Origin: a virus
Lineage: Duplodnaviria; Caudoviricetes
Strand: one strand, 5' to 3'
Length of the DNA stretch: 48,513 nt
IMG/VR virus record: IMGVR_UViG_3300011336_000437
Coordinates: 1 to 48,513 of that record
The first letter of the stretch is position 1; each line of letters begins with the position of its first letter. Below, piece after piece: positions 1 through 48,513 of the stretch. Under the pieces are notes generated by a model. The model worked only from the letters and a program-made list of their open reading frames with translations, was not told the origin of the DNA and did not search any database. Made by a program: the position numbers and the translations under genes.

Positions 1-145
1 TTCTACCGTCTTCGTACTTGATCTTAACGTTGCCCAACATTGGACGATTGATGTGTTGAGATTCTAACAGATACATCTCCATAATCTCTACCTTGTAGGA
101 TCTACCTACCAAGCCATTTTCTCCGGGTGTGTACTTGACTTTCAT
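1..145 (-). CDS. Hypothetical protein, 3' end outside window (MKVKYTPGENGLVGRSY...)
   Basis: ATG preceded by the recurrent AAAGTT leader; open to the window edge. Confidence 0.65.
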   Translation of the reverse strand, partial: MKVKYTPGENGLVGRSYKVEIMEMYLLESQHINRPMLGNVKIKYEDGR

Positions 146-157
146 AACTTTGATTTT

Positions 158-409
158 TTATTCAGTTATTTCTATCTCTGCAAATCGGGCAATATCAACT
201 ATTTCCCATCCGACAGCGGTCCAGTCTTTAAATTTGCCATTTGCGAAGAACTCGCTTTCTTCTAAAACATCGCCAAGCAATGGAGTAGCCTCAGCTATTT
301 CTTTACAGTGTTGTAGCGCTTTTTCTCTATCAAGATATGTAGCAACTAAATCGTATGTCTGACGACCGTGTTTGTCTGTGTCTCCTTGAAAAACTTGATA
401 TGCTTTCAT
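158..409 (-). CDS. Hypothetical early phage protein
   Basis: 83 aa ORF, AAAAGTTATG start, tight gene packing. Confidence 0.8.
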   Translation of the reverse strand: MKAYQVFQGDTDKHGRQTYDLVATYLDREKALQHCKEIAEATPLLGDVLEESEFFANGKFKDWTAVGWEIVDIARFAEIEITE

Positions 410-419
410 AACTTTTATT

Positions 420-767
420 TTAGAGTGTACTAAGATCTATTGGCTCGAGCTTGTAAACATAGAGCGTAATGTTCTCTGAATAAAGTAAAATTTCGCCTTT
501 CTTCCACTGCTCGATCTGTGATTCGCTCGGCTTTGTATTGTCTTTGTCCACAGTTCTGGAGTCAAACAGCCTATTTTCATCAGTCTCTGTGTTCTCAGGA
601 AGGTAGTTCATGTAAAGTTCCTCTTTGTAGAACTGCTTGATGGCGTCTAGTACATTTTCCGCGGAAATTGTCAGATTTTGATACCACTCATTTACAAACT
701 TGCCTTCGCCTTCTGTGTAAGAGTCTTCATTAACTGTGTGTACACTTTCGATTCTGTATCTGTTCAT
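420..767 (-). CDS. Hypothetical acidic early protein, first gene behind promoter module 1
   Basis: 115 aa ORF; ATG directly follows the conserved leader CCCTGTTACCAAATCAAAC. Confidence 0.8.
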   Translation of the reverse strand: MNRYRIESVHTVNEDSYTEGEGKFVNEWYQNLTISAENVLDAIKQFYKEELYMNYLPENTETDENRLFDSRTVDKDNTKPSESQIEQWKKGEILLYSENITLYVYKLEPIDLSTL

Positions 768-950
768 ATTGTTTGATTTGGTAACAGGGTAAAAGTACCC
801 CTTTCTGGCGATATTATAAAGCTTTTTTCAAGTATTTTTAGAAGTTTTTAGTTCATCTAATACCAGAGCCCAGGAATAGAAAATGTCTAACCTGGAACTC
901 CAAAATTAGACATTTTTCAGTATTATAACGTATTGGTTTCCAATGGGGAG
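768..950 (-). repeat. Promoter/operator module copy 1
   Basis: Shares TTTGATTTGGTAACAGGGTAAAA.TACCCCTTTCTG.CGA and TATTTTTAGAAGTTTTTAGTT with other copies; -7-like TACTTTTA at 790-797; perfect 11 bp inverted repeat 880-890/906-916. Confidence 0.9.
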
Positions 951-981
951 ACCTTGGGCGCGGGTTTATTGCTTTGGGCTT

Positions 982-1302
982 CTATTTACGACTGATGCCA
1001 AAATAGCTATCATCGTCTGCTTGTCTCCTCTTACCGTAATCTGTAACTGGACCGTAGTCGTCTTCATCGTCATCTTCGTCTTTTACCTTTTCAACATCAG
1101 ACATGTGCATGCTGTGTGACCCTTCAGCGCCATCTATTTTTACTACAACAAATCCGCTTCTAATGTCGCTTACTGTTCCTTCTTGACCGTAAAACTCGCT
1201 TCCGTATGTTACGACAATACGATCTCCTATTTCTAAGGGTTCGTTTTGAGACTCTGTTAAAAGTCCTGCTATCTTCTGTAGCCTTGATATCTCTTTACTC
1301 AT
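982..1302 (-). CDS. KOW/SH3-like domain protein with acidic tail
   Basis: GDRIVVTYGSEFYGQEGTV KOW-like motif. Confidence 0.6.
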   Translation of the reverse strand: MSKEISRLQKIAGLLTESQNEPLEIGDRIVVTYGSEFYGQEGTVSDIRSGFVVVKIDGAEGSHSMHMSDVEKVKDEDDDEDDYGPVTDYGKRRQADDDSYFGISRK

Positions 1303-1409
1303 TACTTATACTTTTTTAGGATTGAATTGTTAACATCTATTCTCTTGTTGTTTTTAATTCCCGACCTTTTTGACTTCATCGGTCTTGGTTTTGGAGAAGC
1401 CTTTGCCAT
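1302..1409 (-). CDS. Small basic peptide (35 aa, MAKASPKPRPMKSKRSG...)
   Basis: Read manually; preceded by ATATTTAT motif at 1421-1428; stop abuts next start. Confidence 0.55.
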   Translation of the reverse strand: MAKASPKPRPMKSKRSGIKNNKRIDVNNSILKKYK

Positions 1410-1428
1410 TTCTTTTATCCATAAATAT

Positions 1429-1614
1429 TCAAGAACTTTGGTTAGAATTGACTATTTTCTTTTCTTTGATCAACTGCTTACACGTATTTCTTACGTCGTT
1501 CCAGTACTTGATCACGTCGGAATCCTCGATGTCCGATATTACTCCTTGTACAACTTCAATGGATTTCTCTCCGTACTTCTCAACCAAAAAATTAGCTCTT
1601 TCTTTTGTATTCAT
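1429..1614 (-). CDS. Hypothetical protein
   Basis: 61 aa ORF in packed minus-strand run. Confidence 0.65.
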   Translation of the reverse strand: MNTKERANFLVEKYGEKSIEVVQGVISDIEDSDVIKYWNDVRNTCKQLIKEKKIVNSNQSS

Positions 1615-1626
1615 ATAGTATATTAG

Positions 1627-2577
1627 TTATGCTTCTATCGTTTCGTAAGACTCTACCGTTCTGAGTCCTGAATAGTGACACATATTGATCTGCTCCCTGA
1701 TTCTTAGCAGCGCTGCTTCTTTCATTTTCGTTTCCAGCATGATGTCCACATCGATACCGTAAAGGTTTGGCAGAGCGTTAACGTAATCTGAGTGTGCTTG
1801 AGGCTTGATCTTGCTATCGCTCTCGTGCAGTGCTTTAGACTCTGAATAATGTACCACTGGTTTAATACCTTGTGGCCACGTAGATGCGGCAAGCTTAAGT
1901 GCATCCTCTTCTGACATAGCATCCTTCTGACATCTGTGATGGTGATAGTCAAACACAATAGGAATCCTAGCTTTTTCGTACAGATACATCAGATCTTTTA
2001 CAGTATATAATGACTCTTTGTCATCGTTTTCTATGGTAAGCCTAGACTTTACAGCGTCGCTTAGCGATTGAAAGTTATCTGCGAACCTTTGCAAGCATGC
2101 CATTTTGTCACCGTGAGTGCCACCCATGTGTATGTTGATCTTGTTGTACGGAGTCCTTGACAATCTCATAAGATCCATGATTTTACCATGAAGCTCGAGA
2201 TCCTTGATACCGTTTTCTACTACGTTTCTACTTGGACTGCTGAGAGTGGTGAATGGACCAGGATGCATAGTCAGTCGCATGTTATGGAACTTGGCAAAGT
2301 CACCAGCTTTCTTTAAAGCTTCTGCAATCTTCTTGTAGTCAGGTAGATCTGTAAGCTCTATAGTATTGCCCCAAGGAATCATATCGCTGCTCATTCTAAA
2401 AAAGAATATACCATTCCACCTGTTCCACTCTAATATGTGGATGAGATCTGATGCGTTTGCAAGAGAAAGCTTGGACTGATATGCTATACCTTTTTTGTCT
2501 AACGTACTCTTACGCATGGTCCTATTCGTGGTCCTAAATGGCATAGACGTATTGATACAAGCATAACCTAAATTCAT
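1627..2577 (-). CDS. uvsE: UV damage endonuclease UvsE/UVDE
   Basis: LGYACIN, FFRMSSD, LTMHPG, INIHMGG, LTIENDD, VFDYHHH, HYSES, AHSDY, MLETK motifs. Confidence 0.93.
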   Translation of the reverse strand: MNLGYACINTSMPFRTTNRTMRKSTLDKKGIAYQSKLSLANASDLIHILEWNRWNGIFFFRMSSDMIPWGNTIELTDLPDYKKIAEALKKAGDFAKFHNMRLTMHPGPFTTLSSPSRNVVENGIKDLELHGKIMDLMRLSRTPYNKINIHMGGTHGDKMACLQRFADNFQSLSDAVKSRLTIENDDKESLYTVKDLMYLYEKARIPIVFDYHHHRCQKDAMSEEDALKLAASTWPQGIKPVVHYSESKALHESDSKIKPQAHSDYVNALPNLYGIDVDIMLETKMKEAALLRIREQINMCHYSGLRTVESYETIEA

Positions 2578-2593
2578 AACTTATTTGTTTTAG

Positions 2594-2601
2594 TAAATGT
2601 A
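2594..2601 (-). promoter_or_regulatory. TAnnTTTA -7-type promoter box (also 9670, 11473, 21749, 23691, 24698, 29780)
   Basis: TACATTTA/TAAATTTA/TATATTTA/TAATTTTA short distances upstream of starts in intergenic gaps; resembles Bacteroidota TAnnTTTG. Confidence 0.65.
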
Positions 2602-2671
2602 ATCTATTCTATTCTAATAGTAAATTATAAATAATTGGAGCAATTTTTTATTTATTTACCATCTTATCACG

Positions 2672-3064
2672 CTAAGAACTAATCTTCTTTTTTCTCTCTC
2701 TTACTCTTATTTTCTTTTCTTGTTGTATAAGTTCTGAATAATAGTATATAGTGATAGGAATAATTGGACTTATTATATTCATGGCTACGAATTTTTGAGT
2801 GAATCCAATTTCGAACCAATAATAAAGTACGTTAATGGCCCAAGAAATTATACCAAAAAATATAGCTGTGTTTCTTTTACCGTACATAGTAAAAAGGTAT
2901 ATGCTAGACTCTAAACTAACTGCGAATATCCAACTCATAACGGTAGCGAAAACACTACTTTCTTCACCAATAAGAAAAAATAAACTTGCTGCGTGGGATA
3001 TTTGAGTTAATAGCGCGCAAATAATGGTAACTCTTATAATTGTTTTTTTATCTATTTTTATCAT
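2672..3064 (-). CDS. Multi-pass membrane protein with basic C-tail
   Basis: About four hydrophobic segments. Confidence 0.7.
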   Translation of the reverse strand: MIKIDKKTIIRVTIICALLTQISHAASLFFLIGEESSVFATVMSWIFAVSLESSIYLFTMYGKRNTAIFFGIISWAINVLYYWFEIGFTQKFVAMNIISPIIPITIYYYSELIQQEKKIRVRERKKKISS

Positions 3065-3077
3065 ACAAACACTTTTG

Positions 3078-3320
3078 TTAATTTATAAGAACTCCTCGTG
3101 TTGGAAACTTTTGATCTTTAGCAAACTCTTGTAATACTGTTTGGTGAAGACTCTTAACTTTCTCGTGAGCTCCATAGTACCACTGAGTATTAACATCTCT
3201 TATGACTTCTATTTCTACCAGCTCTTTTAAATCGTTACATCCTCCCTCGTAACCGTCTACAAGAACTGGAAGGTTCGGATCCAGCTCTTGTAGTTTTTCT
3301 ATCAGTTCTTTTACGATCAT
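3078..3320 (-). CDS. Hypothetical phage protein (MIVKELIEKLQELDP type)
   Basis: N-terminus and DGYEGG motif typical of small phage proteins. Confidence 0.8.
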   Translation of the reverse strand: MIVKELIEKLQELDPNLPVLVDGYEGGCNDLKELVEIEVIRDVNTQWYYGAHEKVKSLHQTVLQEFAKDQKFPTRGVLIN

Positions 3321-3326
3321 ACGATT

Positions 3327-3623
3327 TTATTTTGCGTCGTTGTAAGGTCGCTTGTACTGTCGAGTTCTGTTGCTGTCATAGACCTCGTCAACTTCTTTCT
3401 CTTTTCCGCTATTGATCTTGTTAACCACTACTTTAGCGTATGCTTCTGTGCTGAACACACCGTACACATACTCTGTCTTTTTAGCGTGATTCACTGTGTA
3501 GACCCTAAACGGAAACTCGTCAGGATTCACATAGGTTTGAGATAGAGCGTGAGTTCTTGATGGTGATTTTACCAACACTTTCTTGTAACTTGGATACATC
3601 GATTCTTGCAATTCTTTTGCCAT
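3327..3623 (-). CDS. Hypothetical protein
   Basis: 98 aa ORF. Confidence 0.7.
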   Translation of the reverse strand: MAKELQESMYPSYKKVLVKSPSRTHALSQTYVNPDEFPFRVYTVNHAKKTEYVYGVFSTEAYAKVVVNKINSGKEKEVDEVYDSNRTRQYKRPYNDAK

Positions 3624-3635
3624 GTTTTTTTAGTT

Positions 3636-4022
3636 TTAATTATATAGATTGATTGATTCTTTTGTGTTCGTATCATAGCACTCCCAATATTGTCCATCGA
3701 AAATGTATACATAGTCTATGGCAGTATTACTCAACAGATTTTCTAGTGTGCTGATACTTGAGCTAACTCCAGTTTCTCCTCTATCCCTACCGTACGCCAA
3801 ACAATAATCTCTAACTCGATTATCGAAGTCTTGTTTCTCGCCTATGAATTTACCTAGCACGCTCAAATCACCCAGCTTGAGTAGCTCGTTTACTCGATTG
3901 ATGTTGGTGTAATTCTCGGTAAGGATTTTTCCATTATGCTCTGGATAACCGTCAAAGTGACAGTAAATGTACTTTATGGTTCCGTCTGCATTTCTAATTC
4001 CTATGTTTGATCTTGTTGACAT
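3636..4022 (-). CDS. Conserved phage protein (MSTRS...YCHxDGYP family)
   Basis: MSTRSNIG, IYCHFDGYPE, YGRDRGE, DYVYIF motifs. Confidence 0.85.
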   Translation of the reverse strand: MSTRSNIGIRNADGTIKYIYCHFDGYPEHNGKILTENYTNINRVNELLKLGDLSVLGKFIGEKQDFDNRVRDYCLAYGRDRGETGVSSSISTLENLLSNTAIDYVYIFDGQYWECYDTNTKESINLYN

Positions 4023-4058
4023 AACTTTTATTTTTTAGAATGAGTGATTTGATTGTTC

Positions 4059-4226
4059 TTACTTGCCGAGTATTAACACTTCTATTGTGTAGTCTCCATT
4101 GTACGCTCTATTTTCAGGGTGAGTGAGCCACACTCTAAAGTCATCTTCCTTGATCTTGAGTTTATCTCCATCCCATGCTTGTTCTATTGTCTCTAAGCTT
4201 TCTAATTCTCTTTTTGTGTATTGCAT
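4059..4226 (-). CDS. Small hypothetical protein (MQYTKRELESLE..., 55 aa)
   Basis: Read manually; AAAAGTTATG start. Confidence 0.6.
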   Translation of the reverse strand: MQYTKRELESLETIEQAWDGDKLKIKEDDFRVWLTHPENRAYNGDYTIEVLILGK

Positions 4227-4231
4227 AACTT

Positions 4232-4594
4232 TTATTTTTCGTAACCAAATCTTTTAGCGTCGCTGTGTCCCATTTGCACATAGTCTACCTTAACTGTTTT
4301 CTGCAAAGACACATCTTTTATGACGCCTGTGAGTCTGTCTTCCAATAGAATTTGTGCTGTGCCATCGTAGATATCAAGCTCTATGCTACTGAAGTACTTG
4401 TCGGCATCTTCGTAGGTATCGAAGACTTCGGTAACTGTATCGTCTTCATTGTATCCATCGAGAAGCTCGAACTCTTGGTCTCCGTACTCGTCGACTATGG
4501 TTACCCACGGTCCAGTGGTTACGAAGAACTTGTTTGGCAACTGTCCGTCTCCTATGATCTCTGAAGCTAGCTGTTTCTTTTCTAAATTTGTCAT
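4232..4594 (-). CDS. Hypothetical acidic protein
   Basis: 120 aa ORF, AAAGTTATG start. Confidence 0.75.
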   Translation of the reverse strand: MTNLEKKQLASEIIGDGQLPNKFFVTTGPWVTIVDEYGDQEFELLDGYNEDDTVTEVFDTYEDADKYFSSIELDIYDGTAQILLEDRLTGVIKDVSLQKTVKVDYVQMGHSDAKRFGYEK

Positions 4595-4625
4595 AACTTT
4601 GATTTTAGTTTTTTGATAATGATTA

Positions 4626-5273
4626 TTATTTAAGTTTGCATGTTCTTACATGACGATCATAATTATTTCCATTTATAGCGATTAGTTTTTTGCAATATTC
4701 GCATTCTACTTTTTTATAAGCTAATCCTTTTTTTCCTGAACTTATCCTATCTCTAATTTCTTGAGATCTTTCTCCCATTTGTTTTCCTTTCCTGGACTTA
4801 GAGATATTATCCTTATGCTCTTGAGTTCTAGTACATTTTTTCTTTCCTTTATTGGAGTTAGATATTTTATTTTTAGTCTCTTCTGAAAGAGATCTTTTTT
4901 CTCTATTAAGTGCTGCAAATTTCATTTTTTCAATGGCTTCTACTGTATGCTTATAACCTCGATGCTTAATTTTCTCTTCCTCCGATCTATTTCCCAGTCT
5001 TCCCTCTCCTCCGTCTGTTTCATTTACTAATGGACCTTTTTTCTTATCTTTTCTACCAATATCAGATATCATTCCAATCTCAATTTTAATAGCTTCTTCC
5101 CAAGATATTCCGTCCAATAAAATATCTGCTTCGAAGCCTAAAGCTTTCTTCACAACACTATGCCAATGTTTATTTCTACGTTGAATAGAGAATGCTCGCT
5201 TTTTTTCTTTTCCTATTCCTATATAAAATATTTCTCCAGTATCTAATCTTCTATGTTGATAGACTATAGCCAT
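4626..5273 (-). CDS. Free-standing GIY-YIG-like homing endonuclease with NUMOD3 repeats
   Basis: VYQH...FYIGIG..KRA, E..MI, LVNETDGGEG, repeated (H/L)SEETKxKIS-type motifs, C-terminal CxxC; start moved to MAIVY behind ATATTTAT motif. Confidence 0.8.
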   Translation of the reverse strand: MAIVYQHRRLDTGEIFYIGIGKEKKRAFSIQRRNKHWHSVVKKALGFEADILLDGISWEEAIKIEIGMISDIGRKDKKKGPLVNETDGGEGRLGNRSEEEKIKHRGYKHTVEAIEKMKFAALNREKRSLSEETKNKISNSNKGKKKCTRTQEHKDNISKSRKGKQMGERSQEIRDRISSGKKGLAYKKVECEYCKKLIAINGNNYDRHVRTCKLK

Positions 5274-5312
5274 AGTTTTTATATAAATATGTCTGACTTG
5301 ATTAAGATTCAA

Positions 5313-6257
5313 CTATTGATCTACGCCTTCTAATTCGAAACTAATCGTTGCGGATTCTACTTCATCTTCCACAACTGTACCATAGTCAATGCGATCGTTA
5401 CTTAATTGATATCCGAATTTCATACCAGATTGTCCATTTCTATTTTTTGTGAACTCTATATAAGTCCCTCCTCCATCTCTATCAGATTCTCTTCTTAATT
5501 CCATGTGAGAATCGACTAGATGTTTAATTTTATTCGATCCAACAAAAACTCCTGATTTGGTAACTTGTTGAATAAGTAAAAACGTAGAGAAACAGTTTCT
5601 GTCATTCGATCCTTCGTTATTTTTCGAGCAAAGATCGATAAGCCATTTTTCTGCTTGAGATTGAGAAATTTTATTATCGTCTTTCACTTGATCAAATACT
5701 TCTACTATGCTGTCAACTACGATATAATCGTATCCTCTAGAAAGAACTTTCTCTACGACGTTTTTAAAATTGTTGTTCAAAAAATCAGCCATAAACAAAG
5801 TCTCTAATTCTCCAAAAATAGGAAACCTCTTCATGTACTTATACATCTGTATTTTTCCCATTTCACCACTGATGAAGAGACACTTAAGCTTACGATTATT
5901 GACTTGAAGATTGGCAAGCGTGTGAAGCAATACCGTAGTCTTACCTACGCCTGGATCGCCTGTACACATGATGTTGGTGCCAACGGGTACTCCACCTTCG
6001 TAAGAAAAGAGCTGATCGATCGGCTGGCCAGTTGTATTACGCTGAAGCATACCCTCAGTGATGTCGAGGTTCCTAAGCTTACCGACTTTTGAAAGGTCGA
6101 TGTGTTCGGGCTTAGAGATCGTAGCTTCGTTGGCTTCGATACTGGATCCACGCTTTGCGCCTTTGGATGCGAGATACTGATCGACTGTGATGCCGAATTC
6201 TTTTGCTTTTAACTTTGCGTAGTACAACTGGCCGTAACTAAGATTCTTTTGATTCAT
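5313..6257 (-). CDS. RadA/Sms-like RecA-superfamily ATPase
   Basis: Walker A GDPGVGKT, ISGEM, Walker B IVVDS, KHLVD, KNRNG; start moved to 6257 because the upstream part is the repeat module. Confidence 0.85.
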   Translation of the reverse strand: MNQKNLSYGQLYYAKLKAKEFGITVDQYLASKGAKRGSSIEANEATISKPEHIDLSKVGKLRNLDITEGMLQRNTTGQPIDQLFSYEGGVPVGTNIMCTGDPGVGKTTVLLHTLANLQVNNRKLKCLFISGEMGKIQMYKYMKRFPIFGELETLFMADFLNNNFKNVVEKVLSRGYDYIVVDSIVEVFDQVKDDNKISQSQAEKWLIDLCSKNNEGSNDRNCFSTFLLIQQVTKSGVFVGSNKIKHLVDSHMELRRESDRDGGGTYIEFTKNRNGQSGMKFGYQLSNDRIDYGTVVEDEVESATISFELEGVDQ

Positions 6258-6445
6258 GCTCTTTTGATTTGGTAACAGGGTAAAATTACCCCTTTCTGGC
6301 GACATTGTAAAGCTTTTTTGAACTATTTTTAGAAGTTTTTAGTTTATCTAATCCTGGTTCCCCGGGCTGAAGATTTTTCAGTCCAGGGGATCCCCAAGTA
6401 GTTGATTTTCAGCCTATTTCTAACTGGTTGGTTACCAATGAATTG
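6258..6445 (-). repeat. Promoter/operator module copy 2
   Basis: Same core; TAATTTTA at 6281-6288; palindromes at 6347, 6377, 6395, 6421. Confidence 0.9.
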
Positions 6446-6478
6446 CCCGAGCTCTCTGGGAGCTCACTGGCCACTCGA

Positions 6479-6970
6479 TTAAACTAACTTAAGTATTGCT
6501 TTGGTTATCTTATCTTGAGCGTCCCGTTTACTCGAATCTACTATAGATCTGTATTGATTGAAGTAGTAATTGAACATCTCACTCCTATATTGGCCGATTG
6601 GTAGGTCTGAAATTTTGTTCATATTATTGTCGTACATGGATCTTTCTTTTGATACTATGGCAGATAGCGTATTAATTTGACGCTCTAGAATGTAATTAAT
6701 TTTGTCCTGTTTAGTGTAGTATTTAGCGCTCCATCTCCCGTGTTCGTTCTTATATAATCCGCAATCTCCACCACCGTTTACTAAATATCCACTACGATAA
6801 CCTTTGGATAAATTAGTCGCATAAAACCCTCGATCGTATTCACGTTTATAGACATAATTCTTTCCTTTACAAATTCTGAGCAATGCTTTGATCATATCAG
6901 TGTACCTAAAGTCATTACCATTTGCAATCATGAAGTCTACGATCTGTTTTTTTACTGTTACTTTTTTCAT
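6479..6970 (-). CDS. Hypothetical basic protein
   Basis: 163 aa ORF. Confidence 0.75.
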   Translation of the reverse strand: MKKVTVKKQIVDFMIANGNDFRYTDMIKALLRICKGKNYVYKREYDRGFYATNLSKGYRSGYLVNGGGDCGLYKNEHGRWSAKYYTKQDKINYILERQINTLSAIVSKERSMYDNNMNKISDLPIGQYRSEMFNYYFNQYRSIVDSSKRDAQDKITKAILKLV

Positions 6971-7015
6971 TTCTATTAGTTGTTATTATGAGTTATTAAA
7001 GGTTATTAAGGCTTA

Positions 7016-7378
7016 TTAGTCTACGATTATGATCATCTCTGGATCTTCTTGCTCTTCCTCTTCTTCTACGAATTCTTTAGCAAGTTCTTTCTCGATAGCT
7101 TTGAGCTTTGCTTTGCTTACCTTGCCATACCACTTAGTAGTGAAACGATTGATGCTCATGTCGCCTTCGTCAACTAGAAGCTGATCGAGCATGATGTTGT
7201 AAGGTAATTCCATGGCTTCTTTTGGTCCGTCTTCATCTGCCCACTCTACCAATACAGAACAGTTTGGATTGTTCTTTGAATGGATCTGTGCGGCGACATA
7301 AGGATCTTTTGGCATGATAGCTTTAACCGTTTCTTTCTTAGTGAACCAATCTGTGAGGGTGAGTTTGCACTTTATCAT
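7016..7378 (-). CDS. Hypothetical protein with acidic tail; probable paralog of 8118..8498
   Basis: Shared PNCxV...MxxPxN...EGxMS...KWY pattern. Confidence 0.75.
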   Translation of the reverse strand: MIKCKLTLTDWFTKKETVKAIMPKDPYVAAQIHSKNNPNCSVLVEWADEDGPKEAMELPYNIMLDQLLVDEGDMSINRFTTKWYGKVSKAKLKAIEKELAKEFVEEEEEQEDPEMIIIVD

Positions 7379-7470
7379 ATAACTTTTATTTTAGTTTAGG
7401 TGAATTGTTTGAAGTTCTTTTGGAAAGTGAGGATATATAATAACTGGACATTCTATAGCTTTCATAGCTT

Positions 7471-7908
7471 TTATTTTATTTTCCACGCGTGTTTTACGAT
7501 GCGTTTTGGTTTTAGAAGAAGACTCGCGTGATCTAAGATCTTACCGTCATTGATAGCTAAGGCGTGTCCTGATACTAGCACAAAATAATTTCCTATTGGA
7601 TATTCTTTGGCAAATGTGCCTACAGTCATTTTACAAACAACTTCTTTGTTACTGTGTTTGATATGATACACTTTTTTTGTGCCTATTTTTGGTACTCCAA
7701 GAGTTTTAGTAAAGTAAGCATCTAAAGTGTTTGTGCGTACGCCTTTTTTCTTTTTTCTTAACCACATGTTCTCAGCAACATTATATGCTTGGTCATAAGA
7801 TGAACCTGTTGTAGCTGCTAAAGCTAATACGGTACAATTATTAGAATCATTATTCAACTGCATTGATACTCCTTGCTTAATGACTTGATTTGTGATTGTC
7901 TCTTGCAT
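7471..7908 (-). CDS. Putative papain-like/C39-type peptidase-fold phage protein
   Basis: NNCTVLALA ... GHALAINDGKILD (Cys-His-Asp spacing). Confidence 0.55.
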   Translation of the reverse strand: MQETITNQVIKQGVSMQLNNDSNNCTVLALAATTGSSYDQAYNVAENMWLRKKKKGVRTNTLDAYFTKTLGVPKIGTKKVYHIKHSNKEVVCKMTVGTFAKEYPIGNYFVLVSGHALAINDGKILDHASLLLKPKRIVKHAWKIK

Positions 7909-7913
7909 AACTT

Positions 7914-8096
7914 TTATTTTGATGAGTGAACCGGAACGTAATTTATAGCCTGCTTTCCTGACACAGTGTTGATATTGTGAGAAGACGTGTACCTTTCGTT
8001 AAGCATATCTAAGCTACGTCTGCGTCTTAGGTGCTTTCTGAAGTTGGGACTTGGCATCTTGCCTTTGTCTCCACCGAATCTGTTAATGGTCTGCAT
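7914..8096 (-). CDS. Small basic protein
   Basis: 60 aa, AAAAGTTATG start. Confidence 0.65.
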   Translation of the reverse strand: MQTINRFGGDKGKMPSPNFRKHLRRRRSLDMLNERYTSSHNINTVSGKQAINYVPVHSSK

Positions 8097-8117
8097 AACT
8101 TTTATTTTTGGATTTGA

Positions 8118-8498
8118 TTAGAAACAAACAGAGTCACGTGATGCCCAATCTTCGGCGTCGTAGCGCTCAAGGGTGGCGATATCCTGGTCGATAGACGTGT
8201 CTCGCAATTCTCTAATATCGTCATCGCTTTCTTTTGCACCAGTGTACCACTTATCCATGTACTCTTCCCAACTCATACGACCTTCGTTGTAAGCTTGCTC
8301 GTCTTTCTCTTGATTCAGCGGAGGACTCATCATAAAATTGTCAGAATCAATGACGAAGTTAACTTGACAGTTAGGAAGCATTTCTCTAAAAGCCTTGTAG
8401 TTAGCCTCTGCGATTCCCATATCGCCGTTAACTTCAACTGTGCTGTCAATGATTGTCTCGTGGGTCAGGTAGTCGAAAGCGAAGATCTTAATAGTCAT
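8118..8498 (-). CDS. Hypothetical acidic early protein, first gene behind module 3
   Basis: 126 aa; probable paralog of 7016..7378. Confidence 0.8.
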   Translation of the reverse strand: MTIKIFAFDYLTHETIIDSTVEVNGDMGIAEANYKAFREMLPNCQVNFVIDSDNFMMSPPLNQEKDEQAYNEGRMSWEEYMDKWYTGAKESDDDIRELRDTSIDQDIATLERYDAEDWASRDSVCF

Positions 8499-8701
8499 AC
8501 TGTTTGATTTGGTAACAGGGTAAAATTAAGACAAAAGGGCTATACGAAAAAATCCTGGCAAAGAATTTTTGAAAGTTTTCAAATTATTCAGTCCAGGATC
8601 AAAAGGCTATATATTATCTAATGGGGAGCCAAAAAGCTGCGAAAATGTAACCCTCTGGAAACCAACCAGTTATGATTAACTGATTGGAAACCAATAGGTT
8701 A
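8499..8701 (-). repeat. Promoter/operator module copy 3 (most divergent)
   Basis: Leader and TAATTTTA conserved; palindromes at 8587, 8617, 8648-8672, 8677-8701. Confidence 0.85.
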
Positions 8702-8702
8702 T

Positions 8703-9443
8703 CTATAGATCTGCTTGCATGGGTTCGTTGCTAGGCGAATATTCTTCGGTACATATAGAAGCATTTACGAACGTAGTACCACGATCGTTAGTGTACTTTC
8801 CATGAGGTGCATGTATGTGTCCAAACACGTGAAGTTTTAAGTTCTCTAATTCGTAGTTGACCGTGTACTCTAACTCTTCGCATCCTACATTGTCTACTCC
8901 GTTTTCTAACAGATCTAATATTCCTTTGGCTGGTCCGTGAGTGATAAGAACATCCACGTTTTTTGGTATCACGCTCCAGTAATTTCTAATCTCGTGTCCT
9001 CTTGCAGCGTTAAATGCCCAGTATTCTTTAAAGAAATCGGGAGTCATAGGAGATCCGTGAAACAGTTTTCCTTGGATTATCTCCGAATTGTTTTCTAGGT
9101 AGTGGATTCTTTTGTCCATTGAACCAAGAAGATCTATCAACCACTCAGGTTTTTTTAGCTCGTAAGTCTCTACGTCTCTGTTGTTTTCGTAGTATCTTAC
9201 GAACCTACCTTTATTAGTTTCTCCAAAAAGTGGATCAAAGGATAGATCATGGTTACCCGCAACAAATACGATATCATCAAAGTTATCCAACTGTCTGTGA
9301 AAGAATGCTATGATCGATTGTACGTCTGCTCTTTTACCTATATTGGTTAAATCTCCAGCGTGCACAAGAATATTACCTGTTCCAACTGAATGCTTCATTT
9401 GATTGTGTAAACCATGCGTATCGCTGATACAAGTAATTTTCAT
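8703..9443 (-). CDS. Calcineurin-like metallophosphoesterase (MPPED/239FB-like)
   Basis: ISDTH, HAGD, AGNHD, LITHGP, VGCEEL, FGHIH, VNAS. Confidence 0.9.
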   Translation of the reverse strand: MKITCISDTHGLHNQMKHSVGTGNILVHAGDLTNIGKRADVQSIIAFFHRQLDNFDDIVFVAGNHDLSFDPLFGETNKGRFVRYYENNRDVETYELKKPEWLIDLLGSMDKRIHYLENNSEIIQGKLFHGSPMTPDFFKEYWAFNAARGHEIRNYWSVIPKNVDVLITHGPAKGILDLLENGVDNVGCEELEYTVNYELENLKLHVFGHIHAPHGKYTNDRGTTFVNASICTEEYSPSNEPMQADL

Positions 9444-9448
9444 TTCTA

Positions 9449-9655
9449 TTACGCTTTTTTGTTTTTGATATTTAAGATCTTAATCCACACTAACATAAAG
9501 AAAAACATAGGCCAAAATATAACCCACAATGGAGCCAAGAACCATCCGTCTCCAGATTCGTTCTGTAAGTGGAGCTTTCTAACGAATATATTAATTGCCC
9601 AATAAGATAGACCGATAAAATAATAGATAATGTAGTAAATGTGTTGATCGTGCAT
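9449..9655 (-). CDS. Small membrane protein
   Basis: Two hydrophobic segments, FWP motif. Confidence 0.7.
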   Translation of the reverse strand: MHDQHIYYIIYYFIGLSYWAINIFVRKLHLQNESGDGWFLAPLWVIFWPMFFFMLVWIKILNIKNKKA

Positions 9656-9702
9656 AACTTTTGTTTAGGTAAATGTAATGAATTTATTCGAATCAGTTAC
9701 AC

Positions 9703-10053
9703 TCATATTCTTGGTGTCTTCCAAAGTATTTGAATCGCTATGATAACAAAACACAAAGCTAAACACACCGCAGTTTTAGAACTTATCTTTTCATCGAACA
9801 TTAGCCAACCCATAATGGAGAACACCGCTATTCCAACTGAGAATCCCATAATCCTACCTGGCCACATTTGATCGTCGAAAGCTTTAGCAAAATAGTGTAC
9901 GCTCTTAATAACAAAGAAAGATATCGGTGCTCCCATCAATACCATCAACCATAGATTGTTTTTAAGTAGGGGGATTTTATACGATCCTTGAGCGCAAATA
10001 AAACTTAATACTTGTGATATTAATCCGTAAATGATAGCGTAAAATAAATTCAT
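9703..10053 (-). CDS. Four-TM SMR/EamA(DMT)-like membrane protein
   Basis: Start moved to MNLFYA (AAAGTTATG); GWLMFDEKISSK motif resembles DMT C-terminal hairpin. Confidence 0.65.
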   Translation of the reverse strand: MNLFYAIIYGLISQVLSFICAQGSYKIPLLKNNLWLMVLMGAPISFFVIKSVHYFAKAFDDQMWPGRIMGFSVGIAVFSIMGWLMFDEKISSKTAVCLALCFVIIAIQILWKTPRI

Positions 10054-10061
10054 AACTTTGT

Positions 10062-10370
10062 TTAATATATCGAGACAGAGTGTTTCTTCATCATTAAGTC
10101 CACTCTTTCTTTCTCTATATTGGTAAGTTTTGTAGGTCTGTGTTGAATAGACTTTATAAAGTTGGTATCTCTTTCTATATCTGAAAGTCTTGCTTTCGAT
10201 CCGTCTGTAGATTTGGACGCCCAAAACTTATAGTTCTCTAACAGTCTTTCTTTTAGGGCGGTAATTTTTTCGCCGTAACTAGCTCGTCTCTCGGAGAAAC
10301 TCTTGGCTACTTCCATTATTTTGTCTGTTTTATCAGCGATCTTTGAAAGTAGCCAAGATTTTCTGTCCAT
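10062..10370 (-). CDS. Hypothetical protein
   Basis: 102 aa ORF. Confidence 0.7.
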   Translation of the reverse strand: MDRKSWLLSKIADKTDKIMEVAKSFSERRASYGEKITALKERLLENYKFWASKSTDGSKARLSDIERDTNFIKSIQHRPTKLTNIEKERVDLMMKKHSVSIY

Positions 10371-10371
10371 T

Positions 10372-10548
10372 TTATGTGATGTTTAGTATTTTTCCTGTTG
10401 ATTGATTTCCTCCTGTCTCGTCAACCTTTTTAGATCCCTTGCTCAGCATCTTCTTAATCTCTTTCTTGATCTCTTTTAAACTATCTACGTATTCTTTGAG
10501 CTTCTCTTTTTCTTCTATAGTCAAGTGCTCTAGATTAACTCTTCCCAT
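10372..10548 (-). CDS. Small coiled-coil protein (MGRVNLEHL..., 58 aa)
   Basis: Read manually; ATATTTAT at 10566-10573 upstream. Confidence 0.6.
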   Translation of the reverse strand: MGRVNLEHLTIEEKEKLKEYVDSLKEIKKEIKKMLSKGSKKVDETGGNQSTGKILNIT

Positions 10549-10575
10549 TACATGTTTTATTTTTTATAAATATCT

Positions 10576-10866
10576 TTAAAATATCTTATTCTCTTGATCT
10601 AGTTTCATTTCTTCTTCTAGCAGTTTATATTGAGAACTCATGAAGTTATCGAAGTCTTGCCAAACTATTCTATCTTCTTCATCATCTTGAAACGCCACCA
10701 ATATCTGTTCGTTTCTATCTTTAGCAATTGCTACAAATCCAAAACCCTCGCAAATTATGGGATAGTAATTACCTTTAACTAAATTTTTTGCTACCTCATA
10801 AACATCAAAGTCATGAGGAAATCCGCGGTCCCATACATCGCAATACTGTTTAGAAAACTCTGCCAT
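10576..10866 (-). CDS. Conserved hypothetical phage protein (MAEFSKQYC...ICEGFG)
   Basis: 96 aa ORF. Confidence 0.75.
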   Translation of the reverse strand: MAEFSKQYCDVWDRGFPHDFDVYEVAKNLVKGNYYPIICEGFGFVAIAKDRNEQILVAFQDDEEDRIVWQDFDNFMSSQYKLLEEEMKLDQENKIF

Positions 10867-10867
10867 T

Positions 10868-11038
10868 TTATTTTATGTTTGAAGTGAATAATGATCTTAC
10901 TGCTCGACCTAATTCTGGGTCATTAGGCAACTCGTATAATAAATACTTAAAGGTTGTATATAACCGATCTTGATCTTTTATTAAAGATAGTTGATACTCT
11001 ACTTTGTCTAAGAGCTCTTTCTTTTCTTTATCTGTCAT
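10868..11038 (-). CDS. Small protein with PNDxELG motif (56 aa)
   Basis: Read manually; fills the gap exactly. Confidence 0.6.
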   Translation of the reverse strand: MTDKEKKELLDKVEYQLSLIKDQDRLYTTFKYLLYELPNDPELGRAVRSLFTSNIK

Positions 11039-11041
11039 ATA

Positions 11042-11341
11042 TTAGATTTTTGCTTTTCTGATTGTTGGTTTAGTACTATTAATGTCTAGTAAAGGAGATG
11101 GTGATGATCCAATCCCTAAACTTCCACTATATGGAGCATACAATATTTTATCCTTATCTGTTTTCTCTACCACTAGTGGGTGATAATCTTTACCGTCATG
11201 ATGGATTGTAAAATTACTAGGTACTAACACCTCTTCTTTTGGCTCTTCTTTCTTTGGAATATAAGTTGCAGCTTTAGCCGCTACTACTCCGCTTGCGAAT
11301 GTTGCAAGCCCTTTAAAAAATGATCTACGGTTATTTTCCAT
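11042..11341 (-). CDS. Small protein with twin-arginine (Tat)-type signal peptide
   Basis: NRRSFFKG followed by Ala/Gly-rich h-region and AKA. Confidence 0.7.
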   Translation of the reverse strand: MENNRRSFFKGLATFASGVVAAKAATYIPKKEEPKEEVLVPSNFTIHHDGKDYHPLVVEKTDKDKILYAPYSGSLGIGSSPSPLLDINSTKPTIRKAKI

Positions 11342-11477
11342 TTTTATCTATTTTGTCACTATATTTTATTGCGAGCCACAACATGCCTAATGGTATGATT
11401 GCTGCAGTTGCCACTCCTAATATAAGATTGATTATTTGTTGTATCAATGTATTAGGATTTTAATTTAGAATGTAAAC

Positions 11478-12215
11478 TTACAAATATTTGTAATCATTAA
11501 ACTTTTTATTTTTAGAGTTGATTCTCCATAAAATTGTAGGTGAAGGAATTCCAGTTTGTCTAGTTGCTTCTGCCAAACTTTCGTATATATTATTATCAAT
11601 CATTACTTGTTTCATGTTTGGTGGTTTTCTGCCTTTATTCTTTTCTGATATCGACTTCTTTACCTTATCGCTGTGGGTTTTGTTATAGAATGCATTTTTT
11701 TCTTTAGCTCTATCATATACAATATGATATTTGCAGTATTCTGCATTTTGAGATACTTTAATTCCACAGGTTTTGCAATAACACATAGATATTCCGCCTT
11801 TCCAGTTAGGATTTTTTTCCATAGGTTTAGATAACTTTTGTTTTCTTTCTTCTATTGACAAACCATCTCTCCATTTTTGACTTCCAATTTTTATATTTTC
11901 TATTATTACATGTCTATTTGGATTTTTTGTTAGGTTATCTCCACCGTTAGCGTGAATTCCTATGTTATATGCAGGATTTTTATTTAAGTATAGTTGTTCA
12001 AGATCGAACAGTTCTTCTTCTTCACATATTTCTACTATTTCAAATGCAAAATTATATGATCTGTATTTATTCCACGCTCTTTGCAAAATAACATTAATAT
12101 GTTTATCATTTATTAAATCGTTCTTATGTCGTTTCCAACGTTTTTCTATTTCTTTAGAAGATCCATAATAACATTTATCGTTCACTAAATTCATTATTCT
12201 ATATATTCCAATCAT
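11478..12215 (-). CDS. Free-standing GIY-YIG homing endonuclease (Seg/I-TevI-like) with NUMOD motifs
   Basis: GIYRI...YYGSS..RW..H, HxNxxLQRAW, E..YL, YN; KTHSDKVK NUMOD3; C-terminal YESLAEATR HTH. Confidence 0.9.
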   Translation of the reverse strand: MIGIYRIMNLVNDKCYYGSSKEIEKRWKRHKNDLINDKHINVILQRAWNKYRSYNFAFEIVEICEEEELFDLEQLYLNKNPAYNIGIHANGGDNLTKNPNRHVIIENIKIGSQKWRDGLSIEERKQKLSKPMEKNPNWKGGISMCYCKTCGIKVSQNAEYCKYHIVYDRAKEKNAFYNKTHSDKVKKSISEKNKGRKPPNMKQVMIDNNIYESLAEATRQTGIPSPTILWRINSKNKKFNDYKYL

Positions 12216-12271
12216 AGGACTGCCTTTTAATATAAATATGATTAAATATAAAAAATTAAAAGGTAGTCCTA
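12215..12271 (-). promoter_or_regulatory. Translation-repressing hairpin enclosing a putative late promoter
   Basis: 17 bp inverted repeat 12215-12231/12255-12271 (1 mismatch) reaching the A of ATG; ATATTTAT at 12232-12239 in the loop. Confidence 0.8.
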
Positions 12272-12275
12272 AAAA

Positions 12276-13367
12276 CTAATTTGATAGTGGCATTTTTATA
12301 GACGGGTGATATTGATAATCTTCTAAAGTAATATCTTCCAATGTGTACTCTGCTATATCATTAACTGTTCTATCAGATATCTTAACAGTTGGTAGTTTAT
12401 ATGGTGTTCTGGTCAACTGTTCTTTGATAGGTTCAATATGATTAAGATATAAATGACAATCTCCTAAGCTACCTATCAAGTCTTCAGGAAGCATATTAAC
12501 TTGTTTAGCTATCATCATCAACAACAATCCGTAACTTGCTATATTAAAGCTCAAGCCCAATCCCGTATCGATGCTACGTTGATTCCACATTAGAGAGATT
12601 GCTCGTTTTGGTGTTCTATCGCTAAATGCTTCTTCTGTAATAATAAGATTATCCAATTCAATATCTCTATTTTTCATCACCCATTGTATCTTCTCTTCTA
12701 AACTCAACTCTCTAGTATACATTTGAAATCCATAATGACAAGGAGGAAGAATCATTTGATCTAACTCACCTACATTCCAAGCACTAACCATCAATCTTCT
12801 ACTATCGGGATTTGTTTTTAGTTCGTTGATTAGGTTTGCGATTTGGTCTATGCCTTCAATATTCCATTTCAACATTGGTCTATCTGGGTGTGAGGGATCT
12901 GTTTTATTTGTTGCTTCCCATTTAAGAGTATTCCAACTTCTCCATTGTGACCCATAGATTTTTCCCAATTCACCCCACTGCTTTGCAAACTTATCATCAG
13001 TTTTGATTTTGTTGATAAATTGTTCTTTATTAGTAATGGCATAACCTGCAATTGTGGTATCATCCATAAACTTTTCCAATGTCTTTCTTTTATAATTTTC
13101 CCAAGCATCACCATCCCAAATATGACAATCATTATCAACTAAGAATTTAATATTAGTATCACCTCTTAAAAACCATAACAACTCCGTTACCATCACTTTC
13201 CATGCCATTTTCTTTGTAGTTAGCAGAGGAAAGCCATCACTCATGTTGTGTCTGATCTGCCTACCGAATACTGACCTTGTCCCGGTCCCGGTCCTATCTT
13301 TTTTTTCTACACCATTATCAAGTATATCTTGTAGTAGTGCTGTGTATTGCGGGTCTAAATTATTCAT
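12276..13367 (-). CDS. thyA: Thymidylate synthase
   Basis: DRTGTGT, FPLLTTKK, ELLWF, PDSRR, LPPCH, QRS.D..LGL.FNIASY, GDCHLY. Confidence 0.97.
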   Translation of the reverse strand: MNNLDPQYTALLQDILDNGVEKKDRTGTGTRSVFGRQIRHNMSDGFPLLTTKKMAWKVMVTELLWFLRGDTNIKFLVDNDCHIWDGDAWENYKRKTLEKFMDDTTIAGYAITNKEQFINKIKTDDKFAKQWGELGKIYGSQWRSWNTLKWEATNKTDPSHPDRPMLKWNIEGIDQIANLINELKTNPDSRRLMVSAWNVGELDQMILPPCHYGFQMYTRELSLEEKIQWVMKNRDIELDNLIITEEAFSDRTPKRAISLMWNQRSIDTGLGLSFNIASYGLLLMMIAKQVNMLPEDLIGSLGDCHLYLNHIEPIKEQLTRTPYKLPTVKISDRTVNDIAEYTLEDITLEDYQYHPSIKMPLSN

Positions 13368-13683
13368 TAGTCTTATTTATGCTCTTCATTACTTTTTCAA
13401 GCTTCTCTAGTTGGTCATTATTTTGTTTTATCAAATAATTGTTTTCGTACAGTCTTTGAGAAACATCTGCTTGCGTGTTTTCTATTTGATTAATTCCATT
13501 ACTTATTGAATCTTGTTTTATTAAGACTGTATCTACTTTATCTTTTGTAATAGCTACGTTTGACTCAATAGATTTTATGTCTTTAGGAGTTCCTATTATC
13601 TTGGTAAAAACTGAGTAGACGATAAAAGATGACAGTATTACTGCGCTTAAAACTTCCATTAATTCTGTGAAAAACTTTTTCAT
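13360..13683 (-). CDS. Membrane-anchored coiled-coil protein
   Basis: N-terminal TM then heptad-rich region. Confidence 0.7.
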   Translation of the reverse strand: MKKFFTELMEVLSAVILSSFIVYSVFTKIIGTPKDIKSIESNVAITKDKVDTVLIKQDSISNGINQIENTQADVSQRLYENNYLIKQNNDQLEKLEKVMKSINKTNE

Positions 13684-13691
13684 GTTTGTTG

Positions 13692-14324
13692 TTAATTATT
13701 GATGTATGTAATTGGTGGCTCTATATTTTTTAGTGAGATCATATTCAGTTTAAGTTGATGCAAAACAAATATAACTGAAAGTGCTATTAAAGTTGATATC
13801 AAAGTAAATAGCAATACTTTTTTAAGGCTAAATTTTTTAATCTTTACTTTGGCTTCATCTTTGATCTCTATGTCTTTAATCTCTTGCGTTATTGGAATAC
13901 TTCTTAAAGATTGCAATAAGATATCGCTATTCTTTTTAGTTATGTATTGACCTTGATTTTTACAAGTTACGATCGCATTATAGATCTCTTCGTGTTCATC
14001 GTTTTTGGTTAGATATCCATCTGCGCCTAGTTTCAACATCTCTAACACCATTTGTTTACTATCATTCATAGTAAGCATCACAACTTTAATATGAGGATAT
14101 AGCTTCTTTATTTCTGCTAAAGCTGCTGATCCGTCCATAACAGGCATGTTTATATCTAATAGTATGACATCAGGTTGTACATGCTTGAGTTGCTTTATTA
14201 GTTTTAATCCGTCTTCAGATTCCCCTATGATGTCTATATCTTCTTTAGTTTCTAACCAAGACTTAACGCCTTGTCTATAGAAGAAATGATCATCGCATAT
14301 AATAACCTTTATCGTATCAGTCAT
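13692..14324 (-). CDS. Response-regulator receiver domain (NarL-like) with C-terminal TM instead of HTH
   Basis: ICDDH, LLDINMP, MLT, GADGYLTK; hydrophobic VLLFTLISTLIALSVIFVL. Confidence 0.85.
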   Translation of the reverse strand: MTDTIKVIICDDHFFYRQGVKSWLETKEDIDIIGESEDGLKLIKQLKHVQPDVILLDINMPVMDGSAALAEIKKLYPHIKVVMLTMNDSKQMVLEMLKLGADGYLTKNDEHEEIYNAIVTCKNQGQYITKKNSDILLQSLRSIPITQEIKDIEIKDEAKVKIKKFSLKKVLLFTLISTLIALSVIFVLHQLKLNMISLKNIEPPITYINN

Positions 14325-14686
14325 TATTCGAATGTTTTAATTTTAGCGGTAACTTCTTTTAGTTCTGACCACGTACCATTATAAGTAACAGCTCTAACTT
14401 TACGATTATCGATCCACATATACTCTTGACCATCTTTGATTCTTGGTTTATCCATAATTAGTCCGTGATATTTGAACCCGTGTTCTCTTAACCAAGCTTC
14501 CGTTGCCTCTCTGTCCTTGCTTTGTCTTGCAGTAAAGAAGTGAATAGTGTCTCCTTCGTCGTACCACTTGTTTAGAGTATCTTTGGCTCCAGAATATTCC
14601 TTAGCTGTTGGATATAGGTGACTGTCCTCGTTTTTTATATCATCGCAAATCGTACCATCGATATCAACTAAGAGTATTTTATTCAT
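14324..14686 (-). CDS. HAD-family phosphatase (PNKP-phosphatase-like)
   Basis: LVDIDGT, FFTAR, TEAWL, MDKPR, WIDN. Confidence 0.8.
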   Translation of the reverse strand: MNKILLVDIDGTICDDIKNEDSHLYPTAKEYSGAKDTLNKWYDEGDTIHFFTARQSKDREATEAWLREHGFKYHGLIMDKPRIKDGQEYMWIDNRKVRAVTYNGTWSELKEVTAKIKTFE

Positions 14687-14696
14687 GCTATTTGTT

Positions 14697-15005
14697 TTAA
14701 TCTTCTACTTTATCCCAATAAGTTTCTGTTATAACTCTTTCTTTCTTTTCTACTCTATTGAGTTCTTTTATTTCATTTAAATCTACATCTTGTTCTGAAT
14801 AGACGTAAGTGTTAGTTTCCCAATATCCGTCTAGCGATCTATCAATTTCTGGAAACCATGATTCTCTAATTACTATAATTGATCGTATATAAAAGCTAGA
14901 TCCACGTCTATGTTCTTGAAAGCTTGTGTCATCAAAGTCAGATATTAATTCATTAAAGTCTACGCCTAGTTCTTTGGCATTTTTTCTTGTAATTTTATTT
15001 ATCAT
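14697..15005 (-). CDS. Hypothetical protein
   Basis: 102 aa ORF. Confidence 0.7.
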   Translation of the reverse strand: MINKITRKNAKELGVDFNELISDFDDTSFQEHRRGSSFYIRSIIVIRESWFPEIDRSLDGYWETNTYVYSEQDVDLNEIKELNRVEKKERVITETYWDKVED

Positions 15006-15014
15006 ATTATTTAT

Positions 15015-15194
15015 TTAATATTCTGATTTGATAAGATTAATAAACTCTGTAAATTCTTCATTTGTAATTTCATCTGTGTCTATTTGATGGTACAAAAAGG
15101 AATATTTGCCATTAGTTATGCATCCTTTTTTTTGTACAAATCCATATGACTCTAGTAGTTCTAGTCTTTCTGAGTAATTATATATTGCGGTCAT
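15015..15194 (-). CDS. Hypothetical protein
   Basis: Likely start MTAIY just after the upstream stop. Confidence 0.6.
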   Translation of the reverse strand: MTAIYNYSERLELLESYGFVQKKGCITNGKYSFLYHQIDTDEITNEEFTEFINLIKSEY

Positions 15195-15196
15195 AA

Positions 15197-15394
15197 TTAA
15201 TCTTCCTGATTCCATTTAATACCCTCGCCTTCTACAAGTATATCGTCTGCTATTTTAGATAATAAGTCAGGCGCATAAATAATAGCGTCATCGCCTTGCA
15301 TTATACATTCTCCAACTCCGTATTTTTCAAAATACTGTGTAAGCATTTCGATAGCCTTTTCTTTTTTTTCTTCTGTCCAATTAATTGTGTACAT
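15197..15394 (-). CDS. Hypothetical protein
   Basis: 65 aa ORF. Confidence 0.7.
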   Translation of the reverse strand: MYTINWTEEKKEKAIEMLTQYFEKYGVGECIMQGDDAIIYAPDLLSKIADDILVEGEGIKWNQED

Positions 15395-15396
15395 AG

Positions 15397-15789
15397 TTAT
15401 TTGCTTTCGTAGATGTATAATTTGTAATGACTGTTCTTCGTTGTAAATATAATCAATTCTTCTGAAACAGATTTAATTTCTTTTACGGTTGTGGTCATCC
15501 AAGTGTACGTATATCCTGCGAAGTCTAAGACCAAACTTCTGCCTATTCCTGGTTCTGAGTGCTTTTCTTTGAACGTGCCATTTTCTTTCCACTCTATCCA
15601 AATTATATCGTTTCCTTTTTTTACCAATCCATCAGATCTCTCTAACTTGTACTTATGCGTAGGTTTAAATTCACTATCGCAGTCTTCGCAGTACAAATGA
15701 TCTATCATGCCTTCGCTAATAATCTTGTTACACTTGTTGCAAAGCGTTGCGCCTCGACCCCCGTTAAATTTATGTATTGGCTTTTTCAT
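15397..15789 (-). CDS. Zinc-finger-containing phage protein
   Basis: KFNGGRGATLCNKC...CEDC. Confidence 0.75.
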   Translation of the reverse strand: MKKPIHKFNGGRGATLCNKCNKIISEGMIDHLYCEDCDSEFKPTHKYKLERSDGLVKKGNDIIWIEWKENGTFKEKHSEPGIGRSLVLDFAGYTYTWMTTTVKEIKSVSEELIIFTTKNSHYKLYIYESK

Positions 15790-16907
15790 TAGTGAGAATC
15801 TCCTATATTATTTTTTTCTGAGTAGATAAGATAGTCTGGGTTAATTACTTTTGCGATCTTCCTTCTATCTCCGGATACGTCTTTTATTACTACTCCTTCA
15901 TGAGGTACTTTAGTGCCTTCGATAAAGTTATTGAATACCAACGAGTCCTGTATTTCCTTAGACCACATTCCAGTCCATAAAATAGGCACATAGGGTACTC
16001 TGAAATGCGATATGATCATGTATGCCGCGCTACTTGTATCTACGTACTCACCATTTATGCTTACATCAAATCCCATCAATTTAATCTCGTCTAGTCCATA
16101 GTCATATCCTTTTTGTATGCCGACGCCGTAGATCTCTCCATATAGAGTAATTCCGGTACCAATATCTTTTGCTCCTCTAAACTTGGCAATGTTCCACATC
16201 TTTTCTTTAAGATTGTACTTATCTGCAATCTCGTACCACACATTAGTATCGTAGAATCCTTGAGAGTCTGATCCTTTCTCTACGTTGTGAGATCCTACTA
16301 CGAACTCGTACTCTACCCATTCGTTACCAAAGAACTTTTTTATTTTGTCTAAGAAAGACATTTTATTCTTTTTTACTATTCCATATCTTGCATTAGTTCC
16401 ATGGATCTTCCTAGTGATCTCGACTAAGTCCTTCTCTGTGAACATGTCTGGAACGTTCTTAGCATTCGGGAACTTGTAGTACACTGTAAAGTTAGGATTG
16501 TCTTGGTACCTTACCTTTCTACCTGATGACAGCTGAACCATTTTTATAGGAGGTTCGTACTTAAAGATCTCCATCAATTCCATGCAATCCACTCCTTCCT
16601 TTCTGTATTTTTCTGGAATGAAATTAATGGGAAGAATCAAACACTCGCTATACACTCCACGAAGTTTAACGGTTCTGACCCTTTGACCATTTCTCAAATA
16701 ACTAGTTACTCCCATGGCCACAGATAACTCTAAAGGAATTACTGCGTCTGTAGTGGCTACTACTACCAGATCTCCTACTTTGTATGCATCCTTTTGAATC
16801 ACACAGTTCCATCCGCCTATGGTAGCCAAGACTATTTTGTCGGCTCCTTCTATTGGCTTGATTTCATTTATTTTGGATATGTAACAGACCGAGTTTAAAT
16901 TTTCCAT
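15789..16907 (-). CDS. RNA ligase, DRB0094/Rnl5-type
   Basis: N-terminal OB-like (PIEGADKI, KLRGVYSECL), motif I KIHGTN, YGEIYG, FDV, HEGVVIK, AKVIN. Confidence 0.88.
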   Translation of the reverse strand: MENLNSVCYISKINEIKPIEGADKIVLATIGGWNCVIQKDAYKVGDLVVVATTDAVIPLELSVAMGVTSYLRNGQRVRTVKLRGVYSECLILPINFIPEKYRKEGVDCMELMEIFKYEPPIKMVQLSSGRKVRYQDNPNFTVYYKFPNAKNVPDMFTEKDLVEITRKIHGTNARYGIVKKNKMSFLDKIKKFFGNEWVEYEFVVGSHNVEKGSDSQGFYDTNVWYEIADKYNLKEKMWNIAKFRGAKDIGTGITLYGEIYGVGIQKGYDYGLDEIKLMGFDVSINGEYVDTSSAAYMIISHFRVPYVPILWTGMWSKEIQDSLVFNNFIEGTKVPHEGVVIKDVSGDRRKIAKVINPDYLIYSEKNNIGDSH

Positions 16908-16913
16908 GTTTTA

Positions 16914-17255
16914 TTATTTTTTATCGTTAAGTTCTGGTAAAATTTTTATTGAGCTTGGTTTAACGTGACGAATAGGCATCCTGTCTAAAGTCACTTGAAA
17001 ACCGAAAGAAGGAAAGTTCTTGTTGTATCCTATAAATTGACAGGTTCCTACCCACCTCTCATTGCTTTCAGTCAACACAGAGATTCTTTTTCCCAAGAAC
17101 TCTTGTTGTATGTGATCTATTACGTGTTGTGGCATCTCTTTAATAGTTAAAAATCCCTGACGATCTCCTCTTTTAATTTTACTAATTTTATTTTTATAAT
17201 CGGTTTCGTTGTGGGCTAATACAATCCACCAATCTTCGTAAATTCTTACTATCAT
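16914..17255 (-). CDS. Hypothetical protein
   Basis: 113 aa ORF. Confidence 0.7.
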   Translation of the reverse strand: MIVRIYEDWWIVLAHNETDYKNKISKIKRGDRQGFLTIKEMPQHVIDHIQQEFLGKRISVLTESNERWVGTCQFIGYNKNFPSFGFQVTLDRMPIRHVKPSSIKILPELNDKK

Positions 17256-17509
17256 TTGTTACCTCCTTGTATTTTATCTATTATCAAATTCGCACAATCC
17301 ATAAAACCCTTTTCATAAGCAGTGTATGCGTATTCTATAGTAGGGTAAGGATTCATTACTTGTTTTTGATAAAATAACTCTTTTTCTATCTCTTCATAGG
17401 TTGGGAGTTCAATGGGTCTTAACATAGCAAGAATTAAATACGCTTGTTTAGGATTTGCTTTAGCGGCATTAATCGCAATAGATACTTGTTCTTCTGTGTA
17501 TAGTTTCAT
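17252..17509 (-). CDS. Hypothetical phage protein (MKLYTEEQV type)
   Basis: 85 aa ORF, ATGA overlap with next gene. Confidence 0.75.
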   Translation of the reverse strand: MKLYTEEQVSIAINAAKANPKQAYLILAMLRPIELPTYEEIEKELFYQKQVMNPYPTIEYAYTAYEKGFMDCANLIIDKIQGGNK

Positions 17510-17740
17510 AACCTTTTTGTTTTTAGTTTTGTAGATTTGGTTGGTTATCCAATACCGCCACGTGGAGGCATCTACTTGGTATCAAGGGCTTCGTTGCTAC
17601 TTCGCTGTTATCGGCCGATTCAGTGTTTTCGCCATTCATGTTTTATTAAAGTGTATATCCCCTACTTCACCCAATTGGATACCAACACTTTTACTACTTT
17701 GATCGGGACGCAGGACAAAGTAGAGAAAAAACCTCCCGTG

Positions 17741-17824
17741 TAGTCAGGACAGGACTTGAACCTGTAAGTGATGTGTGGATTTTACTTGCCCACTCATTGC
17801 GCATACCAATTCCGCCACCTGACT
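17741..17824 (-). tRNA. Aberrant tRNA-like RNA (anticodon not assignable)
   Basis: Acceptor AGTCAGG/CCTGACT+A, D arm GCG-GAATTGGTATG-CGC, T arm ACAGG-TTCAAGT-CCTGT; anticodon arm elongated (ATG.A.GTGGG/TCCAC.A.CAT, loop CAAGTAAAA, no U33); no encoded CCA. Confidence 0.75.
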
Positions 17825-17833
17825 ATGTTTTAA

Positions 17834-18025
17834 TTACCAACCTGATGGTTCATTTGCGTCTTGCACGCCTCTGTCATATCCTGCATCCCACCCTCGGTCG
17901 AAAACTTTTTTACTTTCTTCATCAAATAGCAGCTGTAATAGCTCAGCTTTTTCCTCTTTACTATAGAATGACTTACCATCGTCTTTTAACCCTAATTCTA
18001 ATATATCTACTATTTCTTGTTTCAT
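17834..18025 (-). CDS. Small acidic hypothetical protein
   Basis: 63 aa, FDRGWDAGYDRG motif. Confidence 0.7.
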   Translation of the reverse strand: MKQEIVDILELGLKDDGKSFYSKEEKAELLQLLFDEESKKVFDRGWDAGYDRGVQDANEPSGW

Positions 18026-18081
18026 GCGTTTATTATTTAATTATTATGCGTTGAATATATGTGTTTAATTCTGGCTACCCA

Positions 18082-18240
18082 CTAGTATGCTACATATTCG
18101 GATGCAATTATATCATAGTGTGTGAATCGTTCCTTAACAGCATATTGGTAAGCTGCTTCACGGGTATTGAATACCTTGATATCGTTACTTTTAATTTCAA
18201 TTCCATCGCTGAAATACGGGATAACTACATATACGTTCAT
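18082..18240 (-). CDS. Small hypothetical protein, first gene behind module 4
   Basis: Start moved to MNVYVV after the conserved leader. Confidence 0.7.
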   Translation of the reverse strand: MNVYVVIPYFSDGIEIKSNDIKVFNTREAAYQYAVKERFTHYDIIASEYVAY

Positions 18241-18427
18241 ACTCTGTTGATTTGGTAACAGGGTAAAATTACCCCTTTCTGGCGACATTGTAAAGCTTTT
18301 TTAGACTATTTTTAGAAGTTTTTAGTTTGTCTAACACAGGAGCCCAGGACTAAATATTTTTCATCCCAGGGACCTATAACTAAATGGTTTTCAGTGATTT
18401 CACAAGTGATTGGCTTTCAATAGGTTA
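18241..18427 (-). repeat. Promoter/operator module copy 4
   Basis: Core nearly identical to copy 2; palindromes at 18330, 18360, 18377, 18403. Confidence 0.9.
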
Positions 18428-18466
18428 CCCAGGATCTTTGGGAGCTCATGGGGACAGCCTTTTTTG

Positions 18467-18880
18467 TCACAATTTAACGCTAAAACGTGCTTTCATCTGC
18501 TCTAGTTTCTCATCTGGGACACCGTGAACGTTAATCCCGTTGTGTGCATTCTCTACAATAATTCTGAAGACCATGTAGCCGTACTTTTCTGCCAATTTGT
18601 AGTACTCTTCCATTTCCCATTCTTGCGTAAATGTATTGGCTACAGCGATTTCTGGGTAGTATTGGCTATTTTCGTTGTGTGTCTTCATCATCGTTTCTAC
18701 TTTGTCTCTGCACCATTTGTGAGCTTCTTTAAGTTTAGATGCGTCGAATCTGTACACTCCGTCTTCACCTATAAAATACTGATCGGCTTCGCATATAACT
18801 TGTTCGGTCCAAACGAAGTGAGCGAATGTCGATTTTCCCGCTCCCGATACACCCCTTATTAATGTTAGTACTCCGTTCAT
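18467..18880 (-). CDS. P-loop kinase (AAA_33, polynucleotide-kinase/N4BP2-like)
   Basis: LIRGVSGAGKST, EADQYF, AHKWC, VANTF, NVHGVP. Confidence 0.88.
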   Translation of the reverse strand: MNGVLTLIRGVSGAGKSTFAHFVWTEQVICEADQYFIGEDGVYRFDASKLKEAHKWCRDKVETMMKTHNENSQYYPEIAVANTFTQEWEMEEYYKLAEKYGYMVFRIIVENAHNGINVHGVPDEKLEQMKARFSVKL

Positions 18881-18884
18881 AGCT

Positions 18885-19546
18885 TTATTTTTTATAATGT
18901 TCTACTTTTTGGTGATGATCAAACTCTAACATGCTTTTTATTGGTTGTATATTCATTATCCTCATAATCTCTCTCATCTCCATTGGCTTCATATCGTTTC
19001 CGTCCACACCAACATCCATCATTTTACCAGGGCCGATTCTTTTATGCCTAGGCAGGTGCACGTGGCCATGTAGGTGAATAGTTTCTCTTGCTAAGTTGTT
19101 CCAGCTTGCAATAGGAAAGTGCATCAGCACAAAGTCCTGTTGCTCCATCAATGGAGTTCCAACATTCCACTTCACAGTTAACTCAAGATATTTGTTTACG
19201 GAACTAAAAAGATTTTGACAGTCTTCTCTATTGTTTTCTATGTGATGATCGTGGTTACCCGTGATCAAGTGAATGGTCTTACAAAAGATCCCATCTCTAA
19301 ACTGTTTGATGCTTTCGAATCCACCGAAACTCCAATCTCCTAAGTGAATCAGTATATCGTCTTGCTCAACTACAGCATTAATGTTAGCTATAAGATGCGA
19401 GTTCATTTGTTCTAATGATGCGAACTCTCTACACGTTACTGGATCTATCCATTTAGTTGTTGCTGAACAGATGTTTGCGTGATTGTAGTGAGTCAGGTGT
19501 CCGAGGTAAACCACAATCGGGTATCCTCGGACAAATTAATTTTCAT
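18885..19546 (-). CDS. Calcineurin-like metallophosphoesterase interrupted by 5 nt in motif I (recoded gene or pseudogene)
   Basis: Frame A MKINLSEDTRLWFTSDT* (19546-19493); frame B THYNHANI...HLGDW, GNHD, MHFP, HLHGHVH, DVGVD; joining restores FTSDTH. Confidence 0.85.
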
Positions 19547-19871
19547 GTTCATAATCTTCTTTGTTTACATCCCAATCGCTGACTACGAATTTTAATCCTA
19601 CGTAGCCAACTTTGTAGTCTTTTCCTAAAATTGCGGTAGCTTCGAATCCTCCAGTGCCACAGTGGTAAGCCACATCAGGTTGCATTTCTTCTTCTTTCTC
19701 GATTCCACTTACCACGTTTATTAAAAGATCTTCTGCGCATTCTTTAAGTCTTTCTATGGTTGGACACTCTTTAGATCCGTGCCAAGTCCAATCAAGACAC
19801 TCCATAGTTTGCTTGACTTTATCGAAATTGAAATTCTCCAATATTTCTGATATCATTTTTATCTTTGTCAT
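19536..19871 (-). CDS. Conserved hypothetical phage protein (FNFDKV..M..LDWTW...TGGF)
   Basis: 111 aa ORF. Confidence 0.8.
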   Translation of the reverse strand: MTKIKMISEILENFNFDKVKQTMECLDWTWHGSKECPTIERLKECAEDLLINVVSGIEKEEEMQPDVAYHCGTGGFEATAILGKDYKVGYVGLKFVVSDWDVNKEDYEHEN

Positions 19872-19883
19872 AACTGTTTTTTG

Positions 19884-20108
19884 TTAATCGTTAAAGGATA
19901 CGTCGTTTTCAGACATACACTCTCTTAACTGCTCTCTACACTTTTGATAAGTATCGTGTTGATCATCAGTCAAAGAGTCATCGTATTTTATCTTGCTTCT
20001 TAACCACTGATCTATTTCCCAAAGAGCGCAATAATACCTACCTCCTTTAGCGGCAAAGTTAAACTCTATTTGATCTTCTGGTAAATTAAACTCTAATACT
20101 GCTTTCAT
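19884..20108 (-). CDS. Conserved phage protein (MKAxLEFNLPED family)
   Basis: Recognisable N-terminus. Confidence 0.8.
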   Translation of the reverse strand: MKAVLEFNLPEDQIEFNFAAKGGRYYCALWEIDQWLRSKIKYDDSLTDDQHDTYQKCREQLRECMSENDVSFND

Positions 20109-20109
20109 A

Positions 20110-20274
20110 TTACTTTACTTTTTCGTACATTTTAAATTTACAACTTTTATTGACTTGTTCGATTAATAAGTTTATGGTCTTCTTCCACTCTTGATACTCA
20201 GTCTTTTTTCTTTTATCTGGTACATTATCAAAAAGATCTTCTATGGATTCTACTAAGCTTGTAACGTTTGCCAT
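20110..20274 (-). CDS. Small protein (MANVTSLVES..., 54 aa)
   Basis: Read manually; fills the gap. Confidence 0.6.
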   Translation of the reverse strand: MANVTSLVESIEDLFDNVPDKRKKTEYQEWKKTINLLIEQVNKSCKFKMYEKVK

Positions 20275-20277
20275 TGA

Positions 20278-20490
20278 TTAGTCTTTACTTTTACTGGATT
20301 GACTTTTTGCGGTCATCATATTAAAAAGTATTGATATTCCTAAAGCTTTCCAAAAATTTATCTCATGAACTCCATCTATGGTTCCAACAAGACACCAATT
20401 CCAAAGAAAAACTACTGGCACCGCATATAGTATAGAGAGCGCCACAATTAAACTTATAACTCCTAAAAAAGTTCCAATTTTTTCTACCAT
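20278..20490 (-). CDS. Small membrane protein (LWNW..I.FWxA type)
   Basis: Two hydrophobic segments. Confidence 0.75.
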   Translation of the reverse strand: MVEKIGTFLGVISLIVALSILYAVPVVFLWNWCLVGTIDGVHEINFWKALGISILFNMMTAKSQSSKSKD

Positions 20491-20511
20491 ATTTTTTATT
20501 TTATTGCTTAA

Positions 20512-20829
20512 TCAATTAACTTCTATGATATTAGGATAAGAACTTAACCAACCAATACGGTAACCTGATGTTGTAAAAGTATAAATAGAATCTTGCTTGA
20601 TTTTACCGTAAACATCACTAGAGTAGTAATTACCTCTAAACATATCATCCTCTAACTTCATAGTCAATTTGTCAGTATAAACTAAATAGTAAGATTGAGT
20701 TCCTTCTGTGACTCTTTCTTTACCTTCAACCTTTGCTGTAATGGTATTTACGTTGTTATAAGATTTGATTTGAAATATGATTGCTCCGATGATAATTGCT
20801 ACTACTAAAATAGTTAATCCTTTTTTCAT
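20512..20829 (-). CDS. Membrane-anchored/secreted phage protein
   Basis: N-terminal TM; GYRIGWLSSYPNII C-terminus. Confidence 0.75.
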   Translation of the reverse strand: MKKGLTILVVAIIIGAIIFQIKSYNNVNTITAKVEGKERVTEGTQSYYLVYTDKLTMKLEDDMFRGNYYSSDVYGKIKQDSIYTFTTSGYRIGWLSSYPNIIEVN

Positions 20830-20846
20830 AATTATTATTTTATTTT

Positions 20847-21734
20847 TTATTTTGTTGCGTATCGAGTATTGAATTTCTCTGTCATTTTATCATTATGCTC
20901 TTTAGATCTCTCAGTTTGCCAATTATACACTTCATCAATAAAGTCATTGAATGATTTTGCTGTGACTGTGTGCTCTACGAGGCTATCATTACCGAGAGTA
21001 ACTTCTAAAGTGGTTTTGTATTTATTAGTCTTTATGACTTTGAACGATTTAGCATACACATAATCCCATTTAGATCTACCTATTGATAATTTTATATTAG
21101 CGATAGTTGATTTCAATATGTATGGTCGTGATTCTTGTTCCCAATCGCATTCTATGTTTAGAGTTGGAGTAATGGTACAAAAGAATCCTTCTTGCTTATA
21201 GGTATCGATACCTTCTTGTCTTATTTTCCATTTAATGTCACGGATACTGCTATCGATCTTACGAATTTCTGACGACATCTCTTGGACAGGCTTATTGATT
21301 TCTAAAAGCTTAGGTCTCCAATTATTTAAGAACTCGTACTCGATCCATGCAAGTTTAGCAGCAACTGCACCAAAGATCTGAACGTCGTTCAATATATTCT
21401 CTTCTTGAGTTGTAGCACTAGATCCATACCAATTCATTTTCGCAGACAAAGGAATTTTATTTTCAGATGGGAAAGTAGATCTCCAATCATTTTGTAAAGA
21501 TATGGTGAGTGCAGACCAAGAATTTGAATTAGAACACTTCATGATCTCAATACGACTCTCATCAAGCATAATACTTGGAATGAGAGCGGATACGTTATTA
21601 CGAAGAGACTTTAAAACTTCTTGAGTAGCGGCTTTGAATGCGGGCTCAGATGTTGATGTTTCGTAAGAATCGAGTTCTGCTCGCTTATTAACCAATTGGG
21701 ATTCTAGTGCTGATAAGATGATTTCGTTATTCAT
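20847..21734 (-). CDS. Hypothetical coiled-coil protein
   Basis: 295 aa ORF with its own TAAATTTA box. Confidence 0.8.
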   Translation of the reverse strand: MNNEIILSALESQLVNKRAELDSYETSTSEPAFKAATQEVLKSLRNNVSALIPSIMLDESRIEIMKCSNSNSWSALTISLQNDWRSTFPSENKIPLSAKMNWYGSSATTQEENILNDVQIFGAVAAKLAWIEYEFLNNWRPKLLEINKPVQEMSSEIRKIDSSIRDIKWKIRQEGIDTYKQEGFFCTITPTLNIECDWEQESRPYILKSTIANIKLSIGRSKWDYVYAKSFKVIKTNKYKTTLEVTLGNDSLVEHTVTAKSFNDFIDEVYNWQTERSKEHNDKMTEKFNTRYATK

Positions 21735-21793
21735 AACTTTGATTTAGGTAAATTTAACACAGATTCTTGAGATGCAACAATATATCTTTTTAG

Positions 21794-22021
21794 TTATATT
21801 GAGATTTTCATGAACTCATTTAGATAGTGGACCGCTGGTTCGTAAGGTCCTCGATATTCGGTAAAGTACGCGTCTCCTTCCATATCGTAACTTATGGAAG
21901 TGGTATACATTTCAGAGTCACCACTATATTTGTAAGTCACTTCTTCGAATGTTTGATTGATCATGATCTCCATGGAGTATGAATTGCTAAGGGTCTTATA
22001 TGCTTGCGATATGAATTCCAT
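21794..22021 (-). CDS. Hypothetical protein
   Basis: 75 aa ORF. Confidence 0.7.
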   Translation of the reverse strand: MEFISQAYKTLSNSYSMEIMINQTFEEVTYKYSGDSEMYTTSISYDMEGDAYFTEYRGPYEPAVHYLNEFMKISI

Positions 22022-22162
22022 AACTTATTTTTTAATGAACGTTTGATAGAATGCTTTGACTACTACGTAACCAATGATGCTGACTGAGGATACCAAGATT
22101 GCTTCGAATATTGTGATCATGCTTTTGTTTTTAGTTAAACTAATGAGTCGTGGTTAACCTAA

Positions 22163-22555
22163 TTACTTTAGGTCAAACTTCCTAAGATATGCTTCGTGAA
22201 AAAGTATACCGTATTTTGAGGCCCACTCTTTATAAGGTATGTTCATTGATTTTACGTATTTACCATTGCTATCATAAACTTCTCCCCAAATTCCAACATC
22301 GTTTCTATCTGATACTCTAAATTTGAAATTATCGCAACCAATGTAAGTGGTGACATTAGCTTGGACTTCTCTCCACAATTTAGTGCTACGCTCAGTCTCT
22401 GGTTCAATTACTAAGTGACGCTTAACAAAGTCAGCTTCTATTAGACCGTCTACAGTCACACTGTCATTAGCGCAAGACTTAAAGAAGTCAGCATTGCTTG
22501 GCATTTGATTGTTTTCTAAGAAGTTTACTAACTGGGAGAGGTTCATTCTGTTCAT
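22163..22555 (-). CDS. Hypothetical protein, first gene behind module 5
   Basis: 130 aa ORF. Confidence 0.75.
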   Translation of the reverse strand: MNRMNLSQLVNFLENNQMPSNADFFKSCANDSVTVDGLIEADFVKRHLVIEPETERSTKLWREVQANVTTYIGCDNFKFRVSDRNDVGIWGEVYDSNGKYVKSMNIPYKEWASKYGILFHEAYLRKFDLK

Positions 22556-22769
22556 ACTGTTTGATTTGGTAACAGGGTAAAATTACCCCTTTCTGTCGAT
22601 AGTATAAAGTATTTTGTAACTATTTTTAGAAGTTTTTAGTTCATCTAACACTGGGATCCAGAGCTAAATGGTTTTCAGTGGAAGCTAAAAAGGGCTGAAA
22701 AACCTTCAAAAACCACAACTGGTTGAAAACCAATGATTTGTAAGAAACCTGTTGGAAATCAACCAGTTA
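22556..22769 (-). repeat. Promoter/operator module copy 5
   Basis: Core conserved; palindromes at 22644, 22674, 22716-22740, 22745-22769. Confidence 0.9.
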
Positions 22770-22787
22770 TGCGGGGAGGGCCCTAGA

Positions 22788-22982
22788 TTATTGGGCTGGG
22801 ATGTGGGCAGTGCTATCTGTGGTAGCTGAACCTACTGAATCGATGAGAGCCGGCAAAATAACTGAGCTATCTACTCCGTTGCCTGTCACTGTCACTGAAT
22901 CTGTTGTTACTTGTTCGTTAGAGGTTGATCCGCACGCTGTCATTAGCGCGCACATTGCTAGCATAAGTGCTGTCTTCTTCAT
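22788..22982 (-). CDS. Small lipoprotein
   Basis: Signal peptide with lipobox MTAC; Thr/Asp/Ser-rich body. Confidence 0.7.
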   Translation of the reverse strand: MKKTALMLAMCALMTACGSTSNEQVTTDSVTVTGNGVDSSVILPALIDSVGSATTDSTAHIPAQ

Positions 22983-23409
22983 ATTTGTTTTTGTTTATTT
23001 TGATTATTGAGTTTAACTTTGCTGTGTAGTTTTTAGATTCTGAATATCTACTATTTAAATACTTTTTGAATTCGTAAAGACTCATGACTTTCTTTTTGAA
23101 TAGATTGTCTTGCCACAGTTTATAATCAGCTACACTTTGTTTCCAGTTCTTATAGGTTGCGTAACCTTGACTTTTACCATTAGCCGTAGTTTTCCTCTGT
23201 TTTGGCATTCTCATACCAAAAAGATTCTTATTTAGATTGGCAAGTTTTGATTTAAATGCTCCTGATTCGAGTACTGCTTGCGCGTATGCTATTTCAGGAT
23301 ATAAGATTCCTGCTTTAACTATTTCATCAAAAACTTCCTTGTGAGTAGGAGTCTTGGCGCTTGCAAACATAGATATGGCCAAGAAGGTAAGTAGTAATAA
23401 TTTTTTCAT
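22918..23409 (-). CDS. Secreted GH73 glucosaminidase (peptidoglycan hydrolase)
   Basis: Signal peptide; AQAVLESG, NLFGM, YATY..W..SV.DY, RYSE...Y. Confidence 0.85.
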   Translation of the reverse strand: MKKLLLLTFLAISMFASAKTPTHKEVFDEIVKAGILYPEIAYAQAVLESGAFKSKLANLNKNLFGMRMPKQRKTTANGKSQGYATYKNWKQSVADYKLWQDNLFKKKVMSLYEFKKYLNSRYSESKNYTAKLNSIIKINKNKYEEDSTYASNVRANDSVRINL

Positions 23410-23410
23410 G

Positions 23411-23668
23411 CTAAAACCTTTTTGCTATATTGCTAATAAATTCTGATTCTGCAGCGCTTAGCATGTTCCACCTGCCGGATAGTTTTACTAAAGCTTCCTC
23501 GTATATATTTTCATCATAGGATCTAACTCCTCCTGCAGATGAGAATTTTCTTGCTACTAAACCGTCTTCTACTAGGTAATCAATAAGTTCTTTTAGTTCT
23601 CTCTTGCTACAAGAGTCTACGAATTCATCTGGACTTATTTCCAAATCTTCTACGCTAAAGTCAGGCAT
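23411..23668 (-). CDS. Hypothetical protein
   Basis: 85 aa ORF. Confidence 0.75.
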   Translation of the reverse strand: MPDFSVEDLEISPDEFVDSCSKRELKELIDYLVEDGLVARKFSSAGGVRSYDENIYEEALVKLSGRWNMLSAAESEFISNIAKRF

Positions 23669-23738
23669 AACTATTTGTTTTGTTATTATGTAAATATAAG
23701 GACTATTTCCTTATCTTAAAAACTTATCTTCTTAGTGA

Positions 23739-24041
23739 CTATTTATTTCTAATCACATATTCTAATACCAACTTTTGAAGATCACGCAATGCTTCGGTGT
23801 TTGCTTTTACTAGATCAACCAATTGATCCTTCTGTTCTACTATTAGACTCATCATCTCTTCTTGTAGAGCATCAATCTTTTTTTCTAAGTTATCGTTTTT
23901 GGTTACTAGTCTATTGTATTGGGTCCATGCGAAATATCCAAGAATCAGGGCTAACGCACCTACTACACCGTACTGAAGAAATGATCCTTCTACTGTAGAC
24001 TGACCAAGGGTTGACTGAAGAATCCTCATTAATACTGTCAT
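23739..24041 (-). CDS. Putative holin (BhlA-like)
   Basis: QYGVVGALALILGYF single TM plus coiled coil; ATATTTAT motif upstream. Confidence 0.55.
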   Translation of the reverse strand: MTVLMRILQSTLGQSTVEGSFLQYGVVGALALILGYFAWTQYNRLVTKNDNLEKKIDALQEEMMSLIVEQKDQLVDLVKANTEALRDLQKLVLEYVIRNK

Positions 24042-24486
24042 TTTTAGTATGCTTATAAATATCGACTTCGCATGATAAATCTTCTTTATTTGATTGTTTT
24101 TTATACATGTTTTCCAAGTATTTTAAACATTCTGGACTGTCTTTTTGTGCGGCGTTTTCTGCTGATATCTCCATCGGGTGTTCGTGAGGATCTAAATACT
24201 TGGAGATAATTTGATAGTGATACATATTCTGTAGATAGTGAGTATACTCGTGTATCATCGTATCTACAAGATCAGCTAAGGTTTCGTGCTTGTCTCTGTT
24301 TATGTATATGCATTGATCTATCTCGTCGTAGTATCCCCACTCCTCACCATCGTAGTAGTCTCCTTTTCTGAATACTACCTCTGGGTACCTTCCGTTATAC
24401 TTAGATCTACCGTACTTCTTTTTACACCATTCGTATATCTTATCTACGTGACCTCTATGGGGTAATGATTTTGAGAATTCTATCAT
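23911..24486 (-). CDS. Zincin-like metallopeptidase
   Basis: TMIHEYTHYLQ ... PMEISA. Confidence 0.75.
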   Translation of the reverse strand: MIEFSKSLPHRGHVDKIYEWCKKKYGRSKYNGRYPEVVFRKGDYYDGEEWGYYDEIDQCIYINRDKHETLADLVDTMIHEYTHYLQNMYHYQIISKYLDPHEHPMEISAENAAQKDSPECLKYLENMYKKQSNKEDLSCEVDIYKHTKNDSINEDSSVNPWSVYSRRIISSVRCSRCVSPDSWIFRMDPIQ

Positions 24487-24679
24487 ACAAGCTAGGCTTT
24501 TCGTTCTTTATTATAGCTACTAACTTATCGAAGTCGTAGTCCTTGCTCTTATACATATCGCAATGTCCTCTTGTTTTTGGAACTCTGCTACCCACTTTGT
24601 ACTTCTTACACCATTTTGGATATGGTATAGGATTCTCTACGTTTGTGGTCTTCATGATTTTGATAGTCAATTCTTGCAT
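24455..24679 (-). CDS. Hypothetical protein
   Basis: 74 aa ORF with TAATTTTA box upstream. Confidence 0.65.
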   Translation of the reverse strand: MQELTIKIMKTTNVENPIPYPKWCKKYKVGSRVPKTRGHCDMYKSKDYDFDKLVAIIKNEKPSLYDRILKIITP

Positions 24680-24865
24680 AACTTATTATTTAGGAAGTAA
24701 AATTATGCAATTAATATGATCTAGATAATTTTATCTTCTCAGTAATAATTCTAATAAAACCAAAGTTAAAAAAAATATAGCAAATCCCCAAAAAATACCT
24801 CTTTCAAAATTTATTTTCTTTTTGGTATTAAAATTAAAAATAAGATCTAAAAATTTATACATACT

Positions 24866-25612
24866 TTATTTTTTATATATTGATACTTTTCCTTGATAAT
24901 CTATTAATATAGCGCTCATGTTTTCTACCCAATCACCACTATTAAGATATCTCTTACCATTAATAATTCGATCTTCAGGTTGATGTATGTGACCACAAAT
25001 AACTCCATCACATCCTTTCTTCTCTGCCATTTTTAATGCCGTGGTTTCAAAATCATTAACATAGTTAGTTGCTGTTTTAACACTAGATTTTATTTTTTGT
25101 GATATGGATTGATATGGTAGCTTTCTCCACGTTCTGTATTTGTTATATATTCTATTTAACCACAATGCAAAGTCGTATCCTATCGCTCCTAATTTAGCTA
25201 GGTGAGTATATTTTGTTATGAATATATCTATGACATCTCCGTGAAAAACATAATAACATTTTTTTTGCCAATTATCGTATTCTATGTGCTCAGTGTATTC
25301 TATCTTATAGTCTTCTCTAAATTCTATTCCACCAAAATGATTGCCTATAAACTCTTGTAGAAACTCGTCGTGATTACCTCTAATCCAAATAACTTGGATC
25401 TTGTTAGAAAGTTTAAGTATTTTGCTTAAAACTTTTGTGTGTTCTTTTTTCCACTTAGAACCTCTATTTAAAGCCCATCCGTCTACTATGTCTCCATTAA
25501 GGATCAATAAATCTGTTGGATGTTTGTCTATAAATTCTAAGAAATCTTCAGCTTTAGAGTCTTTAGTTCCAAGATGAAGATCTGATACGATGATTGCTTT
25601 ATAGTTTTTCAT
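24866..25612 (-). CDS. LpxH-like UDP-2,3-diacylglucosamine hydrolase family metallophosphoesterase
   Basis: VSDLHLG, LNGDIVDGW, GNHD, HGD, CGHIH, YLNSGDWVE. Confidence 0.88.
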   Translation of the reverse strand: MKNYKAIIVSDLHLGTKDSKAEDFLEFIDKHPTDLLILNGDIVDGWALNRGSKWKKEHTKVLSKILKLSNKIQVIWIRGNHDEFLQEFIGNHFGGIEFREDYKIEYTEHIEYDNWQKKCYYVFHGDVIDIFITKYTHLAKLGAIGYDFALWLNRIYNKYRTWRKLPYQSISQKIKSSVKTATNYVNDFETTALKMAEKKGCDGVICGHIHQPEDRIINGKRYLNSGDWVENMSAILIDYQGKVSIYKK

Positions 25613-26310
25613 TCAAAATAATTAAAGTCTTGTTTAAAGAACTCGTCATTGTTCCTATTTATCCATGATTTCCAAGCTAACTTAATCATATACCATACAC
25701 TTTTTTTACTAAATCTTCTACTTGGAGTATAAACGAAATAGTTTGCGATCTTAAAACGTTTAGGTTTAATTTTGGAACTAAGGTGATAATCTTCTGCAAT
25801 TTTATCTTGTTCATTGAATCCTTCTAATCTATTGAATGTTTCTGTTTTAAAAAGCATAAAACCTCCGAGTGCGAAAGGTTTTGTTTTTGAGCTATACCAT
25901 TGAAATAGATCAAATACTCTATATAACCAATTGTATTTTTTATCTGTTTTAAATTTACATGTAACTAATTCATAATTACCATTAATACAAATATCTAAAC
26001 ATTTTGACACTAAATCTTTTTGTTCAATATGAATATCAGCGTCTAAGAATAAAATGTATGGAGTAGTTACTAGTTTAGCGCCTTTATTTCTTGCAATAGC
26101 CGGTAAACCTCCATCTATTATTTCTATATTAAGTTTTGCAAATTGATTGTAAAAATTTACTAGATTTACTGTATTATCGGTTGAATTATCGGCTATGATT
26201 ATTTTTAACTTCTCTATTTCTAATTGATGCCTTAAATATTCTAAAGTTTCTATTAGCGCATACTTTTCATTTTTACAAGGAATCACTATAGTTAGCATAT
26301 CTTTAATCAT
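25609..26310 (-). CDS. Glycosyltransferase family 2
   Basis: IVIPCKNE, ADNSTD, ARNKGA, FLDAD, EDY, SRRF. Confidence 0.9.
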   Translation of the reverse strand: MIKDMLTIVIPCKNEKYALIETLEYLRHQLEIEKLKIIIADNSTDNTVNLVNFYNQFAKLNIEIIDGGLPAIARNKGAKLVTTPYILFLDADIHIEQKDLVSKCLDICINGNYELVTCKFKTDKKYNWLYRVFDLFQWYSSKTKPFALGGFMLFKTETFNRLEGFNEQDKIAEDYHLSSKIKPKRFKIANYFVYTPSRRFSKKSVWYMIKLAWKSWINRNNDEFFKQDFNYFE

Positions 26311-26521
26311 ACTAGTATAAATAAAAATCCTAATAATAAACTAAAGATTACACTATTACTAAATCATTAATTATTATATGGATAAAAAGAAATCCTTTGT
26401 AGTAATTTTATTTGTTGATGATTAATTTTATTAGTGGATATATCTTGCGCAATTATAGAAACTTCTAAAGATATTACACATAATAGCCATAACAATAGTA
26501 TGCGCATTATTATTTTTTTTA

Positions 26522-26953
26522 TCATAATTTAGCATTTATAATTGGAAGTGATCCACTTTTTATGCCAGTGTATATTGTCCAGCCAGCAACTAGTAACATG
26601 CTTTGAAATATAGTTCTGTTTATTTTTCTATGTAGAAATTTGATTTCTTTGTCTTTATCTTCTAGTTGAAGATTAAGATTTTCTATTTTTATATTTGCTC
26701 TTTTATACTCTCTATCATAAGCTTCTACTAATCCATAGCCTTGAGCCCTACTTAAATCTAAAAGTAATGATTTAGTTTCTAAAGCTTTTAGGCTATCAGT
26801 TAATTTATTATGAGATGCATTTATCTCTTCTGCTTGTTTAATAGTTACGATTACTACTGAATCTTTACCTATGGTCTTGGCTATTGGATAAGATTGGGAG
26901 TAACTTGTAAGGCCTACCAACATTAATATTAATACTGTCTTTAAGTGTTTCAT
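26522..26953 (-). CDS. Secreted coiled-coil protein with C-terminal TM (spanin-like)
   Basis: Signal peptide, coiled coil, C-terminal hydrophobic helix; overlaps the lipoprotein gene. Confidence 0.5.
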   Translation of the reverse strand: MKHLKTVLILMLVGLTSYSQSYPIAKTIGKDSVVIVTIKQAEEINASHNKLTDSLKALETKSLLLDLSRAQGYGLVEAYDREYKRANIKIENLNLQLEDKDKEIKFLHRKINRTIFQSMLLVAGWTIYTGIKSGSLPIINAKL

Positions 26954-27245
26954 TTACTTCTTTTAATTCGGTTACGGTTTCTTTTAGATTATTCATAACC
27001 TTAGTTGTAACTTCTATCTTTTTCATAACTGTGCTATCCACTAATTTATTGATAGTATATACCTTTGTTTGATTAGATTCACTCTTTTTAATTAGATTAT
27101 CTAAAACGCTAGACTTTTTATCTTCGACAGCTTGTTCTATAACTTCTTGCTCTTCTGTTTGTCCTTCTGTTTGTTCTTCTTCAGTATTATTAGAACTACA
27201 AGAAACAATAAATAGAGTAAGTATTATAAGTATTACTTTTTTCAT
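26865..27245 (-). CDS. Coiled-coil lipoprotein (spanin-like)
   Basis: Lipobox IVSC, heptad-rich body. Confidence 0.55.
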   Translation of the reverse strand: MKKVILIILTLFIVSCSSNNTEEEQTEGQTEEQEVIEQAVEDKKSSVLDNLIKKSESNQTKVYTINKLVDSTVMKKIEVTTKVMNNLKETVTELKEVNETLKDSININVGRPYKLLPILSNSQDHR

Positions 27246-27550
27246 TATTGTATTTTTCCTAATTGTTGTAATATAGATATCGTAGCAATTGCTCCAGATA
27301 GTGTGCTATCTGATTTTCTAAGCTGGGTTGATAATACATCTATTTTACTTTCTAGTTTCTCTATTTTTTTACCTTGCTTTTCTATTTGAGAATTATAGTT
27401 CATTTTACCATCTACATATAAATAACCTATGGCTATTAATACAATAAATAATAATCCTTTAACAGGATCTTTACTAAACTCTTTAAAAGAAATAGGCGGC
27501 TTAATTGCGCCCGCTACAGAGTCTACAGCTGTGGGTTTTTTTGGCGCCAT
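27245..27550 (-). CDS. Single-TM coiled-coil protein (holin-like)
   Basis: LLFIVLIAIGYLYV plus coiled coil. Confidence 0.55.
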   Translation of the reverse strand: MAPKKPTAVDSVAGAIKPPISFKEFSKDPVKGLLFIVLIAIGYLYVDGKMNYNSQIEKQGKKIEKLESKIDVLSTQLRKSDSTLSGAIATISILQQLGKIQ

Positions 27551-27566
27551 TTTATAATTTTATTTA

Positions 27567-27815
27567 TTATGCTTCAGAATCTTCTTTACCTTTGTTAATG
27601 AACTTATCTACTGAACCTATTCCGAAAGATCCCAAAGTTAACCACATAAAAGCATTAAATATAAACTCTTGAACAACAAGTTCTTTACCAAGAGTTCCTG
27701 TAACAATATCTGCTACTGCAAATCCTACCATCATCATAAATGCTAAGAAACCTACAACAGATTTTTCATTAATAGAATTACTGTCATTGAATAATTGACT
27801 AAAAAAGTTTTTCAT
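27567..27815 (-). CDS. Two-TM holin-like protein
   Basis: Two TMs, charged C-terminus. Confidence 0.55.
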   Translation of the reverse strand: MKNFFSQLFNDSNSINEKSVVGFLAFMMMVGFAVADIVTGTLGKELVVQEFIFNAFMWLTLGSFGIGSVDKFINKGKEDSEA

Positions 27816-27832
27816 AGTTTGGATGTATTTTT

Positions 27833-27885
27833 AAAAATAAAAAACGGAATAGCTGATCTGTATTGCGCAAACCAATTATTCCGTT
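27833..27885 (-). terminator. Hairpin plus U-tract (terminator/attenuator)
   Basis: AACGGAATA/TATTCCGTT 9 bp perfect stem extendable to about 18 bp, followed by TTTTATTTTT on the minus strand. Confidence 0.65.
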
Positions 27886-27928
27886 ATATCTGTAATAAAT
27901 ATGCTGATTGGAAAATAAGTATTTCTAC

Positions 27929-28711
27929 TTAAACCTTTAGATCTATAAATTCAGATCCATCATCTAATTCTAGATTTGGATCTTCGTAAGCTACTATATC
28001 CATTTCGTTAAGATCTTCTTGTTCATTAGTTAGACCAACACTCTTTAGGTGCTCGTAGTACATATCATCTAGATTATAGAAGTTATTGAACTGCTCTTTG
28101 GTTATCTCGTCTCCGTTTATTCCATTATTAGTCACTATCTTTCTTACCCAACTTGGTTTTAGTTTCGTGATCATGTTAGGTAGAGCGTAGTGAAATGCGC
28201 AGTTATAACAATACCAATTTAAGTTCTCTAATTCCCAATTAGTCCTGTCATCATCTAAGAACGTTAATACTAAAGGCACTTTATTATCTAATGGTCTTCT
28301 CTTATCGTAGCCACAAGCGCAGCAATAAGCTGGGAGAGTACCTGTTGTGACAAGTAAACCTTTTAATCTAGTAAACCTTTCTTCTGAGAACCATTGACCC
28401 TTCTTAAGCATAGCTTGAATCTTGGTCTGACCGGGTTTTAGCTTTATGAATTCGTTGTGCTTCTTTATCTTGAATCCAGCTTCGTTCTTGTGGATTTCGA
28501 ATAGTGTCTTTCCTGTCTCTTGATCTATGTATTTGCTAGCGTACTTCTTGTACGACTTATAGGATATCTTTAGGTACCTTGCTGCGGCTTTGTTGCTTTG
28601 AGTAAACATCATTGCCTCTCTTATCGTAGGCTCGCTAAGCTGCAATCCTTTGTATGGATTATTTTCGCCGTACTGATCTTCACGTCGTTTCCACTCTTTC
28701 CTCTCTTCCAC
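27929..28711 (-). CDS. HTH plus degenerate HNH/zinc-finger protein
   Basis: SNKAAARYLKISYKSYKKY HTH-like; CCACG...DDDRTNWELENL..YCYNC. Confidence 0.65.
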   Translation of the reverse strand: MEERKEWKRREDQYGENNPYKGLQLSEPTIREAMMFTQSNKAAARYLKISYKSYKKYASKYIDQETGKTLFEIHKNEAGFKIKKHNEFIKLKPGQTKIQAMLKKGQWFSEERFTRLKGLLVTTGTLPAYCCACGYDKRRPLDNKVPLVLTFLDDDRTNWELENLNWYCYNCAFHYALPNMITKLKPSWVRKIVTNNGINGDEITKEQFNNFYNLDDMYYEHLKSVGLTNEQEDLNEMDIVAYEDPNLELDDGSEFIDLKV

Positions 28712-29124
28712 TACTCTGCTATTTTTTTATTTATCAACTTCATAAGATCCCAAAGTTCGTAAGGATCATTTAAGAATAACTCTCTACCATCTTCTGTAAG
28801 AATAGCATTCATTGATCCGTCTGGTGCAAATCTATCGTATAGATAAAATCCTATAAGATCTGAGCATTGCTTGCCGAAACTCATGTGAAGCAATCCGTCT
28901 ATGACTTCAAAGAATTTCTCGTCGTACGTGCTGAAGTCTACTCTAAGATCTGCGAAGATCAGAGCTTGTCTAACGTTGATCTGATCTATGTTGTTTATTA
29001 GCTGAAAGAAGATCTCTCTTTTTTTATCGTTCTCGTTTTTCTTCTTTCTCTTCGCTACGCTCTTTACGTTAAGTAAATGATCTACAGCGTTCTGTATCTC
29101 TCGAAACTTGTTAATATCTTCCAT
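28711..29124 (-). CDS. Hypothetical protein
   Basis: 137 aa ORF. Confidence 0.75.
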   Translation of the reverse strand: MEDINKFREIQNAVDHLLNVKSVAKRKKKNENDKKREIFFQLINNIDQINVRQALIFADLRVDFSTYDEKFFEVIDGLLHMSFGKQCSDLIGFYLYDRFAPDGSMNAILTEDGRELFLNDPYELWDLMKLINKKIAE

Positions 29125-29127
29125 ACT

Positions 29128-29454
29128 TTATTTTGTCTTTGTTAGTAGCTGCAAAGTTTTTGCTAGCTCTCCGCACTTTTCGTACTCTTCTTCTTTGGTA
29201 TAAAGATCTATGCAGGAATTTATTGCGCTGATCCAATCTTTCTTGTGTATCTCTACGTATACTCCAGAAGTGTTTATCTCAAACACTACTGCGTACAGCT
29301 TCTTTTCTTTTATGGCTTTGTTGATCGCCTTAGGTACTTCTGTCTTTAGAACTTTCACCAAGACTTCTGAACCCACCAAGTCTTCGGATTTCATCTCGCT
29401 AAGATTCTCAAAGTTTACCCTAAATGGCCTCTTATTCATAACGCTCTTGTTCAT
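29128..29454 (-). CDS. Protein with C-terminal UVR-like motif
   Basis: EEEYEKCGEL. Confidence 0.65.
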   Translation of the reverse strand: MNKSVMNKRPFRVNFENLSEMKSEDLVGSEVLVKVLKTEVPKAINKAIKEKKLYAVVFEINTSGVYVEIHKKDWISAINSCIDLYTKEEEYEKCGELAKTLQLLTKTK

Positions 29455-29459
29455 TTGAC

Positions 29460-29765
29460 TTAGTTTTTTAATACATCAACCAATACCTTAGATATAGAAT
29501 CTATGGGCACTATAAAACTTATTACGTTTTTGTACGGATTCCTATCGTTAAAAGCTACCGCAATTCCTGCGTCACCATATTTCTTTTGCAAGACTATGCT
29601 TATCTTATTTGAAAGTTCTTGCTTTTCTCTTGGATCTTCTGGAGCGTTCTCCATTATAAATTGCATGTTAATCCCCATTTTTGTTGGAGACTCTTCTGAT
29701 ATGAATCTAAGTTTTAGGTTCTGTCCAGCTAGATTTACATTGTATATTGGTCCTAGTGACTTCAT
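29460..29765 (-). CDS. Hypothetical protein
   Basis: 101 aa ORF. Confidence 0.75.
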   Translation of the reverse strand: MKSLGPIYNVNLAGQNLKLRFISEESPTKMGINMQFIMENAPEDPREKQELSNKISIVLQKKYGDAGIAVAFNDRNPYKNVISFIVPIDSISKVLVDVLKN

Positions 29766-29812
29766 TGCGTAATTTAGAATAAATATACAACATTATTTCG
29801 ATATAAAAAAAT

Positions 29813-30181
29813 TTAATTTTCTGTGGTATTTAGCCACGGCGCTTTTTGTATTAATACTGGAGGATTGATTTGATTTTCAATCTGTTGTTCTAACGAAGCA
29901 TACATCGCGTCTACACTACCAGAAGCCATGGATGAGGTCACCCATCCGTATACTATGTCTTTAGTTAATTCACTAAATGGAATAAATGTAGATCCCGATT
30001 CTAAAGCAGCAATAGCTTGAGTACCTATAACAGAGGCATTGTAAGAACCAGTAAATGAACCTGTATAAGGTCCTTTAGTAGCGTATAGCTGCCAATGTAC
30101 TAGGAATACTACGTCTGTTTCTCCGGATGCTGTTGGATAAGATTCTAACGGATTAAAGTTCCAGTTGTAATTAATTTCCAT
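29813..30181 (-). CDS. Tail-fibre-associated small protein
   Basis: VVFLVHW, FIPFSELT..V.GWV, QIENQINPP...PW; overlaps the fibre stop. Confidence 0.7.
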   Translation of the reverse strand: MEINYNWNFNPLESYPTASGETDVVFLVHWQLYATKGPYTGSFTGSYNASVIGTQAIAALESGSTFIPFSELTKDIVYGWVTSSMASGSVDAMYASLEQQIENQINPPVLIQKAPWLNTTEN

Positions 30182-33100
30182 TTGTTAATTTATTTACTTG
30201 TTCTTGTAGATTGTTTATTTGTTGTTGTTGTTCTTTAATGGCTTCTAATAAATACGCTGTTAAATTAGTATATTTTATTCCTTGAGGATCACCTTTTCTA
30301 TCTAAAGATACAAGACTAGGTAATACAGAATACATATCTTCTGCTATAAAGCCTGGTTCATTTATTGCACTGCCGTCTATTTTATCATATGTTACGCCTT
30401 GTATTTGCGTTACTATTGATAATGCATTACTTATAGGCGTAATATTCTCTTTTATATTTCTAGTAGATCCTTGAGTTAAAGCTCCGGCTATGTACATATC
30501 TCCACTACCACTAATATAAGCCGTCATTGTACTACCAGATCCAAAAATTATATAAGCTCCACCACTAGAAGGTCCTCTAGTACTTATACATAAATCTCCA
30601 GGTACTGAGTTTTGAATAAAATTATTTGTATTTGTGGCTAATCCTATTGTTCCTGCTATACTAGCACTAATAGATGCATCTCTTAGATTTAAACTAGGTG
30701 CACTACCAACTGCTGCAATATATAAATCATCACTATTACTAGTTACTTCTAATTGATATATAGGACTTGTACTATTTATACCAACTCTACCCGATTCTAG
30801 TATACTTACAACTTCTGAATTTGCTCCATTATGGAAGGTGTATGTTATAGCATTTCCTGTTGTAATTGTTGTTCTAAATCCATTACTAACACCATCAATA
30901 ATATTCAAATAGTTAGTACCACCAACACCACTACCAAAAGAATTCCTTAACTCACCAACAAGATGCAATTTAGCTAAAGGCGATGTAGTACCTATACCAA
31001 CATTACCCGTATCAGTAATAGCAAAATATCTATCTGACCATAAGGTATACTGAGAAGCGCCCCCACCTCGAGCAATTACAAAACTAGAACTTATCATTCC
31101 TAATTGCCAATCTGCAAATCCACCTCTATGTAAACTATAATAAGCATAGTTATTACCATAAGTTGCATCTGTTCCATCCATATATGCTTCAAATTGACCA
31201 TAAACGGGGGCTGTTCGACCACCGCCGATTTTGGAAGCTATGGCTGTGCCATCTACATCTAATTTTGTTGATGGTGATGTAGTACCTATACCAACATTAC
31301 CCCCAAATGCTTGTATTGCAAGATTTTTCCATGCTGTTGCTCTATGTATGGAATGAATAAAACCATAATCACCTGTATTGTCATATCCAATACCTACAAA
31401 TTTATCAGCATTGGATGGGTTAGCAACTGCTAATCTTGGAGCTACTCCACCATCACCACCATTGTTTGTAGTGCCTATACCAACATTAGTTCCATTATCA
31501 TAAACTGTACTATTGCCTATCACGGTTGAACCAGTGAATTTAGAAAGGAAGTTTGTAGTACCGCTTCCTGCAACACCACCACCGCCTGTAACTTCTATTA
31601 CATTACCACTAGAATCAACAGCTAGATTATACGCTGCCGTACCGGTTACAGATCCTGATCCGTAGTTAGCTAATCTAAGCAGTCCTGTAGAACTAAGTTT
31701 AAACTTTTCTATAGAATCAGGTCTTATCAAAAAGTCAAGTCCAACAGGAATATCTATAGCACCAAAAGTTGAACGTCCTGTAAGAGCCAATTTTATAGCT
31801 GATAGGTATTTTACGTTAAACGCGCCACCTGAAGCCAGTGCTACAGAAGCGCTTGTTCCGTCATCGTCAAGTATACTGTTTCCTATTCCTGTAGTGCTAG
31901 TCCATTTGGGTAAAACGTTAGTAGTTCCTGTTCCTGTAACGGTACCGGTATATTGATCGTTGGACGTGATCGTAAAGTTAGGATATATTCCAGTGATAAC
32001 CGTTGTTCCACCTTGCGTAAGAGACACTGTCTGATTAGGAGCAGTATTAGTTATCGTGAAGTTAGGATATGTTCCAGTAACAGAAATTCCTGTACCGTTA
32101 GTAAATGCTACTGTTCTATCAGGAGCAGTATTTGTTATCGTAAAGTTGGGATAAGTTCCAGTTGCAGAAATCCCCGTGCCATTGGTTAGAGATACAGTCT
32201 GATCTGGAGCTGTGTTTGTTATAACTCCTGTGATATTGCTATAGTTAATTCCTGTTCCTGCGCTTAGTGCTGTCAGCGATATATAAGAATTAGGATTAGT
32301 GGCATTATAAGGAGTAAATCCAAGAGCAGTAGTTACATTTAAACTAGTTAAAGATAAAGTTCCGCCTAAAGTTAGATTTCCTGTAGTTGATACTGTGCCT
32401 GTAAGTGTAAGACCGGATACTGTCCCCGTACCACTTACAGAAGTAACCGTGCCAGTATTTGTAGTATATCCGTTAGGATTTGATGCTAAGTAATAAGTTG
32501 AGTTATCGTAACTTATCGTTGTACCAGAAATCTTAACAAAGCCTGTTCCGCTCAATGGAGCTTGATAGCTTAATGAAGGAATATCTGCGGCTACAAGAGA
32601 TCTAAATGTTGGCGTCGCTGCAACACCTGTAGTTGGTCCAGCTAATACTGTGTTAGCAGTTTGAGTAGCAAAATTTGAAGGAAGTACAGATAGAGTTCCT
32701 CCTAAAGTTAGATTTCCTGTAGTTGATACTGTTCCAGATAGAGAAATACCGGATACTGTTCCTGTTCCGCTTACTGATGTGACTGTTCCAGTATTTGTAG
32801 TATACCCCGATGGATTAGAAGCTAAGTAGTAGGTTGAGTTATCGTAAGTTATGCTCGTTCCAGAAGCTTTTACGAATCCTGTTCCGTTGATTACGTTTAC
32901 ACTACCGCCTAGTGAGGTAACTGATCCTTGAATAGTTATTGAACTGTTTGTCAATCCTGAATTTGGAATAGTAGAAACGTAATTGACATTGGTTCCTGAC
33001 ATGCTTACGTATCCTGATCCATTCAACAATGGTTGATAGGTCGTCGTATCTACTGCTAGAGTTCCATCGCTGCTACTAAACTTAACAAAACCATTTGTTG

Positions 33101-34712
33101 TGTATGAGTTTAGTTTAATAGTTCCAGTTCCATTTATACTTAATCGATCTGTATTATTAGTTCCTATTGCAATTGGAAATGCTCCATTTGTATATATTGC
33201 TGCGACTCCTAAACTTCTTTGAGGATCTATAGTTAATGATGCACCTCCAACTTGAGTGTCAACGATTTCTATTCTTCCAGAATTACCTGCGCCTTGAGTT
33301 CTAATCATACCGCCTGCAAGTATTCTGTAAGGGGCTTGAGCGGTAGCATTTATTCCTATATATCCATCAACCGTTAAATTGCTTGAATATCGACCTGTTC
33401 CTTGCACGTCAAGTCTATATCCGGGTGAAGCAGTATTTATACCAACATTAGTACCGTCATCGTAAACTAAACTGTTTCCTAAAGAATTTATACCAGTAAG
33501 TTTCGATACGTAATTCGTAGTTCCAGATATATTAGTTGAGTAAGAAGACGTTAGCGCGTAAGAAGAAGAAATCGCTCTACTTGCTGTTCCAAACAAAGAT
33601 CCTGTGAATCCAGTTGTAGCTGTTACTGATCCTGTTACATTTACTGGAATAGATACTGAAACCTTTGAGTTATCGTCAGTGATATTAGAGTCATAAATGT
33701 GATCATCTCCTTGTCCCCTAAGTACTCTATTTAAAGTTGGATAAGTTGCGTCTGCTAAAGATCCAGAGTTTTTTGGACCAGCTATGAATCCTCCACCACT
33801 ATAAGAAGATCCACTACCGTTTGAGTAAACAAAATGATTTGTTTGAGAATCCCACACTAAAGAAGCCGTAGTAGTAGATGATCCTGAATCGTAAATAATT
33901 AATCCAGCATATCTTGAAGAAGGAGTTTGCGTGTTTAATACTATATATTCTTGTCCTATTATGACAGCAGAACCAGTAATAGTTTGAACATATCCAAAAG
34001 AAGCAGATTGAGCTGTTATAGAATTTGCGACTATGTTATTTGTAATATTAATGCTTGACGCACTTAAGTTTAATCCTATTTTTAAGGATTCAGCGTGAGA
34101 AGCGGTAATCGCATAAGAAGAACTTACTGAAGAACTAGCTGTATAGGCTGATATAGCTGATGAGGCTGTGTAGGCGTAAGAAGAACTTACTGAAGAACTA
34201 GCTGTATAGGCTGATATAGCTGAACTAGCAGTATAAGCATAAGAAGAACTTACTGAAGAACTAGCTGTATAGGCTGATATAGCTGAACTAGCAGTATAAG
34301 CATAAGAAGAACTTACCACATAAGATGCTGATAGCGCGTAAGATGAAGAAACCGCATTTGATGCTGTACCGAATAAAGAACCAGTAAGATTATTAATAAC
34401 TGTTGATCCACTAACTCTCATACTTCCAGAAACACTTACAGTTCCAATTAAGGTTTGCCTATCTGATGTATCATCACCTAATTGATTTGATCCTGTGGAA
34501 TAACCTTCTGATTTTATGAATCCAATTGATGCTGTTCCTGCAATTTGAACATCTCCAATAATGCTAACTGATCCGCTCATATTGATTGCAGATCCAGTGA
34601 TAGTTACTGTAGAACCGGACATATTTGTAGATAACCATCTAAGGTTATCATCCATCTCCGTAAAGGTTAACGTATTACCTTTGACTAGTCTGTAAATAGG
34701 AAAATCTGCCAT
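30171..34712 (-). CDS. Tail fibre/virion adhesin with C-terminal intramolecular chaperone (Peptidase_S74)
   Basis: G/S/T-rich, GNVGIGTTSP repeats, STRNIKENI...GFIAED...IKY..L...LLEAIKE coiled coil. Confidence 0.88.
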   Translation of the reverse strand: MADFPIYRLVKGNTLTFTEMDDNLRWLSTNMSGSTVTITGSAINMSGSVSIIGDVQIAGTASIGFIKSEGYSTGSNQLGDDTSDRQTLIGTVSVSGSMRVSGSTVINNLTGSLFGTASNAVSSSYALSASYVVSSSYAYTASSAISAYTASSSVSSSYAYTASSAISAYTASSSVSSSYAYTASSAISAYTASSSVSSSYAITASHAESLKIGLNLSASSINITNNIVANSITAQSASFGYVQTITGSAVIIGQEYIVLNTQTPSSRYAGLIIYDSGSSTTTASLVWDSQTNHFVYSNGSGSSYSGGGFIAGPKNSGSLADATYPTLNRVLRGQGDDHIYDSNITDDNSKVSVSIPVNVTGSVTATTGFTGSLFGTASRAISSSYALTSSYSTNISGTTNYVSKLTGINSLGNSLVYDDGTNVGINTASPGYRLDVQGTGRYSSNLTVDGYIGINATAQAPYRILAGGMIRTQGAGNSGRIEIVDTQVGGASLTIDPQRSLGVAAIYTNGAFPIAIGTNNTDRLSINGTGTIKLNSYTTNGFVKFSSSDGTLAVDTTTYQPLLNGSGYVSMSGTNVNYVSTIPNSGLTNSSITIQGSVTSLGGSVNVINGTGFVKASGTSITYDNSTYYLASNPSGYTTNTGTVTSVSGTGTVSGISLSGTVSTTGNLTLGGTLSVLPSNFATQTANTVLAGPTTGVAATPTFRSLVAADIPSLSYQAPLSGTGFVKISGTTISYDNSTYYLASNPNGYTTNTGTVTSVSGTGTVSGLTLTGTVSTTGNLTLGGTLSLTSLNVTTALGFTPYNATNPNSYISLTALSAGTGINYSNITGVITNTAPDQTVSLTNGTGISATGTYPNFTITNTAPDRTVAFTNGTGISVTGTYPNFTITNTAPNQTVSLTQGGTTVITGIYPNFTITSNDQYTGTVTGTGTTNVLPKWTSTTGIGNSILDDDGTSASVALASGGAFNVKYLSAIKLALTGRSTFGAIDIPVGLDFLIRPDSIEKFKLSSTGLLRLANYGSGSVTGTAAYNLAVDSSGNVIEVTGGGGVAGSGTTNFLSKFTGSTVIGNSTVYDNGTNVGIGTTNNGGDGGVAPRLAVANPSNADKFVGIGYDNTGDYGFIHSIHRATAWKNLAIQAFGGNVGIGTTSPSTKLDVDGTAIASKIGGGRTAPVYGQFEAYMDGTDATYGNNYAYYSLHRGGFADWQLGMISSSFVIARGGGASQYTLWSDRYFAITDTGNVGIGTTSPLAKLHLVGELRNSFGSGVGGTNYLNIIDGVSNGFRTTITTGNAITYTFHNGANSEVVSILESGRVGINSTSPIYQLEVTSNSDDLYIAAVGSAPSLNLRDASISASIAGTIGLATNTNNFIQNSVPGDLCISTRGPSSGGAYIIFGSGSTMTAYISGSGDMYIAGALTQGSTRNIKENITPISNALSIVTQIQGVTYDKIDGSAINEPGFIAEDMYSVLPSLVSLDRKGDPQGIKYTNLTAYLLEAIKEQQQQINNLQEQVNKLTNGN
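31968..32225. repeat. About 81 bp (27 aa) tandem repeat x3 in tail fibre
   Basis: TVxxTNGTGISxTGTYPNFTITNTAP(D/N). Confidence 0.85.
32353..32886. repeat. Internal duplication of about 65 aa, offset 336 bp
   Basis: GTGFVK.SGT.I.YDNSTYYLASNP.GYTTNTGTVTSVSGTGTVSG...GNLTLGGTLS twice. Confidence 0.85.
34111..34316. repeat. 63 bp (21 aa) tandem repeat x3.3 in tail fibre
   Basis: SSSYAYTASSAISAYTASSSV; units start 34111, 34174, 34237, 34300. Confidence 0.92.
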
Positions 34713-34719
34713 ATTGCTT

Positions 34720-34727
34720 ATAAATAT
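34720..34727 (-). promoter_or_regulatory. ATATTTAT putative late promoter (also 1421, 5283, 10566, 12232, 24055, 27895, 35021)
   Basis: Same octamer usually 7-18 nt upstream of starts of fibre, holin-like and endonuclease genes. Confidence 0.7.
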
Positions 34728-34743
34728 TGTCTACAATATGTTT

Positions 34744-35004
34744 TTACAGTGGATTTCCAGGAGGATTAAATTTGTCGTAAGAAATAATATAACTGTCTTC
34801 TACGTAACCTATGTCGACATATATTATGTAATCAGAAGCTGATCCTTGAGGTCCCTCTAAAATCTTATATACACTAAAAACTCTGGGATCTAATCTATTC
34901 TGCTTCATAGAATTTTGATAGGTCGCAGTATTTTCAAAAGGTCTTTTACTTTCTTTTGTTTGAAAGTTAGAGATCTTATTTTTTAGTCTATCTTTAGGAA
35001 ACAT
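34744..35004 (-). CDS. Hypothetical protein (late-type)
   Basis: 86 aa; ATATTTAT upstream. Confidence 0.65.
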   Translation of the reverse strand: MFPKDRLKNKISNFQTKESKRPFENTATYQNSMKQNRLDPRVFSVYKILEGPQGSASDYIIYVDIGYVEDSYIISYDKFNPPGNPL

Positions 35005-35029
35005 CGCAAATCTATTTACTATAAATATG

Positions 35030-36199
35030 CTAGATATACTTCTTCATTGGTTGAATCATATCGCTCTCGTATGTTTTCATAGACGTGATAGTTAATTTAA
35101 ACTCATCAAGTTCAAGATGTCCTATTCTTCCAGAATCTTTTATTATCTCTGGAAATTGTTGAACTATAGAAGTATGATCTTGCGTTAATTTTTTAAAGTC
35201 AAATTCTATTAGTATGTCGTTATTCTTTTCTGCTGATGTGAGAGCGATTCTTTCGTGTAGATTAAAATTAGTATTGGGTTGTTCGTACTTAAAATAATCA
35301 TCGATGATACTTTGATCTTCTACGTAGATATTTGTACACATAGGTTCCAAAAAAGCCATAGCTTGTAGTGTACAATTTTTTACCACGAATCCTATGTTGT
35401 ACTTTGGTTTTATTATAGGATGTTGAAACTCATCGTTTTTAATCCAAGATCCCCACTTACGTAGATACTCTCTAGCCGCGCGTTGAGAAGCATTCTTAAA
35501 GTAATCATCGTCTTTACCTACTTGATCTGTCCAGCGATGCCCTCTGCATGTTAAGTGATATACAAAAGCATCTCTTGACTGGATTAATTTGTATCCGCTT
35601 AAGATCCATCTTTCAAATATGTCAGAGTCTTCATAAGGAAATGGAGCAAATATATGATCATGTCCTCCCATTGCCAAAAAGTCATCTTTATAAATGATCC
35701 AAGGCGCAAACATACCTTTAGAAGTTTCGTCTTTATTTATCTCTTGCTGTTTTAAGCAAAACTCTTCGAACGCTGGAATATTTAGATCATCAAAATCTAG
35801 ACCAAAGTTTTGTATGATCTTCTCGTTTCCTGGTGGGTGCAGAGGCGGTTCTATTCTAGTTCCTGCTACTACTGTCCCCTTTTTAAGGTGCTTTAGCATA
35901 TTTTCAACATAGTTAGGTCCCATGATCATGTCTGCATGCATTATACCAACTATATCATTTGTTGCATGATTTATTCCAACATCATATAAAATTGTGTGAC
36001 CAAGTCTTTCATTTGAGATTTTAAGAACAACTAGATTATCATCGTTAGGTCTAAGACCTTGCATCCAGTCCCAAGATTTATCAGTAGAAGCATCATCTAT
36101 TAAGATGATCTCTACTTCAGGAGCATGCTTACGGATGCTAGCGTATGCATTCTTTAAATGCTTAAGATTGTTATGACTGGGAATAATTAGACTAATCAT
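35030..36199 (-). CDS. Glycosyltransferase family 2
   Basis: LIIPSHN, IDDASTD, HADM, EDSD. Confidence 0.88.
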   Translation of the reverse strand: MISLIIPSHNNLKHLKNAYASIRKHAPEVEIILIDDASTDKSWDWMQGLRPNDDNLVVLKISNERLGHTILYDVGINHATNDIVGIMHADMIMGPNYVENMLKHLKKGTVVAGTRIEPPLHPPGNEKIIQNFGLDFDDLNIPAFEEFCLKQQEINKDETSKGMFAPWIIYKDDFLAMGGHDHIFAPFPYEDSDIFERWILSGYKLIQSRDAFVYHLTCRGHRWTDQVGKDDDYFKNASQRAAREYLRKWGSWIKNDEFQHPIIKPKYNIGFVVKNCTLQAMAFLEPMCTNIYVEDQSIIDDYFKYEQPNTNFNLHERIALTSAEKNNDILIEFDFKKLTQDHTSIVQQFPEIIKDSGRIGHLELDEFKLTITSMKTYESDMIQPMKKYI

Positions 36200-37331
36200 A
36201 TTTTAGCTTTATTTTTTCTGGTTTTTTGTCTTTTGTTGTAAGTATCATTCCATTAACTTCGTAAGTTTGATTTGGCTCTGCTCCTTCTAATACTTCCTCT
36301 ATGTTAGAAATAAGTTGTTGAAAACTTTCAACTTCTGATCTATTGGAAAAATTAACTTCTAATATAATATCGTTACTTAGTTCTTTAACGAATTTACTAG
36401 CAATATCAAACTTAGAATTTGGTTGTACTTGATTTATGTAATCTAAGAAATCAATATCTACTTGTAAAGAATTAAAATATGGTTCAAATCCTAAAATTCC
36501 TTGAGGACAATTCTTAGCTTTTAGTCCTATATCGTATTTTACATTAGGTCTTGGTTCACATGGTCCGTACTCTTTAAAAAATCCTCCCCACTTTCTAATG
36601 TATTCTACCATAGAGATTTCATTATTCTTTAGCCAGAGATCATCTTTCTTTTGAAAGTCTTCCATTTTTTCTGCTCCTAAAAACTGTCCACCTCTACAGG
36701 TTAAGTGATACACTAAACTGTCCCAAGACTGCACCATCTGATATCCTGCAAGCACAAACCTTCTAAACAGATCAGCATCTTCAAACACTGAAAGGAATAT
36801 AGGATCGTGTCCTAAATGATCCCTACGATCTATTAGCCAAGGAGCAAAAGAAGATCCTGTAGTTTTTCCTTTGTTATCTGTACTAAATTTATTAACGAAC
36901 TCATCGAACTCTTTCCATTTAAAATCTTCAGGCCACATACCAAAGTCCTTGACTATTTTCTCTGGACCTGGCGGATGTAATGGCGGTTCTATTCTTGTAG
37001 AGCACACAACTGATCCTCTCTTGTGATGCTTGACTAAGTTTTTGTCTGCATCTATACCTAATACCATGTCTGCATGAAAAGCTACCACTAAATCGTGTTT
37101 AGCTTTTTTGAATAAAGTATCGTAAGCGTATCCTATTCCTTTACATGCTCCGCTATCGTTAAGTATGTATTTTATTCTATTCTCTTTTAGCCACTCGCTT
37201 GTTCTATCGTCATCTTGATCTACGTACACAAGTATTTCGTTGTCTTTGTAGTGACTATTCTTCTTTATTGATTCTATTGCTAGCTTTACGTATCGAAGGT
37301 TATTTTTTGATGGGACGCAGTATGTAATCAT
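36192..37331 (-). CDS. Glycosyltransferase family 2, paralog of 35030..36199
   Basis: Shared HADM, TRIEPPLHPPG.EKI, YHLTCRG. Confidence 0.85.
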   Translation of the reverse strand: MITYCVPSKNNLRYVKLAIESIKKNSHYKDNEILVYVDQDDDRTSEWLKENRIKYILNDSGACKGIGYAYDTLFKKAKHDLVVAFHADMVLGIDADKNLVKHHKRGSVVCSTRIEPPLHPPGPEKIVKDFGMWPEDFKWKEFDEFVNKFSTDNKGKTTGSSFAPWLIDRRDHLGHDPIFLSVFEDADLFRRFVLAGYQMVQSWDSLVYHLTCRGGQFLGAEKMEDFQKKDDLWLKNNEISMVEYIRKWGGFFKEYGPCEPRPNVKYDIGLKAKNCPQGILGFEPYFNSLQVDIDFLDYINQVQPNSKFDIASKFVKELSNDIILEVNFSNRSEVESFQQLISNIEEVLEGAEPNQTYEVNGMILTTKDKKPEKIKLKYD

Positions 37332-38179
37332 TTGAAAAGATGATTGTATTTTTGTCTATTATTTTTTATGTAATCGGGTAAATTTATGTCTTCTATTACG
37401 CAAGAAAATGGACGACCTAAAACATCTTCTCCTCTCTCTAGTCTTTTAGACACTAAATCTTTAACTTGATCGTTGTTATACTCTTGGTGACCAAAGTTTT
37501 CTAATTTAGTTTTTATCCTCTCTAATCCTCCTTGATAAGTAAAGTGCCAACCACCGTTTTCTACGATTACATGTTTTGTTTTTGCTACTGTATCAAAGTG
37601 ATTAGCACTAGCGTTTTTAATATTTCTATACTTTGTGTAATAAGTGCCTATCCATTCTTCGCTGCTTCTTAAATTTAAAAAAGCCATGTGAACGTTTTGT
37701 CTTAATTTACGTACGCTAAAATCGTCTATTTCGTAATTAACTTCAGGATTCCATATCTCATCTACATCTGATACGAAACATACGTCATCGTCTTGCAAGT
37801 TTGCCATCAGCATTCCTCGTCTTACACTTTCATGCTGATAGAATTCTCTTAGCCACTGAGTCTCTCCTGGAGGAACGTTAGACGTAGTAAGACAGTACAT
37901 AAGTATATTTTTTTCTAACTCATCTTTTGGCGATAAAAATCTTTGTTGAGCTTCTTCAAAAGAATTTGGAGTATCTTCGACTACGCAATGAACTATCTTA
38001 TGATTAAACTTTTCAAATCTTTTTTTGTTTTCTTCGTAAAACAGTGGCTTTTCTTTTCCAGAGTGACTTACCGTAGACTCAACTAAAATAAAAGTATCTA
38101 CTTTATCGTTTAGAGTATTTAACCTAATTTCTAGTATGTCTAGTTCATTAAAAAATATAAAAGAATCTGTAACTTTCAT
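37328..38179 (-). CDS. GT17-like beta-1,4-N-acetylglucosaminyltransferase
   Basis: FFNELDILEIR, VES..SHSG..KPL, SDVDEI, GGWHF. Confidence 0.85.
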   Translation of the reverse strand: MKVTDSFIFFNELDILEIRLNTLNDKVDTFILVESTVSHSGKEKPLFYEENKKRFEKFNHKIVHCVVEDTPNSFEEAQQRFLSPKDELEKNILMYCLTTSNVPPGETQWLREFYQHESVRRGMLMANLQDDDVCFVSDVDEIWNPEVNYEIDDFSVRKLRQNVHMAFLNLRSSEEWIGTYYTKYRNIKNASANHFDTVAKTKHVIVENGGWHFTYQGGLERIKTKLENFGHQEYNNDQVKDLVSKRLERGEDVLGRPFSCVIEDINLPDYIKNNRQKYNHLFK

Positions 38180-38182
38180 TAA

Positions 38183-39097
38183 TTATTGTTTGTATGATTG
38201 ATAGTATTCTGGATGATCTAACTTGTATAATTCAAACTCTCTTTTACACTCGTCGTAACTTTGTAGATTTCCTTCTCTATCCATGTATATAAAATCTCTA
38301 CACAAATTTGCTCCTGTAGCCCAATATCCATCAGATACATTATGTCGAGCCCAATACTTTGGAGCTATTATTAACTTAGCTTCTTCGTTAGTCAAAGCTG
38401 GGAAGTACGCAAAACTTGAGTTTGATAGAATTAACCATCTTGCGTTTTTAACGATAGCATAATCTTTACCAACATCAAAATGATACACGTTATCTGCCAA
38501 TTCTGGAAGCAATCTTTTTGCCATATCAGGATTTTCTGTTATGATCAAAAACTGCATGTTTGGATTTATTTTTAGCATCTGATATATGCATCTAACCCAG
38601 TAGTTTCTAGGCAAAAACAAAGTTTCGTCTCCTTCATAATCTCTGATATTTAGAACGCAAATGTTGTCGTCTGTAAAGTCTTTACAGTCATGCTCGGGTT
38701 TTAGTTTTAACCACTTCTTTATATCTTCTTTCCTATGGTATATGTAATCTTCTGATTGCATCGTGCCATACAATTCGCTATTATCTGGAACATTTGGTAA
38801 ATTAAGATCTGCTAATCTTATGTCGCAACCTAAAGTAGAATCATGATGACTATGATCTAATTTGATTCTTACTTCTTTCTCTTTGTACAGATTGGTTATT
38901 TTAGATTCATCTACTGGCTCTCCTAAATAAAGATCCATAAAATATAATCCTTGATCGTTGTATCGTCGATCTCCTAAATTTTCTATTCCTAACAATCCAA
39001 AATCTACTCCTCGATCTGCTGCTATAACTCGCGTAGTAACATATACGTGCAACTGATTGCCTAATCCTTGTCCATGCAATAATTTTGTCAATATCAT
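38183..39097 (-). CDS. GT11-like (alpha-1,2-fucosyltransferase-like) glycosyltransferase
   Basis: GQGLGNQL, QSEDY, ILSNSSF, IIAPKYW. Confidence 0.8.
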   Translation of the reverse strand: MILTKLLHGQGLGNQLHVYVTTRVIAADRGVDFGLLGIENLGDRRYNDQGLYFMDLYLGEPVDESKITNLYKEKEVRIKLDHSHHDSTLGCDIRLADLNLPNVPDNSELYGTMQSEDYIYHRKEDIKKWLKLKPEHDCKDFTDDNICVLNIRDYEGDETLFLPRNYWVRCIYQMLKINPNMQFLIITENPDMAKRLLPELADNVYHFDVGKDYAIVKNARWLILSNSSFAYFPALTNEEAKLIIAPKYWARHNVSDGYWATGANLCRDFIYMDREGNLQSYDECKREFELYKLDHPEYYQSYKQ

Positions 39098-39098
39098 T

Positions 39099-40439
39099 TT
39101 ATAAGATGTATTTATTTTTTCCGTGAAAGAGAAACGGTGCTATGCCTTTAGTTTCTGGTAGATCTGTTTCATGAGAAAAATATCTAGCTACGTCTATATC
39201 TGCGAACTTACATCCATGTTCTTTGTATATGTGTCTGTTGTTTACGCATATGAATCCGTCTTCACTATAATATCCATGAAACGCTTTCCATTCCAAATTT
39301 AACTCTTTTGCTAGATCTATTAGCTTTTTACTTCTTAGTGATACGCTATTTCCTACTCTTATTAATTCTCCATTAATATCTCTATAAGAAAAATTATCTT
39401 TAGGAATTGGCCACGGAGCGCCTATGTAATCGTAGTTAAAAAATTCTTCTCTCCATGAATTAGGATTTATTACAAATCCATCGCTGTGAATAAGTAACGC
39501 GAACTCTGTGTCTACGTAGTCTCCTAATTTGTAGATTATCGAATGATTCCAATCGTCTATGTTATTCATTCTTTCTATAGAGTGATACGATATTCCTTCT
39601 GGAAGATTCTCTGGCTTTTCATGACAAACTAATTTTACTGCTCCGTACTTTACATTTTTACAACTGTATTGCAATGCTTTGACATGACTCTCTATATCCA
39701 CAGAAGTAACCGCTATTAGTGTGACTCTGCTCAGATCTACTTGTCTTTCAAAAAATTCAATTGATCTTTCTACCTCTTTTTGCTTTCTTTGTTCTGATAG
39801 AGTATTGGTAGTTCGACCTTCGCCATTTCTGTTTATTACGCAGAGATCGTTTACTACGTGAGGAAGACCAAACTTATCATATAGAGTTTTATAGTATACA
39901 CAATCCACTAACCAATTATAGCTTTCGTCTACTAATATTGGATTTTCATTCTTTATAGTTAGTACAGTTGGACAGCTTATAGTGTTATATCCTGAATAGA
40001 TCTTATCGTTATATACAGGATACATTTGATCGTACAAAGTTTCTCCATCGTCTGTGTGAGCGCAACTCGTAACCAACCAATTTACGTCTTCTCTATCTTT
40101 TAAATATTCGTACAGTTTCATCATAGACTCTGTTCCAAATAAGAAATCGTCTTGAAACAAAATCTTTATGTATTTTCCTGTACTCTTGAGAATTGCGTTA
40201 TTTAAGTTGGGTCCTATGACTCCTCTTCCTATGTCGTTCTTGTAATATTTTACGTCTATGACTTGCCTCCACTGTTCGCACAGATTTTTAATGTCATCAT
40301 TCTGACTGTGATCAGATACGACTACTTCGAAGTCTGTAAAACTCTGTTGAGCAATTATGTTTAAAGAATAATCTAAGTACTCTACACCCTTTCCATTTAT
40401 CTCCCAAGTTGGAATCGCTATGCTAAAAAATTTACTCAT
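39099..40439 (-). CDS. GT2 domain fused to DUF5672-like domain
   Basis: VVSDHS, FQDDF; C-half IHSDGF, YDYIGAPW, VGN..SLRSK, EDGF, FHG. Confidence 0.8.
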   Translation of the reverse strand: MSKFFSIAIPTWEINGKGVEYLDYSLNIIAQQSFTDFEVVVSDHSQNDDIKNLCEQWRQVIDVKYYKNDIGRGVIGPNLNNAILKSTGKYIKILFQDDFLFGTESMMKLYEYLKDREDVNWLVTSCAHTDDGETLYDQMYPVYNDKIYSGYNTISCPTVLTIKNENPILVDESYNWLVDCVYYKTLYDKFGLPHVVNDLCVINRNGEGRTTNTLSEQRKQKEVERSIEFFERQVDLSRVTLIAVTSVDIESHVKALQYSCKNVKYGAVKLVCHEKPENLPEGISYHSIERMNNIDDWNHSIIYKLGDYVDTEFALLIHSDGFVINPNSWREEFFNYDYIGAPWPIPKDNFSYRDINGELIRVGNSVSLRSKKLIDLAKELNLEWKAFHGYYSEDGFICVNNRHIYKEHGCKFADIDVARYFSHETDLPETKGIAPFLFHGKNKYIL

Positions 40440-41263
40440 TCTTTTATCCAGTTTTCGCAGTATAAGTCGTTAGTGTTTTGATAGTGATATGCAGGTCCAA
40501 ACCATTTTTTTGGAGCTATTACTTTTTTGTATGGGTTGCTATTAAGCCATGCTGCCCACCAACTAAAACTGCTATTGGCAATTATATTGTGTTCGCACAA
40601 ACTCATCAAGCATAAGTCTACTTCTGGACTATTTCCTTCTATGAAAATAATATTCTCTGATTCTCCAAAAATATTCTTACAATACTCTATGTTGTCTGAA
40701 AAGATCACAAAGTAATAGTTATCATCTTTAAAGTGTTGAGTAGCTCTAATGTAATAATCAGCATCGCATATAGGATGAAAGTCTTGAAGTCCTATGTAGT
40801 CTCCCACTCTAATGTGCAAGCTTACGGTATCTGAATATACTTTTGGAAATTTCTCTAAAGCTTCTCTTTTTATCTCTGATTTAAAAGTAAATAGTTTCTT
40901 TATATCTTCTTTACAGTGCTCAAAGTATTTTTCAGTTTGATAATATCCTTTTAAGTTCGTATTATCAGGCACTTTAAAAAACTCTTCAGTAAAATGAAAG
41001 TGAGGCTCTTGAACTTCTTTATCGTAGAATATCTCAGATCTATTTTTAATTAACTCTTTTGGAATATCGAATACCGAAGGGATGTCGAAATACACTTCTC
41101 TTGTTACTCCATCTTTGAAATCTTCAACGCTTGCATTGCTTGTATTTTCTAATGGAAAAGCTACATCATATCCACATTTTTTTGCTATTCCGTAAGTAGA
41201 CGCAAATTGAAACATTTGATTTCCGATACGCCCGTGATGTCCTATGCCAGAGTAAGTTATCAT
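40436..41263 (-). CDS. GT11 alpha-1,2-fucosyltransferase-like
   Basis: GRIGNQMFQ, GYYQTEKYF, HIRVGDY, FSD, IANSSFSWWAAWL. Confidence 0.9.
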   Translation of the reverse strand: MITYSGIGHHGRIGNQMFQFASTYGIAKKCGYDVAFPLENTSNASVEDFKDGVTREVYFDIPSVFDIPKELIKNRSEIFYDKEVQEPHFHFTEEFFKVPDNTNLKGYYQTEKYFEHCKEDIKKLFTFKSEIKREALEKFPKVYSDTVSLHIRVGDYIGLQDFHPICDADYYIRATQHFKDDNYYFVIFSDNIEYCKNIFGESENIIFIEGNSPEVDLCLMSLCEHNIIANSSFSWWAAWLNSNPYKKVIAPKKWFGPAYHYQNTNDLYCENWIKE

Positions 41264-42075
41264 ATTAGTTCATGTATTGCTTGAAATACTGATCTGCTTG
41301 GTTTAAATCCTAAGTGAGTTATTTTACTAACTTCTAAATACATGGACTCTACTTGTACTATTTTGTGAAAATCTGTTGGTTTCATAGATCCTATCTTACT
41401 TGTAGAATTTAGCTCTTTATGTAAGTATTGAATGATATCTCTGAAAAGAATTGGTTTACTTCCTGATCCTAAATTATATATCTCTGAATCTTTTCCGTTA
41501 TCTATTACAAATTTAATCCCGTCTATAGCATCTTCTACATGAAGTATGTCTCTATAAAAATTACCTTCATTGTAAAGATTAATGTCTCGATTCTCTTGCA
41601 TTTCACTTATAAGAAACTGTAGTGCATTCTTTTTCTTTGAAATTTTACCGTCTCCCTTTCCAACTATGTTAGAGAGTCTGACGATTTTATATTTCATATT
41701 AAAAGTCTTAAAATAGGATTCTATAAGCTGTTCAGCAGTTCTTTTTGTTATAGAATAAAAACCTTTAGGTTTGCAATCTGAATTCTCTGAAGCTGGTAGT
41801 GGCACGTCTCCATACACAAACCAAGAACTTACAAAGATGAATTCGATATCTTTTCCTTTTATAGATTCTAACACTTTCATTAGATGAATAAGATTAGTGT
41901 TTATATCTACATAAGGATCAGTTAATACGTTGTAGTTGTCTACAGTACTTATTAGGTAAAGAATCTTAGTCGTTCCTTCTGGTGGAGCTATATCCTGTCT
42001 AGGTACGACTATGCAATCGTACTTTTGACAGAATTTAGATCCTATAAAACCAGTGCCTCCGTATACGGCTATCAT
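41260..42075 (-). CDS. NAD-dependent epimerase/dehydratase (extended SDR)
   Basis: GGTGFIG, SSWFVYG, YSITK, RDILHV. Confidence 0.9.
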   Translation of the reverse strand: MIAVYGGTGFIGSKFCQKYDCIVVPRQDIAPPEGTTKILYLISTVDNYNVLTDPYVDINTNLIHLMKVLESIKGKDIEFIFVSSWFVYGDVPLPASENSDCKPKGFYSITKRTAEQLIESYFKTFNMKYKIVRLSNIVGKGDGKISKKKNALQFLISEMQENRDINLYNEGNFYRDILHVEDAIDGIKFVIDNGKDSEIYNLGSGSKPILFRDIIQYLHKELNSTSKIGSMKPTDFHKIVQVESMYLEVSKITHLGFKPSRSVFQAIHELI

Positions 42076-43364
42076 GGTTTAAATTTTTTAACCACTTCTT
42101 CTATGTATTCAAATACTGGTTCCGTGTAGTGAGGAGCGGCTCCTATAAAAAACACTTTGTCTAATACTTTATTCGCTTCAGGATAGTTTCTATAATCATC
42201 TAATGATTCGTATCCAGGATGCAATAGGATATTGCCAGCGAAGTAGTTTCTTGTTTGTATTTTGTTATCTTCAAGATGTTTTACTAGCTTTTGTTTTAGT
42301 CCTGGTTCTTCACAGATAAATGGAGTTCCAAACCAACAAGGATCTGCTTTTTCTAATGTACTTGGAGCTCTTAATCCGACTATATTGTCAGTAAATATTT
42401 CAGTTATCTGCTCTTTAGATACTCTTCTATTTGCTTCTATCTCTTCTAACTTTAAGATTTGTTCGACTCCAATTGCGCCTTGAAGATCTAGTGGTTTCAA
42501 GTTGTATCCCATGTTAGAAAACACATACTTATGATCGATTGTACCATCATAGTTAGGAAGCCAATTACTAAACCTACACTTACAAGTTCCGTTGCTTAGT
42601 AGATTTGCTGATCCTATGCAATAGCAATCTCTTCCCCACCAACTAATGCTCATGAATAGCTTTTTTAATTCTTCATCATCACTGCATACCATTCCGCCTT
42701 CTCCTGTAGATATGTGATGAGCCGGATAAAATGAATTAGCAAACGCTACATAATACTCGTTTAAGTATTTTCCATCCCATTTTGATCCTAAACTATCGCA
42801 ATTATCTCCTATCAATTTAATTCCGTACTTTTCTGCGATTGCCATAAGCCTATCCATGTCAGGAGGATTTCCTAATACTGGAGAAATGAAGATACCTTTT
42901 GTTCTGCTTGTTATCTTCTTTTCTACTTCGTTAAGATCGAAATTAAGCGTATCCCATTCGATATCAGCAAATACAGCTTTTAACCTATTTTGATGCAAAA
43001 CTGAAACTGTGGTTGCGAATCCTACTGGAGAAACTATGATCTCATCGTCATCATTCCATCCAAATCTTTTTTTCAACGCTGCGATAAGCACTAAATTTGC
43101 AGAGCTACCACTATTTACCATATGAGAGTATTTAACGTTGAACTTTTTGCTAAACATGTGTTCGAACTTAAATACTTTTTCTCCAGCTGTTATCCACTTT
43201 CCATTCAAAAATGAATCCATTGCCGCTTCTACTTCTTTGTGATCCCAGTACATTCCTGAATAGTAAATCGGAGTGATTCCAGGAATGAACTCTTTTGAGT
43301 TATACATGTAAGGAGAAACGTGATTTGCTCCTATTAATGCTTTAATGTTCTCTATTTTTATCAT
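42072..43364 (-). CDS. DegT-family NDP-4-keto-6-deoxysugar 3-dehydrase (RfbH/DdhC-like)
   Basis: VNSGSSANL, DNCDSLG, SFYPAHHISTGEGG (His at the Schiff-base Lys position), GRDCYC...TCKC Fe-S-type cysteines. Confidence 0.85.
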   Translation of the reverse strand: MIKIENIKALIGANHVSPYMYNSKEFIPGITPIYYSGMYWDHKEVEAAMDSFLNGKWITAGEKVFKFEHMFSKKFNVKYSHMVNSGSSANLVLIAALKKRFGWNDDDEIIVSPVGFATTVSVLHQNRLKAVFADIEWDTLNFDLNEVEKKITSRTKGIFISPVLGNPPDMDRLMAIAEKYGIKLIGDNCDSLGSKWDGKYLNEYYVAFANSFYPAHHISTGEGGMVCSDDEELKKLFMSISWWGRDCYCIGSANLLSNGTCKCRFSNWLPNYDGTIDHKYVFSNMGYNLKPLDLQGAIGVEQILKLEEIEANRRVSKEQITEIFTDNIVGLRAPSTLEKADPCWFGTPFICEEPGLKQKLVKHLEDNKIQTRNYFAGNILLHPGYESLDDYRNYPEANKVLDKVFFIGAAPHYTEPVFEYIEEVVKKFKP

Positions 43365-43376
43365 ATATCTATTTTA

Positions 43377-44057
43377 TTATTTAAAGTTAGGATTGAATAT
43401 ATAGCATTCTAATCTTTCTATTATCCAAGGAGAGTGCTCTTCTTGTAATAATAAATCAATAATCTTTTTATAAAAATTTTTAGATCTTAGTTGAGCGTGA
43501 TTTTTAGTTATTCCAAAATGCCCTCCTGGCATAAATTCATAATGACTTGGAACTGAGCATTCAAAAAACATAGACCAATATTTATCTACATTTATGTTTG
43601 GATTGGCGTCTTGAGGAGATCCATTACTACTACAAATTAAAACTCTTCCATCTCCATGATGATTAGATGGACTTAGATTCCACATGATTCCTCCTTTTTC
43701 TGATGGGACTGTTATTGTATTGTAATGAAAGCCATAATATCCATCTATTTTTAATTGAGCAGTTATTTCATAAAAATCAGGATTATCTTCGTTTATCACA
43801 TGTACTATATTCTCCCAATGATCAAAAGGATAGTCTTGAGCAAAAAATGTATAGTCAGAAAGATTATCGTAATTTGTATAAATGTGATTGAAGAAAGTAT
43901 GAACACATCTACCTTTGTTAGGAGTTAGAATAATTTCGCTTTCTCTTTGTTTAGAATTTTCTCCTTTTCTATAGACTGTAACTTTTACTTGTTTGTCTAT
44001 TCTATCTATCCAACTATAGTCTTTATCATATGCGGCTATAACTAATTCTCTTGTCAT
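43377..44057 (-). CDS. DUF3431-like protein
   Basis: LVIAAY, NKGR..HT...HI..NYDNL.DYTFF.Q..PFDH, LER. Confidence 0.7.
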   Translation of the reverse strand: MTRELVIAAYDKDYSWIDRIDKQVKVTVYRKGENSKQRESEIILTPNKGRCVHTFFNHIYTNYDNLSDYTFFAQDYPFDHWENIVHVINEDNPDFYEITAQLKIDGYYGFHYNTITVPSEKGGIMWNLSPSNHHGDGRVLICSSNGSPQDANPNINVDKYWSMFFECSVPSHYEFMPGGHFGITKNHAQLRSKNFYKKIIDLLLQEEHSPWIIERLECYIFNPNFK

Positions 44058-44689
44058 ATTGTTTCGTAAAAATTATTTTGTTTCTCTTGCCTCTCTATTG
44101 TTTTAGGATGATGTAAGCACAAATTCATTTCTTCTATTTCTGGTAGATAACTCATTCTTTGGTATCCAGAAATATATTCATGAACATTTCTTCGCCACTT
44201 AATATCATTATTCCTTTTATATATCCTCATTTGATAATCAGGCCAATTAACTAGCATGTTTTCATTAACTTGCCATCTCCACTTATCAATATGTTCTTGA
44301 GTTAATCCAGTAACTGTATTTTTTCTAGGTACTACGAATAGATCAACTCGATCATTTGATTCTATTATAGAGTGAATATTATCTAAAAGAGTGTCATCAG
44401 GAAATTCATCTGCATCTATTTGAAAGATAAAGTCTTTAGTACAATGAGTATTTGCATTGTTCTTAAAAGTTGCAAAGTCTTTATTTAGCGGGAATTTTAC
44501 CAGTTTAATTCCAGAGCTCATGTTCTGCTCTTGAGCTACTACCTCTAATACTTCTTTAGTAACATTTGATGAGTCAACCTGGATCACTATTTCATCTTGT
44601 GGCTTTATTTTTTTGCACAGTATTGATAAAAGATTATGTAATTCTTTATGCTCATTGCAAGCTGTAACACAGTAAGAAATTGAAACCAT
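44054..44689 (-). CDS. Glycosyltransferase family 2
   Basis: TACNE, DFATFKN, FQIDADE, WPDYQMR, VHE. Confidence 0.85.
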   Translation of the reverse strand: MVSISYCVTACNEHKELHNLLSILCKKIKPQDEIVIQVDSSNVTKEVLEVVAQEQNMSSGIKLVKFPLNKDFATFKNNANTHCTKDFIFQIDADEFPDDTLLDNIHSIIESNDRVDLFVVPRKNTVTGLTQEHIDKWRWQVNENMLVNWPDYQMRIYKRNNDIKWRRNVHEYISGYQRMSYLPEIEEMNLCLHHPKTIERQEKQNNFYETI

Positions 44690-44699
44690 TGTTTATTTT

Positions 44700-45140
44700 T
44701 TAAAGATCAACACCAATAAATTCTAAGGCAGATAAATAGTCGTTACCAAAATCTGTTAAAGTGCTTGAATCAGATTTATGAGTCTTATCTTTAAACTTAG
44801 GATTCTTTTTTTCTTCTTTGGTAAGCTTAACGCTTTTGATAGCAGACCATTGAGCTTCTTCTGCAGAAGATCCATTAAGAAACACTGTGCCTCTGTCTTG
44901 GATGTTCACTACGTTTGGATACCATACTCTTTTTAGATCGTCTACTTTTTTTGTGTCTACATAGAGTTGAGGCATTTCTTTTTCGTACTCTTCAAAGTCA
45001 AACTCTTTCTCTATCATTAAGTCGTTAGTAGCAAAGCCGCAACCTAAGCATAAATAAGAATTATGAAACTCGTTGATCGCTGTGGTATATACTGCCCCTT
45101 TTTGTAGGCAAATTGGACAGTCTGTTAGTTTATCAGTCAT
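44700..45140 (-). CDS. Zinc-ribbon protein
   Basis: CPIC ... CLGCG. Confidence 0.7.
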   Translation of the reverse strand: MTDKLTDCPICLQKGAVYTTAINEFHNSYLCLGCGFATNDLMIEKEFDFEEYEKEMPQLYVDTKKVDDLKRVWYPNVVNIQDRGTVFLNGSSAEEAQWSAIKSVKLTKEEKKNPKFKDKTHKSDSSTLTDFGNDYLSALEFIGVDL

Positions 45141-45519
45141 TTAGTTGTTGTTTTTTATTTTTACTTTCTGCTGTACTATTTGTAAAATATCCGAATCCTT
45201 CTGGATAGTTAGTATAGTGCCAGCATCCCATTTTATCGTTCCATACACTATTTGTGGAAGTAGTACCATGTAGCATAGGTGAACCAGATCCTGATGCAGT
45301 TATTGTTCCAGTTGGTGGCGCAGTCAAATTAGGATTATAACTTGGCGTCCAACTAGGATGATAATCATCTATCTCAACATCTATTCCAGGATTGTCATCA
45401 TAATCTTCTACATCTTCTAATACTTCTTTGATGCGATCCCACTGCTTTGGTGTGGCAGTGTAATCATTACAAGCTTCTGTGAATCCTTTAAACCAAATTA
45501 CAAAATCTCTTGAAGTCAT
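45133..45519 (-). CDS. Hypothetical phage protein (F..WFKGF...QW..IKE type)
   Basis: 128 aa ORF. Confidence 0.75.
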   Translation of the reverse strand: MTSRDFVIWFKGFTEACNDYTATPKQWDRIKEVLEDVEDYDDNPGIDVEIDDYHPSWTPSYNPNLTAPPTGTITASGSGSPMLHGTTSTNSVWNDKMGCWHYTNYPEGFGYFTNSTAESKNKKQQLND

Positions 45520-45525
45520 AATAAT

Positions 45526-46833
45526 TTATTTTACAGGTTGAAGTTTTGGAAGTTCTATTTTCTTAAGTTGCGGAAGTTTTAAAGCTTCTACTTTTGGTAC
45601 TTCTTCTAAGTAAGGCGCTAGAGCATCTCTCATTTTATCCAAAGAAAACTCAGTTTTGCTTTTATGAGCTTGTCTTTTAGCTTTTTCAACATACTTTTCG
45701 TATTTAGAGAAAATCTCTTTCATATAATATTCAGCTTGTTTCAAGTCTGCATAAAACCATTGAGACTCTGGAAGAATCATATTTTTTACAACTGATGAAG
45801 GATGTATCTGTTTTAGTTGTCCTCCTACCATAGCGCTGTATTCCATAAATAAAAAGTCTGTGTGACCTGACCAAGCAGTGGCTATAATTGGTTTTTTAGA
45901 CAAAGTAAACTCTAGCAAAGGTCGACCATATCCTTCACCGTGTCCCAAATACACCATGGCTTTTACTTTTGGATGATTATATAGATTATTGATGTCTGAT
46001 TCTTCAAGTTCTCCGTGTAGCAAATAGATATTTGGAATGTCTTTAGAATTTATTAATTTTTTTACGTCATCTATCTTTTGTAAGATAGAATCTCTATCCA
46101 TAATACTAGCCGCACCTCCAGAAGTTTTTAATATTAGTGCAGGTTTATCTTTTTTATCTTTGAAAGTTTCTAAAAAAGTTTTGATAGTTCCACCAACATT
46201 TTTTCTGTCTTCTCCAAAATCTCCTTGCATCCAATGACCAACAAATAGATAGCAAAATTCTTCCTGTATTTCATCTAGTTCTAAAACTAAATTAGTTTCT
46301 TCTAAATCTTCGTCTCCTATCTCAAAATATTGAGTCAAATCTACTCCTTCGAATAAAACTTCTACTGGTTTTTGTAAAAAAACTGTTCCTATAGCTTTTC
46401 CTGACTGGTCTTGCTGTTGAAACTTAGATTGTTCAAATACGGTCTTGGCATGATTAGAAGAAACAAGAGTCTTATTCATTCTATTAACTCCTTCGATCCA
46501 AGAAGCATCACAGATAGTAGTTTCTATACCTGCAGTGAATCCTATGTTGTATTTACCTACAGGTTGAAATTCGTTAGGTACTGTTAGTTGCATCCAAACA
46601 TCAGGTTGTTTTTGTAATTGACCTGATTTATTAATAAGTGAATCTAAAAATCCCCACTTTTCTTTATGATCTTTTATATATCCCCAAGGAGTTTGTCCCC
46701 AACGTTGACTTAGAATTTCTATATGCCATTCTTTGCCTTTTAGTTCGTAAATGGCTTTTACTAAATCTCTAGCTCTACTTCCGTAACCTGAGTATGTGTC
46801 TATTGGACATGATATTACGCAATATTGTTTCAT
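45526..46833 (-). CDS. GT-B (GT4-like) glycosyltransferase
   Basis: SGYG, RKN, GEGYGRPLLE, WSGHTDF. Confidence 0.85.
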   Translation of the reverse strand: MKQYCVISCPIDTYSGYGSRARDLVKAIYELKGKEWHIEILSQRWGQTPWGYIKDHKEKWGFLDSLINKSGQLQKQPDVWMQLTVPNEFQPVGKYNIGFTAGIETTICDASWIEGVNRMNKTLVSSNHAKTVFEQSKFQQQDQSGKAIGTVFLQKPVEVLFEGVDLTQYFEIGDEDLEETNLVLELDEIQEEFCYLFVGHWMQGDFGEDRKNVGGTIKTFLETFKDKKDKPALILKTSGGAASIMDRDSILQKIDDVKKLINSKDIPNIYLLHGELEESDINNLYNHPKVKAMVYLGHGEGYGRPLLEFTLSKKPIIATAWSGHTDFLFMEYSAMVGGQLKQIHPSSVVKNMILPESQWFYADLKQAEYYMKEIFSKYEKYVEKAKRQAHKSKTEFSLDKMRDALAPYLEEVPKVEALKLPQLKKIELPKLQPVK

Positions 46834-46834
46834 A

Positions 46835-48277
46835 TTAATATACTAATGGGTGTTTAATTGCTTTTCTTTCTATTTTTTCTGTCTTAATTAAACTAAAAGA
46901 TTTTCTTGGCTTAAATTTTGAGAACGTAGTGTCTATTGAGTTTACAACATTTTCACACATCATTCTAGCGCTCATCATAGATTCATCAGAAGTTACCCAT
47001 TCTCTAGCTTTCAATCCTTTAGCTGCTCTAGTTTCTGAATCAAGGTTGTAGACTTGCTCGATTGCTTTTGCCACGTCTCTAAAGTCACATCTGTCATCGA
47101 AAATATAAGGAGTAGGAATAGATCCGACAATACTCATGTTGTTAGGGAATACAGGTACTACCCATTCTCCGTGTTGTTTGTATTTTCCAAAATGATTCGA
47201 AGGAACTTTTTTAGACGGTGTAAACCACTTTCCTTTATCGTCAGTGAATCTCATTTGATCTTGCATACCGCCTGTCACATTTCCAATAGTCATTTTTCCT
47301 GCCATCATAGCCTCTGTAAGACTTAATCCCCAACCTTCGTTAGATGAAATTAGAGCAGTTACATCACACATATTGTATAGAAGATTCATATCTGTTACTC
47401 CTAATCTATCGTCTGAGAAATAAACTTTCTGATACTCAGAATCACATAAGAGATCTCTTACTACTGAAAGATCTGTACCATTTTCATCAGATACTTGAGT
47501 ATGAAGTAGTAATGCGCATTTCTTTGCAGAATTTTTTCCTATCCTATCGCAAAAAACTGAATACGCTGCTATAAGATCAGAGGTAGATTTTCTCCTTATG
47601 TTTCTAGAGTTATAGAATACAACGAACTCAGGTTGATCTTTGCCAAAGATTTTTTCTCTCTTCTCTTGAAGCTTAAGATAATCTTCTGACATGAATTCGT
47701 TAATTGGATAGAAGTGCTTCTCGTTAATTCCATGAGGAACGTAAGTCAATATTTTCTCTTTTGCTACGTCTCCTAAAACAAGTTCATTAATAAGCTTAGT
47801 TTGTTTTGATATTGACATCAAACAGTCGCAAGACTCGTAATAAGGTTTATTGTAGATTGGAGCAGGAAAATCGTCCCAAATGTTTAAATAGATAATTGGC
47901 ATTTTTTTGCGAATCTCGTTCTCCATTTGAAACAACCAAATCCAGTATCTAGGATCTGTAAACATCATTAGAGCGTCTGGCTTTTCGATCTCAATAAGCT
48001 GTCTTAATAGCTCTGGACTTCCGTATCCGTTAGTGGGATAAATGAAAACAGAAGCGTCTTGAATTCCTGCAACATTTCCAGTATCTTGAGATACGTCTAA
48101 TTTTTTACCCGATTCTGGATGCTGCATTGCGCCCCCTACATTTACCCAATTGTAATGTCCTGATGTACCTATGACGATCTCTCTTGCCATTGTAGAGATA
48201 CCTGAAGTCATACGAATATCATCACAAAGAAGGAGAATCTTTTTCCTTTTGCTTTTTTCGATGTAACCGTTATTCAT
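46835..48277 (-). CDS. GT-B (GT4-like) glycosyltransferase
   Basis: PHGIN, SRNIRRK, NEGWGLSLTEAM, TGGMQDQ. Confidence 0.88.
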   Translation of the reverse strand: MNNGYIEKSKRKKILLLCDDIRMTSGISTMAREIVIGTSGHYNWVNVGGAMQHPESGKKLDVSQDTGNVAGIQDASVFIYPTNGYGSPELLRQLIEIEKPDALMMFTDPRYWIWLFQMENEIRKKMPIIYLNIWDDFPAPIYNKPYYESCDCLMSISKQTKLINELVLGDVAKEKILTYVPHGINEKHFYPINEFMSEDYLKLQEKREKIFGKDQPEFVVFYNSRNIRRKSTSDLIAAYSVFCDRIGKNSAKKCALLLHTQVSDENGTDLSVVRDLLCDSEYQKVYFSDDRLGVTDMNLLYNMCDVTALISSNEGWGLSLTEAMMAGKMTIGNVTGGMQDQMRFTDDKGKWFTPSKKVPSNHFGKYKQHGEWVVPVFPNNMSIVGSIPTPYIFDDRCDFRDVAKAIEQVYNLDSETRAAKGLKAREWVTSDESMMSARMMCENVVNSIDTTFSKFKPRKSFSLIKTEKIERKAIKHPLVY

Positions 48278-48289
48278 TATGTGTTTTAT

Positions 48290-48508
48290 TTATTTGATTG
48301 CGTTGATTATATCAGATCCTGTGTAATAGGTGCTATACCTTTCGTGAATCTTTTGTCTAAAGCTAGAATCAGTAATATACATAAAGATAGTTCTTTCGAC
48401 TATCTCTTGTAGATTAATCTTCGATCTTACTGACATTATCTTAAAATCTTCGTATAAATTCTCCGGTATTTTTACCGAAGTGATAGTTCTTTTCACTGTA
48501 TGTTTCAT
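48290..48508 (-). CDS. Ribbon-helix-helix-like DNA-binding protein
   Basis: ITSVKIPENLYEDFK...LQEIVERTI. Confidence 0.65.
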   Translation of the reverse strand: MKHTVKRTITSVKIPENLYEDFKIMSVRSKINLQEIVERTIFMYITDSSFRQKIHERYSTYYTGSDIINAIK

Positions 48509-48513
48509 TTAGT

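What the first reader, a model, noticed from the sequence alone, without database searches (positions are those of the whole stretch)
19488..19546. Candidate programmed +5 'stop-hop' inside a catalytic motif, behind a perfect GC-rich hairpin
Seen: the mRNA reads AUG AAA AUU AAU UUG UCC GAG GAU ACC CGA UUG UGG UUU ACC UCG GAC ACC UGA CU CAC UAC AAU CAC. A Thr codon ACC (19498-19496) is followed by UGA, and a synonymous Thr codon ACU (19493-19491) lies 5 nt further on in the frame of the rest of the enzyme. Skipping 5 nt restores FTSDTHYNH, the DxH metal-binding motif, giving about 218 aa; all downstream motifs are intact. A perfect 9 bp stem UGUCCGAGG/CCUCGGACA (19533-19525 with 19506-19498), unusually GC-rich for this genome, ends on the first base of the take-off codon. 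Known: matched take-off/landing codons, an adjacent stop and 5' stem-loops are hallmarks of translational bypassing (T4 gene 60), and short hops over stop codons occur in E. coli reporters. Inference: the break is a programmed recoding signal, not decay.
Basis: partly seen in the sequence, partly recalled or inferred. Interest (0 to 1): 0.93.

Follow-up and report, generated by a model that had tools for sequence, protein, structure and literature searches.

The report
Ribosome stop-hop in phage phosphoesterase
A phage enzyme gene is broken inside its metal-binding motif by five real extra bases starting with a stop codon, just behind a conserved RNA hairpin, and dozens of distant phages carry the same 5-, 6- or 9-base break, often next to a selfish DNA-cutting gene, so ribosomes likely hop over it, a predicted miniature of the phage T4 gene 60 bypass.

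Summary
I found 55 distinct phage calcineurin-like phosphoesterase genes (median pairwise identity 33%) broken at the same D-T-H codons: Thr codon, stop, then a landing codon 5, 6 or 9 nt on. All 55 have the hairpin, in three reading frames, with compensatory changes. In a hairpin-only scan, 21 of 21 phosphoesterase loci had the stop. The downstream frame stays under purifying selection. A homing-endonuclease-like gene or remnant lies upstream in 29 of 52 broken and 0 of 110 intact genes. One near-identical pair shows a 1-kb LAGLIDADG cassette replacing the gene's 5' end up to the landing codon. The window keeps the hop but has no such nuclease beside it. Best reading (inferred, about 0.8): a hairpin-assisted peptidyl-tRNA-Thr stop-hop that rescues a gene whose nuclease target was broken. 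No product was shown. I found no paper describing it. This scan noted the same kind of element earlier in other genes on other DNA (unchecked notes).

The parts
19496..19546 (-). ORF1 of the phosphoesterase: 17 codons, MKINLSEDTRLWFTSDT, carrying the first metal-motif Asp (a second in-frame ATG lies at 19552)
19525..19533 (-). 5' arm of the hairpin (TGTCCGAGG); the TCCG core is present in 55 of 55 broken genes, in three reading frames
19498..19506 (-). 3' arm of the hairpin (CCTCGGACA), over the Thr-Ser-Asp codons, ending on the first base of the take-off codon
19500..19502 (-). GGA triplet 6 nt 5' of the landing codon; possible mini-Shine-Dalgarno as described for gene 60 cassettes (lead only; it lies inside the stem)
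   Evidence: sequence; spacing described in 10.1101/2022.08.31.505936 section 10
19496..19498 (-). predicted take-off codon ACC (Thr)
19493..19495 (-). stop codon TGA directly after the take-off codon
19491..19495 (-). 5-nt coding gap absent from intact relatives
19491..19493 (-). predicted landing codon ACT (Thr), overlapping the last base of the stop
18885..19490 (-). ORF2: 201 codons from the motif His onward, with GD, GNHD and GHVH motifs intact
19491..19554 (-). extent of the replaced 5' cassette, judged against one low-depth contig of a near-identical strain with the native 5' end
   Evidence: X19 record 5, depth 3.9
19536..19871 (-). upstream 111-aa gene of no known family, overlapping the start; no endonuclease match, so the nuclease is absent here
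18467..18880 (-). context: AAA_33 kinase-like gene directly downstream
15789..16907 (-). context: RNA ligase

Best explanation
The 5-nt break in this phage phosphoesterase gene is a conserved signal that ribosomes likely bypass: peptidyl-tRNA-Thr would lift off ACC while UGA sits in the A site, slide 5 nt, re-pair on ACU and resume at His, and the break was likely delivered by a homing-endonuclease cassette whose nuclease is absent in this genome. Shown: the gap, the stop, the matched codons, the hairpin and its covariation, selection on the downstream frame, the nuclease association and one cassette boundary pair. Inferred: (1) the hop; (2) that refolding of the hairpin, whose 3' arm covers the E-site codon, pulls mRNA out of the exit channel and drives the slide; (3) that the gap destroys the nuclease target at the conserved D-T-H codons, so the element spreads by homing without killing the gene; (4) that the nuclease is later lost or swapped while the hop persists.
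For: 55 distinct broken genes from 98 locus hits; median pairwise identity 33% among the 52 long enough for the tree. Stops: TAA 30, TGA 20, TAG 5, never a sense codon. Hairpin-only scan, nothing required after GACAC: 21 of 77 loci were phosphoesterases and 21 of 21 had a stop after ACN (+5: 13, +6: 5, +9: 3), against 1 of the 56 other loci. Codon-neutral scans: 9 of 9 (+5) and 3 of 3 (+6) phosphoesterase loci had a stop, TCG GAC and the arm. Stem of 7-14 bp in 55 of 55; loop 5-64 nt; arm in frames 0/1/2 = 40/11/4; mean folding energy -22.3 versus -5.7 kcal/mol in 111 intact genes. Pair table: A-U 30, G-U 23, C-G 2 at one pair (the C-G form changes Ser to Ala); G-C 53, C-G 1, U-G 1 at the next. 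dN/dS 0-0.32 in 13 computable of 15 broken-broken pairs, versus 0.05-0.12 in 6 computable of 7 intact pairs. GD 52 of 52, GHxH 52 of 52, GNH[DE] 50 of 52. Nuclease or remnant within 700 nt upstream: 29 of 52 versus 0 of 110; 11 of 34 after removing the 18 training loci. L116 versus L292: flanks 96-98% identical, a 1003-bp LAGLIDADG-bearing insert replaces 46 bp and ends at the landing codon. The window's 48-nt 5' end matches other cassettes (40, 39, 39 of 48) better than any of 64 intact near relatives (max 30). The tree needs at least 5 gains or losses. L234 holds an internally deleted nuclease and is otherwise nearly identical to L259. Precedent: MobA/gene 60; an upstream hairpin stimulates +1 movement on 70S ribosomes (PMC6321510 abstract).
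Against: No protein, ribosome-profiling or reporter evidence. 13 of 55 take-off/landing pairs cross purine/pyrimidine at the third base and 2 land on non-Thr codons (GCT, ATT), looser than the gene 60 family, where pairs are said to be read by one tRNA. Unstimulated stop-hops are low level, so efficiency is unknown. 23 of 52 broken genes with enough flank, including the window, show no nuclease nearby. 7 of the 29 nuclease calls rest on a NUMOD3/phrog_23051 family with only sub-0.9 HNH look-alikes. No cleavage site was tested. Most scans demanded +5 and ACN landing, so those tallies are biased, and the intact controls come from only two neighbourhoods of the tree.
Confidence: 0.8

Rival explanations
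1. The 5-9 nt are cut out of the mRNA by a nuclease and ligase (a micro-intron), with the hairpin as recognition element.
For: The gap is flanked by a short AC repeat; the window encodes a kinase-like gene and an RNA ligase downstream; the stem core sequence is invariant.
Against: The gap always opens with an in-frame stop of any of the three kinds and never TGG; third codon positions vary freely; lengths 5, 6 and 9 are too short for ribozymes and Rfam gave no hit. The main contig of RNA run X19 keeps the 5 nt and no joint was seen; this is weak, since contigs drop rare forms and may come from DNA.
Confidence: 0.07
2. No hop: the downstream frame is made by re-initiation, a -1 frameshift or stop readthrough, giving a split or slightly altered enzyme.
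For: In the window a GTG at 19514 opens the downstream frame; 28 of 49 +5 members have an ATG, GTG or TTG in that frame before the junction.
Against: 27 of 55 have no such start codon; that frame reads LGHLTH and loses the motif Asp; -1 shifting cannot explain +6 and +9, and readthrough cannot explain +5 or double stops. The zero-frame F/I/V-T-S/A-D-T is kept with synonymous variation.
Confidence: 0.08
3. The cassette simply inactivates a dispensable gene, or the break is decay or an assembly error.
For: The gene is an accessory one and the window has two other phosphoesterases. Two members show a changed GNH motif (L254, L264).
Against: Independent contigs carry the gap; dN/dS is low between broken sister genes at near-saturated synonymous distance; compensatory stem changes occur in distant lineages.
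Confidence: 0.05

Closest known systems
Phage T4 gene 60 50-nt bypass within the MobA homing-endonuclease element and its homologues (10.1101/2022.08.31.505936; abstract and sections 4 part 1, 10, 12 read)
   Same: [quoted passage not shown]
   Different: Target is a phosphoesterase near its N-terminus, not topoisomerase; gap 5-9 nt, not 20-50; Thr, not Gly or Asp; the conserved hairpin lies wholly 5' of the stop, with no take-off/A-site stem-loop or tetraloop; ORF1 is only 10-45 codons; the commonest nuclease is LAGLIDADG, not HNH MobA; no sequence kinship was shown.
Synthetic E. coli 'stop-hops' (+5/+6; cited in PMC10732093, PMC5009743 and 10.1101/2024.12.09.627546; passages read)
   Same: Matched codons flanking or overlapping a stop; hop lengths +5 and +6.
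   Different: Those are low-level and lack stimulators; PMC5009743 (2016) says no natural in-frame stop hopping was known. Here the arrangement is natural, conserved and tied to a covarying hairpin.
Streptomyces phage Hau3 terminase 10-nt bypass (PMC10732093; passages read)
   Same: Short natural phage bypass, with a proposed 5' stem-loop stimulator.
   Different: Triggered by the rare codon UUA, not a stop; proposed to be regulatory; no nuclease link seen in the passages read.
Magnusiomyces mitochondrial bypass elements (passages in PMC5009743)
   Same: Short inserts skipped with matched, sometimes loosely matched, codons.
   Different: Mitochondrial, use an unassigned codon, and described there as independent of mRNA context.
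Collaborative homing of free-standing nucleases with introns (PMC10448857; passages read)
   Same: A free-standing nuclease travels with a neutral interruption of its target; nuclease classes are interchangeable.
   Different: The interruption is removed by splicing, not skipped in translation.

Membership tests
Translational bypassing (general) | [quoted passage not shown] | tested here: met
   ACC/ACT in the window; ACN/ACN in 53 of 55, and 16 of 18 distinct genes in the unconstrained scan
Translational bypassing (general) | Stop or slow codon in the A site at take-off | tested here: met
   21 of 21 phosphoesterase loci in the hairpin-only scan; 12 of 12 in codon-neutral scans
Translational bypassing (general) | One polypeptide from two disjoint frames, gap retained in the mRNA | not testable with these tools
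   No proteomics or ribosome profiling; one RNA-library contig keeps the gap, weak
T4 gene 60 / MobA element | Insertion in the topoisomerase large subunit with CTE and NTE tails | tested here: not met
   Target is PF00149 / phrog_547
T4 gene 60 / MobA element | 20-50 nt gap with a take-off stem-loop containing the take-off codon and stop | tested here: not met
   Gap 5, 6 or 9 nt; stem ends at -2 to +3 relative to the take-off codon's first base
T4 gene 60 / MobA element | Nascent-peptide signal about 30 residues before take-off | tested here: not met
   ORF1 is 17 codons in the window and 10 in L282; an effect of the last residues (FTSDT) was not tested
T4 gene 60 / MobA element | Mini-SD 5-7 nt before the landing codon | tested here: inconclusive
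   GGA is invariant and lies 6 nt before landing in +5 forms, but it is also a stem arm and lies 10 nt away in +9 forms
Homing-endonuclease cassette | Nuclease gene adjacent to the altered target, with an empty allele in close relatives | tested here: met
   For the family: 29 of 52 versus 0 of 110; L116 versus L292
Homing-endonuclease cassette | Nuclease gene present at this locus in the window | tested here: not met
   No match upstream; only the replaced 5' end remains
Homing-endonuclease cassette | Nuclease cuts the empty allele and not the gap-bearing one | not testable with these tools
   Needs a cleavage assay
Calcineurin-like metallophosphoesterase | DxH, GD, GNH and GHxH motifs | tested here: met
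   Pfam and PHROG hits; H18, G68, D69, G95-D98, G159-H162 invariant and D16 at least 90% in a 30-row alignment; DxH is complete only across the gap. The role of the Asp as metal ligand is recalled family knowledge.
Group I/II intron or other Rfam RNA | Ribozyme core | tested here: not met
   0 Rfam matches in the window; gap of 5-9 nt

The most novel reading that the evidence does not exclude
A widespread natural family of minimal, efficient stop-hop cassettes: one hairpin refolding in the ribosome's mRNA exit channel pushes peptidyl-tRNA-Thr 5-9 nt past any stop codon, giving the first natural in-frame (+6, +9) stop-hops. The 50-60 nt module acts as a portable anti-homing patch shared by up to four unrelated nuclease classes, and is kept after the nuclease is lost.
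Probability: 0.55. Interest if true: 0.92.

Novelty: new variant of a known kind. Interest (0 to 1): 0.86.

Why it matters
Natural bypassing is documented in very few systems, and the T4 cassette was called unique. This family offers 55 natural variants of a module of about 55 nt, with hop lengths 5, 6 and 9, all three stops, loops of 5-64 nt and compensatory stems. That makes the open 'exiting-mRNA pairing drives forward sliding' model directly testable without gene 60's nascent peptide and long gap. It suggests a third way, beside introns and inteins, for selfish nucleases to break their target without killing the gene. It also means gene callers truncate such enzymes and lose the first catalytic motif.

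Tried and rejected
Bacterial or prophage copies: 8 GTDB hits to the +5 pattern, 0 of 8 phosphoesterases. Cultured carriers: none found; two Bacteroidota phages checked (Flavobacterium immuto, Cellulophaga phi4:1) and one faecal record are intact; junction searches found no cassette; no close match to the L116 nuclease. Only these records were inspected among 920 and 1456 protein hits. The same hairpin in other genes: 5 look-alikes inspected (L147, L155, L171, L177, L200) were chance, three loci clearly on the opposite strand of other genes; the other 51 non-phosphoesterase loci were judged from the table only. TAG read as Gln in L092: no TAG interrupts its long ORFs and the neighbouring gene ends at TAG. 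Other hops in the window: none. MAFFT split the 5' arm of short-loop members, so pair counts come from an anchored script with no shuffle control. The careful tree did not finish; the quick tree was used, with 3 short broken proteins left out and intact genes thinned from 113 to 64. A fold of intact relative L002 was queued and never returned. NCBIfam gave nothing. Runs X20-X22 held too little to use. No supplements were read; those of the Manning and Atkins preprint could list further short-gap cases.

Full report
Observation. That ORF is a calcineurin-like phosphoesterase. The 9-bp stem is at the stated coordinates. By itself the fold is weak evidence (z -1.47), but 0 of 3000 random positions have such a stem, and 1 of 94 matched-codon candidates in the window does. 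The window is a fragment of a large phage whose closest cultured protein match is in Flavobacterium phages (57%); a Bacteroidota host is an inference.

Not an artefact. Contigs from runs X13, X14 and X16, none flagged as the source, span the junction with no gaps. In RNA run X19 the main contig (depth 18) keeps the 5 nt. A minor contig (depth 3.9) is almost identical on both flanks but differs densely from 19491 to 19554, lacking both the gap and the stem: a native allele in a near-identical strain. It is a single low-depth contig.

Relatives. Of the 80 nearest viral loci, one matches the window across the junction, one (L015) has its own version of the break, and 78 are intact without a stem. 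Pattern scans then gave phosphoesterases in 4 of 11, 4 of 6, 16 of 28, 21 of 77, 39 of 63, 9 of 11 and 3 of 5 loci, and 0 of 8 in GTDB. They collapse to 55 distinct genes from 98 hits, with median pairwise identity 33% among 52.

Anatomy of the signal. Hops are +5 (49), +6 (4) and +9 (2); stops are TAA 30, TGA 20, TAG 5. Because most scans demanded +5, the fair sample is the hairpin-only scan: 13, 5 and 3 loci, all 21 with a stop, against 1 of 56 other loci. Conversely, scans neutral for codon choice found the stop and the stem in 9 of 9 and 3 of 3. The stem is 7-14 bp in 55 of 55, its loop 5-64 nt, its 5' arm in all three frames, so it is kept as RNA and not as protein. Pairs covary: one is A-U 30, G-U 23, C-G 2, the last at the cost of Ser to Ala in two distant lineages; its neighbour is G-C 53, C-G 1, U-G 1. 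TCG/GCG GAC occurs in 55 of 55 broken and 1 of 111 intact genes, though many scans selected for it. Landing codons are identical to take-off in 21, wobble-class matched in 19, cross-class Thr in 13, and GCT or ATT in 2; those two differ from the Thr anticodon only by G-U pairs (my inference). The looser matching counts against a strict copy of the gene 60 rules.

The gene is alive. dN/dS between broken sisters is 0-0.32 (13 computable of 15 pairs, most 0.04-0.19), near the 0.05-0.12 of intact pairs. Catalytic motifs are kept in 50-52 of 52. Re-initiation fails for 27 of 55 that have no start codon in the downstream frame, and that frame replaces the motif Asp; -1 shifting cannot cover +6 and +9; readthrough cannot cover +5. 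A hop from ACN to the codon before His explains all three lengths.

Origin. All 80 nearest relatives of gut member L116 are intact, some 98% identical. Against L292, L116 has 96-98% identical flanks and a 1003-bp insert that replaces the native 46-bp 5' end, carries a LAGLIDADG ORF and a new 5' end with the hairpin, and stops exactly at the landing codon. Within 700 nt upstream, nuclease profiles hit 29 of 52 broken genes and 0 of 110 intact ones (11 of 34 without the training loci): LAGLIDADG 18 (two as remnants), a NUMOD3/phrog_23051 family 7 (nuclease status only a lead), HNH 3, phrog_559 1. L234 shows an internally deleted nuclease beside a gene nearly identical to L259's. The window has none at this locus, but its 48-nt 5' end matches other cassettes at 39-40 of 48 positions, including genes only 49% identical downstream, and intact neighbours at no more than 30. 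On the quick tree the window is sister to intact L002 and at least 5 changes are forced; the direction of change was not tested and intact sampling is uneven.

Mechanism (inferred). With ACC in the P site the 3' arm covers the E-site codon and the bases behind it, so the stem cannot close until the ribosome moves on. With a stop in the A site, zipping would pull mRNA 5' and slide the peptidyl-tRNA to the next ACN. This follows the 5' stem-loop 'motor' model for gene 60 (PMC5009743 passages; 10.1101/2024.12.09.627546 abstract, first part of the introduction and passages) and the finding that a refolding upstream hairpin stimulates +1 movement on 70S ribosomes (PMC6321510 abstract and section 3.1). 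The invariant GGA 6 nt before landing could instead act as a mini-SD. The gap sits in the most conserved codons of the gene, the expected nuclease target; in T4 the bypass insert is what blocks MobA nicking. Inteins also invade phage phosphoesterases (10.1101/2025.01.02.630785 passages). The enzyme's substrate is unknown; kinase and RNA-ligase neighbours suggest nucleic-acid end processing, and one mycobacteriophage phosphoesterase is reported as counter-defence (PMC12287305, abstract only).

Comparison and novelty. It works like the MobA/gene 60 element but fails its defining features (target, gap length, take-off stem-loop, nascent peptide), so it is not a member. Six searches of the held library returned no description of bypassing in a phage phosphoesterase or of 5-9 nt nuclease-linked gaps; most subscription journals are not covered. 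The 2016 review states that no natural in-frame stop hopping was known. After I had noted the nuclease reading, the scan's notes showed the same kind of element in portal, terminase, exonuclease, glycosyltransferase, tail and helicase genes on other DNA; none matched this sequence. They are unchecked and I did not test them.

Verdict. Real, conserved and selected; most likely a hairpin-assisted stop-hop left by a homing-endonuclease cassette (0.8). New variant of a known kind; interest 0.86. The hop has not been shown at the bench.

Noticed in passing
window 11478-12215, 4626-5312, 1627-2577 (-): Three other free-standing endonuclease genes (two phrog_314 homing endonucleases, one after thymidylate synthase and one after a helicase-like gene; one phrog_8420). 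No stop-hop signature was found downstream of them.
   Followed up: partly
window 8703-9443 and 24866-25612 (-): Two further metallophosphoesterases with intact DxH motifs.
   Followed up: yes
window near 18290, near 6350 and near 750 (-): A repeated intergenic stretch (its translation begins SPERG(N/T)FTLLPNQ in three places), possibly a phage promoter or recombination repeat.
   Followed up: no
window 35030-48277 and 30171-34712 (-): A long cluster of glycosyltransferase, epimerase and aminotransferase genes next to a 1513-aa tail-fibre gene.
   Followed up: no
L266:278-1099 (-): The LAGLIDADG gene lies on the opposite strand to the phosphoesterase, and the hairpin keeps a 64-nt loop.
   Followed up: partly
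L101:1610-2047 (-): A phage SmpB gene sits directly upstream of a stop-hop phosphoesterase in a 321-kb phage.
   Followed up: no
L282:884-926 (+): Shortest form: ORF1 of 10 codons, stem overlapping the start codon, strong SD-like sequence upstream, suggesting a different host group.
   Followed up: partly
L146 and L158: The two +9 forms have double stops and stems reaching further into the take-off codon (+3 and +1), a weak hint that stem reach sets hop length; two +5 members (L219, L263) reach as far.
   Followed up: partly
L198, L219, L242, L245, L248: An unnamed 310-340 aa family (phrog_23051, NUMOD3 in two, conserved RDH...RHPxNCQI) sits where the nuclease is expected; candidate new HNH-like homing endonuclease.
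   Followed up: partly
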